This document shows positions 1-64,000 of a stretch of 64,000 bases of DNA, in pieces. The notes beneath the pieces were generated by a model, which worked only from the letters and a program-made list of their open reading frames with translations, made no database searches and was not told the origin of the DNA. The stretch's first letter is position 1. Each line of letters opens with the position of its first letter. The position numbers and the translations under genes are program-made. Source of the DNA: Paraspadella gotoi. Taxonomy: Eukaryota; Animalia; Chaetognatha. The DNA is taken from the NCBI GenBank assembly GCA_051294375.1, contig CM119271.1, positions 2,849,611 through 2,913,610 of the forward strand, read 5' to 3'.

Positions 1-360
1 TTCTGGTAACCTCGATTCGTTCCAGCAATTCTGGTTATGTAAAGATGCAAATCATGCAATGCTTGCTAAAATGCTGGTTGGAAGATACGCAATGCATATG
101 AATTGGTTCGACTACTAAAACATTATCCATTCAATAATTAACCAAGCTATAACAAATGCCGGATTGCCTGTGATGCTTATTGGGACGGGGCATCTAACTG
201 TTGGCTTTAGGGGCTTCCAAACCTCAGTGGCACAGTCCGCCACTAACGTGGTTACCCTATGATTGACTCGCTTTGCCAACACAGAGGGAAGTCATTAGGA
301 CGGTGGTTAGAACTCATGGTTGGGATGGTGTGTTCCCCCTCTGAGCCATTAGGATTGACT
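1..360 (+). mobile_element. Possible degenerate non-LTR retrotransposon fragment (restriction-like endonuclease region, CRE/Hero-like)
   Basis: Broken frames read HAML..VGRYAMH..IINQAITNAGLPVML and HRGKSLGRW, reminiscent of the HxxxC..GR..RH..IN.II.RAL..AG.P..LEP..W..GKSL C-terminus of such elements; stops and frameshifts present. Confidence 0.3.
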
Positions 361-729
361 GAATGAAGTCGGAGTTGGAGCGGTGTGAATACACTACCTC
401 AAAGCTATCTTTCCCCTCACCATTCACATTTCTACCACTTCCCTCTTCTTCTCTCTCCTTACCTTCACCTGTCCTCAATCTCACCACTGTCCTTTTCTCG
501 ACCTTTGTTGGAAACTTTATCTCTCTCTCCCTTTTTCTCTCTCTCTCTGTCTCTCTCTCTTTCTCTCTCAATGTCTCTCTCTCCCTCTCTCTTTGACTCA
601 ATGTTAAGATTTGTCTGATTGTTCACAAAGCCAAAACATGTCCCTATGTAAAAATAAAAATCGTTGTAAATAAACAAATAAACTTTGTTTTTCTCTTAAA
701 CATAAAAAGTAAAAATTCTTTTTTTTTAC

Positions 730-1569
730 CTGTAAGATTTTCAAAATTTGCGCCGGCGTCTTTTAGGGCTTCTTCAAAATTTTTAGAGGAGAATCTTCCA
801 AGAAGTTTAATGATTCCTGTAGCTCCCACTGTAAAGCCAAATGTATTTTAGTTATTACTACTGGCTGAAATAAACAAGCTGAAGAGACAGTGATAATTGT
901 TATTTGTTAGTGACAGAACCGTTCAATATAAGCAGTTCCTGAGCTTCAGATCAGGCTGTAACACCATGTTACAGGCGGGTTAAGCGCCTCGTCCCTCTTA
1001 ACTGCTAGGCGACCACCGGGCTAGAACCACCGGACCTTTGACCTTTGGCTGCTGATGAACGGTTGGTGGATTTTAGTCCACCATAAAGCTATCTTGCTAT
1101 GGTAAGTTATGCTATTGGTAAGTTAAGGCCTTCATTCTTCTTCATTTGCCTCGGCGTGAGTATAAGAACCAGGAGTAATGGAATTAAACCCTAATGAAAT
1201 TTTGTGAAATTCCTCCTCTTAACTTAAATAGCAAGTGATCAAATAACAATCTATCAAATTCCTTACCATTAGTTGCTGCCGCTGCTGCCCCGGTACTCGC
1301 GGCGACGATTTCCATGATGACTCCAACCGGAAACAGAGGTGTGAACAAGAACGCTGCCCCGATGATGGCGGTGGTAGAAGCAATAAGACCAACGGAACTT
1401 CCAACAATATTAGTAATATTCACATTTTTCTTATGCTTCTGCAAATTGTCCACTTGAACTTCGAAAGCCGTTTTTATCTTTCTCACAGCCTCCATTTTCC
1501 AATTGGAAGCTTCTTTATTCAGTTCCGTGGTAATCGATACCAATTCTTGGATTTTTTTAAGTTGAAGAG
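730..1569 (-). CDS. Apolipoprotein L-like exons (1569-1267 and 828-730); later exons not identified
   Basis: Spliced translation ..VDNLQKHKKNVNITNIVGSSVGLIASTTAIIGAAFLFTPLFPVGVIMEIVAASTGAAAAATN/VGATGIIKLLGRFSSKNFEEALKD.. matches the ApoL pattern (L.K.H.....NVVGSSVG....I.G....P); GT-AG junctions, all phase 1. Confidence 0.75.
880..1085 (-). mobile_element. Solo LTR, family A (tRNA-head/twister TRIM), partly deleted, in the ApoL intron
   Basis: Reverse-complement copy of LTR 38701-38931; termini TATGG..TCTTCA; 4-bp TSD AAGC (876-879 / 1086-1089). Confidence 0.9.
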
Positions 1570-1867
1570 CTTTTTAAAAAGAAATATGACACAATGAAAA
1601 ATGGCGTCACGTTACTGTTCCGTGCATAAAAATATTTACTGTTCAATATTATTATATTTCTTTTTATTTTTTGAAATGTTATAGTTTCATATGTTGATAT
1701 ACAAAATATCAATGAAAAATATTTTTTTGACTGAATATTAGGCCGGAACAGGTTGAAAACTAGAAGTTCTTTCAAATACATAATGTAAAGGTGACTGTTA
1801 AGAGAATATGAAAATAAAAAATAAATTTTAAAAAATTATTTCATTAATAGCGCACGGAAGCCTTTAA

Positions 1868-2745
1868 GGGGACCAAGTGAACAGGGGGGTAAAAAAGCTG
1901 AAAACATAACGTTTGACCCTTAACCTAAGCTGGTTCTGATCATAATTTTTTCTTCTATAATCATTTGGGAAAGTAAGTTAAAAAATTCGATAAAATCAGC
2001 GAGCCTTAATTTTCTTTAAAAAAATTGGTAAGAAGAAAATCTTTTTCAAGTTTAAAAATTTTTTTTTCCAAAAAGAGTAAGATCTAATTTTAAAAAGATT
2101 TTCAGCTTTTATTACACAAAAATTTATAAGAAAAAAAACTAGGATGAATCAAAAATTTAAGGTATCGACTGATTTTATATTTAAACTTTCTTTCAAATGA
2201 TTCTGTTAATTGGATGAAAATAAAACTCTTTGAAATAATATAAATATAAAAAGAAGAGAAAGATTCTGTACTTTTGCTAAATTTTTAATTGTTAATAATT
2301 AGGAATGCAATATAGTTTAATTATACATTTAAGGATGAATATGAATATTAATTAATAATTATTACAGTTTTGTTTCTGTAAGAATAGAATTTAGGTTTGA
2401 TTTGTCTGCTTTTAAGTAAATATAAAAATAAAAAAATATTAGTCTTGGTAAAGCCTTTGTTCAATGAGGCTTAAACCTAAAATTATAGCTTTGTACAGTA
2501 AAAAATAAAAAATTGAATTAATAAAAATACTTTCTAATGCAAAAATAAAATAATGGATTATATAAATATTTAGGTAGGGTCAGACTAAATTTTTTTTCAT
2601 AATTATTAAATTTTGTTTCCGCTACATAAGAAGATAGGAATTTTTTTGCCACTTTCCCGTGCAAAGAAAAATTAATGACTATCACCATTCAATTCCTTTG
2701 ATGATAGACCCTTAAGCTTATGAATCATTTTTATCACTGGTCCCC
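1868..2745. mobile_element. Non-autonomous DNA transposon, Kolobok-type
   Basis: TTAA TSD on both sides; TIR GGGGACCA..GTGA / TCACTGGTCCCC (RR..YY termini). Confidence 0.7.
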
Positions 2746-3076
2746 TTAAAGATTATTTTATTACTAATTAAAGTTAAAATTTTTTTTTGATTTTTCAATT
2801 TTTTTTTATAGATTCTAATAGAGCTTTAAGTTAGATAAAGGTTATTAATACAAATTTTACAAAATTTTTTTGTTGTTATTGATAAAAATTTTAAAAAACC
2901 ATAAAGATTCAGCCAATGATGATGATGATGATGATTTTTTAACGTTTTTTTTGTTTTTAACCAATTTCTTGTCAAAATTTTAAAAAATTATAGGACTAAC
3001 TTTCATTTAACTTTTCAAGCTTTATAAGAATCCGTTAATAAATAAATTTAAAAAAAAAATTTTTGTCATTTGTTAT

Positions 3077-5747
3077 CATTTAAGTAAGTAGACAGAGATT
3101 TCAATATTAAACCAAAGTAGAATTTTATTATCAGAATATAGACATGAAGACAGTGTCAATTTTCAGACAGTGAATCAAAGCAGAAACAGAGGCTATTTAT
3201 AATGGGCAAGTAGACGAAGCCAGATTCCTCTTCCGGAATCCTCCTCTTCCTCTTCTGGAACCTTCTTTTCCTCTTCCGGAAACTATTGTTCCTTTTCTGG
3301 ATTTGGCTTCCAAAATCCCATTCAAAATCATTCCAGAATCTTCTTCCTCTTCCGGAATCCTCTTCCTTAATCCTTTCCTCTGTTTCCGGGTTTCATTCAT
3401 CTGTGATGCGTCCCCCCCTCCTCAGACGACGGCGTACGTGGTACTGGTACTGGTACTGGTACTGGTCAGTCGGTAGCCGGAGTACGTTTCCGTAGCTTTG
3501 TAATTGTTGTTGTTGTTTCTGACCGATTGGTTTAATCTGTTTTGTTTTAACTCATGCTCTCTTTAACTTCCAATCTCCATGGGGATTTTGTTTTGTTTTT
3601 TTTTGTTTTAATTTTATATTTCCTTGGCTTCTTAGANNNNNNNNNNNNNNNNNNNNNNNNNNNNNNNNNNNNNNNNNNNNNNNNNNNNNNNNNNNNNNNN
3701 NNNNNNNNNNNNNNNNNNNNNNNNNNNNNNNNNNNNNNNNNNNNNNNNNNNNNNNNNNNNNNNNNNNNNNNNNNNNNNNNNNNNNNNNNNNNNNNNNNNN
3801 NNNNNNNNNNNNNNNNNNNNNNNNNNNNNNNNNNNNNNNNNNNNNNNNNNNNNNNNNNNNNNNNNNNNNNNNNNNNNNNNNNNNNNNNNNNNNNNNNNNN
3901 NNNNNNNNNNNNNNNNNNNNNNNNNNNNNNNNNNNNNNNNNNNNNNNNNNNNNNNNNNNNNNNNNNNNNNNNNNNNNNNNNNNNNNNNNNNNNNNNNNNN
4001 NNNNNNNNNNNNNNNNNNNNNNNNNNNNNNNNNNNNNNNNNNNNNNNNNNNNNNNNNNNNNNNNNNNNNNNNNNNNNNNNNNNNNNNNNTGGCATTTAAG
4101 AGCAGCATGAGGTGTGGTAGTTGTTCTAGTCACTTGTTTGGCTGGTCTTCAACTGCCTTGCGGAGGGTTTGCCGAATTCGTCCAATATCCCTTTCGGCCC
4201 TGTTGCTGTCCTTTCGGCTTGGTGGAGTGATTCCCCGGTTTGCTCGCCTGCCACAATCCGGTAGGTTGGGTTGTTGTTGTGACCAGTTGGGCGTAGCTTC
4301 CTTAGACCCAGTCTTTCTCCACGCTTTATCGGGTTAGGTCTGTTCCTTGGCTTCTCTTTGACTGGGTGTTCCTTGGGCGAGGGTGGTGGGCTGGTGTCCA
4401 GTGGCCTTGGTTGGTTGACTGGGTCTGGTTGATGTGAGGAAGTGGGCGGGTCTGGTCGGGATATAGGTTTTTGTTCNNNNNNNNNNNNNNNNNNNNNNNN
4501 NTTCCAATAAATGTTAAAATTTCAAAACAGTTTTTTCTAAGATTTTTTTGCAGATTTGGATTCGTCATAAAAAGTTGAATAAAAAAGAAATATAACTCTT
4601 TTAAAAAATTCCTTCATTAAGTGGGTCAAAAATTAGAAAAAACTATATTTTAAGCTGAAAATTAATTTTTTATATATTAAATATAGTTTTTTGTATTTTT
4701 AAACCCACTTAATGAAGAATTTTTAAAAATAATTTATATTTTCTTTATCAACTTTTGACGAGGATTCAAATCTGCAATCAAAATTAAGAAAAAGCTAATT
4801 TTTGAAATTTCGATTTATAAGGATAGTACTAATATATAAATATAGCCTACTGCAAAAATTAACAAACATAAAATTAATTTTTTACAAATTAATGTTCCAC
4901 TGATGGTATGTGTTTATAATTGACCTTTAGAATTTTCGTACGTAACTTTCACTACGCCTTATTAAGTAGTTTGTACATGCGCGATGCCGTGGACTTGCCT
5001 CTCAGCCTGTTTGCTGTCTCAGCAATTGTTCTTACTTTTTGCCTGTTGCTAAGGGTAAGGTCCCTGTGTATTTATTTCCATGATTTTGTGGCCAGAGCTT
5101 TGGTAAGTTTCTTTTAGCTTTTCCTGTTGCTCCTTTTGCGGTTTTGCTTTTGGCAGTGATCCTGTAGAGCACCATCCAGCTTGAATGAGTGGAATTCTAG
5201 TTTGTCTTGGATACTGCTACTGTCTTCTGTGCTCGCGGCGTCCTTGGCTGGTGCCGCAGCCCCTTTTTTCCATTGAAAAAAAATTCCATCCCGGTCTGGT
5301 GAAGGGATGTTGGGGGCAGAGTTGTTGTCCATCTTCTTTAGGGGTGGTGTGGTCGAGGTGGGGTAAGGCTTGATTCTTCTTGGAGACGTGGTGAGTCGAG
5401 TCCACTCCTGTCACCACATTTAAGTAAGTAGACAGAGATTTCAATATGAAACCAAAGTGGAATTTTATTATCAGAATATAGACATGAAGACAGTGTCAAT
5501 TTTCAGACAGTGAATGAAAGCAGAAACAGAGGCTATTTATAATGGGCAAGTAGACGAAGCCAGATTCCTCTTCCGGAATCCTCCTCTTCCTCTTCTGGAA
5601 CCTTCTTTCCTCTTCCGGAAGGTATTGTTCCTTTTCTGGATTTGGCTTCCAAAATCCCATTAAAATCATTCCCAGAATCTTCTTCCTCTTCCGGAATCCT
5701 CTTCCTTAATCCTTTCCTCTGTTTCCGGGTTTCATTCATCTGTGATG
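3077..5747 (-). mobile_element. Degenerate, gapped Ty3/Gypsy LTR retrotransposon (LTRs 5747-5417 and 3408-3077)
   Basis: Two ~330 bp direct repeats; PBS TGGTGACAGGAGTGG (tRNA-Leu-like) at 5416-5402; PPT GAGGAGGGGGGGA at 3423-3411; TSD TTAT; integrase remnant TPPSRKDSNRAERDIGRIRQTLRKAVEDQPNK*LEQLPHLMLLLNA at ~4230-4091. Confidence 0.85.
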
Positions 5748-7957
5748 TTATATATTAATAAATATTTAAAGCTTAGTGCAAAAACCCAATGAACTAATTC
5801 AAAAAGTTGCATTGAAAATCGATTTAGTAATAGAAAGAAAAAGAAATTTTTTTGAGAGAATTAGGAAGTTATAAAAAGTGTTCAATTTTGGCCCGCCTTA
5901 CTGAACATAGGGTGAAAGATGATAAATTTATTTAAAAAGTTACCTATTCATATTTATTCATAGAATTATAATATCATGTAAAAACTAAAAATTAATAGTA
6001 CCAATAGTTATCTCAACTAGACGGAAAAAAAACCTCGTTTGGAAATTAGATCGGGAAGTGTGGTAACTAAAGATTACCAATGGAATCCTCCACACCGATC
6101 GTTCTTTCAAATTTTTAATCTATAATAAAGAAGACAAAATGTTTTTTTAAAGAGATTAGTCATAATTAAATCAAATTATTTAATTATTTAATTATTTAAT
6201 ACATTTGAAAGGGAAAAAAAGAAAATTTGGAATGCAGGTTGCAGAAAGGGTACAAATAATCTGGAAATATTGACATGATAATCATGACATTTTATGTCTT
6301 GTGAAATGGGGCAATAAAGAAATAAAAAATTTGATCATTAGGTTAGTCAATGAACCCTTTTTAATGGGCTTAAAAATTAAAATGGATGATAAATAATAGA
6401 ATTAAATTCTTTGTATAAAGGTTGTTATATTTTTAAAAAATTATCAATACAATTTAACACAATGATGTCTTGCTTTGTCAGATATGTTACTAGCTATGTA
6501 ATTTTTAAAATTTTATTATAATAAACTAGCAGTGTATTAAGCTTTTTGTTTGAAGATAATGAAAAATAAAGATTTTTTTTTTAACAGACAAGAAGGTAGA
6601 CGTCCAGAATGTTTATATCAAGCTGAAAACTTTTTTGTATTTATCATTTTTCATATTTAAAAAGATATTTTATCAAGCTATAACATAAATTTTTGCTTGT
6701 TACTTGCTTGTTTTTACTTTTAACTGAAAAATATAAGCAATTTTATGGAATAAAAAAAATTTAATAGTAATCAAAATGTAATTAAGTCAAAAAAAAATGA
6801 AAAATTTCATTTATTGAAATTTTTAAAGCAAAATCCTGTTATACTTTTAACTATGATTTAAACATAAGCTGTGTAAAGATTTATGGATTTAACTTAATAA
6901 AACTTTTTTAGAAAGGTGTCCCAAGATTAGGGCTTTAATTTGATACCACACCCACCCTGCTACCTCTTTTTTTTTCAAAAGTTATTTAATAAAAAAAAAA
7001 TTATTAAACTACGCAGTACAAATCTTTGTTAAATAAAATTTCGGCAAAGCGGGAGTATCTCACTTATTTCTATTGGTACAATACTTAAATTTTAAAGTAA
7101 AACTTGAAGAAAATTTTTTCGTCATTTAGAGACATATCACTTTCAGATGTAATCATCATATAACAATTTATTTATTTATTTCCCAAAAAAAGCCTAATTA
7201 GAAAAGTTGAAATTTTTTTAAATTGTTGAAAAAAAAGTTTGTCCGACATATGCTCATTGAGCATAATGGTTTTGCATAGAAAATCAAAATATAAAAAAAA
7301 ATTTAAAAATAATCATTTTTAAAAAAATTAAAAGGCTTGAGGCTGATTTTTTAGAATTACAAAATTGTTTTCCTAACTCGAAATCCATTATCCTCAAGTT
7401 TCAAAATATTTTTTTTCAAAATCATTCAATCAATTTAAAATGTTTTTATGATGTTGTTTTTGTTTGAAAGAATTGAAAAAAAGTGAAAAATATAGTAATT
7501 ATATAAGGTTTTTGAAAATACCTCTAAAATATTAGATAATTAGACACAAGGGGAGTAAGCAGAGAAAACTTACCATTCATAAAAAAAATTGAAAATGAAT
7601 TTGTCATATTGTTATTTAGATTAATTGACTAATTACAAGCTAATGATTCATATAAATTTAAGAAATGATGAGTAAAAAATATTCACCTTGGTCTCGGTTA
7701 ACTATTAAGTTATCGTTAAAGTTTTGTTTTAATAATATTAATATTCCTTTTGCATTTATAAAAGCAATTGTCTAACGTAGTATACATCGAACATATTACC
7801 AAAAGTAACAATCAATTAATTTGGCTCAGAAATAACTTTAAAGGGACAAAATCAGCACGAGACCGTTTCGCCACGTTATTTTTCATCGTGTCATAATCGG
7901 TTTAAAAATTTAAAAATGTAAAAATCTTGATAAATAATCATGCACACATTTTCTTAC

Positions 7958-9253
7958 CATGATCATCTTCCCAATTTCCTTCTACGGAAACTATCATATT
8001 GAAAGAAGCCATCAGTAAATCAACATAAAAGTCTCCATCAGAAAGTGATACTAGTGAGGATTGTTTGGCGGTAAATTTTGATATTATTGTCTTTATTATT
8101 TCTTCGGTTTGTGCAAAAAACGACGCAAGATCCCAATGACGATATGGATTGCTCATGTCTTCAACGACCTCAGGATCAGTAGAAGGAATCGGAAGACTAT
8201 GAACATCAAAATATTCAAAATGATCCTGAATCGTTGTCCTTTCTTGAATATAATCCTGAATGGAGCACGGTTCCTTGTTTTCGTCTCTTGGTCTAAAATC
8301 CAGATTTCTAACGATCCATGAAAAGCTGGGATTATAGGCTTTGGATGAATCTGTTGTGAAACAACTGGAAATTTGTCGCATGAACTCGGCCTTCTCCAAA
8401 TCATTCCCATTGGGATTTTCAGTATTGTACACTATGACCGAAGATATCAAAGGAATTAAGGACAGAATTTGATGATCTATACGATCATTGGTTTGAGATC
8501 CAAAGATTCCTTCAGTGTCCATCAAAAAAAGATTCAATTCCGACTTATCATCCATTGTAACCCTATTCAAAATAGAGGAAAAAGAGTTTTGTTTGAATTA
8601 AAAAACTTTATGTACAACGAAAATATGAGGTTCCTAACTTTTTTGGTGTTTTCGACATCCAAATTCCAACAGTATGCATGTGCTTAGAGTTGGAAAAATT
8701 AGCAGATTGATGAAATTGTGATAAGAGAAAAGATTTTCCAGTCCTGAAAGGTAAACAACCGCATTTTAATTATTTATAATTATATTTCAAAGTTGGACTT
8801 TTTATAATTGGTAATGTCTTGTCAAGATACTCACTTTTCTGGTCCAACGATGGTCAGAGCAGCGATGGGTCCCTTGATGCCTTTCAGAATCTCCAAAGCT
8901 TCTGGATTCAAAACCAAACAAGTTTTTTCCTGCTCTTGCTCACTTTGGTCATTTGCTGACTGTTCTCCTTGATCATTCTTTTCTTGATCATTTCCTGCTT
9001 GTTCTCGTGGACCTTGTTCTTTTTGTTCCTTCCCCACCTGTCTGCGCTCCTGAAATTTCCGCTTTAAATTATTCCACCACGATATCTTATTATTGCCCTG
9101 CCCTGGCCCTTCTTCCTCATGCCCGGTCTGTTCCTCTTGTCCCTGCTCTTGACCGTGCTCTGATCGCTCCACTAAGCAAAGAGTTTGTGTTAGGCAATCC
9201 CATCGGTAGTTATTAGGAAAGGCTAGAGGGAGAACGTCTTGAGGTTCGGCCAT
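7958..9253 (-). CDS. Guanylate-binding protein (GBP/atlastin family) GTPase domain; exons 9253-8835, 8743-8639, 8562-7958, then an unresolved downstream exon
   Basis: Spliced frame gives PLAFPNNYRWD..LVLNPEALEILKGIKGPIAALTIVGPEKTGKSFLL (G1), HTVGIW (G2), LMDTEG (G3), LISSVIVYN, PSFSWIVRN (G4 region), LPIP; GT-AG introns of 91 and 76 nt with compatible phases. Confidence 0.9.
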
Positions 9254-9352
9254 TTTGAATTGAACTTAATAGTACGCCACGATGTTGATCTGTTTTTTTG
9301 TTTCTTTTAAACTTTTTTCTGGATTTAATCATTAATTGTTAGTTTGAGAGTG

Positions 9353-9500
9353 GAAAACTTTGTTTACAAACAACGATTTTATAAACAAACAAATAACGGA
9401 CATGTTAAAGATGAAGACTTACATTACAAGTAAGTCGAAACATGTCCGTTATTTGTTTCTTAATAAAATCGTTGTTTGTAAACAAAAATACAAAGTTTTC
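9353..9500. repeat. Palindromic MITE-like hairpin just upstream of the GBP start
   Basis: Nested inverted repeats, e.g. aaacaaataacggacatgtt / aacatgtccgttatttgttt and gtttacaaacaacgattttat / ataaaatcgttgtttgtaaac. Confidence 0.6.
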
Positions 9501-10330
9501 TTCTCTCAAACTAATTTTAAAACGCAACGAAAGAAAACATTCACACAATATCATTAATTGTATAGTTTTCTAAAAAAAAAGACAGAGAGCTTTAAAAACG
9601 GAATGAGCAAGAGAAGATAGTGAGTGCAGACGTCACATTAATTCTTCTTGGTTGTTCACCCAATCTTTTACCGACATTTTTGAATAAGTTGTTTTATTTT
9701 TATCTCGCCAGACGGGCTCATGCCCATCCTGGCTAGATTTTGTTTCGGCTCAGCTTCTTTGTAAAGTCGTCGTTAGCGTTGTCGTCATTGTCAACGCTTT
9801 TTTCTTATATAGTTTTGTCTGGGACTTACAATTTTTTTTTTAATAAAAACTACTACAAATTACCGATGTGATTTTTAGACATTGTTATAATTTCCTTTCT
9901 TTTGGATGGATCTTTATAAAAGTGTGCGATCATAGTAAGTTAAAAATTTAGATATGGCTTCTTATCTTTAAGAAATTTACAATTGTCATGTTTCATATGG
10001 AATAAAGTATTTTTTGTTTGAATTTCTTTCTCATTATGATTTACTGCAATATGCAAATTACATTCTATAATCTAATTTGCATATTGCAGTAAATCATATT
10101 AAAGAAAAAATTCATACAAAAAATATTTGATCAATGAAAAACATGTGATTTTAAATGACCTTTTTGATGGGAAGCTATATCTAAATTTTAACATAAATAA
10201 AATACATACTTTTACAACTTCTAATCGAAAAAAAATGTAAATATTTCAAATTGTAAACGGTTGTGACATTTTTTGTTTTTCTTTAAATTATATATATATA
10301 TATTTTTTTGTCAGGCTCTGCCTCTTCATA

Positions 10331-12805
10331 TTTTTAGTCGGATCTGCTTATCAGCAGATCCCGACTCTATAATTCACTTTGTCGGTCCGTCGGTCCGCCC
10401 CCTCAATATTGTCGGGCACTAACATATATCATGTCAGAACATCGAATTATGATAAATTATGCAAAAAAAATTGATGTCCGTCCGTCCGTCTGTCCGTCCC
10501 ACCTTAGCAAAAAACACCAATTACTCGAGATTGGATGGATGGATTGGAATGAAATTTTGTGTGTGGGTAGGGAAGTGTATGATTGAGCTAGATATAAAGT
10601 TTCGATGGAATCGTCCGAGTGGAAATGAGTTTAAATGGAAAAAACAAAAGAATATATTTCACTATTTGAACACCAATTGCTCATGAGTAAATGGGGCGAT
10701 TGGCCTGGAATTTTATATGTGGGTCAGGGAAAGTGTGCTTGCATTTGAAACAGAAATCTCAAGTTTCCGATTGCGATATCCGTTTGAGTGGGAGGAATGC
10801 AGGTTTATAATGGAAAAAAACGAAAACCATGTTTCACTAATTGATTATGCTTTCTTTGTTCCTGTTTATAATTAATAAATCAAATAATTAATTCAGTTAA
10901 TCTACATCAATAGTGCCAATTAATTAATCCCAATAATTCATAATCAAGCTTAGATAAAAGTATTTGACCGGGAATTTGGTCGCCCAGCTGCGAAATCGCA
11001 GTGTAAAATGGAAAAACATAAGTCACATGTTACTTGAAAATCCTTTATGAATTTATGGCATACCTAATAAATGTTTTTAAATCTAATTAAGTTAAATTAA
11101 TTGGAAAAATATTTGCCAATTTAAAAAAATTATTGCAAGTTGAATAAAATTGATGCAAGCTTGAAAAATGATTGCCAAGCTTAAAAAATCTTAAAAGCAT
11201 AAGGATTCGTCGCAATTGCCATAATTTGCTCAGAAGGAGAGAGATAAGAGCATGAGGAGAGGATATAAAAAGGAAATTTTAAAACTTGATTCTTGCCAAT
11301 AGGGACACAAGAATGATACACATAAGCCACGGAATGCGATGCATAATTTCTTTACCGAGTTCAATTCCCTAATATTCAATCTTTTTTAACAAAAAAGCCA
11401 GAGAGAGAGATGAGTAGAGAGGAGAGAGGGACGTTTTCGGTCACGAAATCAAGTCAGCGGCCAGCCAGCAGAGTCCAGCCAGAAAAAGAGAAAGAATCAA
11501 AAGGCAGCCAGCCAGAAGCAGCAGGAGAAAAGAGAGAAAAAGAAAGAGCCCCTGCAGAGCCTTCTGCAGACCGTTTTTTTCCCGATGAATCAGCACGTGG
11601 AAAAGAGAAAGAGATAGCTACATATAATTAAAAGAGAGAAAATCAGTTAATTAATCAATAATTAATAATTAGTCAATTTATCAATCCAATTAATTATTCA
11701 ATCAATCAATTTAATTATCTATTAATTAATTATTCAATCAATTTATTTATCTATTATTTAATTATTCAATCAATCAATCAAGTCAATCATTATCGGCATT
11801 ATTCTCATCGTCGTCATTGCTTTTGTCATCGGTTAGTGACGAAAATACCTAACCAACACCACACACATTTTAAGTAAGTAGACAGATTTTTCAATATGAA
11901 ACCAAAGCTGGAATTTTTTATCAGAATATAGACATGAAGACAGTTGTCAATTTTCAGACAGTGAATCAAAGCAGAAACAGAGGCTATTTATAATGGGCAA
12001 GTAGGACAAAGCCAGATTCTCTTCCGGAATCCTCCCCTCTTCCTCTTCCTGGAACCTTCTTTTTCCTCTTCCGGAAGGTATTGTTCCTTTTCTGGATTTG
12101 CGTTTCCACAAATCCATTCCACAAAATCATTCCAGAATCTTCTTTCTCTTCCGGAATCTTCTTCCTTAATCCTTTCCTCTGTTTCCGGGTTTCATTCATC
12201 TGTGATGCCATGATAGATTGAGATGAAATTTTGTGAGCCGGTAGGAAAGTGGTGAGAAGAAGCCAGATATAAAGTTTTGACGGAATTGTGCAAGTGGAAA
12301 TGAGTTTCAATGGAAAAAAACATAAGTCACAAGTTACTTGAATCTTTATTATAATGATTACTAATAAATGTTTTATTAATTAATTAATTAATAATTGAGA
12401 AAAAATGATGCAATTTAAAAAAAATATGCAAGTTGTAAAAATGATTGCAATTGAAAAAATGATGGCAAGTTGAAAAAATGATGCAAGTTAAAAAAAATCT
12501 TACAAAGCCAAATCGTCGCCAATTGCATTAAAAACAAAAAAGGAGAGAGAGAGAGAGAGAGAAAGAGACAAAATAAAACAGAGGATATTTGTTTGTTTTG
12601 ATAAAATGTAAACAAAACATATTTAATAACTGTCCTGACCCAATTTTAAGGACATCGATGATGATAAGCTGAATATAAATTTATAATTAATTATTAAATA
12701 TTAAAATTAATTAATTAATAAATTAATTAATTAATCGATTAATAAATTAATTAATTAATTAATTAATTATCGTAGGCAGATCTGACATTGTTTGCTCAAA
12801 CTTGT
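10331..12805 (+). mobile_element. Helentron-associated (HINE/DINE-1-like) non-autonomous element; related ends at ~16765-16800 (-) and ~18513-18543 (+)
   Basis: T-rich start, 5' palindrome tagtcggatctgc..gcagatcccgact, (GTCC)n microsatellite, internal tandem repeats, 3' subTIR gcagatctgac plus short hairpin and cttgttt end. Confidence 0.6.
11866..12207 (-). mobile_element. Solo LTR of the Gypsy family at 3077-5747
   Basis: Same ~335 bp sequence with the same CAT..ATG ends; TSD not recoverable. Confidence 0.85.
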
Positions 12806-12994
12806 TTGTTTATGCATTATCTTTGAATGTTTTATTAATGTTATATTATTTTTGAATGTTTTATTAATATTGTTTCTTTTTTATACTTGATTTTTTTTTG
12901 TTTAAAAAATTTGAATTTTGAACGTTCTTGAATATTATATTTTATAGTTTCTTATGGATTAGTTCATAACATTTTATTCATGAGTGCATTTAAA

Positions 12995-13255
12995 TGAAAT
13001 TGGTACAACCAATATAAAAATTATCCATTCATTTAATAAATAAGCTATCTTGCCCCTGACTTTGGACAGGCTTTGGTGGTTTAAGGCCTCCATCACTCTT
13101 ACAAGATAATGACATAGCAGGTCACTGCAAGCTTTCAATCAAGACTCTCTCACAGTCTCGTTTATTCACTCCCAGAGTACCTGGCTTCCCTATCAATGAA
13201 GTGGTATAATATTTCAAAGAATGTTTCAATTGTATGAAAAGACCACTCCCTTAAG
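12995..13255 (-). mobile_element. Penelope-like element terminal fragment (other pieces at ~20809, 23298-23430, 28165-28330, 31250-31660, 43197-43270, 45855-45949)
   Basis: Dispersed repeat sharing one end (tatattggttgtaccaatttcat) and variably truncated at the other; partial-tandem arrangement at 31250-31660; minimal-hammerhead-like motif ending GAAAGCTT. Confidence 0.5.
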
Positions 13256-13758
13256 TAATGTTAGTGTATTTTTTTTTATTGAATTTTAATAGTTTAGTTT
13301 TTGCTTGTTCACTGTTTTCTAGTCTTTTACACTGATACTATTTCTGATTTCATCAATACTGTTTTTGGTATTAATAAAAAATTTAGCGTTTGTTTTTAAA
13401 TGTTCATTTTTGTTATGAATTTGTTACAGATTTTTGCTTTTACATTTTTACGAACATTTTAGTAGTATTATATGTTTTGATATGAGTGGTTTTGTTATAT
13501 TTTTCATGATCAGTGTAGGTTATATTTTTTACTGTGTTCTCGTTACTATTACTGCGTTACTGTTACTGTTATTGCATTACTGTTTTGATTTATGTTAATA
13601 TCGTTTTTGTTATTAATAAAAAATTAAAAAACAGGAAAAAAAACTCTGCCTCTTCTGATTCATCTGCTGAATAAGCTGAATAATGGTTAAACTTCTGAAC
13701 AAATAAAGGAATCCCTAAATATGACCAAGTTAACTCTTTAAGTAATAAAATGTCAAAG

Positions 13759-13898
13759 TGTAGTCGGGCATTGAGAACGGCCATAAGCCGAAAACCCTCA
13801 AGCCGAGTTCCAATCCCAGGACCAGTTCCATTGCTGTTAGAGGGGGTTAAAGAAGTTAAGGATAACAGTCTTCAGCCCCATTTAGCGCCTTATCTACA
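13759..13898 (+). mobile_element. Solo LTR, family C (internally deleted)
   Basis: TGTAG..CTACA termini; 4-bp TSD AAAG; homologous to 29936-30186. Confidence 0.8.
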
Positions 13899-15059
13899 AA
13901 AGTTTTATTATTAATTAAATAATTAAAATATTACTATAACTCATGTTAATCATTAAGATTGCTAAAAACTATATTTAGTTATTGGAAAACTGTAAAACAG
14001 AACTAATATTAAAATCTAAAATAAGAATAGATACATTTAGATTTAATACTGCAATATGTAAGCGAGATTGAGAAATTCAATGTCATTTAAGATTATATTA
14101 AATAATCATCTCTTTCAGTAGCGGTAGCCGACCGAATTCAAATTTTAATGGGAACAGCATTAAACTAATCCATTATTGGTATTAATTATTGTGTTAAATA
14201 ATTTTTGGCAAAAATGTTTCCGAACCATGAGTAATTCGCTAATTAATATTATTATATCGCTATATTAATGTCAAAAATTTTTTTTGGATATTTTTAAGTT
14301 TTTTTAATTGATTCTGATAGAGCTTAAAAAGTTAAGCGCAAAATAATATAATTACAACTTTTTTAAAATTTTTTATGTTTTATTACTAAAAATTAGTAAA
14401 AACTGCTAAAATCATCGGATGATGATGATGATGATGATTTTTTAAGGTTTTTCCCAATTTTAACCCACTTATCATCAAAAATATTGAAAAAAGAATTATA
14501 CTTTGTGTAGATAACTTTTCATAAGCTATTTGAATCTGCTTTTAAAAATACAAAATTCAAAAAAAATTTTTTAACATTTCCTATCTATAAATAAATATTA
14601 AAAAATTAATTACTAATGCTTCTAGCCATTTTAGAAAATTTTGGTCCATTGAAAGTTTTCTCAGAAATGTATGTAGTTTCATTTGGAAAGGTTCCCAAAT
14701 CAAACTTTTGACCCACCCCATTGACGAAGTTTGGCTCTACTTTCAGTTGGACTTCTCTTTCTTTCTTTCTCTCTCTCTCTCTCTTTCTTTTTCTCCCATT
14801 AATACACGCATTTGTTTTTTTTATTTACGATGAATGATTCATCGCGTCAATGAATGACTATCATCGCATCAATGAATGATTATCATCACATCAATGAATA
14901 TCAATCATTTGGTTATCATCGCATCAATTTTTTGTCTTTCTTTTTTTATTTCTTTATTTCCTCCTCTCGTCTGGCGAGATCCATATTCTTTTTTTTAATG
15001 TTTTTTTTTAGGCGAAAATAACTTTCTTCTGATATAGATTTTCGCTCGTTTTTGACTAT

Positions 15060-15947
15060 TGTGGCGAATCCAAAATTCGCCTCCTTTATAGCTTAGGGAA
15101 ACTCCGCGCGTTCCATTGGCTCTATCAGCTAAGTACTTGTTAACCAACCCTGAGGCTGAGTTCCTGGTTTAATCCCCTTACTCTGGTTAAATGTGATTGT
15201 GTCGGCATAAACAATTAAACATGCCGGTGACATGGGGTGGTCACTAGAATGATGTGAAAATAGTACAATTTTATAAAATCAAAATTTAGCATATAGAACA
15301 TAAAAATAAAAACTAATGAAAATAGTTTCGTGAATATATTTTTTAATTTTATACATTAGTGAACTATATTTATATATAGTAATAAGTATATAGTAGTATA
15401 TATAAAATTTTAAAATGCAAATTTTATAATTTTAAGATCGGATTTGGATTCCTTGCAAAAAGTTGATATAAAAAATGTATAATTCTTTTTTAAAAATTTT
15501 TTCATTAAGATGGTCAAACGTGTAAAAATTATAAGTATTTTATTTATATATTATTTAAGATGCCGATTTTCAATTTCCAGTTTAAAAATAAAGTTTTTTT
15601 TATAATTTTAACCTACTTAATAACATAATATTTAAAAAGATATATATTTTCTAGTATCAACTTTTAATGGGAAATCTGAATCTGTCCTTATAATTTAAAA
15701 AAAAAGACTATTTTGAAATTTTGACATTATAATAAGGTACAATTAAGCTGACTGGGCTACTATATTCGTAAAAAAAGAAAAGTAATTACAGATAAGTATT
15801 CACTAAAATGATAATTTTCAAGATATAATAGCTAAATTTCGATTCCAAACTTTGTCTTCCCCCTAGTGGTCACTGCAGGTCCTGAGCGCCAGCTGTTAGA
15901 TGATGCCTCACACCCCGGGGCATCACAAGTGTCTCCCCGTTGCCATA
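15060..15947 (+). mobile_element. Solo LTR, family B, interrupted by a MITE
   Basis: Homologous to 28904-29161; TGTGGC..GCCATA ends; split at GTGGTCAC. Confidence 0.75.
15245..15865. mobile_element. hAT-type MITE nested in the family B LTR
   Basis: TAG..CTA termini; exact 8-bp TSD GTGGTCAC (15237-15244 / 15866-15873); similar sequence at ~4501-4900. Confidence 0.75.
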
Positions 15948-17854
15948 CAACTAAAATACAATTACAAATACAATTAAAAACCAGCGATTTCGAGAGCATC
16001 GCATCTGAAGGGCCCGCATATTTTTTCTTTGGCTTTTGTCAAATCTTCATATATCAAATAAGCCAGGGAAATAATAAAAAAAAAAATTAGCTGGCGGAAT
16101 TAAAAGTTTGTAAGAGGAAGTCAGAATCGGCGAAAATCTTAAAAGTCGAAAATGTTGAAAAAAAAAGGGGGTGGGAATTTTGATGGGTTTCCAACGATTA
16201 TTGCACAATATAAGGTCCGATTAAAGCTAAACTTTAAATTTACAATATCGACGTCATTTAAAATCTTCCGATATAAAAATTTTTAAAAAACCGGTTGCTT
16301 CTTTCGATATAGCGACTTCCTATGTTTCTGGGTATTTTTGGGACACTTTTTTTTTCATCGAAGCCCCCTTGCTGCGGCTCCTGAAGCAGCGGACTCAAAC
16401 ATCGTCACTCCTTTTGTCGTCGCTCTCTAATTTGAGAGAGATTGAGAGAGAGAGATTAGGACTGCCCAGATTAATTCAGAATTTCAAACTTTTTCGTCGG
16501 ATCGAAGAAAATTTGAATTAATTAATCTCAATTAATCTCAATTAGTCTCTGTTTGCCTTTGCCTCTGCTTTCAGACTTATTTTACAAATGGCGACGATCG
16601 AGGTTTCAAAAGTTGTTTATTGATCGAAGTTAAAAACAGGCGATGATATAAAATATTTCCAAATTGTTTGTAAACAAGGTAAATAAACGGTCTTAAAACC
16701 GTTTCTACGTCGTAATCTTTGAGGCAACTGAAGATTCTACAAAATTCAAAATCAAACGTTATCTAACAAGTTTGAGCAAACAATGCCGGATCTGCCCACG
16801 ATAATTAATTAATTAATTTTTTTTTTATTCGTGTCAAAATCGTTTTTCACTCTGTCTCGCCTCTCAATCACAAAACAACAATCTCGATCACAAAATTAAT
16901 TAATAAATTAATTAATAACAAATAATTAATAATTAATTACTTATTTATTAATAAATAATTAATGCAGCTTGAATTTACATTTAATATAAAAATAAAGAAA
17001 GCATAATCAAATAGTAAAAAAGATTGTTTATTTTTTTCCATTTTAACTCATTTCCACTTGGACGGCTCCATCTAAACTTTATTCCCTGCTCAATCACACA
17101 CTTTCCTACCCACATACAAAATTTGAAGTCAATCGCCCCATTCACTCATGAGTAATTGGCGTTCAAATAGTGAAATTTCTTTTTACATTTTAACTCATTT
17201 CCACTCGGACGATTCCATCGAAACTTGATCTCCAGCTCAATCACACACTTTCCTACCCACAAACAAAATTTCATTCCAATCCTTCCATCAAATCACGAGT
17301 AATTGTTGTTTTTTGTTGACGGACGGACGGACGGACGGACAATCCCTTTTCCCTCTTCTTCAATTATTTGTCGACGCGACTCCCGATCGCGAATTTGGGA
17401 AAATTTGAACCAAGATATTTGCATTCCGAGCCGCCGGACGTTGAGCCGTCACCCCTTACGCTCGCTACCGCCGATACAGTCTCAATAAGCTTCAATCTCT
17501 CTCACTCTCTCTCCGTGTGCTTCCTCACCGTTCCTCACCAAAAATGACTCTTTTTGCTTATATTACCTCATAATTACTCTAATTAATCCTATTTGGATAA
17601 ATGGATTGAAACTAAATTTTTTTTTGAGTGAGAAGGAAATTAATGCTTGAACTGAATATAAAGTTTTGGTGGAATCGTGCGAGTGGAAATGAGTTTAAAT
17701 GGAAAAAAGAAAACGTCACTCTTATTTGAATTTTTTTTTTTTAAATTTAAAAGTTTCTCTCTCTCTCACTGAGTAAAATGATGGATTGGCTGATTAATCA
17801 GTTGTTTGAATGATTGATTGGTAGATTTTCATTACATCAATAATTGATTAATTA

Positions 17855-18322
17855 ATGCAAGTTGAAAAAATTATGCAAGTTGAAAAAATTATGCAAGTTT
17901 AAAAAAATTAGGCAAATTGAAAACAATTGTTGAAAATTTGAAAAAAATGCAAGTTAAAAAAATTATGCCAATTAAGAAACTGATGCAAATTGAAAAAATG
18001 ATGCAAGTTGAAAAAATGATGCATGTTGCAAAAATGACGCAAGTTGAAAAAATGTTCAAGTTGAAAAAATGATGAGAGTTAAAAAATGGTGTAAGTTGAA
18101 AAAATGATGCCAGTTGAAAAAATGATGTGAATTGAAAAAATGATGCTTGTTTAAAAAATTATGCCAATTTGAAAAATGATGCAAGTTGAAAAAATGATGC
18201 AAGTTGAAAAAATGATGCAAATTGAAAAAATTATGCGAGTTTAAAAAATGATGCTAGTTGAAAAATGATTCAAGTTGAAAAAATGATGCAAGTAAAAAAA
18301 ATTATGCGAGTTGAAAAAATGA
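17855..18322 (+). repeat. 18-19 bp minisatellite (GCAAGTTGAAAAAATGAT)n within a HINE-like element
   Basis: Direct tandem array; shorter arrays at ~11110-11190 and ~12400-12500. Confidence 0.9.
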
Positions 18323-18742
18323 TAATTATTAAAAAAAATATTTTTTGTCTCTTAGTAACAGTTCAGTTTAATCCCTTGCAAGCGATTTACATGTATTGGC
18401 GCAGCCATTGATATGGTATGATACAATCTGTTCTGATCAGTTAGTACTTAGGATCACAAATTGAAAGAATTATCGTGATTCATCATCTGATTAGCTGATT
18501 ACCGCTTTATCATAGGCAGATCCGACATTGCTCAAACTTGTTTAAAATAAAAAGCGTTGTTTGTCCAATTTAAAACTTTTCCGCATTCCGAAAGAAAAGA
18601 TTTCCTACAATTTACAAAGGAAATTTTAAAAAATGTACAAATAATGGAATTGAAAAAAATTTTTAAAAAGAGTCGATAAAAAATCGTCATTGTTTTATTA
18701 TATTTCAGAAAATTTTTGGTGATGAACTACGCAGGTGGTAGC

Positions 18743-18789
<47 letters not shown>

Positions 18790-18959
18790 CCTTGATCAAT
18801 TCAGATTTTCAAACTCGATACAACACGTAGCTATTTTGAGCCACTTATCAGATTTTTGGGACGGGTTTTGGAAAGTGTATGATTTAATATGGATATAAAA
18901 TTTCGATGGAATCGTGCGAGTGGAAATGAGTTTAAGGGGTCCCAGTGATCGGGGGGGTC

Positions 18960-19882
18960 GAAAAACGACGACGAAGACGATAACGAAAATAACGACAAAA
19001 ACGACGACGAAAATGACGAAAATGACGGTGAAAACAACGACAAAAACGATGACGAAAACGACGACGAAAATGACGACGAAGATGACGGTGAAAACGACGA
19101 CGAAAACGATAATGAAAATGACGGTGAAGACGACGACGAATGAAATGACGACGAAAAACGATGACGAAAATGACGACGAAAACGGTGACGAAAACGATGA
19201 CGAAAATGATGGTGAAAACGATGACGACGAAAAACGACGATGAAGACGACAATGAAAATAACGACGAAAACGATGACGAAAACGACGACAAAAAAGACGG
19301 CGAAAACGACGACGAAAACGACGATGAAAACGACCAAAACAATGGCGAAAACGACGACGAAAATGACGATGAAAATGATGGTGAAAATGACGACGACAAA
19401 AAACGACGATGAAGACGACGACGAAAATGACGACGAAAACGATGACAAAGACGACGACGACGAAAACAACGACGAAAACGACGACGAAAACGACGACGAA
19501 AAAGACGGCGAAAACGATGATGAAGACGACAAAAACCGGCGAAAACGACGACGAAAACGACGATATAGACGGCGACAAAAATGACGGTGAAAACGACCAC
19601 GAAAACGACAACAAAAATGATGACGAAAAATGATGACGAAGAAGACAACGACGAAAACAACGACGAAAATGACGGTGAAGACGACGACTACGAAAATGAT
19701 GACGAAAAACGACGACGAAGACGACGACGAAGGCGATGACGAAAAACGACGACGAAAATGATGATGAAAACGACGACGACGAAAACGACGACGACGAAAA
19801 CGACGATAAAAAGGCCGCGAAAACGACGACGAAGACGACAAAAACAACGGCGAAAACGACGACGAAGACGACGACGACGAAA
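18960..19882 (+). repeat. Degenerate 12-mer minisatellite (GACGAAAACGAC)n
   Basis: Tandem GAC/GAA/AAC units with frame-shifting indels; accounts for the spurious long ORFs here. Confidence 0.9.
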
Positions 19883-20086
19883 ACCGACTCCTTGACTGCT
19901 CCCGCGCCGTTTCTTTCGCCGGATCCTTCATCTTTGGCTTTACGAACAATTTCGTCGCCAAGGAGATCGCTGATATCGTCGCCAAGGAAGTAGTATAGGG
20001 AGATATATATATAGAGATCGCTGATTTCAACAAAAAATAAACCCCATCGACAACCGAAGAACGTCATTTTCATAATCACTATCGTA

Positions 20087-21454
20087 ACTTACATGGCAGC
20101 GTTTTTTTACCGGCGCTTGTAAAATTGTCACCATTTGCAAACCCATGAAGATTTTTTTTTAATGTTAAATATGAAATTAAGAGTAAAAACCAAAACTATT
20201 TTTATGTGCAAATTTTATATGATTCGATTTTGATATGCCTTAGCAATGATAGCTGGAAGATGGATTTGAAAATCATCACGGATTTTTAAACTCACTGTTT
20301 ATAGATTGGATTTTTTTCTCTTACTTTCAGTAAGTTTTTTGAAGAAATTTTAATAAAATAATAATAAATATTATTATCTTCTAAAAGCCTTGCAAATCTT
20401 AAGAGAATGATGTACTTACAAAAACTGTAGTATAAAATTTAACCGCCCAGCTTTAGGATATCAAAAACGAGACATCTTTCAAGTAATCAAGCTGGAGAGC
20501 AAATTTAAGATTTTTATCAAATTGTGATAGGCAATCTTAAATCTTATTTTTTAGGCTCTTTCATGATATTTATATTTAGAGAAAAAACAAAGTTTTTAAT
20601 TGTGTTACAACGAATTTAACACAATTAAAAACTTTGTTTTTTCTCTAAATCATAACAACAACGAAAACGAAAGGTTTATCGCATCATGTCTACAGATATT
20701 TATATTATAATAATTTTAAAAGGTCACATGTTTTAAAAAAAGATTTAAAATTTTAAATAATTCACTTTTGACTCTTTTAATTGAACCGAGGCTGGGCAGC
20801 TTAATTTTATGAAATTGGTACAACCAATATGTTAGAGCTTTTGTAAGTATATCATTCTCTTCACATTTTTAAGGGCTTTCAGAGGATATGAATAATGATA
20901 TTATCTTACAGAAAGAACCGATAGGTTTCGCCATCATGCACCGTTTCCTCATCATTTCTCCTCATCCTCCTCCCCCTCCTCCCGGAGATCCAGGCTCGAG
21001 TCCAGGGTTTAGGTTTTTCATTCACGCTTTTTCCTCTCTTTCTCTCTCACCGTCCCTCTCCCGTTCAGTCTCTGTTACCATTTTTTTTACCGCCAATTTA
21101 GCCGCTTACATTATATTTTCCTTTCCCACCATTTTCCCCCGTCTTTACTTACCTAGATTTCAGTCAGACTTACCCGACCTTAGAGTCTTAATTAATACTT
21201 TGTCTAAAATAAATGTTAAAAGTTTAAAAAAAATTCAATTTAAAAACAGTGAGTTGGAAAATAAAACCCCATTTTAAAAGCCAACTTTCTCCACTCATTG
21301 TCAAGCATATCTTAACTGATCAATATAAAATTAGAACACATAAATGATTTTTGTATTTTTTACTCAACTAACTTTTAAAATCAATTAAATAACCACTGGT
21401 TTGCAAATGGCAGCGTTTTTCTACCGGCGGTTGTAAAATTTTCACCATGTAAGT
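20087..21454. mobile_element. Foldback-like element with long inverted arms and a central perfect hairpin
   Basis: Termini acttacatgg / ccatgtaagt; matching inverted blocks at 20233/21295, 20288/21243 and 20380-20450/20790-20887; 34-bp perfect inverted repeat at 20574-20650. Confidence 0.65.
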
Positions 21455-23662
21455 CGTGAAGATCGAAAATGGGCGGCCGACTTCACAGATCTCTGGTGAA
21501 AACGTTCAAAATTAAACGTATCATCCTCCTTCACATATCTTTCCAAAAAAATGTAAATTCGATTGATCATTTACGATTTCTTATTTGTACTCGAATGAAT
21601 TCCGCCTCACGAATTTCGCCACTCTCTCATCCGAAAATATCTTTCTCGCATTCAAAATGCAAATTCTATTTTCATTTTTAATTTCAAATGTTCATATATG
21701 TAAATTCGTCATACTCCCCTACATAAAAAAACAAAACAAAACAAAACAAAAATCTTAATTTTAATGTTTTTCATTCCCAATACGTCCGCCGCGATCCAGG
21801 CGACGATCCCAATACTATATAAATTAAATAATAATAATATCGACAAAAAGAAAAATAATAAAGAAATGAATTGGAAAAAACCTGAAATATTTTTGTTAAC
21901 AAAATTCCACTAATCTTTTATTTTCCTTATCATGAATTACATATCACAACGTTCGTCCTCGTGAGATCAACAAAGGATCAAACTTTAGTCTTCTTGCTTT
22001 AGGGTTATTTTAAGTATGTTTTAACTGATTTGTAGGCAAAGAATAACATTATTTGCGATAATATTTTTAGCAGGATTTGTCAAAAAAATTTTGACCTGTG
22101 CCAAAAAGTTTTTTTTTAAATGACTGCAATTCATATGTATTGCAGGACTACCCAAGGCCCACCTATTACTAAAATTTAAAACCATAATTTTCACAAATAA
22201 GGAAGTTAAGCATCATTGAAAAAATAACCCATCAAAAATATCAGCACTGATAAATATGGCAAAAATGTTTTCAATAGTAACAACATTTTTACAAAAGTTT
22301 ACAAACCCTCTTGAGTACAAGTTAGCAAAATTTTAAAATATATCAGAGCTATGCTAGTTTTTAAAATTTTTTTTACCCAATTTTAGTGGTTTAGGATTAT
22401 TTATTTGAAAAATTGCTTCAATGGGCAATTGCCAGACATCCGGACAACTTCCTATAAATTCCTCAAGCCATTTATCCTATAAATGGAAAAGTTATTCCAT
22501 GTACAGACTTACGACATTCTAGGTTTCCGGTACTGTAACAAACTGTTTAGAAACAATTTTTCTACTTCGTTTTTCGTTTGACTTACATAAGGATTAAGCG
22601 ACACGAGATTTACACTTTATAATTTTATCCTCAATTTCCCCCCGATTGGTTGTCGTGCCGTTTCTTGATTGGTCGAATTACCGTTCGTCTCCTAAATTGA
22701 ATAACAGAAAATTAAACAAGTTCTTCAAGATTTTGGCCGCACTGAACCTAATGCTGCTAACTCGTATCTCCGTCATTTTTCATCCGCTTTTTTTCCGATT
22801 TTTTCTTTTGATCCTTTGTGGCTTTATTTTCCCAACGCGCCCCATTTAATTATGAATTCAGAATTATTTTTTTTTCTGAAATAAAAGAAACAATTTGACA
22901 GTTAAGACGATAAAAAGATAAAACGATAAAACAATAAAAGAAACAATTTGACATTCAAACGATAAATGAGCATTGAGCAAGACTAATTCCACTAATAGCA
23001 CTAAAAATAAAAAGATAATCTTATAAAATTCAACAATTAAGGATCAATCGCGGATACTGCAAATTGGAAAATTATTAAGTATGCCGATGAAAATCACGAG
23101 TAAATATTATCATTATGGTTCCTAACATTTACACTAGGTCATTGCCTTTTTTTTAAAGTCTGCAAACTGCAAATTGGAAAAGTATTAAGTATACCAATAA
23201 AAATCACGAATCACGAATTCAGAATTAAGTAATTTTTTTTTCAGGTTAGAATAATATTTTTAGATTTAAAAATTAAGTCAGAGATTTTGGTTCATTATGA
23301 AATTGGTACAACCAATATAAAAAGTATCCATTCATTTAATAAATAAGCTATCTTGCCCCTCACTTGACTATGGACAGGCTTTGGTGATTTAAGGCCTCCA
23401 TCACTCTCACAAGATAATGACATAGCAGATCCATGTGATTATAGATTATGGTTAAGGTGATTAGGTTTTACGGTTAGAGTTAAAAATAATATTTAGCGAT
23501 TTAGGTTAAATATTAAGTTAAAATTAAATTAAAGAAACTGAAACGGGGCGCTATTGAGAAAGAAAGCCTATTTTTATTTTTTAAATAAAAAAAAACTGGT
23601 AAACAAAAGGAGAGACCATCGCGCCACGCCCACTTCCGTTTTGACTTACCTCTTCCTAAACG

Positions 23663-24332
23663 ATGTCTCTCTCCACACTCCTCCTCCTCTCTCTCTCTCT
23701 CCTCCTCGTCTACTTCCTCACCAAGATTCTCTCCCGACCCAAATGCACTGTGCCGTCCGGGCCGCGTGGCCACTGGTTGATGGGCCACAGCCTCTTGCCC
23801 ATCGAACGACTCACTCCATCATTGCTGGAGTGGAGCAAAGACTATGGGTCCGTCTTTAAATTTTCCTTGTTTCCGTTTTTGCCGCCGGATTTCGTGATCG
23901 TCAACGATTTGGATACGGCCAAGAGGTGAGTTCCATTTCGATTAACTGTCGCAAATGAGTTGAACGAATTTATTCGAGAATATTATTATATTTCTGTTTA
24001 GCAAACAACGATTTCTTTTTATTTAAAAAAAAATCTTAAAAGCATAAAGATCGAGCCGCTTTCTGATAGTAACCAAATATTGATGCGATGATAACCAAAT
24101 ATTGATGCGATGATAACCAAATATTGACGCGATGATAACCAATAATTGATGCGATGATAACAAAATGACTGATGTGATGATAATCAAATGATTGATGCGA
24201 TGATAGTCATTCATTGATATGATGATAATCATTCATTGATACGATGATAGTCATTCATTGATGCGATGATAGTGATTCATTGACGCGCTGAATCATTCAT
24301 CGTAAATAAAACAAACAAATGCGTGTATGAGT

Positions 24333-24391
<59 letters not shown>

Positions 24392-24758
24392 AGAGAGAGA
24401 GAGAGAAGGAGGGAGAGATGAGAAGAGAGATGAGAGAGAGAGTTTTCCCACCAACGAGACGCATTATTAGGTCACTCTCGTTTATATCGGTTATCCGTTG
24501 CCTCGCAACGGCGTCGTGAAATTGGGTCTATGTTGATTTTTTTTATACACGTAACGCGTTATTAGGTCATGTCCTCGACATTGTTTACTTGTTGCTCCGC
24601 AACGACCACGAAATCTAGTTAAGTAAGTTATTGTATTTTTGGGATTTTGTATTTGAGATAAAAATAATAAATGGCGATAATAAAAGTTTTTAGAAGGAAA
24701 AAATCCACGAAAATCTCGGAATAAATGGCGATAATAAAAGTTTTTAGAAGGAAAAAAA

Positions 24759-24812
<54 letters not shown>

Positions 24813-25260
24813 AAAGAGATAGAGGGAGAAAAAGATTGTTTCTTTTTTTAGGAAGAAACCAGACCGAGGTCAAATTTAATATTTGCATATTTAATTAATT
24901 TATAAATAGTTATCACAACTCAAATAATTATTATTTAAAAAAAGTTTAAAAATGATTAAATATATACACTAAAAATATTTATTAAATTTAATAATAGTAC
25001 AAATTATCAGAATAACAAAAAAAGTAATGTTTTAATTTGACTATATCTCTCTTATCAACTCCTATTTTAGAATTAATTTGCCAATAGTGGGCCAACCGGT
25101 CCAAAGTTGCAATAATAAATAAAACAATTTTTTTTTTTTATAATGTGACGCATGCACAATATTATGCGGCGAAAGTGCTGCATATATAATAGGTCACATT
25201 AGCTGATTTATATGTGATAATGCATATCATTATAAGTTATTCTTCATTTTTTAAAAAAAT

Positions 25261-25309
<49 letters not shown>

Positions 25310-28300
25310 AAAAGAAAAACGGAATTCTTTCCAATTATATCTCAGATATAAATTTGGGATTTTGTATTGAAAAAAAAAGCGCGGAATAAATGGCGATAAT
25401 AAAAGTTTTGAGAAGGAAAAAAATAATCAGAATTTTTCAAAAAACGAACGATCGTACAGAGTGAGAGAGACAGAAAGACAGAAGAGAGAAAGAGAGAAGA
25501 AAGAGAGACAGAAGAGAAAAGAGAGAACAAAGAGACAGAAAGAAAGAGAAAGCTGGAAGCCAGCTGAACAGTCACTGCAGAACCTGAACTCGTTTTTTAA
25601 GGGTTCAGAAAAAGCCAGCAACTGACAAATATAAGAAAAAAAATCTATATATAATTTAAAGAAATAAAAGAAAGGCAAAAATATGTTACAATTGTTTACA
25701 ATTGGAAATTTTTCCAATTTTTTCCAATCGCAGCTTGTAAAAGATTTATTTATATTTGTATTAAATTAAGATATAGCTTCTCATTAAAAAAATCCTTTGA
25801 GTTCCCATTTTTATTAAAATTTAAAACAAATTTTTTGAATTCATCTTCAATATTATATACTGCAATATGTAAATTAGATTAAAGCATTTCTATATACTAA
25901 TTTGGATATTAAGGAGTACTTTAATCTCATTTGCATATTGCAGTAAATCATAATGAAGTGGAAATTCAAACAAAAAAATACTTAAATCCAAAGTAATATG
26001 AAAATATCACAGCTATTTCAAGATGAAAAGCCATATCTAATTTTTAACTTACTATGATCGCACACTTTTTTTAAAACTTTATCATAATTCATAATAATTT
26101 TTATTTAAAAAAAACGGTAAGTCACAGCCAAACCTATAAAAGCGTAGTAGTTTTTATATATGAAAACAGCGTGACGGACGACGACGACGACGACGACGAC
26201 GTCACAAAGAAGCAACCCTAAAACATTATAGAGCCTGACCCGGCTTCGCCGGTCAAGGCTCGATAAAAACGTACACGTTTCGACTAAAAAAAAAAAAAAT
26301 TCGTTGTTTACAAACGAAACAAACTTTTTTCTTGTGTCAAATACTAACATGATTTTTTTTTTTTTTTTTTTTTTTTGCAAATTCTTTCGTTTTTCTCTTC
26401 TTTCGTCTCTTCTCTTCTCTCTTCTTCTCTTCTCTTCTGTCCTCTTTCTTTTCTTTACTTTTCTTTTCTTTTTTTCTGCATCTTCTCTCCTCTCTCTCTC
26501 CCCCCCCCTCAAAAGATTCCTCTCCGATAAAACCTTCGCCGGTCGCGACGAATCCGACTCCACCTTCAGGCGCTACCTCAACCCGTCCCTCAGCGGCGTC
26601 GCCAATCAGTCCATCTCCGCCGCCTGGAGGGATCTCCACAAGTTCGTCACTTCGACCCTCTCGTCGATGGGCTTCGGCCGATCGCGCATGGAGGCCGCGG
26701 TGCTGAGCGAGGCCGACGCCCTCGTCGACGCGGTGCTGGGGCGTCGAGGAAAGCCGTTCGCTCCGGACGGGCTGCTGCGGGTCGCCGTGTCGAACGTGAT
26801 CACCAACGTGGTGTTCGGAGAGCGGGCGGAGATCGGGGGGCCGTCCAGGCTGCACGACTCTTTGAAGGTGTTGAGGATCGTGGGGAATGAATATGTAAAT
26901 TAATAAATAAACAAAATTAAGTTAAAAAGTATGTTAAAAAATTAATAGAAAAATAAATAAAAAATTAATGACAAATAGATAAATAAAACGTATAAAAATG
27001 TCGAAAAAATGCCTTGTGATTGGAATAAAGAGAAACAAATAAATACATAAAAAAACGTACACTATTTAAAACATTTTTAATTATTTTGTTCGTCATCTCA
27101 TTAGATTGAATTTATTAATTGATTTATTACTTTCTTAATTCATCAAAACCAAACTTTAAAAGACGATCGCCAACGGTTTCCTCTACCTCATCACCCATCC
27201 TCTCTACGCCTTCTTCCCCTCCGTGGCCAAACTCATCCAGACGAGCCGCTTCAACGACATCGTCGACTCTTACGAGTTCGTCTGCGGATTCATCCAGGAT
27301 TCCTTGAAGCGGCACGAGGCTACGGTTTGGATTGGAGGGGGCTGATCGGAGTGGTAGTGATGGAGATGGAGATGATCAACTGTCTCTTCAACACCCCAAT
27401 AATCTCCACAGGTCGACCCCGAAGATCCCCGCGATTTCCTCGACGCTATCGTCCTCGAGCGACGAGCGAATCCGGGAGCCGAGCATCTTTCCGACGACAA
27501 TCTCCATCACACGGTCGGTCGCGTGGAAAACGATGCCGCGAGCAATTCACCGTTCGTTGCACACAAGGTCCCGAACTTCGGATCGGGCTGTAGTCCGTCA
27601 CTGCAGGAGAGTTAGACGCCCCGTCCCGCTTTCTTGTGAGAATGAGCAGGGCGCGAATCCGGTTCCTTTGGGTCGGGGAGTAGCTCGTGCTACCTCCGGC
27701 GCCATAGGTGCTGCTGATTCTCGGACAAGTAACGGGGTATGAAATATTACCGATAAACATCTGTACATCCTTTTTTTTTTTTTCCTTTTTTCTTTTTTTC
27801 CTTCCTCTCGCCAATACCCATCAATATATCAAAGCTCCGACTGACCACACTCCGACTGACCACACTCTTTCCACTCCAGGTGTTCGATCTCTTCCTCGGC
27901 GGCACCGACACGACCACTCACGTCCTCGACTGGATCATCGCCTGGTTCGTCAAGTTTCCCGAGATCAGGCGCCGACTTCTCGATGAGGTCCATCAGGCGT
28001 TCGGTCAGGACGGGGCGCCCGTTTTGTCCGCTTTAAGGTGGATCGAGTCCTTTGAATATTTTTTTAAATTTTTAAATACGAAATAATTTTTATCGTTTTA
28101 TTCTTAGCTTACTATACTATACTATAGTTTAATTTTAAAATATTTAGATTTTTAAAATTATATACGAGACTGTGAGAGAGTCTTGATAGAAAGCTTGCAG
28201 GGACCTGCTATGTCATTATCTTGTAAGAGTGATGGAGGCCTTAAACCACCAAAGCCTGTCCAAAGTCAGGGGCAAGATAACTTATTTATTAAATGAATGG

Positions 28301-29819
28301 GTAATTTTTATATTGGTTGTACCAATTTCCTTTCCATAGTTATATATTATTTTTTAAAAAATAATTTATAAATTTTTAAAAATTATTATTATAAAAGTAT
28401 TAATTTTGTATTAATATGAATAAAATATTTTATTATAATTTTTTATATTGTGATTAAATTTTGTTGAATGAAAGCCGAAACTTGTCTGATCAATAAAAAT
28501 AAAATCGTTGATGTATCAAGACTTTGTCTTTAATTTCAAATTTTTTATATTAAACTAAAATTAATTAATAATCTAGCCTAATGTGTTTTATGATCCTTCC
28601 CTCATTTCCAGCTCCATGCATTACTTCCAAGCCTTCGTGGACGAAGTGTTGCGACGATCCTCGGTGGCCGACTTCGCCGCGCCCCACACTGCCGTCAAAG
28701 AAGGCGCCACCTTCGATGGATACGAAATCCCGAGAGGAACGCAGATCATGGTGAATCTTTAGTGCAGGGCGATTTTGGATCATAATAGGTCAAGTCAAGT
28801 CAAACCAGTCAAAATCAGTTGAGATTCTTCAAGTAATGTATGTTATACATAAATTGTACGTATATGACAGTTTAAACTTAATAAGATAATTATACTGAAC
28901 TACTATGGCAACGGAGGGACATGTGTGATGCTTAAAGAGTGAGGCATCGCCCGACAGATGGAACTCAGGGTTTTGGATCTGCAGTGACCACCCCATGTCA
29001 CTGGCGTGTTTATGCCGACACCATCACACTCTAACCAGCGTGACCGTGAGAGGATTGAACCCGGAACTCACGGTTGGTGAACGAGTAATTAGCTGTCCAA
29101 GCAAATGGTACGAACTGAGTTTTACCAAGCTATACGGGAGGCGAATTTAGGATTCGCCACCCTACCTTATTTGCAATTATAACCCACTCCTTATCGCTTA
29201 ACTTACGGAATACAATGACCTAAAAGTTTCGACGATTTTAACATGAAAAGGGTGACAAAGTTTTTACATTTGTTCAGCTTAACACCTCTTCTTTTCCAAA
29301 GTCTGTGTCTGTTTTTTCTAGCTTATCTAATAAGTTATTAGCATTTTATTCGATTTTTTTTTACTTTTTTTTCAATTAAAATTAATATGATATCAAAAAT
29401 TATATTTTGAAATTTTTTTTTTTTTTCGCAATATGAAATTTTTGTTCAACATTGAAAAAAAAAGGTGGATCTCTTTGTTGTACCATTTCCGTCCCCCATT
29501 CCCTATCGAGGTCAACATCTACGCGTGCCATCACGACCCGACCGTGTGGGACGACCCCAAAGACTTCCGCCCCGAGCGTTTCCTCGACGCCGAGGGCCGC
29601 TACGTCAAAAGCGACGAGCTGCTGTCCTTCGGCTTCGGGACGCGGCGCTGCATCGGCGAGAAGCTGGCGCGGCTGGAGATCTTCGTCTTCGTCGTGCGGC
29701 TGCTGCAGCGGGTGGAGTTCCGGCTGGCCGAGGGTTCCGAAATGCCGGCCATGGAAGGCAGGAAGCCGTTCTTGAGGGCGCCGGAGAATTACGAGGTCGT
29801 GGCGACGGCGTTGGGGTGA
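23663..29819 (+). CDS. Cytochrome P450, clan 2-like; exons 23663-23925, 26516-26867, 27163-27324, 27412-27513, 27880-28037, 28612-28750, 29511-29819
   Basis: N-terminal TM anchor plus PSGP, PRDFLD, I-helix DLFLGGTDTT, EVLR (ExxR), PERF, heme motif FGFGTRRCIG; all junctions GT-AG and in phase. Confidence 0.93.
24070..24330 (+). repeat. 19-bp minisatellite (TGATGCGATGATA...)n; inverted relative at ~14800-14930
   Basis: Tandem units visible; shared flank cgtaaataaaa..aaacaaatgcgtgtat. Confidence 0.75.
27522..27759 (-). mobile_element. Solo LTR-like element, family D (divergent relative of family A), in CYP intron 4; boundaries approximate
   Basis: Colinear motifs shared with family A: tggcgccggagg, acccaaagg, ggattcgcgccc, gggacggggcg..taac, tacagcc.gatccgaag.tc.gg, gaacggt; no TSD found. 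Confidence 0.75.
28904..29161 (-). mobile_element. Solo LTR, family B (tRNA-head/twister), in CYP intron 6
   Basis: 4-bp TSD CTAC (28900-28903 / 29162-29165); 5' hairpin ggcgaa..ttcgcc; B box GGTTCAATCC at 29061-29052; twister-like core. Confidence 0.85.
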
Positions 29820-29935
29820 CGGAAGAGGTGGAGGTGGGTTGGAGGTGGAAATGGGGAAATGAGAACTTCGTTACGTGATTTGTATTAATTAATTAATTAA
29901 TTATAATTCTGTTGCTCTAAATGTCTGTAATTGTA

Positions 29936-30186
29936 TGTAGTCGGGCATTTCATAAGTTCACCCCGCAAGCATGACCTGGCGACTCATTGACTCATGACCA
30001 CTAGGTCCCGGGTTCAATCCCAACCAGGGAGCAACACTGCGGGAAGCGTCTGGACAGCCGTAAACCGCCTTAGGGACCTGGAAAACCCTCAAGCCTGGTT
30101 CCAAGCTCAGGACCCGATCCATGGCTGCTGAGGGGGCATAGAAGTTACGAATAGTCATCTTCATCCCACTTAACGCCTTATCCACA
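29936..30186 (+). mobile_element. LTR, family C, just downstream of the CYP stop codon
   Basis: TGTAG..CCACA termini; B box GGTTCAATCC at 30011-30020; twister-like core at 30040-30116; no matching TSD. Confidence 0.8.
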
Positions 30187-30942
30187 TACTATATGTAAAT
30201 GTAAAGAAGGAAAGAAGGAAAGAAAGGAAGTAAGAAAGAAAGAAAAAGAATGTAATAGAATGACAAAAAAAAAATAAAGAAGAAAGAAAGAGAAAGAAAG
30301 AAAGAAATAAACAAAGAAATAAAAAAAGATAAATTGAAAGAAAGAAATGAGGAACGAACCAAGAATGTTTTTTTTACCTTCATACTGTAGTCTGTAGACT
30401 AGTGTGTAGTCTGTAATAAGTATACTATTAAAATATAAACAAATGTAAATATGTGTATTACTGATATATTGTAAAAATTGACTGATCTTGCTGGTAAAAA
30501 GATGTTCGTTCTCAAAATCGTCTGCCTCAGTTTCTCGCATTAATCACGAAGTCATTTTTCTTATCATCTTATCGCACTTTTTACCGACGCATAAATATAG
30601 CAGACGACGACGACATAAAAATCTAAAGGAAAGATCGTAAGCGCTGTTCTTAACTTATCTTAGATTATAGAAATATTCGTATTAGTCAGCTTTCTAATTG
30701 TTGAGGACACATAATAACTAATATGTAGGACAAAGATTATTTTTATGTTTTTTTATGATCCCATAGGGCAAATATTTTCGGCGTTGCCAAGGTGATAAAA
30801 AGGGTCACGAGGATGAGGTCGGTCGTTTTTAACCGGAGTCGAATTTGGCGCTGGAGCGAGCGAGAGAGAGAGAGAGAGAGGTTTTGGACCCCGAGTTCGT
30901 TAAGAAAAATATAGATGGGAGAGAGGAGAGAAGTTTGTGAAT

Positions 30943-31009
<67 letters not shown>

Positions 31010-32382
31010 GATAACTACCGGGAACTCTCTGTTCATTAATTTAAATATTTCTTTAACAAACAAACAAACTAATGTAAGCTCGTGACGAAATAAAAAACGA
31101 GGGTTTTACAATTGGCTTAACAAGAAAAAGTCTTCCGCTCTCCCTTGCGGTTGAAATCGTAATATGAAGATAGAAGACGGTTTGAAAAGGATTCATTTTT
31201 TTGCAAAAATTAGTTGGTGTAAGATTTCTTTTTCTTACACACAATCGGAAAGATAGCTTATTTATTAAATGAATGGAAAATTTTTATATTGGTTGTAGCA
31301 ATTTCATAAAATTCAGCTCCTTGTATTTTGATGCTGGGCGTAGAACAATATAGTATTCCCCGATCTAATACTTAAGGGAGTGGTCTTTTCATACAATTGA
31401 AACATTCTTTGAAATATTTTCCACTTCATTGATAGGTACTGTGGGAGTGAATAAAAGAGACTGTGAGAGAGTCTTGATTGAAAGCTTGCAGGGACCTGCT
31501 ATGTCATTATTTTTTAAGAGTGATGGAGGCCTTAAACCACCAAAGCCTGTCCAGCCTGTAAGCCTGTAAGCTTAAAGCCTGTCCAAAGTCAGGGGCAATA
31601 TTGCTGATTCATTAAATGAATGGATAATGATTGGATAATTTTTATATTGGTTGTACCAATTACACAAACATGTCCGGGCGTACATCCGGTTACATGAGAT
31701 TTCACCCGGTTACATTCGGGTACATTTCATTTGAACCATATTACATCCGGTTTGGTGACAACAACAACGACAACAACAACAACCTTAACGACTCTTAAAC
31801 TTACCTAAATCGTGACCTACGACTTAAGGTCAAATAGTTAATTGACCACTAGATTCGTTTCGACTCTTATTGTTATTTTTACTATTGTCTTTTCTCTTTT
31901 TGTTATTGTCGTTTTTCTCTCTGAAAATGATTTTGATCATTACATGTTGTAAATAAATTCGTGAAACGTCTTCTTATTTTCTTCTTTAAATTTCTATCAA
32001 GTTATTTACCAAACCGGTTACATTCATTTACATTTGGTAATATCCAGTTTCATCCCGTAGTTCGCCGGTGCAACGAGGTCGAGTCGCTCTCGCGGTTTTC
32101 AGAGCTGCTCGTTAACGACCGAGAGAGTCGGCCGAGTCGCGGCCGGCATTACACCAACTCCCACGAAACCCGCTATCGTATATATTTTGTCATAAATAGA
32201 CATATATGAGGCCTAACTAGTTGAATATTAGTGTTTTCTGTCAGTTATTTATAAAACTGTCATTTATGTATCTGATAAAAAAACAAATTGTCTCTACTGT
32301 TTTGGATCGGTGCCCATCCAACCTTTCCTCATCAGTTCCTTCTCCCCCTCCTAGTGATTTTTATTGCTGATGGATGCAATAA

Positions 32383-32445
<63 letters not shown>

Positions 32446-32546
32446 GATTGTCAAAATTCGCCGTTGTGCTTCATCTGCCGAGAAGATTGGCTCATCAAAG
32501 GCAACGAATATTGTTTGCTTTTTTATTAAACTTTGTTTGCTTTGTC

Positions 32547-32613
<67 letters not shown>

Positions 32614-32908
32614 ACTCACTCATTTTTTACTCTTTCTTTCCCAATTGAATACAGTTTGACTAGACAAATTCATCTGACATTATATTGCGGAGATAAATGA
32701 CTCATATAATGTAAAAGGTTAGTTACCGTATTCAAATCATTTTCTCAAAATGTCAAAAAATCGAAATGAACCAAATAATTATCACTAAAACTCTATTTAA
32801 AAAAAATAAAATTGAGATTTACTTTTTTCAGTTGTCAATGAAATTTTTAACAGAATATGTGATTTAAATTGGTCTATCCGACGGAATACAAGAGAGCGAC
32901 GAGGCCGG

Positions 32909-33529
32909 TCATGAAAAAGACGTGAGAAACTGAGCATGGCTGCCAACGTGAACCTCTAAGTTCTCGCGCGAGTTTATTGTAAAACTAATCTGTCTCTCCC
33001 CAGCTCCGGCCTCGCCTATGCGAAACCAAATGTTCCCGTACCACAGAAACGCATTGAGAAATCCCGACGCTGCGCTGAGCTGTTTGCGGAAAACGTCTTT
33101 CTGATCGTTTATGGAAAAGGCTAAGGCGAATGAGGAAAAAATCCAGAGGAAACTTAAAAATCCGTGGAATTGAATTTCGATAGAAAGAAGGCGACGTGGT
33201 CCATGGTAGAAAGGACCGAAGCAAGCGTACGAGACAATCAGTACGACGGAAGCCGAGCAAGCAATCAGGCTAACGGAGAGAAAAAATAAAGTCAGACGGT
33301 CCATGCTTGCTAGGGAGATTTGATCCTGGATCCGGTTTGTCTCGTTCTGTACAATATCTTTGACTCTCCCGGAGTTGAAGTCGTTGCAAGGGTCGTTGGC
33401 TTCAATATCTCCCATGCAGATGGCGACGGAGACGACGGCCGCGACGCTGGCGAAGAACTGGACGATCTTGAAGACGACTGGCGGTTCCGTCAAAACTTGA
33501 AAGTTAAAACGGACTTTGCGCGCGATCAT
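32909..33529 (-). CDS. Synaptophysin/synaptoporin-like MARVEL-domain membrane protein, single exon, 206 aa
   Basis: FNFQVLTEP..FKIVQFF matches the FRVLKEPLGFIK start; four hydrophobic segments; GFLNAFLWYGNIWF..GE matches GFLN..LW.GN.WF..KE. Confidence 0.8.
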   Translation of the reverse strand: MIARKVRFNFQVLTEPPVVFKIVQFFASVAAVVSVAICMGDIEANDPCNDFNSGRVKDIVQNETNRIQDQISLASMDRLTLFFLSVSLIACSASVVLIVSYACFGPFYHGPRRLLSIEIQFHGFLSFLWIFSSFALAFSINDQKDVFRKQLSAASGFLNAFLWYGNIWFRIGEAGAGERQISFTINSRENLEVHVGSHAQFLTSFS

Positions 33530-35340
33530 TTTTGGCGAAAGGAATCGGTAAAAGAGCGCAATGCGCAGAAAAAATTAAATTTCCTAATCCAGACTACATA
33601 TAACCAGCTCTATAGTTTTTTTTCGAATCATTACCAAAACCGGATTTTGACAGGATCCCGAATCTGGGGAGACAAGAGAACAGCGCATACAACAGTCCAA
33701 AACGCTCGTATTTTTACAAATCTGAGGTTTTCAAAAAGATCGTCAAGCTGAAATTTCGAAGTTCGACGAATTCGATTGACCAATATGGGTAATGACATTG
33801 AGAGATTGATCTCAAAAATATGCAAAACAGATTGAATGGCGAATTAAGAATTTTCAAGCATGAAAAACGTGTGTTTTTGGTTTTTACTTAGAAATTAGAA
33901 GGTATTTTATGTAGTTTTTCACAGAATTCATTCTGGAAAGATTTGTAGTTTCATATTGAATGGTTTTTTGTCTCTTCTTGCCACGAGGAAAAAAAGAAAA
34001 AAATCTTTTAATGAGTTAATTTATTTCGAAGTACAAATATGTATAATTGTATATTAGGTATTTTATTTTGTTCTTGGCGATTGAAATAAAAGGGAAGCAC
34101 GCCACGATTCTGTAAATACTAAATAATAATGTGTTTGCAATGAAGGGTGAAAAATTGATCACTGATCAATGATCAGCGATGAAAATGTGATGTCTAGCCT
34201 ATCTCTTTTTGTCAGATCAACAACAGTTGACAATTTTCTTTAGTCGTGATTAAACCGCCTTGTTAATTTTTAGTCTCGTTTGCCGAAATGTCTCATTCAA
34301 TATTAAATATCGAATCATGTCAGCGTCTGCCCGTTTGAACTAAAGTTTTTACGTGTTTAGTTAATGAAAATATAATCAGTTATTAACCAGAACTTTTGTC
34401 GTACCTTTCGGACGGGCGACGCCTCGAACGCGCCACCCAAGAAGCATAGAAAATAGTAAAACATTTTCTGCAATCAATCATCAAAGTGCATCTATTCAAT
34501 TACACCTTTCACGGTGATTTCTGCTCTCTCTCTCTCTCTCTCTCTCNNNNNNNNNNNNNNAAGAAACAGTCTAAGAGCAAAAACATGAGAGGCGAACAAA
34601 TCATCTGCATTTAGATGAAACACAAACGACGACGACGACGACGACGACGACGTTCAAAGTCACTGTGGATTGACTTCTCAGATTTTCTTCTATCTTTGCC
34701 TGTCTGTCTATCTGTCGGCCTGCCTTTCAGTGGTCTATTAGGCTCTGCCCACCTGCCGTACTTAAAAGTTAAATTCTTAAATATAAATTGTTGTGAATTT
34801 ACATTGTCAACCATTGAGTGTTAATAGGTAAGTTTTAAATAGTTTAATACCATCATCGCAGGTGGAACAATACTTACTTAAATGCCTAAGTGCTAACAAG
34901 TGAATTTAAATTTATGCCAAAACTGTTCTGAAAATTACAGAAAATTTCCAAAAATTACATTTGTTTAAAGTTGTTTCGAGATACGTCGTACATTTACTTA
35001 GAGGGATGGGTCTTAACATAATTTTTTTCATATAATATCTTTCTTATCAGGTTTCATTCACTCTTCACTATTTCAATTTTTAACCTCGTTCACACGCGTC
35101 ACATTCTCGAGCAATCAATACATTTTCACTTCATTCCCTCGAGTAATCGATCTTCACTTTTTACGTTCACACGATTCGACAACTTGGCTCAAAATAACGA
35201 CTCAATTTATCCCTTACAGTTTATGGAGCGATGATAATGAAGACGACGACGACGATGAAGACGACGACGATGACGACGACGACAATGACCTTCTTTCTCG
35301 CTGGGCTATATATGGCTAACCGGAAGTCTAGATCCGCCTA

Positions 35341-35455
<115 letters not shown>

Positions 35456-35744
35456 GCCCACGCGAGGGGGCGCGATGACGCGCGAATCTCGCGTCGCCTT
35501 TGAAGTCGTCGTCGTCGTCGTCGACAACGCGGCGAGGGAGGGGGCGTCTCTGGATGGAAAGGCGGCGTCGGCGAGGACGGCAGCGCCGGGGGGCGGCGTC
35601 GGCGGCCGCGGCGGCGGCGGTAGCTGCGTCAAGGGCACGGGCTGATACTAAGAAAAGATTTCTATAAATTTCAAAAGCATTCGTGGTTAGATTAGATTCG
35701 AAAAAAAAAAAAATTTAGTTTGGTTTTCACATTTCTATTTTTTT

Positions 35745-35840
35745 ATAATAATGATAATAATAATGATAATGATGATAATAATAATAATAATGATAATAAT
35801 AATAATAATAATATTAATAATAATAATAATAATAATAATG

Positions 35841-35918
<78 letters not shown>
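35745..35918 (+). repeat. (AAT)n microsatellite
   Basis: Direct observation. Confidence 0.95.
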
Positions 35919-35921
<3 letters not shown>

Positions 35922-38732
35922 GAAATAGAAAAAAGAATAATAACATTCATCTCTGTCGGTCGTTAATTTTTTGTATCAATGTCTATTTAAAAAAAATAAA
36001 AAAATAAATAAAAGAATAGAACAATTAATTCTATCACTCGCAAAGTATTAAATATCGAAATTTTTTCATGAAAAAAAAAATATTTTTTTTAATATCCAAC
36101 TTTAATAAAACTTCACAGACTTTGGTTACTTAGGCGTCTAAGTTTTTTGGACGCTCGTTTAAAACTTTCGCCTCGTTCGCTATGTTATATTAAAAAAACA
36201 AACTATTTTCTCCGATGTAAAAAAAAAAATCATCTGAAAATATTCAAACAAAAGACGCGTAAACTTTAACATCGATGTCGCCATCTTTCGTCAGATGTCG
36301 TCGTTTTCGCCTTCTCGTTCAAAAAAAAATATATAATCCGCTTCGTTATCTCTCAAAATCGAATTTTCGCGTCACCGGCGTCACTCCCGTCGACCGCGTC
36401 ACCGGCGTCACTCCCATCGCCCGCGTCACCGTCACCCGCGAAATGGACGGTGACGTCAGCGACGTTCGTCACTCGCGTCGACTTTGAGTCGCTCGATTTC
36501 ATCGAGAATCGATTCGTCATCAAGATCGAATTAAAAAAAAAAAAAACCTCTTTTTATATCGGACTCGACTGTATTTCACGCTACATTGTACGTATAATGT
36601 ATAATTGTATATAGTATATACTATATACGTTTTCGGAGCATCAAGAGTGTATTATGTTTACAAGAAATTGGTATATTTATCTAACCAAGACAGGTAAAAA
36701 AACTCGTTCTTCGTTTTCGCCTATTCCCTTTTTTTTTCTTCATTTCTAGTATTTTTGGCTCGTGTATCTTTTTTTTTCGAGTTTCATTATTACTTTTTTT
36801 TCTTTTTTTTTTCTCTCTAATTTATATTTTTAAATTTATTTCAGTCGCGTCTCTGTTTTTTGTTGTTTTTTTTTTTCTTTTTTTTGTTTGTTTGTTTTTT
36901 GTTGTTTTTTTTTTGTTCAAATCGTTAGTCTTTTACGTTTTACGATTCAATATTTTCATTTGTCACTTTTCTTAAACCTCGAATAATCGGGTTTTTTTTT
37001 GTTTTTTTTTGGTCGAAGTTGTGACTGCTAATGTTGTTGTTTTTGTTTTTTGTAATCGTTAGTTTTATTGTTTTTGTTTCTCTCCACTAATCTTCTCTTC
37101 CGTTTCCCCTTGTTGTTCTTGTTTTTGTTTTGAGCCAACGTCTTAACATCTTAACCCCTTTTGGCCCCTGACCTCTCTTTCCGTTGTTGAGCTCGTGGTT
37201 TTGACCTTTCTCTCTTTTTTGAAAGCGAAGGAAACAAAAAGGAATAACCATGACTTTTGGTGACGGAAAAAAAAAAATTGTTAATTTGAAAATAATCTAG
37301 TTAATCGTTTCGCGCATTTAATCAATTAGGGTTTTAACCAGTTTGGCATCCGAATCTTTTAATCAACAGAATGAAAAAAAAACCTTTGGGTCAAAAATCG
37401 AGGTCGAAAAATATCGGATATCTGTTTTAATGTTTAAATTATTTCAATCACTGTAATTTAAAAAGAACAAAGCATAAGCACCGGACCACGAAATAACGCT
37501 TAAACAAAAGTTTTCACATTGAATCTATTGACAACGAAAAAGTATAATAAGAAAAGCTTGACTAACAACATTTACATGCGAGTTCATCCGAAGCAGTTTT
37601 AATTTGACTTAATTTTCTTTTAATTCATTGTTTTTTCTTCTATTTATTGTACCCTAACACGATTTGTGCCTCGTTTATAATTTTCGACGTCTGCTTTTTG
37701 GCCCGACAAAGAACGATTAAGAATTTGGAATTCGTTGCTCGGTTTAATTATCAACAAACAATTCGGCGAAAGGGAAAAAAAAGATCCGTTGTTTGTTTAC
37801 GCGAAAACGAAATAAGAAATTAACTTTTTTTTAATTTCGTCGATTAAAAAAATTATAAGAATTAATTTTTAGTGTGATTATAAACAAGGACGTTCGGGGG
37901 TCCTCGAGTCAACTCGCCATTTCCTTCCTACTTGAAACATCGAATTTTAAAAATAAAAGACTAATTTAATATCGGTTTATTTAACTTCTTCCAAGAAACT
38001 GGGCCCATATATTTTTTTCCGCCAGTAGTTTCGTTCGGGGCCGTGTCGAACGCCATTAAACCGATTACGCATGCCAACATTTTCTCGACTTTGCTTAAGG
38101 TCCGGGATCACTCAATTCAAATTATAATTAAACGAAAACCGAGCTCGGATTTCGAAAGGAGAGCTCCTGACGATTCCGAAAATGTATTCACTTTACTATT
38201 TTTTCAAAGGCTTCATCGTTTTTTCGATTTTTTTTATACTATATAAAATAAAAGAAACCTATTTGAAGAGTTGCAGACCAAACGGTAAGGCGGTTTCTCA
38301 TGAAATATGGCATGAATTACCTTTAGGTCACGAACTCTAATTCTATGAAAAGATACTTTCAAAATTTGCCTTCCTTCATATAAAATTGATTATTTTAATC
38401 AATTTTTGGATAGTTCCTTGATATCTTTGAAACAAAAACATTTTTTCAAAAACGCGCTCATAGAATCTCCCCCACCTTTCTTTTTTTGCCCAAGATATTT
38501 TTTTCTTCAAGAAAGTCAACGGTTTGAGCTGCAACTCTTTGTTTTTAACTTCACTTCGTCAAGAAAGTTAAATTCTGTACTCATTAAACTCATTAAACAT
38601 TTACATAAAGTATAAAGTCAAATTGAAATAAATTTGATAATTTTTTTCACTCATAAAACTCATAAAAGTATAAAAACCCGTCTGGAAATGTGTAGAGTAG
38701 TATGGTGGACTAAATCCACCAACCGTTCATCA

Positions 38733-38804
38733 GCGGCCATTGGTGCCGGAGGCAAGTCATTCGCCTCCCAACCCAAAGGTCCGGGGTTCTAGCCCGGTGG
38801 TCGT
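38733..38804 (+). promoter_or_regulatory. tRNA(Gly)-derived Pol III internal promoter in the LTR (second copy ~39145-39216)
   Basis: A-box-like TGGTGCCGGAGG at 38741-38752; CTCCCAA anticodon-like loop; B-box-like GGTTCTAGCCC at 38785-38795; acceptor-like stem gcggcca/tggtcgt. Confidence 0.75.
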
Positions 38805-38807
38805 CTG

Positions 38808-38880
38808 GCAGTTAAGGGGACGGGGCGCTTAACCCGCCTGTAACATGGTGTTACAGCCTGATCCGAAGCTCAGGGACTGC
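38808..38880 (+). ncRNA. Predicted twister ribozyme, type-P5 permutation (second copy 39220-39293)
   Basis: P5 gcagtt/gactgc; P2' GGG + GA + CGG; palindromic P1 GGCGCT; UAA; P2 CCC; GC; P3 ctgtaaca/tgttacag; P4 cctga/tcagg with loop UCCGAAGC. Confidence 0.8.
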
Positions 38881-39705
38881 TATATTGAACGGTTCTGTCA
38901 TTAACACTTATCAATAATTACTGTCTCTTCATTGGTGAGCCCGACTTCCGAACACAACAGCAACAACAACTTTCAGGCGACATGCCTCAACCTGGCGATG
39001 CACTTTCCGCCCACAACACATCAGGCGACATGCCTCAACTTGGTGACGAACTTTCCACCAACAACAATTCACTGAAGAGACGCAACAGACTTCTCCTACG
39101 GGAGGGGGATGTATGGTGGACTAAAATCCACCAACCGTTCATCAGCGGCCATTGGTGCCGGAGGCAAGTCATTCGCCTCCCAACCCAAAGGTCCGGGGTT
39201 CTAGCCCGGTGGTCGTCTGGCAGTTAAGAGGGACGGGGCGCTTAACCCGCCTGTAACATGGTGTTACAGCCTGATCCGAAGCTCAGGGACTGCTTATATT
39301 GAACGGTTCTGTCATTAACACTTATCAATAATTACTGTCTCTTCAGTAGTTTATTTTAGACTTATTAGTGAACAACTCCAAGTATGTACTTGTAGCAAAA
39401 GAAGAATTAAATATAAGAAGTAGAAATTGAGCTTACTGTAAAGAATCAGTTTTAAGTTAAAAATTTAGTTGTAGAAATTTAGCTTACATATAAAAAATTA
39501 TTTTTCTCTTGAAAATCTAGTTTTACCGAAGAAAAAATTTGTTTAAATTTTTATAAACATTTTATGTAGATTTTTTAAAAAATTTTCGATTATTTTTCAA
39601 TAGAAATCCTCTTACAAGATATGAGAAAATGATTAAGATACAGTAAATTAAGATTTCTACAATTTTAGGTTGAGTGATCCCTGGCCTTAAGAAGGTATTT
39701 ATATA

Positions 39706-39959
39706 TGTAGTCGGGCATTGCATAAGTTCACCCCGCTTATAAGCATGACAACTTCAGTCGTGACCCGGTAGCTCATTTAGTAAAACCATCAACTCTTGAC
39801 CACTAGGTACCGATTCAATCCCAGCTTGCAGGAACCTGTTTCCAAGCCCGAACCCGTTCCTTGGCTGCTTGAGAGGTTAAAGACGTTGCGGATAGCGCTC
39901 TTCAGCCCACTTATCCTTGGTCGGACCGAATGCCTTTCAAGTCAAACCCACTTATCCAC
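39706..39959 (+). mobile_element. Degenerate LTR, family C
   Basis: tgtagtcgggcattgcataagttcacccc start; tRNA-like ggtagctcatttagtaaaac and gattcaatccc; twister core partly deleted. Confidence 0.7.
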
Positions 39960-40166
39960 GGATATCTTTCATATTGCGATCAAAATTTGTTTCATTTTCG
40001 ATGGCCGAAGGACCCGAGTTATCAACTGAATCAGTCAATAAATCAATCATTGGGTCATCGTCTCGCCACCAACATTTCCATTCCTCGTCGTCTTTGTTCT
40101 CACGGACAAACCTCACCTTTCCCACTTTTTTTCTCAATCCGATTTCCCGACGGCGATTCCAAGGTC

Positions 40167-40205
<39 letters not shown>

Positions 40206-40429
40206 CCTCTCTCTCTCTCACCCATCTCATTCCACTCCGGTAATTCCGTCCATAGAGAGGACAGCGACGTCGACACGCTCGATCCTTGATTAACCTCACG
40301 TGAAAAACCGATTCGCTCCGTTCGCGCGCTCGCGAGAGGGGGGCGGTGAAAGAAACGGATCGCGCTTGCGCCTGACTCTTCGACAGGTGGAATTAACAGG
40401 TGCCTGACTCGACTTACTCTGCAACCCGG

Positions 40430-40588
40430 TACCTACCCTGCGGGAAGAGTGAGGACGGCCGTAAGCCGCCTTGGGGGCGTGGCAAACCCTCAAGCCTGGT
40501 TCCAAGCCAGGAACCGTTCCATGTCTGCTACAGGGGGTTATAGAAGTTACGGATAGTCATCTTCAGCCCACTTAGCGCCTTATCCACA
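40430..40588 (+). mobile_element. 3' part of a family C LTR with a well-preserved twister-like core (40440-40517)
   Basis: Homologous to 30035-30186; ends cttatccaca. Confidence 0.8.
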
Positions 40589-40989
40589 CACATACTACTT
40601 GCCATATGCAATGGTTTTCGCAGCTTCGTCGTGGAGAAATCTATTTTGGCCTCTCACTCTCCTTTCCAGATTCCTTTGAAGCCAATCAGCGTCGATCTCA
40701 GCCAATCATTGACGATTTTTGCCAATCAGCGTCGTTCTCAACCAATCATTGACGATTTCGGCCAATGAGGGTCTACGGCTGCCAATTTTGTTCCATTCTT
40801 TTTAAAAGTCGTTTGCGAGGACGAAGCTAATAACGTCGTTGAGATTTAGATCACCTTCATTTATAACTCGAAGAAAATGCGTGGAAAAGCTCATTCGCTA
40901 AAACCAAAGTCAAGGTAGAAAATATCGCCTCTTTTTACATTCGTAAGAACGAAATAATTTTAATAAGAAGAACTTTCTCGTCTTAAAAA

Positions 40990-41034
<45 letters not shown>

Positions 41035-42032
41035 AGAAAATTGATTGTCTTTCGGAGGCGACGCGCGGGATTTTCCGATCAGTCTGGAAATTCTCGGAAA
41101 AGAAAGAAAAAAATCGATTTGTCAAATCGGAGGGGAAAAAAATGGATTTCTCGGATCTAAAAGTTTTTTTCGGCCAACTTGTTCGATAGTTAGATGGAAA
41201 GTAACTAAAAATATAAAGTACGGAGGCACATTTTGAACTGATCTTTTTCCAAGAATCGATGGGGGGTGGGGAAAGTAAGAAGCCACGCGAGAAAGCTTTA
41301 AGGTCATCTTTTCACAGTTTTTCCTTCCCCTTCGATGCTCTTTAGTTTTTTTGGCTTCTTCATTGGAACTTTTTTCCCCCCCCAAGGACCCCCCAAACTT
41401 TTTTTCCTTCCCCTCCTTTCCTCTGCGCGTCTTCCTGTTACTTGTTTCCCTTCCCCTCCCTTCCCCTTCCTTTCCTCCTCTCCCCCACCTCTTCCCCTCC
41501 TCCCTTACATCCCCCTGCCCTCCCTTTCTCTTCCTTCTCTTCTTGTTTCGACAAGTCCAGTCTCAGCTGCGATTTCGTTTCCCTTTAATATCTCGCGGAG
41601 GAGAAAAGACCCGGGAAGACTTCCTTCGATCAAGAAGATGGGGGTCGTGGGAAGGAGTAGATCGAAAAGACGGATGAAAAATGAAAACCATATGTCCATC
41701 TGGATTTTATGTATATTCTTATTTTAATTTTTACGTATATATGTGTAATTTTTTCGTCCGAATAAATACATGTTTCCATCCTCCTATAACTGACCAAAAA
41801 CAGAAAGCTTGTTTAATGTTTTGATGTACCGAGTATATCTGATGAAGTTTAAACAATACAAGATACAGCGCGGCCCGTCACAAAAGTTTCGTTATAAACA
41901 CAACTACAAGTCTAATCAACCTACACATGTTATTATCTTATCTATCTATCTTATCTTATCTATCTATCTTTCTATCTATCTATCTTAACTTATCTATTGA
42001 CTGGAAAATGTTAAATTCGACTAAGTTTTGTA

Positions 42033-42194
42033 TGGGGTTAGCGCGAACGCAGACCCCACTATCACAAATTATGCTCCCGAGTTTCCCACATTCGGGGAAA
42101 TCGCAAGGGTCAGCCCAACCGAAGTGCAATGGAAGGGCCTCGCCCTGGGGGAACCTCCTTGCTGATCAAGGTATCCCCTGAGCCAGGTAAGTAT
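42033..42194 (-). ncRNA. RNU1: U1 spliceosomal snRNA
   Basis: Starts ATACTTACCTGG; stem-loop I GATCAGCAAG; U1A loop ATTGCAC; Sm site AATTTGTG; terminal stem GGGGTCTGCG-TTCG-CGCTAACCCC; ~162 nt. Confidence 0.95.
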
Positions 42195-44135
42195 GCTTCT
42201 ACCTGCAAAATTTTCGACCTTTAATCCAAGCCTGGACTTAAGACAATAATTTTTTTATTTGAAGAGGATAAGGCTAGAATTAATATTAGTTTTCTATTTC
42301 ACACCTTTTTTGGCGCAAAATAGTATAAAATTTGGTTTGATTAAATATGCACTGCTATAATTTAAAATTTACCTTAGATCTATCATTTTACGAAAGTTTG
42401 TATTCAGATTGTAGCTGCATTAAAGCTAATATTTATATGCTCTTAGTTATTATGCAAATAAACCATAGTAACGAGGTTTGTGAAGGAAACAAAAGATTAC
42501 TTTACGCTTCCAATTATAACTTTTTTTATGAAACTATAGACAAAGGTCGACAAACAATTGTTATGATTCGTGACACAATGTTTATTAGTATATATATATA
42601 TTTATATATATAAATAGATTAATAATATTGAATAAAATGTATAGTATATCTATAAATATAATCTCACTAGATTAAGCTTGGAGAAATTACTTGTACATGT
42701 GTCAGTTGCCACTTATCCCAGGGAATGAATTCGCAAAAAGCATTTCTTGTTTACATATCTCATTATTTCCAAGAAACCTTTTTCACTCGGGCTGATATTG
42801 GTGGATGAATGGTTTTTATGTGAGTATATTATCATAGTATATTATTTTGGTTGTACCAATTCCATACATTTATGTTGCTATGAGACGTAAGCTTCTTTCT
42901 GAAGCCGTTAAACTATAATACAGAACAGTTGAAGAAAGAAGGGAAATAAAGTAAATACTTTCGTTTTAAATTGGAATTTTCGTCGTTAATTGGTCGATTT
43001 AAATTAATTTTGCCCCTGATTGGTAAATTACATACATCTAAATTTCCTTCTATACAAGTTTTATAAAAATCATTGTGTTGAGTCTCTCTTTTCGTTGATT
43101 TAAGGAAAAACGACAGTTTTTAATGACAATAAACAAAGATTTATTATATTTAATAAATCGTTGTTTATTGCCATTAAAAACTGTCGTTTTTCTTTATGAA
43201 ATTGGTACAACCAATATAAAAATTATTCATTCATTTAATAAATAAGCTATCTTGCCCCTGACTTTGGACAATAATATAATTAGTTACTTTTATCTTTAAT
43301 CTCATTTGCATATTTCAGTACACTCATTCAAACTTTTCGAAAAAATATTAATCAATTGATCAAACTTTCAAATACATTTTCTAGTAGAACTTAATATACA
43401 AAAACTATTTAATTTGATTAAAATAGTATTAGCGTGTATTCAATTTACTTTTTATGATATTGCTTCTACTAAATATTTTTTCATATGAAACCGATATCGC
43501 GTCCGGCAGTAGAAGAATAAGGTATATAAACAAAAAGAGAACTTCTTCGAAAACGTAGCGTAGTAACTTATAAACGTAGCATAGCTTCCAGTGGTTCAGA
43601 TGTAGCATGTGACTTTGTGACGTAGCGTTGATTCACTAATTAAATGTAGCGTAATATTTATTTATTTTAACTTTTTTATTCGCAATGAATATATCTTTTT
43701 TGGTGAAGAATATAGAACCATAGCGCCCAACGAAGTGAAAAACGAAACGTCCCGAATGAATATTTCGCGCTCTCTCTCTCTCTCTTTCCTCTCTCGCTCT
43801 CTTTCTTTTTCTTTTGCAATATTTTCTCACTCTCTCCCTCTGCCTGACTCTCTCTCTGTCTCATTTTTCCCCTCTATTTCCAGCACTAACTCAATTTCTG
43901 AGTCAAAAAAAAAAAACGTAAAAAAAACAAAATCATTAAAATCATTCGCAACGAAAACAAAACAGCAACAATAAAAACAACAACAACAACAACAACTCCT
44001 CGTGGCCTTCGGTTTTTTGTTTTCGATTTTTTTCCGGAAAGAAAAAAATATATATAATCGCGTGTTTTTCCGAAGAGGAAAGAGGAAGCGCTTATATACT
44101 ATATGCCTCGATGGGAAGGAAAACCGTCATTGAGC

Positions 44136-44177
<42 letters not shown>

Positions 44178-44203
44178 CGAGTTCCATGACCGCAGAGATA
44201 GAA

Positions 44204-44258
<55 letters not shown>

Positions 44259-44954
44259 CGAGGCAGTGCACCGAGAGAACTGATATAGGCTCTCAGTTCC
44301 AGGACGAACGCGGAGAAGAGACGAGGCGAAAAACGAAATTATTTTTTCGGAGAGAAAGAGAGAGAGACAGAGACGCAGCTGAATTCGCCATAACAGAGAG
44401 AGAGTCACGGAGTCACCGGGCGTGAAACTGCTTTTTGAAACATCTGCCACTTATTACGCCCTGTGAAAGTTAAACTTACTGCTCGGTGTTCACACCTCAA
44501 AAAAAAAAAACGAAAAGAAAAGAAAAAACGTTCCGGGGTCAATGTACTTTTGATATTTTTCCATTTTTAGTATACAATAATTTATATTTATATACATATC
44601 AATAAATAAATATATATTCATATATATAAATAAAAAACTTCATAACAATTTCTTGACTTTTCAACTCGTAATATAAATTTTCGAAATACACCATTCGGAA
44701 CCCATCTACTGGCATTCTCCATTTGCGTTTATTTTTTGCCACACAAAAAAAAAAAAAAAAAAAACCGTGTGTGTTAACGGAATATTTTTTTCATTTGTTC
44801 AACGGGACGTCGGCCATTCGTCCTTCCTCCAACTAAAACATATTCATGAATACAAATCTTCCGCTCGTTTCTTTTCAACCGCATCAATTCTTTTTTTTTT
44901 TTTCGCGCAAAAATCACCTTAGACTCCGTCGCTGCGACGAAAAAGGAAACAGAG

Positions 44955-45266
44955 TTTTTAGTTGCGCCTCGAATACTCGCTTTTCGGTCGGTCGGTCGGT
45001 CTGGCCCACTTTAAAAAAGCTCATAATTCGCCTATACTAGGTTGCTCATTTGTTATGATAAGAAAAAAAAAACCTCAAATCAAAGCGACTGCTAGCGCCG
45101 TCTTTTGTTTTTTGAAATAAATCTTATATAAACTATAAAAAATAAAATAGGAAATTCCTATGCAGCATGTGAGAAGTTCGTTATACATAAATTTCATAGT
45201 CATGTGGTCATGTGAAAAGAAAAGAAAGTCACTGCGGCGCAACACATTGAATGGACCCATCTTGTT
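44955..45266 (+). mobile_element. HINE/DINE-1-like element, second family (copies at ~47730-47955 + and ~63203-63565 -)
   Basis: subTIRs gttgcgcc / ggcgcaac, (GGTC)n microsatellite, shared gcgactgctagcgccg core, T-rich ends. Confidence 0.6.
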
Positions 45267-46736
45267 TTTTTGTTTGTTTTTTTTTTCCTTTTTCTTATTT
45301 CTTCTTTTTCCCCTTTCCTCCTTCATCTTGTTTTTTTTCCTCATTTTCATTTTCCTTTTGTTTTTGTCCATTTTACTTTTTTTTTTTTTTTTTTCGGGTT
45401 TTGACTTCAAAACAGAAATCGACTTTTTTTTTCTCTTTCAGTTTTTTTTTATCCTTATTTTTCTTCCTTTTATCTTTCCTTTTATCTCATTCCTCTTTTC
45501 TCATTCTTGTCTTCTTCCTCGTTTTATAATCATATTTTTTTACCTTTTTTTACCTTCCTCAATCATTTTTTTAAATTTTCTATTCTTCGGATCTAATTTA
45601 AGCAAATTCCTTTCATTTATTCCCTTCAACAAAAATTCCTGTTTTTTCCCGCCGATTTTTCTTTCTTTTATTTTATTAGCGTCAGATTAAAAATGTTTTA
45701 TACATTTGAAACAGTTTTTACAAATATTTAATACCACGTAATTGATGAAGAATCCAGGCGCTATGTCAGTTAATGTATAAACTTTAATATGATTGAAACC
45801 TTGCAAAAAAAAAAGTTTCAGATCCTGCGATGTTATTATCTCGTAAAAGGGATAAATACCATAAACCACCAAAGCCTATCCAAAGTCAGCCGCAAGATAG
45901 CTTCTTTATTGAAGAATGGATAATTGCACATTTATTGTATCAATTTCATCTACGTCAACTACTTCAATCAGCGTCAATATTAGTCTCTACGCCAAAGGCC
46001 AGTCCGTGGCGTGAGGGATTAATTCCGTCTCTCCCAACGGCGACCCGAAAATCCCCTACGTCAGACTTTTTGACATTGCAAACTCCCGACTTCCGACGAC
46101 CAACTGAAGGTTGCAACGGTTGATGTATTCAGTTCCATTTGTATTCTCGATTTGACAAATGGCATAAGCAAGGCCCAATGAAACACTGATAATTAATTTT
46201 TTTTATCATCGCAGCTTATTCCAAACATCAGTACTTCGTTGTTTGAGCATCAACAGAATCTGCAATATAGTTATGCAATACTAACAACATTTTAGCAGCA
46301 ACTGCACCCATTCGCTAAAGGAGATACCATTCATTGGCATTGGCCATTTATTGGCCATTCATTGGCCATTCATTGGCTTCAATCCCGCAGACATTATAAC
46401 TAAAAATCCATCATTCCAGTTTCAAAATGGTCATTTTGAAACGGCAAATGTATCATCGTCGGCCATTGAAAATCCCATCTCCTTTCATTGACTCCCGTTG
46501 CCTCGCATCAGCCTGTTGCATCTCACATGGACCCGCGGCGCAAATAACCGTCCATTGCCTCTCGCCGCCCGAAGCGAAATACGACGGAGGAGACAATAGA
46601 ATGGGAAAAAAAAGAATGAAAAAAAAAAAGAAAAAGGAAAAATGATAAAACTAAGAATCAACGCGTCGGTCTTTTTTAATCTTTCGTCTTTTTTTTCTCT
46701 CTTTAGTATTTTCTAAAATTTTGTATTGTTCCAATC

Positions 46737-46872
<136 letters not shown>

Positions 46873-47049
46873 AATCGGCAAACCAGTTCCACCCATTTAT
46901 CTCTCTCGAGTACTACAGCTTCAATCAGACTTTTTTTTGTTTTTGTATTTTTTTTTTCTGTTTGGGTTTTTCCCGTTTTTCTTCGTGGATTCGTTATCGA
47001 AAATCGCTAATCATTTACATTCTCACCCAAAGAGGCCATTCATCTCTCT

Positions 47050-47127
<78 letters not shown>

Positions 47128-47339
47128 ACCTCACATCCTATTCCATTTAAGGCCCAATTTCGTTCCTTCCTCTTTAACTCGCGCTTTGACAGCATCTTTA
47201 TTTATTTGCGATTACATACTCTCTCTCTCTCCCCTTCTTGCTCTTCTTCCCTTTCTTCTCAACCAAGCACATTCTATTATCACTCTATTTCCCTCTCTCT
47301 CTCTCTCTTCTCCTCTCTCTCTCTCTCTCTCTCTTTCTC

Positions 47340-47394
<55 letters not shown>

Positions 47395-47456
47395 ACCCTT
47401 CTTCCCTTTCTTCTCAACCAAGCACATTTCTATTTATCACTCTATTTAATTTCTCT

Positions 47457-47491
<35 letters not shown>

Positions 47492-47607
47492 TCTCTTCTT
47501 CTCTCTCTCTCTCTCTCTCTTTCCTCTCTCTCTCTCCTCTCTCTCTCTCTTTCTCTCTCTCTCATCTCTTCACCTCTCCTCTCTCTCTCTCTTCTCTCTC
47601 TCTCTCT

Positions 47608-47638
<31 letters not shown>

Positions 47639-48715
47639 GGCCATTCAAATATTTCCACTCGACCAATCTCTCTCAATCGCCTTGAGGTCTCATTCCCATT
47701 CTGTCGCCTTACTCTGCCAGGCTCAATAGGGTGTTACATATTCTTATCAGTCTTTGGGTCGGTCTGTCGATCGGTCGGTCCGTTGGTATGTCTGTCCGTC
47801 GGTCTGTCCCACTTACGTTAAAAATGCATCTACTAATTTGACTATATTTGGTTGCTCAAATTTAAGGGACTGCTAGCGCCGTCTTCAGTTATTCCTAAAA
47901 CTATACGGAATAAAAAAGTTACTGCGGCATAACACATTGGAATAACCATTCTTGTTCTTCTCATTTTCTCCTTTTTTTGAAAATTAAATCAAGAGAAATT
48001 AATAGTTTTATACTTTTATAGATATATTGTACTCTTTAAAATATCATTTAATTATAAAATCTTTTAAAAGCGTATTGGCTTCTTCATTGTTTTATAACCG
48101 AATACCTTTTCTAGATTTTACTGTTGATGTATTATACAAAAAATATACAATATACAATCAATATTACATTATCCTATTTCAGTTTTGAAAAAAAAAATCA
48201 AAATAAACTTTTCAGCAACGGAATCGCCTCATTCCTCAATTCTCTACACAATCGCTCGTACAGTGAAACCCGCGAACGAAAAAAAAAAATGGAAATGAGA
48301 AAATCGACTCTTCGCCGTAGTTGTCGTCGTCGTTGTGGTCGTTGTCGTCTTCCTTTGTTCAACTGAGGATGGGCGGCGTTTGTGGTTCTTATCTCGCCTC
48401 CAAGCAACAACAACAGCAAGAACAACCCCAGCAACAGCTGCACAAAGTACAGCAACCACTACAGCAGCGAAACGGCCTAAACGTCCCGAGGTTCTCACCA
48501 ACCCACTCCCCCCCCCCCCGACTCCCCCCCTTTTCCTCCTCCTTTTCCCGTTTTTATTTATTTTATTCATTTATTCATTCCTTCCTTCATTTTCTTTTCC
48601 GCCATATTTCCTTTTTCTCCGCTAGAGGCGCTCCTCGTCGTCCGCCCGAAAAAAAAAAAACACTTTCGTCGTCTTTTGTTCCGCACGAATTCGCGCGGTT
48701 ATTCGCGCCGCCACG

Positions 48716-48757
<42 letters not shown>

Positions 48758-49465
48758 CTCTTTGTCGTTGTCTTTTCGTTTTGGTTAAAGTAAAAAACAC
48801 TAAAGTTTGTTTTTGCATCAATGTTATTTCACATCAAAATTTTATGGCCACGTCATTTATAGAATAAACGCAACTTTGGTTCAAATTTGTCGCGATATTG
48901 TTAAAGTAACGAGTCAGGTTTTGTACTTAAATAACGTCATAAACAATAAATTTTATTTTCATTGTCGTATTCCGACGTCGTCATCAAAGTCTGTGACTAT
49001 TTTTTTATTCTTAAAATTTGATCATATTTTTTTTTTAAACTTTATTACTTTATCAGTTTATCTAGGATATGATTAATTGATTATGAATAGCAGTGACATT
49101 TTTTTCGCTTTCATTACCGTTATAACTTATACGGTATATATATAATATATATATTTTATTACATTTCATCTTTGACTGATTTTTCAGTCGATGTTTTATT
49201 TTGTCATTTTTCTTATTTCCTTTTGTCATCCTCTTTGTCATCGTTCACGTTCGACATTTTTGTCACATTTTTCGTCGTCATTCACGTCACGTTTTTTATT
49301 CACGCATCACTTCAACTTTGAGCGTGAAGGGAAGAATCTCTTAGCTGGAGCAATAGAAGGCGTAGTTACTGGAGCCGCGGCGTATAGGGTTAAAGAAAGT
49401 GGAGCAAAGGAGGTTGAAAAAAAAATGTAGGGGAAAAAGGAGGCTTTCCTTTCTTAACTGTTTTT

Positions 49466-49557
<92 letters not shown>

Positions 49558-50547
49558 TTTTTCTTTCTTTCGTTCATTTTTCTTTCTTTCTCAAACTAAT
49601 TTTCAAATTTTATTTCAACCTCCAAAAACAGATAGTTCAGACGACGAAACCTTTTTCTGTAACATTTTTCTCTTTTTAAACTAACTATTTTATCATCCGA
49701 AAAGACCCCTTACCGATGGCACCAAAATGAGTAACGTGAGCGGGATAGAAAAAGAGGAAGTATGCAAATTGAAATAAGAGAGAAAGATAGAAAAAAGTGC
49801 GGTTTTAGCAACGTGAGAAGATTTAAATATCGTTTTAGATCAAAGAGAAACAAAACGGGTGAATATCTCATTAGCGCTGGATTCATTGACCGGCGGTTAA
49901 AAGAATATGAATTTAATATAGTCCCGCGTAAAAAGGCCCATTAAAGTTGGCTCTCCTCTTTTATGCAAAAAGCGGGATGGGGAAAAAAAGTAGGGAAAGA
50001 TTATTTTCTCCTCCGGTTCATTCATTCATTCATTCATTCTTTCTTTCTTTCTTTCTTTCTTTTTTTTATTTCTTTATTTCTTTCTTTCTTTCTTTATTTT
50101 CTTCTTTTCTTCTTGTCTATTCTTTTATTTCCCTCTTCTTTCTTATTTCCTCTTTTTTCTCCGACCCTTCCTTCATTTTCTTTTCTCGTTTTCTACTCTC
50201 TTCTTTCATTTTTTTCAATTTTCTTCATACTTTATCTTTTCTTCTCTCTTACTCATCTGCTTCTCTTTTCTTCTCTACTTCTCTGCCTCTCTCCGGTCTT
50301 AAGATAAGGAGTCACCGACTAGACATCGTAGAAAATAGACGGCGTCATTAAAGACTCCATCGACTGCTGTTGGTAACTCGCGTCTTTGTCTCTTTTCCTC
50401 GCTGTGGTTATTTACGTAATCTGTATTATGTATTTATGGCTCCATTTCTGCAAATTTCTTGACTCGCATTTCTGCAATATTTGCATCATTGTCAATTCTC
50501 TCTCTCTCTACATCTGTCTCTCAATCATCTGCTCTTCTCTTCTCCTC

Positions 50548-50597
<50 letters not shown>

Positions 50598-50658
50598 CTC
50601 TCTATTGTTCGCACAACTCATAGTCTCCATATTTCTTTGCACCCGAGGAGGCATTGGC

Positions 50659-50695
<37 letters not shown>

Positions 50696-50710
50696 GTCTC
50701 TCCTCCTCTC

Positions 50711-50747
<37 letters not shown>

Positions 50748-51624
50748 ATGTGCAAAGCAAGACGCGGTGATCATAATCCATTCAGTTTAAATTAAATCTT
50801 CTTCTTCATCTTCGTCAGCCAATATTTGTAAAACTGAATCATAAAGAGCCATTTGCCTCCTCTCATTCTCCCTTTGCTTAATTCTCTGCCATAATAAACG
50901 CCAGACGTTGAAAATAAATTCTAAGAAATGAGTAAAAAATATTTGCAATTTTATTCCCAAAACACTCTATTTCATCTTAAATTCGGAATTATGTAAATTT
51001 TTTGGACTAAAGATTACCCTGAAAGTTAGTGTTAAGGATGAAGGATAGGGATTCAGTTAGCGATTAGGTTAAGGTTTATCATTAGAGGTTAGGGTTAAAG
51101 ATTAAGGATTAGGGTATTTAATTAGAGTTAAAGATTAAGTTAGTGTTAGGCTTAGGGTTAAAAAATAAATCAAGTTCTGAAATTAAGGAACAGAAATGGG
51201 GCGCTTTGGGAAAAGAGAGCCAAATATTTGCCCTTGAGCGACGAAACGAAATGAATTATTTTAACTTTCTTAAGCCATTCCCAAAAAGTTCCATCTTAAA
51301 TTTGTTTTCTCGTCATTTTTAGCATTTTGTGTCTATCCATCGTGTTCTTTTGTTTATCAGGTGGTCTGCTCAATTGATTAATTGAGCGATTTCCTCCAGA
51401 CCTCGGTTTCAGTTTTCGTTCTTATTCCGCAAAAGACTTTTTAGTAAATGCTTTTACGATTTTTATCGCGCATTGTGTCGTTTATACATTTAAAATGGTA
51501 AATGAAGAAAGAATTCGTGCCATATGAGTAGATATATAATTATATGCATAATGTATTGAAGAAATTTTGAGCTTTTCTCTCTCTACTTTGAAGTTGAAAG
51601 ATTCCACGTTGGATCTTCTGTAGC

Positions 51625-51720
<96 letters not shown>

Positions 51721-52178
51721 AGAGAGAGAGAGAGATAGAGAATCAATTACTAATCTAAGGTATTCTTTGAGAGTCATCGCATTTACCGTGATTAAGAATT
51801 AATTAATTAATTACACAAGGAAGTACAGGAACTGAAGATGTTCTGTCTAATGGATCAAAATATTAGTCATAAATATAAAATATTGTACCTGTACTCTCAT
51901 GTGTAATCTTTAATTGAATCAAATTTTTTTTCATTGGAACCCATGAAAAAGTGAGGAAAAGAAAAGGAATTAAAGTCGTTTAAAAGTGAGATCTTTTTAA
52001 ACTTGAAAGCACTTGTGAGAAAAGAAGAGAGAGAGAGAGAGAGAGAGAGATGAGACAGAGAGAAGGAGGAGAAGAGAGGAGAGAGGAGTTGAAATTGAAA
52101 GTAAAACGGAAGAAGAACGTTCACCTGACCCTGGTCATGAAGACAGGGAAGATAAATGTGAAACAAGAGAGAGAGAGA

Positions 52179-52210
<32 letters not shown>

Positions 52211-54728
52211 AGAAAGAGGAAGAAGAAAGAGGAAGATGAAGAGTAAGAAGGAGAGGAAGAAAGAGAGAGGGAAGAAGAAGTAGAAAGTTGACTTTGATTG
52301 AAACTCGAGTCTTCGACTTTTTTATCGCGGAAATAAAGACGATGTTTTGACGACGGAGGGGGGGAGGTGTGTGGAAAATTAGGGGGGAGGGAAGAGGGCG
52401 GGAGCGTGAGGTGGGTGTAAAGGTGGTAAAAATGGTGGGCGATAGTTGGGAGAAGAGATCGTGAGTGGGAATTAAAAGGGGAGGTAGTGGAGAGAAGCGG
52501 AGAAGGGGGGAGTTTAAAGATGGGCCGGGGGATGAGGGTTGTGAAAAATGAAGTAAGACTCACAAAAGGGGTGAGAGTGAAAGGAGGAAAGAGTGAAAGG
52601 AGGAAAGAGTGAAAGGAGGAAAGAGTGAAAGGAGGAAAGAGTGAAAATGGGTCCAAAGTGTCATAAAATAAATCAAGGAATCTTGGTTGTTTCCAGGTGA
52701 ATTATTTTTGGTCAATATATTAGACAGGGGGAGAGAGAAGACGAGTCGCGAGAGACGAAAACAGTATTAATTTGTGTGGAGTCGAGTTTGATGTAAAAAT
52801 AAAGATAGTGAAACAAGTAATTTTGCAACTTTCATATGTTTAAAAATCTATATTTAGCGACCTGATTATTTGAAATTCGAGATTTAGAGATTTAGAAATA
52901 GGATGAGACATTTTTTTTTAGATTTAGACTTTGATAATTAGATCAAAAAAATGTATGTTTAGCGATTAAGAGATGAAGATATAAAGAAAAGTAAGATTCA
53001 GATAGTTAGATTTGGAGAATTGGAATTTATAGATATAAAAGTGGGAAGTTGAATGCTAAGGGAGAAAAGTTAAGATCCTTTCATCACTTGAAACCACATT
53101 TGAGTTTTTTCTCTCTGTCAGGATAATCTCTTAATTTTTTTAAAGTTCTAGTTTTTTCCAAACTCCGGATTTAAATTTCAGAGAAAAACTGAAATTTTTC
53201 TGTTTCTCATTCTCATTCTCTCTCTCTCTTTCTCTCTTTCTCTCTTTCTCACTCTCTCTTTCTCAAGGTTTTTTTAGTCAAGGATAAAGATATGAAACGA
53301 AAAATTTATATTTATATTTATGATAAACGTAAAAAAGTCAAAAACATATAGTAATAATGAAATTCAATTTCATCATTAGCTCGAAAAGTGTTTTTTCGAC
53401 AAAAAATAAAAAATTGTGAAGTAGCAACGTTTAATAATTTTTTTAAAGATGGGACTATGAAAAACTTTTGAATCGTTGTGAACAGAATCACAGAAAACAA
53501 CTTGAAGTCACATTTTCACTTGCAATAGATATCCCAAATATTCAAAACCGTCACGATCACAATAATGATGTCCCAAACGAGAGACAATTCACACCCGGAT
53601 CACGAAAAAAAATAGCGCTCACATAAGAAGTGAAACGTTCTCCGCTCAACTGCGTCATTAAAACTCACGTTCACGGACTAAAAGGCACTAAATCCGAAAG
53701 CGTTCACATTTTTGACGTTAACGCCCGGTCCGTTCACAGGCGTGACTCTTGGGCGACATTCACTGCAGCGACGAAGCTCCGCCTCTCGCCGTCACGAACG
53801 ACTCACAAACTCTTTGCTCTCTCTCTCTCTTCTACTCCTCTCTTCCTCCCTCCTCCTCTCCATCCCTCCTTTTCTACCCGGCGGCGTTGTGAAACACTCG
53901 CGGTCATTATCACGCTTCCCACGCTTTAGTTTTATCTCGTGTTCTCACTTTTAATGACGACCGTGCGCTTCTTCTATCTCTCTTCCTCTCTTCTCTCTCC
54001 TTCTCTTCTCTCTCTCTCTCTTCTCTCTCATTCTCTCGCGACTCTGTCTCTCTCTCATTCTCTCCCCTGTGAATTTTCTCCACGATCAGCAAGTTTTCGC
54101 TCGGAGCGACGACGACGCCAACGACGACGACGACGACGACGACGACGACGTCGAATCGTCCTACGAAAGACTCTCATCTTTCTCTTCGCTCCGATGACGA
54201 ACCAATAAAACTCGAACAAAAACAAACACTGCCGCCGCTGCTGCCGCCGCCGCCGCCGCCGCCGCCGACGCAGCGGACGACTTTGGATGGCGCCGGGAAA
54301 TCGCCTCTTCCGGTGGTGAGTCTTTTTTCCGGCGGAGATCGAATCCTCCTTCACGAACGAGAAAGATTCACGCGAATGGAATTAATTTCACCAAAATTGT
54401 TCAAGAGAATTAAGCGACTCCGGTTCGTGACAACTTTAATTACTTTTCACGGTTCGATTTATGGATGAAACTCGGCAAAAAGTAACCATTTAGATTTTAG
54501 ATTAACTTGTTTTAAAAAAAAATGAAAACGAATTTCACTTGCTAATATCCAGCGCCAATCGGAATTTATTCGTTCGTAAGTCATCAGCACAACACTGTTC
54601 ACGGACATATACATGATAAAGACGAATGCATGAACTCATGTAGTAGTATCGACGTCAGACTGGACCTTTTCCTAACTTTTGTATGACCGTATTTACAATA
54701 CGTTTAATTCTTCGTCCTCACCGTCTTT

Positions 54729-54775
<47 letters not shown>

Positions 54776-55717
54776 AATCTCTTCTTATGCTTAATTGGCG
54801 TTTGGCTTTTAATATCCTAGTGACGTCGGGACACAAAGTCCGCGCTTTGACGTAATTAATTCCATTACAAGAGATTTAGTGGATAAGAGAGCTCTTCTGT
54901 TCTCTCTCTCTCATCTCTCTCTCTCTCTCTCTTTCTCTCTCTTCTCTCTCGTCTCTCTCTCTCTCTCTCTCTCTTCTCTTCTCTCCTGTCGTCCCTCTCT
55001 GTCTCCCTCTCTGTCCCCTTCTCTTTCAGGATCCTGTCCTGAATCGAGAATCGAGAATGAGGTATCGATTTAACTTCTCATTTGAATTTCGCTTCTTCGA
55101 GCTAATATCGTTCAAAAATAAACTACTCTCGAAATAAACCGGATTTTATATAAAAAAAAAATTGCGTCGCCTTCGTTTTATATTTTATATTTTATATTAT
55201 TTTAAACGAGTAGTTCTTGTCGAGAAGAAAAATCGAAAATACTGTTTTAAAGTTTTAAAGTTTTAAACTTTTTTCCCCCACAAACAAAATCAAAATCAAA
55301 GTTTACTTCAACTATTTATTTTTTTCGCAAAATCTCTGACAGCCTCGCGTAAACATTTCTTAAAGTTCGTTCGTTTTCCGAACGAAACTTCGAATGTTTT
55401 AAATAGAAAAAACTAATTTAAAATATTTTTGACGATGATTTCCACGTTTCCATTCGTCCACTCGCAACTCGTTAATTTTCCGCTCTATTGGCGTGAGAGG
55501 GAGTGAGTGGAAAAAAATCCTTGCATTAGTATTTGTATTTGGATCATACGGCGGGTCCGAAGACCATGGGTCGCATTAGTTACAAACATTCCAAACACAA
55601 ATATATTAATCAAATCGATTACAATAAAATCATCAATAGTTTTGTTCGAATAAGAGCTAAACGAAAAACATCGTCAATGGGTCATGGATTGTTCTTTTGG
55701 TTTTCCCTTCATCTCAG

Positions 55718-56228
55718 GACAACTCGAGAATTTCGCCACCTACTACCGCCACCAATCGAGCCTTTGAGGGAACGGAAGACAAAAGACAAACGCTAACGGA
55801 CGGTAAGTCTTGGGAATGAAATTACTCCGATTGTATCTATAAACTTTTCCTTTTAATTATTTTTAAATGGGGGAAAACAATGTTAGGTAATTCTGCAAGA
55901 TTTCGATCCTAAGCAGGACTTTCGAGTCGCCACATTTATATCGAATTTAATATTAAACTATACGCTAAATCATTCTTAGGAAGCATGGCAGCCGCTCAGG
56001 GTTTTCGCGACGATGACGCCGACGACGACGACATCGACGACGACCTCGAATCAGCGCTTCACTCGCCGCCACCAGGGGTAAGTCTCAGCGTTTTATCATA
56101 TTTAGTATGTTTATCATTAATATCATAATGTTGACTAAACTTAGGGACGCAACAAAGGGCGGACGCGGCGTGGCGGGGTCAGCGCCGAATGCTACACTGA
56201 AGACGACGCGACGTCGTTTGTCAAAAAG
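55718..56228 (+). CDS. PRKAR1: cAMP-dependent protein kinase type I regulatory subunit, linker/inhibitor exons (55718-55802, 55980-56077, 56145-56228); partial gene
   Basis: Spliced peptide DNSRISPPTT..DGSMAAAQGFRDDDADDDDIDDDLESALHSPPPGGRNKGRTRRGGVSAECYTEDDATSFVKK matches the RI motif [21 protein letters not shown]; all donors GTAAGT. Confidence 0.85.
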
Positions 56229-56264
56229 GTAAGTTGAAAGTCAAACTCATTTTTTTTAGAAAGA

Positions 56265-56348
<84 letters not shown>

Positions 56349-57824
56349 ATCACGAGAAAAAAAAAATAACCCTTTCCAATACCGAATTATACATATGCTA
56401 CAGTAGGAATTAAAACATAATTTCACAATGATACCTCTTATTTGCTTCCCTCTCTCCATAGAGCAATTGCCCAATCTGACGCAATTAATAGACCAGGTCT
56501 CCGACCTATAGCTGTAAAAATGATTGTAAAAATGACGTGGGGCGTTTGTCGGTTAATCGGAGGTCATTCGTCAAGAATTTGGTCGTTTGTCGGTCATTTG
56601 TCACTAATTCGTCGTTCATCAATGGTTCGGTTATCATTCTTCGGTCATTTGTCAGTCATTCAACAAGAATTCAGTCATAATTTTTCGATACAATTTGTCT
56701 GAATTTTGTTCGTAATTCATCGGCCGGTTTGATATCACCACGGTGATCATCATTGTGTTCGTAACCGTGATTGTCTGGTTCGCGCCTTATTCAAATGGTC
56801 AATAGACAAGTTGCAAACTATTTTTTCTTTGTTAAGTTCACTTCTCAGTCTTTCTGTATTGTTTTTTTNNNNNNNNNNNNNNNNNNNNNNNNNTTGTGCG
56901 ACTTACCCGCGGTTCTTACCTCTCCTCTCTTTCTCTATCTCTTTCTCCTTGTTTCTCCGTTTCTCTCTCTGTTTCTCTCGCTCTCTCTCTGCTTTCCAGA
57001 AATCAAATAATTGAAGGTCAGCAAGGATGCACAAACGGTCCAGTTGTCAAATATATTAACCTTGATGTTGTTGTTGTTGTTAATGTTGTTGTCCTTTCTG
57101 ATTCCGCTTAGGCTTTTTTTGGTCATGTTGGTGGTTTTCTCAAATAATCGATGTTCTACTAAATTCTAAATGGCAAAAAGAAAAATTACTCATGAAATTT
57201 TTCAACTCGCATCCTCGACGGAAAATAATTTTTTATGTGGGCGATTTTTAATTGATACTGATAAAAAGGTAGCGCTCATCAGTGGAGAATTAACCCACAA
57301 AAAAAAGGTGGACAAAATTGAGACAGAGTAAACGTATAGCTAGGGGAGAGCAAAATGTAAAAGTGAATAATTTTTGTGGACGAATTCTGAACCTCGAGAT
57401 CCTGCGGGGAAGAGGACGAGGAAAGGGGAGGACGACGATGCCTTCGGTGAAACCCCTCCTCCTCCTCCTCCAAAATCATGATGTACTCCAAGAGCTAAAA
57501 ATAATTTATCCAGTCATTCACCAATCTTACATGAATTTGAAATAGGAAGAAGTAGAAAAAATGTTTCAGAACAAAAACAGCATAGAAATTAATCACCATT
57601 CACCACGTATATGTGTCTTTTAAAATAACTTGCACAGTTAATATGAATCTAAGAAATAAATCAATTATTATTTTTCCTTTAAATGATTTTCAATCATTAA
57701 ACCTTGTAAATACGTAGCATAAAATTTGTAATAAGTATTTTATTACATCTTACTATGAAATTAGAACTTGTAATATGTAACTTTCTAATATTTTGTCGGA
57801 TATTCAAACCTAAAATTTTTGCCC

Positions 57825-58360
57825 CAGTAGTAGCCATAGCTGATGAAATTTAAATGCTAATGTATACAGCGTTAAAATAATCTATCATGACCATAGATTA
57901 TGGTATTAAAGTATTTTTTTTAAATCTTAAAATTTTTTGATGAATTCTGATAGAGCATAAAAAGTTAAACAAGAAATATAATTAAAGCTTTTAAAATTCT
58001 TACATTTTCTAAGTGAAAATATAAAAAAAACTGATAAAATCATTGAAAGACGATGATGATAATGATTTTTTATGGTTTTTCTTATTTTGACACACTTATC
58101 GTAAAATATTTAAAAAAGAATATACTTTGTGTAGACAACTTTTATAAGCTATCTGAATCTGGTTTAAAATTTAACAATTCTAAAAAAAATTTTGGCCTTT
58201 CCTATCTATAAATAAATATTAAATAATTAATTACTAGGGTATAGAGCCATATTAGAATTTTTTGTCCATTGAAAGTATTCTTAAAAATGTCTAAATACTC
58301 GTTTGAGCATGTACTCACTCTAAATTTTTGACTCACCCCATTGAGTGCGGCAACCCCTGC
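57825..58360. repeat. AT-rich MITE-like repeat family (copies at ~14117-14740 and ~2750-3076 + 5752-5900, the latter split by the Gypsy element)
   Basis: Shared blocks gattctgatagagc, (gat)n-ttttt, cctatctataaataaatatt, ttttgac.cacccca; CAG..CTG ends. Confidence 0.55.
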
Positions 58361-59372
58361 CAGTAGACAGAAAAAAAGTAATAACTAAACCGAAAAGCAT
58401 AAAGAGAGAGCTGGAGAAATTAAAGAGAGAAAAGAGAAAATCGGCAAAATATCGCGAAAGTCTCCCGATGAACCGCGGAAAAGGAGCGAAGGTGGTGAAT
58501 GAGGAGGAGGAGTCATTTTCGTCGCGGTGAAGACCGCGGAGAGAGAGCGAACCTACTCCGCCGCCGAGGTGTCCTCACGGGGTCACCGCGGCTGGCCTAT
58601 TCATGGTCGAGACAGTGGCGTAAAGTCAACCATATGCCTCCTCTCTCTGTCTCCCTCTCTGTCTCCCTCTCTGTCCCCTTCTCTTTCAAGATCCTGTCCT
58701 GAATCGAGAATCGAGAATGAGGTATCGATTTAACTTCTCATTTGAATTTCGCTTCTTCGAGCTAATATCGTTCAAAAATAAACTACTCTCGAAATAACCG
58801 GATTTATATAAAAAAAAAATTGCGTCGCCTTCGTTTTATATTTTATATTTTATATTATTTTAAACGAGTAGTTCTTGTCGAGAAGAAAAATCGAAAATAC
58901 TGTTTTAAAGTTTTAAAGTTTTAAACTTTTTTCCCCACAAACAAAATCAAAATCAAGTTTACTTCAACTATTTATTTTTTTCGCAAAATCTCTGACAGCC
59001 TCGCGTAAACATTTCTTAAAGTTCGTTCGTTTCCGAACGAAACTTCGAATGTTTTAAATAGAAAAAACTAATTTAAAATATTTTTGACGATGATTTCCAC
59101 GTTTCCATTCGTCCACTCGCAACTCGTTAATTTTCCGCTCTATTGGCGTGAGAGGGAGTGAGTGGAAAAAATCCTTGCATTAGTATTTGTATTTGGATCA
59201 TACGGCGGGTCCGAAGACCATGGGTCGCATTAGTTACAAACATTCCAAACACAAATATATTAATCAAATCGATTACAATAAAATCATCAATAGTTTTGTT
59301 CGAATAAGAGCTAAACGAAAAACATCGTCAATGGGTCATGGATTGTTCTTTTTGGTTTTCCCTTCATCTCAG

Positions 59373-59882
59373 GACAACTCGAGAATTTCGCCACCTACTA
59401 CCGCCACCAATCGAGCCTTTGAGGGAACGGAAGACAAAAGACAAACGCTAACGGACGGTAAGTCTTGGGAATGAAATTACTCCGATTGTATCTATAAACT
59501 TTTCCTTTTAATTATTTACAAATGGGGAAAAAAATGTTAGGTAATTCTGCAAGATTTCGATCCTAAGCAGGACTTTCGAGTCGCCACATTTATATCGAAT
59601 TTAATATTAAACTATACGCTAAATCATTCTTAGGAAGCATGGCAGCCGCTCAGGGTTTTCGCGACGATGACGCCGACGACGACGACATCGACGACGACCT
59701 CGAATCAGCGCTTCACTCGCCGCCACCAGGGGTAAGTCTCAGCGTTTTATCATATTTAGTATGTTTATCATTAATATCATAATGTTGACTAAACTTAGGG
59801 ACGCAACAAAGGGCGGACGCGGCGTGGCGGGGTCAGCGCCGAATGCTACACTGAAGACGACGCGACGTCGTTTGTCAAAAAG
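59373..59882 (+). CDS. PRKAR1: Duplicate of the PKA RI exons (59373-59457, 59634-59731, 59799-59882); cAMP-binding exons not seen in this window
   Basis: Exon sequences and splice sites identical to 55718-56228. Confidence 0.8.
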
Positions 59883-59917
59883 GTAAGTTGAAAGTCAAAC
59901 TCATTTTTTTTAGAAAG

Positions 59918-60003
<86 letters not shown>

Positions 60004-63000
60004 ATCACGAGAAAAAAAAAATAACCCTTTCCAATACCGAATTATACATATGCTACAGTAGGAATTAAAACATAATTTCACAATGATACCTCTTATTTGC
60101 TTCCCTCTCTCCATAGAGCAATTGCCCAATCTGACGCAATTAATAGACCAGGTCTCCGACCTATAGCTGTAAAAATGATTGTAAAAATGACGTGGGGCGT
60201 TTGTCGGTTAATCGGAGGTCATTCGTCAAGAATTTGGTCGTTGTCGGTCATTTGTCACTAATTCGTCGTTCATCAATGGTTCGGTTATCATTCTTCGGTC
60301 ATTTGTCAGTCATTCAACAAGAATTCAGTCATAATTTTTCGATACAATTTGTCTGAATTTTGTTCGTAATTCATCGGCCGGTTTGATATCACCACGGTGA
60401 TCATCATTGTGTTCGTAACCGTGATTGTCTGGTTCGCGCCTTATTCAAATGGTCAATCGACTAGTTGCAAACTATTTTTTCTTTGTTAAGTTCACTTCTC
60501 AGTCTTTCTGTATTGTTTTTTTTTAATAATATGTAGATTCTGGAAATCTCGAGTGATCTCTGTAAAACGATTCGAATTTTTTTTTTTTAAAAAAACAAAC
60601 GACGAAAAAAAGTTCGTTTCTTTTGTGTGACAAGAAAATTTCTATTATTACTTTCTTTTAATTTTTTGTTTTTTTTTTGAACAAGAACAGTTGAGAACAA
60701 AAAAAATCTCCGAAAACTGAGGGCAACGTCCTAAAAACAACATTGATTAATTTCCCATATGTGGTAATTTCACAAAGTCTCGCATTCCCCCCCCCCCCCA
60801 CGCCAGCTCCAACCCTCTCCCCTCTTCCCTCACCGACCCCCCATACCCCCTCCATCACCCACCCCCCCTCACCACAACTCTCGTCAATCTCGCCATTTCT
60901 AAACCGAGAGCGTGGCGTTGATTGGCGTCCACTGGCGCCGCGTCTTTGACGCTGATGGTCCTCGAAGTTCCGCGCTTCCGGTTCCATCGATTTATTTCCT
61001 TCGCGGGAGCCACGCCCACTGCCGCGAGAGGAACGCCCACCGTCGCGCAGACGCCGAATTCGTTTTTCCGCCAGATGTCGCGCAGGCGATCGAAGTCGAG
61101 ACCTCAATTCGCTCTCGGTTTTTTTTTTATCACAATCACTTTTCTTTCACGCGGCTATTCCATCATAATCACTTTTTTTTCCCCGCTGAGTTTTACCCTT
61201 TTATAAAGCTGATAATCCTGTTTATCACGTTTTTTCGGTTAATTCATATTCAGATTAACCATCCTATTTGCCACAGAATTTTCTGCAATTTGCAATAGTT
61301 TCCATATTTGTCCATTTTTACTAGGAGTAACCACCTTTTTTTCGCGATAGCATTTTCAGTAACTTTTTTTCATAGTGTTTGTTTCTTGTCTTTAATTTAC
61401 TGCAATTATTCTTCTTTTTTTTTAAACCTTGCGCGTTTCATAAATTGACACACAATCATGTTGTCGAGCCTCGCCTTTAATTCAGTCGCGAACCACAACT
61501 TCATCCCTTCACTTGGCATCTTTTTATTTTCACTTTTTATCACGGCTTTGATTTCTGTCGACACTTGGTCATCGCAAGGTCATCACAAGGTCATCACTAG
61601 GTTAGTTGCCTCGTCTAACGAAGACTAAGAAGACGACGACGACGACCACAACAACGACGACGACCACAACGACGACTGTTCTCATACGAGGGCCGTGTGC
61701 AAAGACAAGACGAGACAATAACCGACGAGGACAAAAAGAAACGACGCAATCACTTTTCTCGCAGCTTTTATTGGCTTCTTTTTTTTCGCTGGGGACAAAC
61801 GGTCGCATCTGGATAATAAAATTCTTTTTTGCAGCCAAACGAAATCTTCAATGGTTATTCCTTCGTGGGCTTCGTTTTACGTTATACCTTTATATAATTT
61901 TTTTTACTTGAGACTATTTAGAATAGGGCTGAAAAGATCAATTTGCAAAGTTATACCTGTATGCTACAGACGAGTATGGTTTAGCACGGGGATTTTCCCC
62001 CCGAGTTGGCATAAAAATTAGAAAATATACATACTTCTTGAAATACTTGGTATGCACTTACGTAATACGTATTGTAAACTTTTTAAGGTAATACGTATTA
62101 CATATATACTTCAAAATAAAGCCACACGTTATTTAGCTCGACATCTATTGTTCACAATACTTTTTAGAATCTCTCCTAAAATATTTATAGAAATTTCACC
62201 CAACAAAACCTAACTTAAAAACCTCCTGTTTACGTCATTCAAAAAAAAAAAAAAAGAAGAAAACATTTCCCGCCATTGACCTTCGTTCCTTCGGTTTAGT
62301 TGCTTTCCTTTCCAAGTCGTTGCTCTTTTTTTTTATTTGCTTTTTACCTTTTCCTTTTTCACCTTTACCTTTTCTCTCCTTTTTACCTTTTCATTCATTC
62401 CCTTTGACCCTTTTAAAAGTTTTTTCTCTCATTTTATTTCCATTAAGACTATCCAATCTTTTTTACTTTTTCGTAGCGAGTATTGCTCATGTTCACCTCG
62501 CCCATAGATCTCGTTTTATCCTTCTCTAAGATTTAATTTGATTTAATTAATTTAATTTAATTATATTAATTTTTCATCTACTTTAAGTACTTTTATTAAT
62601 TTTTTTTTTCAGTTACCTCAACCACATACTTTCATTCAAGTGTTTCCACGTAAAAATTTTGTCCCAATTTCCTTTTACTGATAATTTTTTTACCTATTTT
62701 TCTCTTTCCTTTTTCTTTAACAATCCGCGTCACCAAATTCCCTCTCTCCAAGCGTTACCTCCTTTCTCACCCATCCCAACCTTTCGCACCCCCCCCCATT
62801 TTCCCGCCGAATGCATCACCCAAGTGACATCGAGGGTCTTAATTCCGCTTTAAAACGCGCCTGTCGTCTGCTCCCGGGCGACGCTTACCTCCACGCCTCT
62901 TCCTTCGGCCCCCATAACTGTCTTTTCCGGCTCATCGATCTTTCACGCCTCCCCCCACCCACGCCCCCTTTCCCCCTCTCTCTCCTCCCCCCCCTGAATT

Positions 63001-64000
63001 CTATCCCCGTAATTTATCTCGCCATCGATCGCCCCTTGATCTTTGGGCCATCTTTTCCGAAAGCTCCCCGATTTCAGTCTAAACTCAGAATTGATTTGTT
63101 CTCGGGGGTTTGATAATTAGATAAGGGGTTAGTTGTTTGGGATTAGGGATAAGAGTTGTGGTTAGGGATTAAGGTTATTTTTAAGGGTTTATGGTTAAAA
63201 AACGAGGAACGGTTATTCCGAGGTGTTGCGCCGCATTACTTTTCTTTTTACTTTCTTATCCCTTGTATTTCCATGTATACGTATATACAACACGCTCTGC
63301 GTCGTAATCACGTCTTTTGTTCTTTATACATTCCATTTGTAGTTTATAAGATTTCTTTAAAAAAAAAGGCGGCGCTAGTAGTCGCTTTGATATGAGGTTT
63401 TTTCCTGTTTTAACCAATAAGCAACAAACTATAGGCATTATTAGGCAAGAATAAGCTTTTTCAATGTGAGTGGGACAGACCGATGGACAGACAAACTGAC
63501 TGACAGACAGACCGACCAAAAGTGACTTATAGAGTTGCTCTGCGAGTACTTGAGGCACAACTAATAAAGTTAGGGTTAGGGATTAAGGATCAAAGTTGGG
63601 GTTTCAAGTTAGGGATTAGGTTAGAGTTAGGGACATGGGTTAGGGATAGGATTAGATATTTAAAAAAAGATTAAGTTTATGATTTAGTTTAAAGATTAGG
63701 AACAGAAAATAAAGCCGATCTTGGCTCGGCCTCATAAAAGGATTTTATCTCACCCCGTCTCTCCTTCAGTCTCTACATCACCAAATCCTACATCTCCCTT
63801 TTCCCGCCCTTATCTATTTTTGGTTTTTCACAACACCTGTCGTCCTGTCGTCGACGCCCGTCGCAGGTGCCGTTTGTGGATTCCGTTAACCCGCGGCTCA
63901 ATCACGTGACAGCCGGTTGCTTAATAACGAGACATCCCGCGTGTCAATCATTTGACATAATCTGATGACATCCAGATGGTTACCAGTTACTATCGTGACA

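Follow-up and report, generated by a model that had tools for sequence, protein, structure and literature searches.

A high-copy, non-coding TRIM at positions 38701-39345 of the window (the whole 64,000-nucleotide stretch of Paraspadella gotoi DNA that was analysed) carries in each of its LTRs a tRNA-like head followed by a twister motif. We consider it fairly probable that the element acts as an LTR retrozyme in an animal: its two folds would pair with each other as a dimer with swapped strands, and a predicted double cut would yield a 413-nt unit for circularisation. The anatomy of the element, the abundance of its copies and the conservation of its structure are established, and a retrozyme-like cycle would be the most likely mechanism of its propagation.

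The element lies on the forward strand and, at 645 bp, falls below 1 kb. Its 5' LTR (38701..38931, 231 bp, TA..CA ends) and 3' LTR (39112..39345, 234 bp), both delimited by LTR alignment and contig ends, are 98.7% identical, with three single-base indels and zero substitutions between them, and the flank letters give the TSD GTAG on both sides (38697..38700 and 39346..39349). The 180-bp interior between the LTRs is non-coding and contains a PBS of tRNA-Trp type (38933..38945), which matches the tRNA-Trp 3' end printed in Fig. S2 of Kojima (2024) at 12 of 13 bases, two 48-bp tandem hairpin-forming repeats (38973..39068) that are 83% alike, and a PPT (39100..39109) followed by TG and the 3' LTR. 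A first-pass annotation of this DNA had described a complete TRIM with near-identical LTRs, a GTAG TSD, a tRNA-Trp-like PBS, a PPT and a non-coding interior, and all of these were borne out. The boundaries are right, since a solo LTR has matching TA..CA ends and a TSD of its own and contig ends pile up at 39112 and 39345. The same type of PBS is used by Gypsy-32_NVi and Helenus-2_SyJa. A Pfam scan of the two frames spanning the element gave zero matches, and the search for an autonomous partner gave 0 RT or integrase matches among 146 frames in the window.

The TRIM is a high-copy element with hundreds of junctions in one DNA run: 19,738 contigs of run X1 align at the locus, of which 167 stop at the 5' boundary of the element (another 43 do so one base away) and 92 at its 3' boundary, with unrelated flanks. 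An apparent "empty-site" joint from 38688 to 39345 was not accepted as proof of polymorphism, since the flanking DNA is repetitive too. Element copies were drawn from the window and from contig tables, and five repeat families in the window (F1-F5) carry the twister motif. Family F1 includes a solo LTR (880..1085, reverse strand; TA..CA ends, 4-bp TSD GCTT) with an internal deletion in its tRNA head and a twister decayed at the 3-bp pseudoknot, whilst F2 is represented by a diverged LTR-like copy (27522..27757, reverse strand), multicopy and with sharp ends, in which the tRNA head and twister are homologous. An intact twister variant is found in the F3 copy at 28160..28336 (forward); further F3 copies lie near 12961-13260 and 23296-23435 (both reverse) and 31367-31677 and 45696-45959 (both forward), no tRNA head was seen in the F3 copies, and 5' truncation is frequent among them. 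Family F4 has a twister at 40433..40523 and further copies at about 29936-30186, at 13759-13898 (TG..CA ends, TSD AAAG) and at about 39706-39975 (with tRNA boxes), all on the forward strand. The solo-LTR-like copy of F5 (28904..29161, reverse) has GTAG on both sides, tRNA boxes, and a twister with a 4-bp P2 and an 8-nt palindrome, and a second, partial copy lies near 15061-15245 (forward).

The intact F3 copy sits in sense orientation within an intron of a P450 gene. A protein search with one query from the window had fish CYP2U1 (47%) as its sole match, and in run X9 the P450 gene shows a single spliced joint of GT..AG type. Run X9 also includes element contigs, many with genomic flanks, and these contigs reveal neither start, strand, level nor circularity; the smaller share of CpG-decay variants in this run was set aside, as it may only reflect lower depth.

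The tRNA-like head of the 5' LTR (38733..38804) is 72 nt long, is closed by a 7-bp acceptor-like stem, has a fold z of -2.5 and recurs identically in the 3' LTR (39145..39216). Its A box (38741-38752) and B box (38786-38795) differ from the consensus sequences by one mismatch each; they are 45 nt apart, and GGTTC is present. The F2 A box is nearly identical to that of F1. The head is likely to be a Pol III promoter, the case for a tRNA-derived promoter consisting of the box motifs, their spacing and the stems; neither ARAGORN nor Rfam called a tRNA in it. The element lacks an internal run of four T, as do 27% of shuffles, so that this absence is not significant, and in F2 a run of four T is found near the LTR end.

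Behind the head, the twister motif of the 5' LTR (38806..38882) comprises P5, P2' (38816-18), the catalytic G (38819), a pseudoknot strand (38821-23), P2 (38833-35), P3 (38838-56) and P4/L4 (38857-74), with a U^A cleavage site predicted at 38830..38831 by homology to the twister L1 loop. The motif stands at the same place in the 3' LTR (39219..39294), where P2 contains a bulged A39229 and the cut is predicted at 39243/39244; the two cuts would release a 413-nt unit, 38831-39243, with the PBS and PPT inside. The landmarks listed in the first-pass annotation (P2', GA, U^AA, P2, P3, P4/L4 and two pseudoknots) are as it gave them, and the two predicted sites and their 413-nt spacing were confirmed in position. 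Its remark that P2 has only 3 bp holds for the 5' LTR, to which the plain 3-bp P2 is peculiar, but not for the 3' LTR and the solo LTR, in which P2 is 3 bp plus one bulged A. A twister descriptor, written with the site already known, matched only the two LTRs within the window, and gave 0 matches in 150 shuffles of the window and 0 in 20,000 shuffles of an 845-nt region; matches of a relaxed descriptor at 7157, 7649 and 8720 have long linkers and were rejected as chance.

The check with the Rfam twister-P5 model that had been suggested came out against the motif: over the element neither a twister nor a hammerhead was reported even at E<=10, the whole window yielded U1 snRNA only, and the gathering score of RF02684 was not reached by the element, whilst the positive control, L062, scored 41.7 bits. 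The P5 model is built around a long P1 hairpin and lacks P3, which could explain the miss, but a miss it is. A P2 strand of 3 nt and an AC/GU pseudoknot also occur in the control, which Rfam accepts as a P5 twister at gathering level.

Covariation among copies from the window families and contigs supports the fold. The structure was scored on the same related sequences from which it was drawn (8 copies of 4 families), and 90.7% of 214 cells are paired, a value reached by 0 of 500 shuffles, with slid controls at most at 49%. Both sides have changed in 17 of the 28 pairs, with compensation in stems and both pseudoknots; depending on the family, the 3-bp pseudoknot is CCG/CGG, CCA/TGG or TCC/GGA and the 2-bp pseudoknot is GC/GC or AC/GT. 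The F2 copy in the window breaks pairs at 27608 and 27610, but about 99% of the contig depth there keeps the pairing letters. Every intact copy retains the catalytic G, the A-A that follows the cut site, the adenines of L4 and the two pseudoknots, although the stems differ by family. Eleven copies in the 64 kb score above 20 bits in our model, eight of them its training copies.

The motif had first been read as a normal twister of type P5 whose P1 is a hairpin, but this is not what the LTRs contain: the P1 hairpin is absent and a palindrome stands in its place (38824..38829 in the 5' LTR, predicted to pair with 39237-39242), which is only 6 nt long and cannot fold back on itself. By family it reads GGCGCT, GGCGTC, AGGCCT, CGGCCG and TGTCGGCA, with 6 nt throughout except for the 8 nt of F5. 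Full self-complementarity is found in 10 of the 11 copies placed by the descriptor, and decayed copies without the full palindrome retain 4/6 (F4a and F4c) or 0/6 (F3 near 45850). A palindrome in all families has a rough chance of 4e-6, counting F1 and F2 as one lineage and allowing G-U. Its innermost pair, impossible in a hairpin, is C-G in F1/F2 and G-C in F3/F4, and the palindrome duplexes of F1-F4 have energies of -6.3 to -10.7 kcal/mol. The palindrome suggests a strand-swapped double twister with one P1 helix common to both LTR copies; because the two copies would share P1, both cuts would need the full read-through transcript. In the natural transcript the swapped skeleton folds at -207.9 and two monomers at -204.7, a gap of 3 kcal/mol that is within model error. 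The unconstrained read-through fold reaches -219.7, lower than the swapped skeleton by about 12 kcal/mol, these energies containing no pseudoknot term, and uses a competing hairpin that occupies a pseudoknot strand.

There is the possibility that each LTR motif is instead a mini-twister without P1, cutting alone in cis, with the palindrome closing a hairpin of 1-2 bp or helping modestly and the 413-nt unit and circle forming all the same. Two studies give P1 as dispensable in twisters (PMC5408937; PMC11662667), so that monomers may cut, and in F1-F4 a single closing pair with a loop of 4 nt would be sterically feasible. However, one or two outer pairs would suffice for such a hairpin, and full self-complementarity has been kept in all five families (about 4e-6); the sense-oriented F3 copy in the P450 intron would also be weakly easier to tolerate if monomers were slow. 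We thus regard cutting by single motifs as unlikely.

With the strand-swapped double twister, the cycle would begin with a Pol III start near 38733, the first run of four T lying in the host flank at 39354. Once the second LTR has been transcribed, the palindrome at 38824-29 would, as its conservation suggests, pair with 39237-42, giving the two motifs a common P1 of 6 bp. An ordinary type-P1 twister, with the whole element body as its P5 loop, would then arise from the first motif's 3' half together with the second motif's 5' half, and the leftover halves of both motifs would form a second twister. The predicted cuts at 38830/31 and 39243/44 would free a unit with a 5'-OH and a 2',3'-cyclic phosphate and without a terminal repeat, which, as in retrozymes, a host RtcB-type ligase could close into a circle. 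The circle should not recut, because its single motif would have no partner; its junction sequence is the LTR sequence and is indistinguishable from it in contigs. Primed by tRNA-Trp, a Gypsy-type RT acting in trans could copy round the circle and so restore two LTRs, and integrase would insert the DNA with a 4-bp TSD. We would give even chances to the stronger proposal that the double twister is obligate, the RNA cutting itself only after a full unit has been transcribed, and that it is driving the radiation, in an animal, of LTR retrozymes that are transcribed by Pol III and rely on circles; this radiation would comprise at least five families within the 64 kb and have a hammerhead counterpart in wasp Helenus. 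If the dimer is obligate, solo LTRs in host transcripts would stay uncut, as would the finished circle.

A cycle without a circle, in which only the 3' site is cut efficiently and a linear RNA (38733-39243) with a terminal repeat of ~98 nt is copied by strand-transfer RT, appears rather less probable still than cutting by single motifs. The lack of an internal run of four T would let the 3' cut define the transcript end, and the equality of the two motifs is forced by LTR copying and hence is no proof that both cut; however, a cut at the 5' site seems no less likely, because the inner ribozyme, which serves this site, is a canonical type-P1 twister whose P5 pairs one LTR with the other even when the fold is left unconstrained, and plant LTR retrozymes do make circles (PMC4918200). 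It is very improbable that the motif is a relic without activity or with a structural role only, such as packaging or dimerisation, in a normal Helenus-type TRIM. The absent Rfam match, the competing hairpin that dominates the predicted fold and the short P2 speak for such a relic; against it, all intact copies, across families with different stems, retain the catalytic G, the two A that follow the cut, the L4 adenines and the two pseudoknots, and L062 shares the 3-nt P2 strand and the AC/GU pseudoknot.

Relatives were also sought elsewhere. A pattern scan of viral contigs gave 0; 6 metagenome-contig matches were rejected as GC-rich bacterial-type DNA, by inspection without repeats or twister stems, and 2 matches in prokaryote genomes were rejected as having neither palindrome nor stems. 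The pattern for canonical P5 twisters gave 55 loci, none convincing, with Rfam run on 24 of the 55, and a twister family search, used as a control, gave hits in 2 of 150 genomes.

If the double-twister cycle is correct, LTR retrozymes would occur in animals as well as in plants and would use twisters as well as hammerheads, genomic twisters would have a second biological role, and the dimer switch that puts a palindrome in place of a stem would have arisen in a second ribozyme class. Such twisters may be widely undercounted, as the Rfam scan missed the copies in 64 kb, and the hammerhead counterpart in wasp Helenus would suggest that one ribozyme can take the place of another behind the tRNA head. 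Engineered cassettes for circular-RNA expression likewise combine a Pol III head with paired twisters, and the element would be a natural version gated by unit length.

The closest known element is Helenus (TRIMp3). Helenus is tRNA-derived and Ajax 5S-derived (Kojima 2024, PMC10886601), labels which the first-pass annotation had swapped. Like the element, Helenus TRIMs are non-coding, shorter than 1 kb and presumed to depend on a Gypsy partner, with a tRNA-like LTR sequence, a PBS, a PPT and, in animals, a 4-bp TSD (PMC10886601); Pol III transcription is unproven there too. In most Helenus LTRs examined the tRNA lies towards the 3' end and a T-run comes after it, whereas the head of the element lies early in the LTR. 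The tRNA box is also early in Helenus-2_SyJa and Helenus-2_SyUm from Synergus wasps, which share the tRNA-Trp PBS, and just after this box their consensus LTRs have, by eye, the core of a type III hammerhead, an unannotated candidate. Two wasp Helenus LTRs have TA..CA ends as well. No ribozyme is described by Kojima (2024, PMC10886601), where "twister" occurs 0 times and "hammerhead" only in a reference title; among the matches listed for twister-loop motifs in the supplement none is in a twister context, though wrapped lines can hide matches. The layout of tRNA head, ribozyme and LTR is less unusual than the first-pass annotation had supposed, being shared by wasp Helenus with its by-eye hammerhead; literature searches yielded neither a twister LTR element nor a natural dimeric twister.

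Plant LTR retrozymes (Cervera, Urbina and de la Pena 2016, PMC4918200) have in common with the element a ribozyme in each LTR, a PBS and PPT, a 4-bp TSD and a non-coding interior, and their model runs from unit-length RNA through a circle to a Gypsy RT; double cutting removes the R repeat and so calls for a circular template (PMC4918200). They differ in their type III hammerheads, tRNA-Met PBS, LTRs of 300-400 bp and restriction to plants, and their circles have been shown whereas those of the element are predicted. The metazoan retrozymes described so far are without LTR, PBS and PPT (PMC7229834). With known twisters (Rfam RF02684 type P5; Schistosoma Perere-3, Liu 2021, PMC8501958) the motif shares the UAA cut site, the GA, the L4 loop, two pseudoknots and P3/P4/P5, and P3 of F1 opens with CUGUA as in S. 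mansoni twisters. It differs from them in its palindrome, which replaces the P1 hairpin, and in the 3-bp bulged P2 of F1-F4, and the twisters known from retrotransposons belong to non-LTR (RTE) elements, where they stand 5'-terminally in type-P1 layout; one study reports that type-P1 twisters tolerate imperfections in P2 and P1 (PMC11662667), and another speaks of "intermolecular dimer artifacts" in an O. sativa twister crystal (PMC5408937). Hammerheads with palindromic loops act as dimers (PMC6765202; PMC7229834), and the dimeric minimal hammerheads of Penelope-like elements and amphibian repeats, although of another ribozyme class and in non-LTR hosts, likewise have a short palindrome for a stem, with adjacent copies pairing to cleave.

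The element at 38701-39345 is a real and abundant TRIM with these boundaries, as follows from its LTRs, target site duplications (TSDs), priming site and purine tract, a solo LTR and contig ends. Its LTRs (231 and 234 bp) differ only by three single-base indels, GTAG is found at both flanks, and the 180-bp interior starts with a primer binding site (PBS) which matches the tRNA-Trp end in Fig. S2 of Kojima's paper (PMC10886601) at 12 of 13 bases and ends with a 10-nt purine tract plus TG, thus bearing out the anatomy reported in the first-pass annotation. The solo LTR at 880-1085(-) shares the TA..CA ends and is flanked by GCTT as its TSD. In DNA run X1, 19,738 contigs matched the locus, and contig ends with unrelated flanks were found at 39112 (167), 39111 (43 more) and 39345 (92). 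The flanks (38550-38700 and 39346-39500) are also repetitive, with high summed contig depth, and the TRIM therefore sits inside another repeat.

The tRNA-like head at 38733-38804 spans 72 nt, and a 7-bp stem closes it (fold z -2.5). Its A box (38741) and B box (38786) lie 45 nt apart, each with one mismatch to the consensus. The A box is nearly letter-identical in a second repeat family, F2, and one copy of another, F4, has a perfect B box. Neither ARAGORN nor Rfam called the head a tRNA; the tRNA-derived Pol III promoter proposed earlier draws on the boxes, their spacing and the stem, and on its sequence the head is likely a Pol III promoter. No four-T run occurs within the element before the flank, as in 27% of shuffles, and one is present near the end of F2.

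Rfam gave no twister match, neither in the window nor, even at E<=10, over the element, while the positive control, the Rfam type-P5 twister L062, scored 41.7 bits. The motif is missed because the model, as seen from this control, is made for a long P1 hairpin and does not include P3; the P2 strand of L062 is itself 3 nt long, and its pseudoknot is of the AC/GU kind. A descriptor based on the published core, written with the site already known, matched only the two LTRs in the window, with no match in 150 window shuffles or 20,000 local shuffles. The twister landmarks described for each LTR are borne out, and of the type-P5 assignment the core survives, without the P1 hairpin or the Rfam match. 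P2, described as a 3-bp variant, has 3 bp in families F1 (that of the element) to F4, where it also carries a bulge, and 4 bp in F5; type-P1 twisters that have been tested tolerate imperfections in P2 (PMC11662667).

Four further repeat families in the window carry the motif: F2 (27522-27757(-); multicopy, with sharp ends), F3 (five motif-bearing copies), F4 (four related copies, two with the full motif) and F5 (28904-29161(-)). Across eight copies of F1-F4, 90.7% of 214 cells are paired and 17 of 28 pairs have changed on both sides, a level of pairing reached by none of 500 shuffles and by no slid structure (at most 49%), although the structure was drawn from the scored sequences themselves, and these are related to one another. 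The 3-bp pseudoknot is CCG/CGG, CCA/TGG or TCC/GGA and the 2-bp one GC/GC or AC/GT, depending on family; CCG/CGG and GC/GC are the pairings first reported. In the F2 copy of the window, P2 and the 2-bp pseudoknot are disrupted at 27608 and 27610, where about 99% of contig depth has pair-keeping letters. We consider this comparative sequence evidence decisive for the twister reading.

F3, at 12961-13260(-), 28160-28336(+), 31367-31677(+), 23296-23435(-), 43195-43270(-), 45696-45959(+) and 31246-31318(+), carries the palindromic twister as well, but without P3 or a visible tRNA head. Its common 3' end and frequent 5' truncation resemble a non-LTR or Penelope-type element, and the palindromic motif is therefore not confined to TRIMs. 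The F5 copies, at 28904-29161(-) and about 15061-15245(+), combine a canonical P2 of 4 bp with a palindrome of 8 nt, and F5 may connect the 6-nt variant with ordinary twisters. Three twister repeats occupy three introns of a CYP2-like P450 gene (about 26200-29820(+)), F2 and F5 antisense and an intact F3 sense; the intron at 27512-27879 is spliced in run X9. GBP and MARVEL genes are likewise split by introns. Directly downstream of a weak ApoL-like frame (1184-1573(-)) comes the F1 solo LTR; this frame and a guanylate-binding-protein gene (7938-9265(-)) together possibly mark an immune gene neighbourhood. The window also holds a U1 snRNA gene (42032-42194(-); Rfam, 159.8 bits) and a 1.9-kb direct duplication (54976-56868 and 58638-60522; 99% identity). 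By its U1 snRNA and intron-split genes, the window is eukaryotic and likely from an animal.

The pseudoknot strand is separated from the UAA by a segment of exactly 6 nt, or 8 in F5, which is too short for the P1 hairpin first proposed and holds a palindrome instead. Although the descriptors left this segment unconstrained, full self-complementarity is seen in 10 of 11 descriptor-placed copies, with a sequence that differs by family (GGCGCT, GGCGTC, AGGCCT, CGGCCG and TGTCGGCA). Three more decayed copies, read by eye, retain 8/8 (the partial F5 copy), 4/6 (an F4 copy) and 0/6 (F3 near 45850); copies without the palindrome have further breaks in the core. With F1 and F2 taken as one lineage and G-U allowed, the chance is about 4e-6, a rough figure given the common ancestry of the families. 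The innermost pair, which could not form in a hairpin, is C-G in some families and G-C in others. Minimal hammerheads which cleave as dimers carry this signature (PMC6765202; PMC7229834), and by analogy the conserved palindrome is probably of that dimeric kind.

With both LTRs in one transcript, their palindromes would pair into a single 6-bp P1 common to the two motifs. Motif 1 would contribute its 3' half and motif 2 its 5' half to a canonical type-P1 twister, the element body serving as P5 loop, whilst the outer halves would form a second site in a nested arrangement. Constrained folding of the natural transcript gave -207.9 kcal/mol for this swapped skeleton; two monomers, the form in which the motif would act were it instead a self-sufficient mini-twister, came to -204.7. 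The unconstrained fold (-219.7) pairs P5 and P3 across LTRs and includes a competing hairpin on the pseudoknot strand. These values permit the strand-swapped dimer but do not prove it, and cleavage is predicted, with fair probability, to depend on the dimer.

The anatomy, abundance and conservation are established, and the motif is very probably self-cleaving. Pol III read-through would start at about 38733, and dimer formation would be followed by cuts at 38830/31 and 39243/44, releasing a 413-nt unit. This unit would be without the R repeat needed in strand transfer, and on these grounds circular templates have been proposed for plant retrozymes (PMC4918200); in a rival reading, the ribozyme forms the 3' end of a linear template. 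Animal retrozyme RNAs have been circularised in vitro by RtcB (PMC7229834), and the predicted 413-nt circle has a better fold than its shuffles do (z -3.1; 60 of them). A Gypsy partner is suggested by the tRNA-Trp priming and the 4-bp TSDs (PMC10886601), none being found within the window. The whole cycle, from Pol III transcript to circle-based copying, seems somewhat better than an even bet. The motif is very likely twister-derived and under selection. An inactive relic is the weakest rival.

Among TRIMs, Helenus elements are tRNA-derived and Ajax elements 5S-derived (PMC10886601), the reverse of the labels first used. Retrotransposon twisters known from PMC8501958 and PMC7761336 lie at the 5' end of non-LTR elements. 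Among the papers found by full-text search, mostly screened by title or abstract start and with few subscription journals covered, none gives an account of a twister in an LTR element or of a natural dimeric twister. The element differs from a type-P5 twister in P1 and in its Rfam result, and from LTR retrozymes, whose working it is proposed to share, in having no hammerhead. It resembles animal Helenus in TSD, PBS and, as far as motifs go, the tRNA-like head, and shares the tRNA-Trp PBS with Helenus-2_SyJa and -2_SyUm. By eye, the LTRs of these two (PMC10886601 supplement) hold an unannotated type III hammerhead core with mutually complementary loops directly after the tRNA B box, which the text of that paper does not mention. 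Judged from sequence, the TRIM at 38701-39345 is probably a twister-based, likely dimer-gated animal LTR retrozyme.
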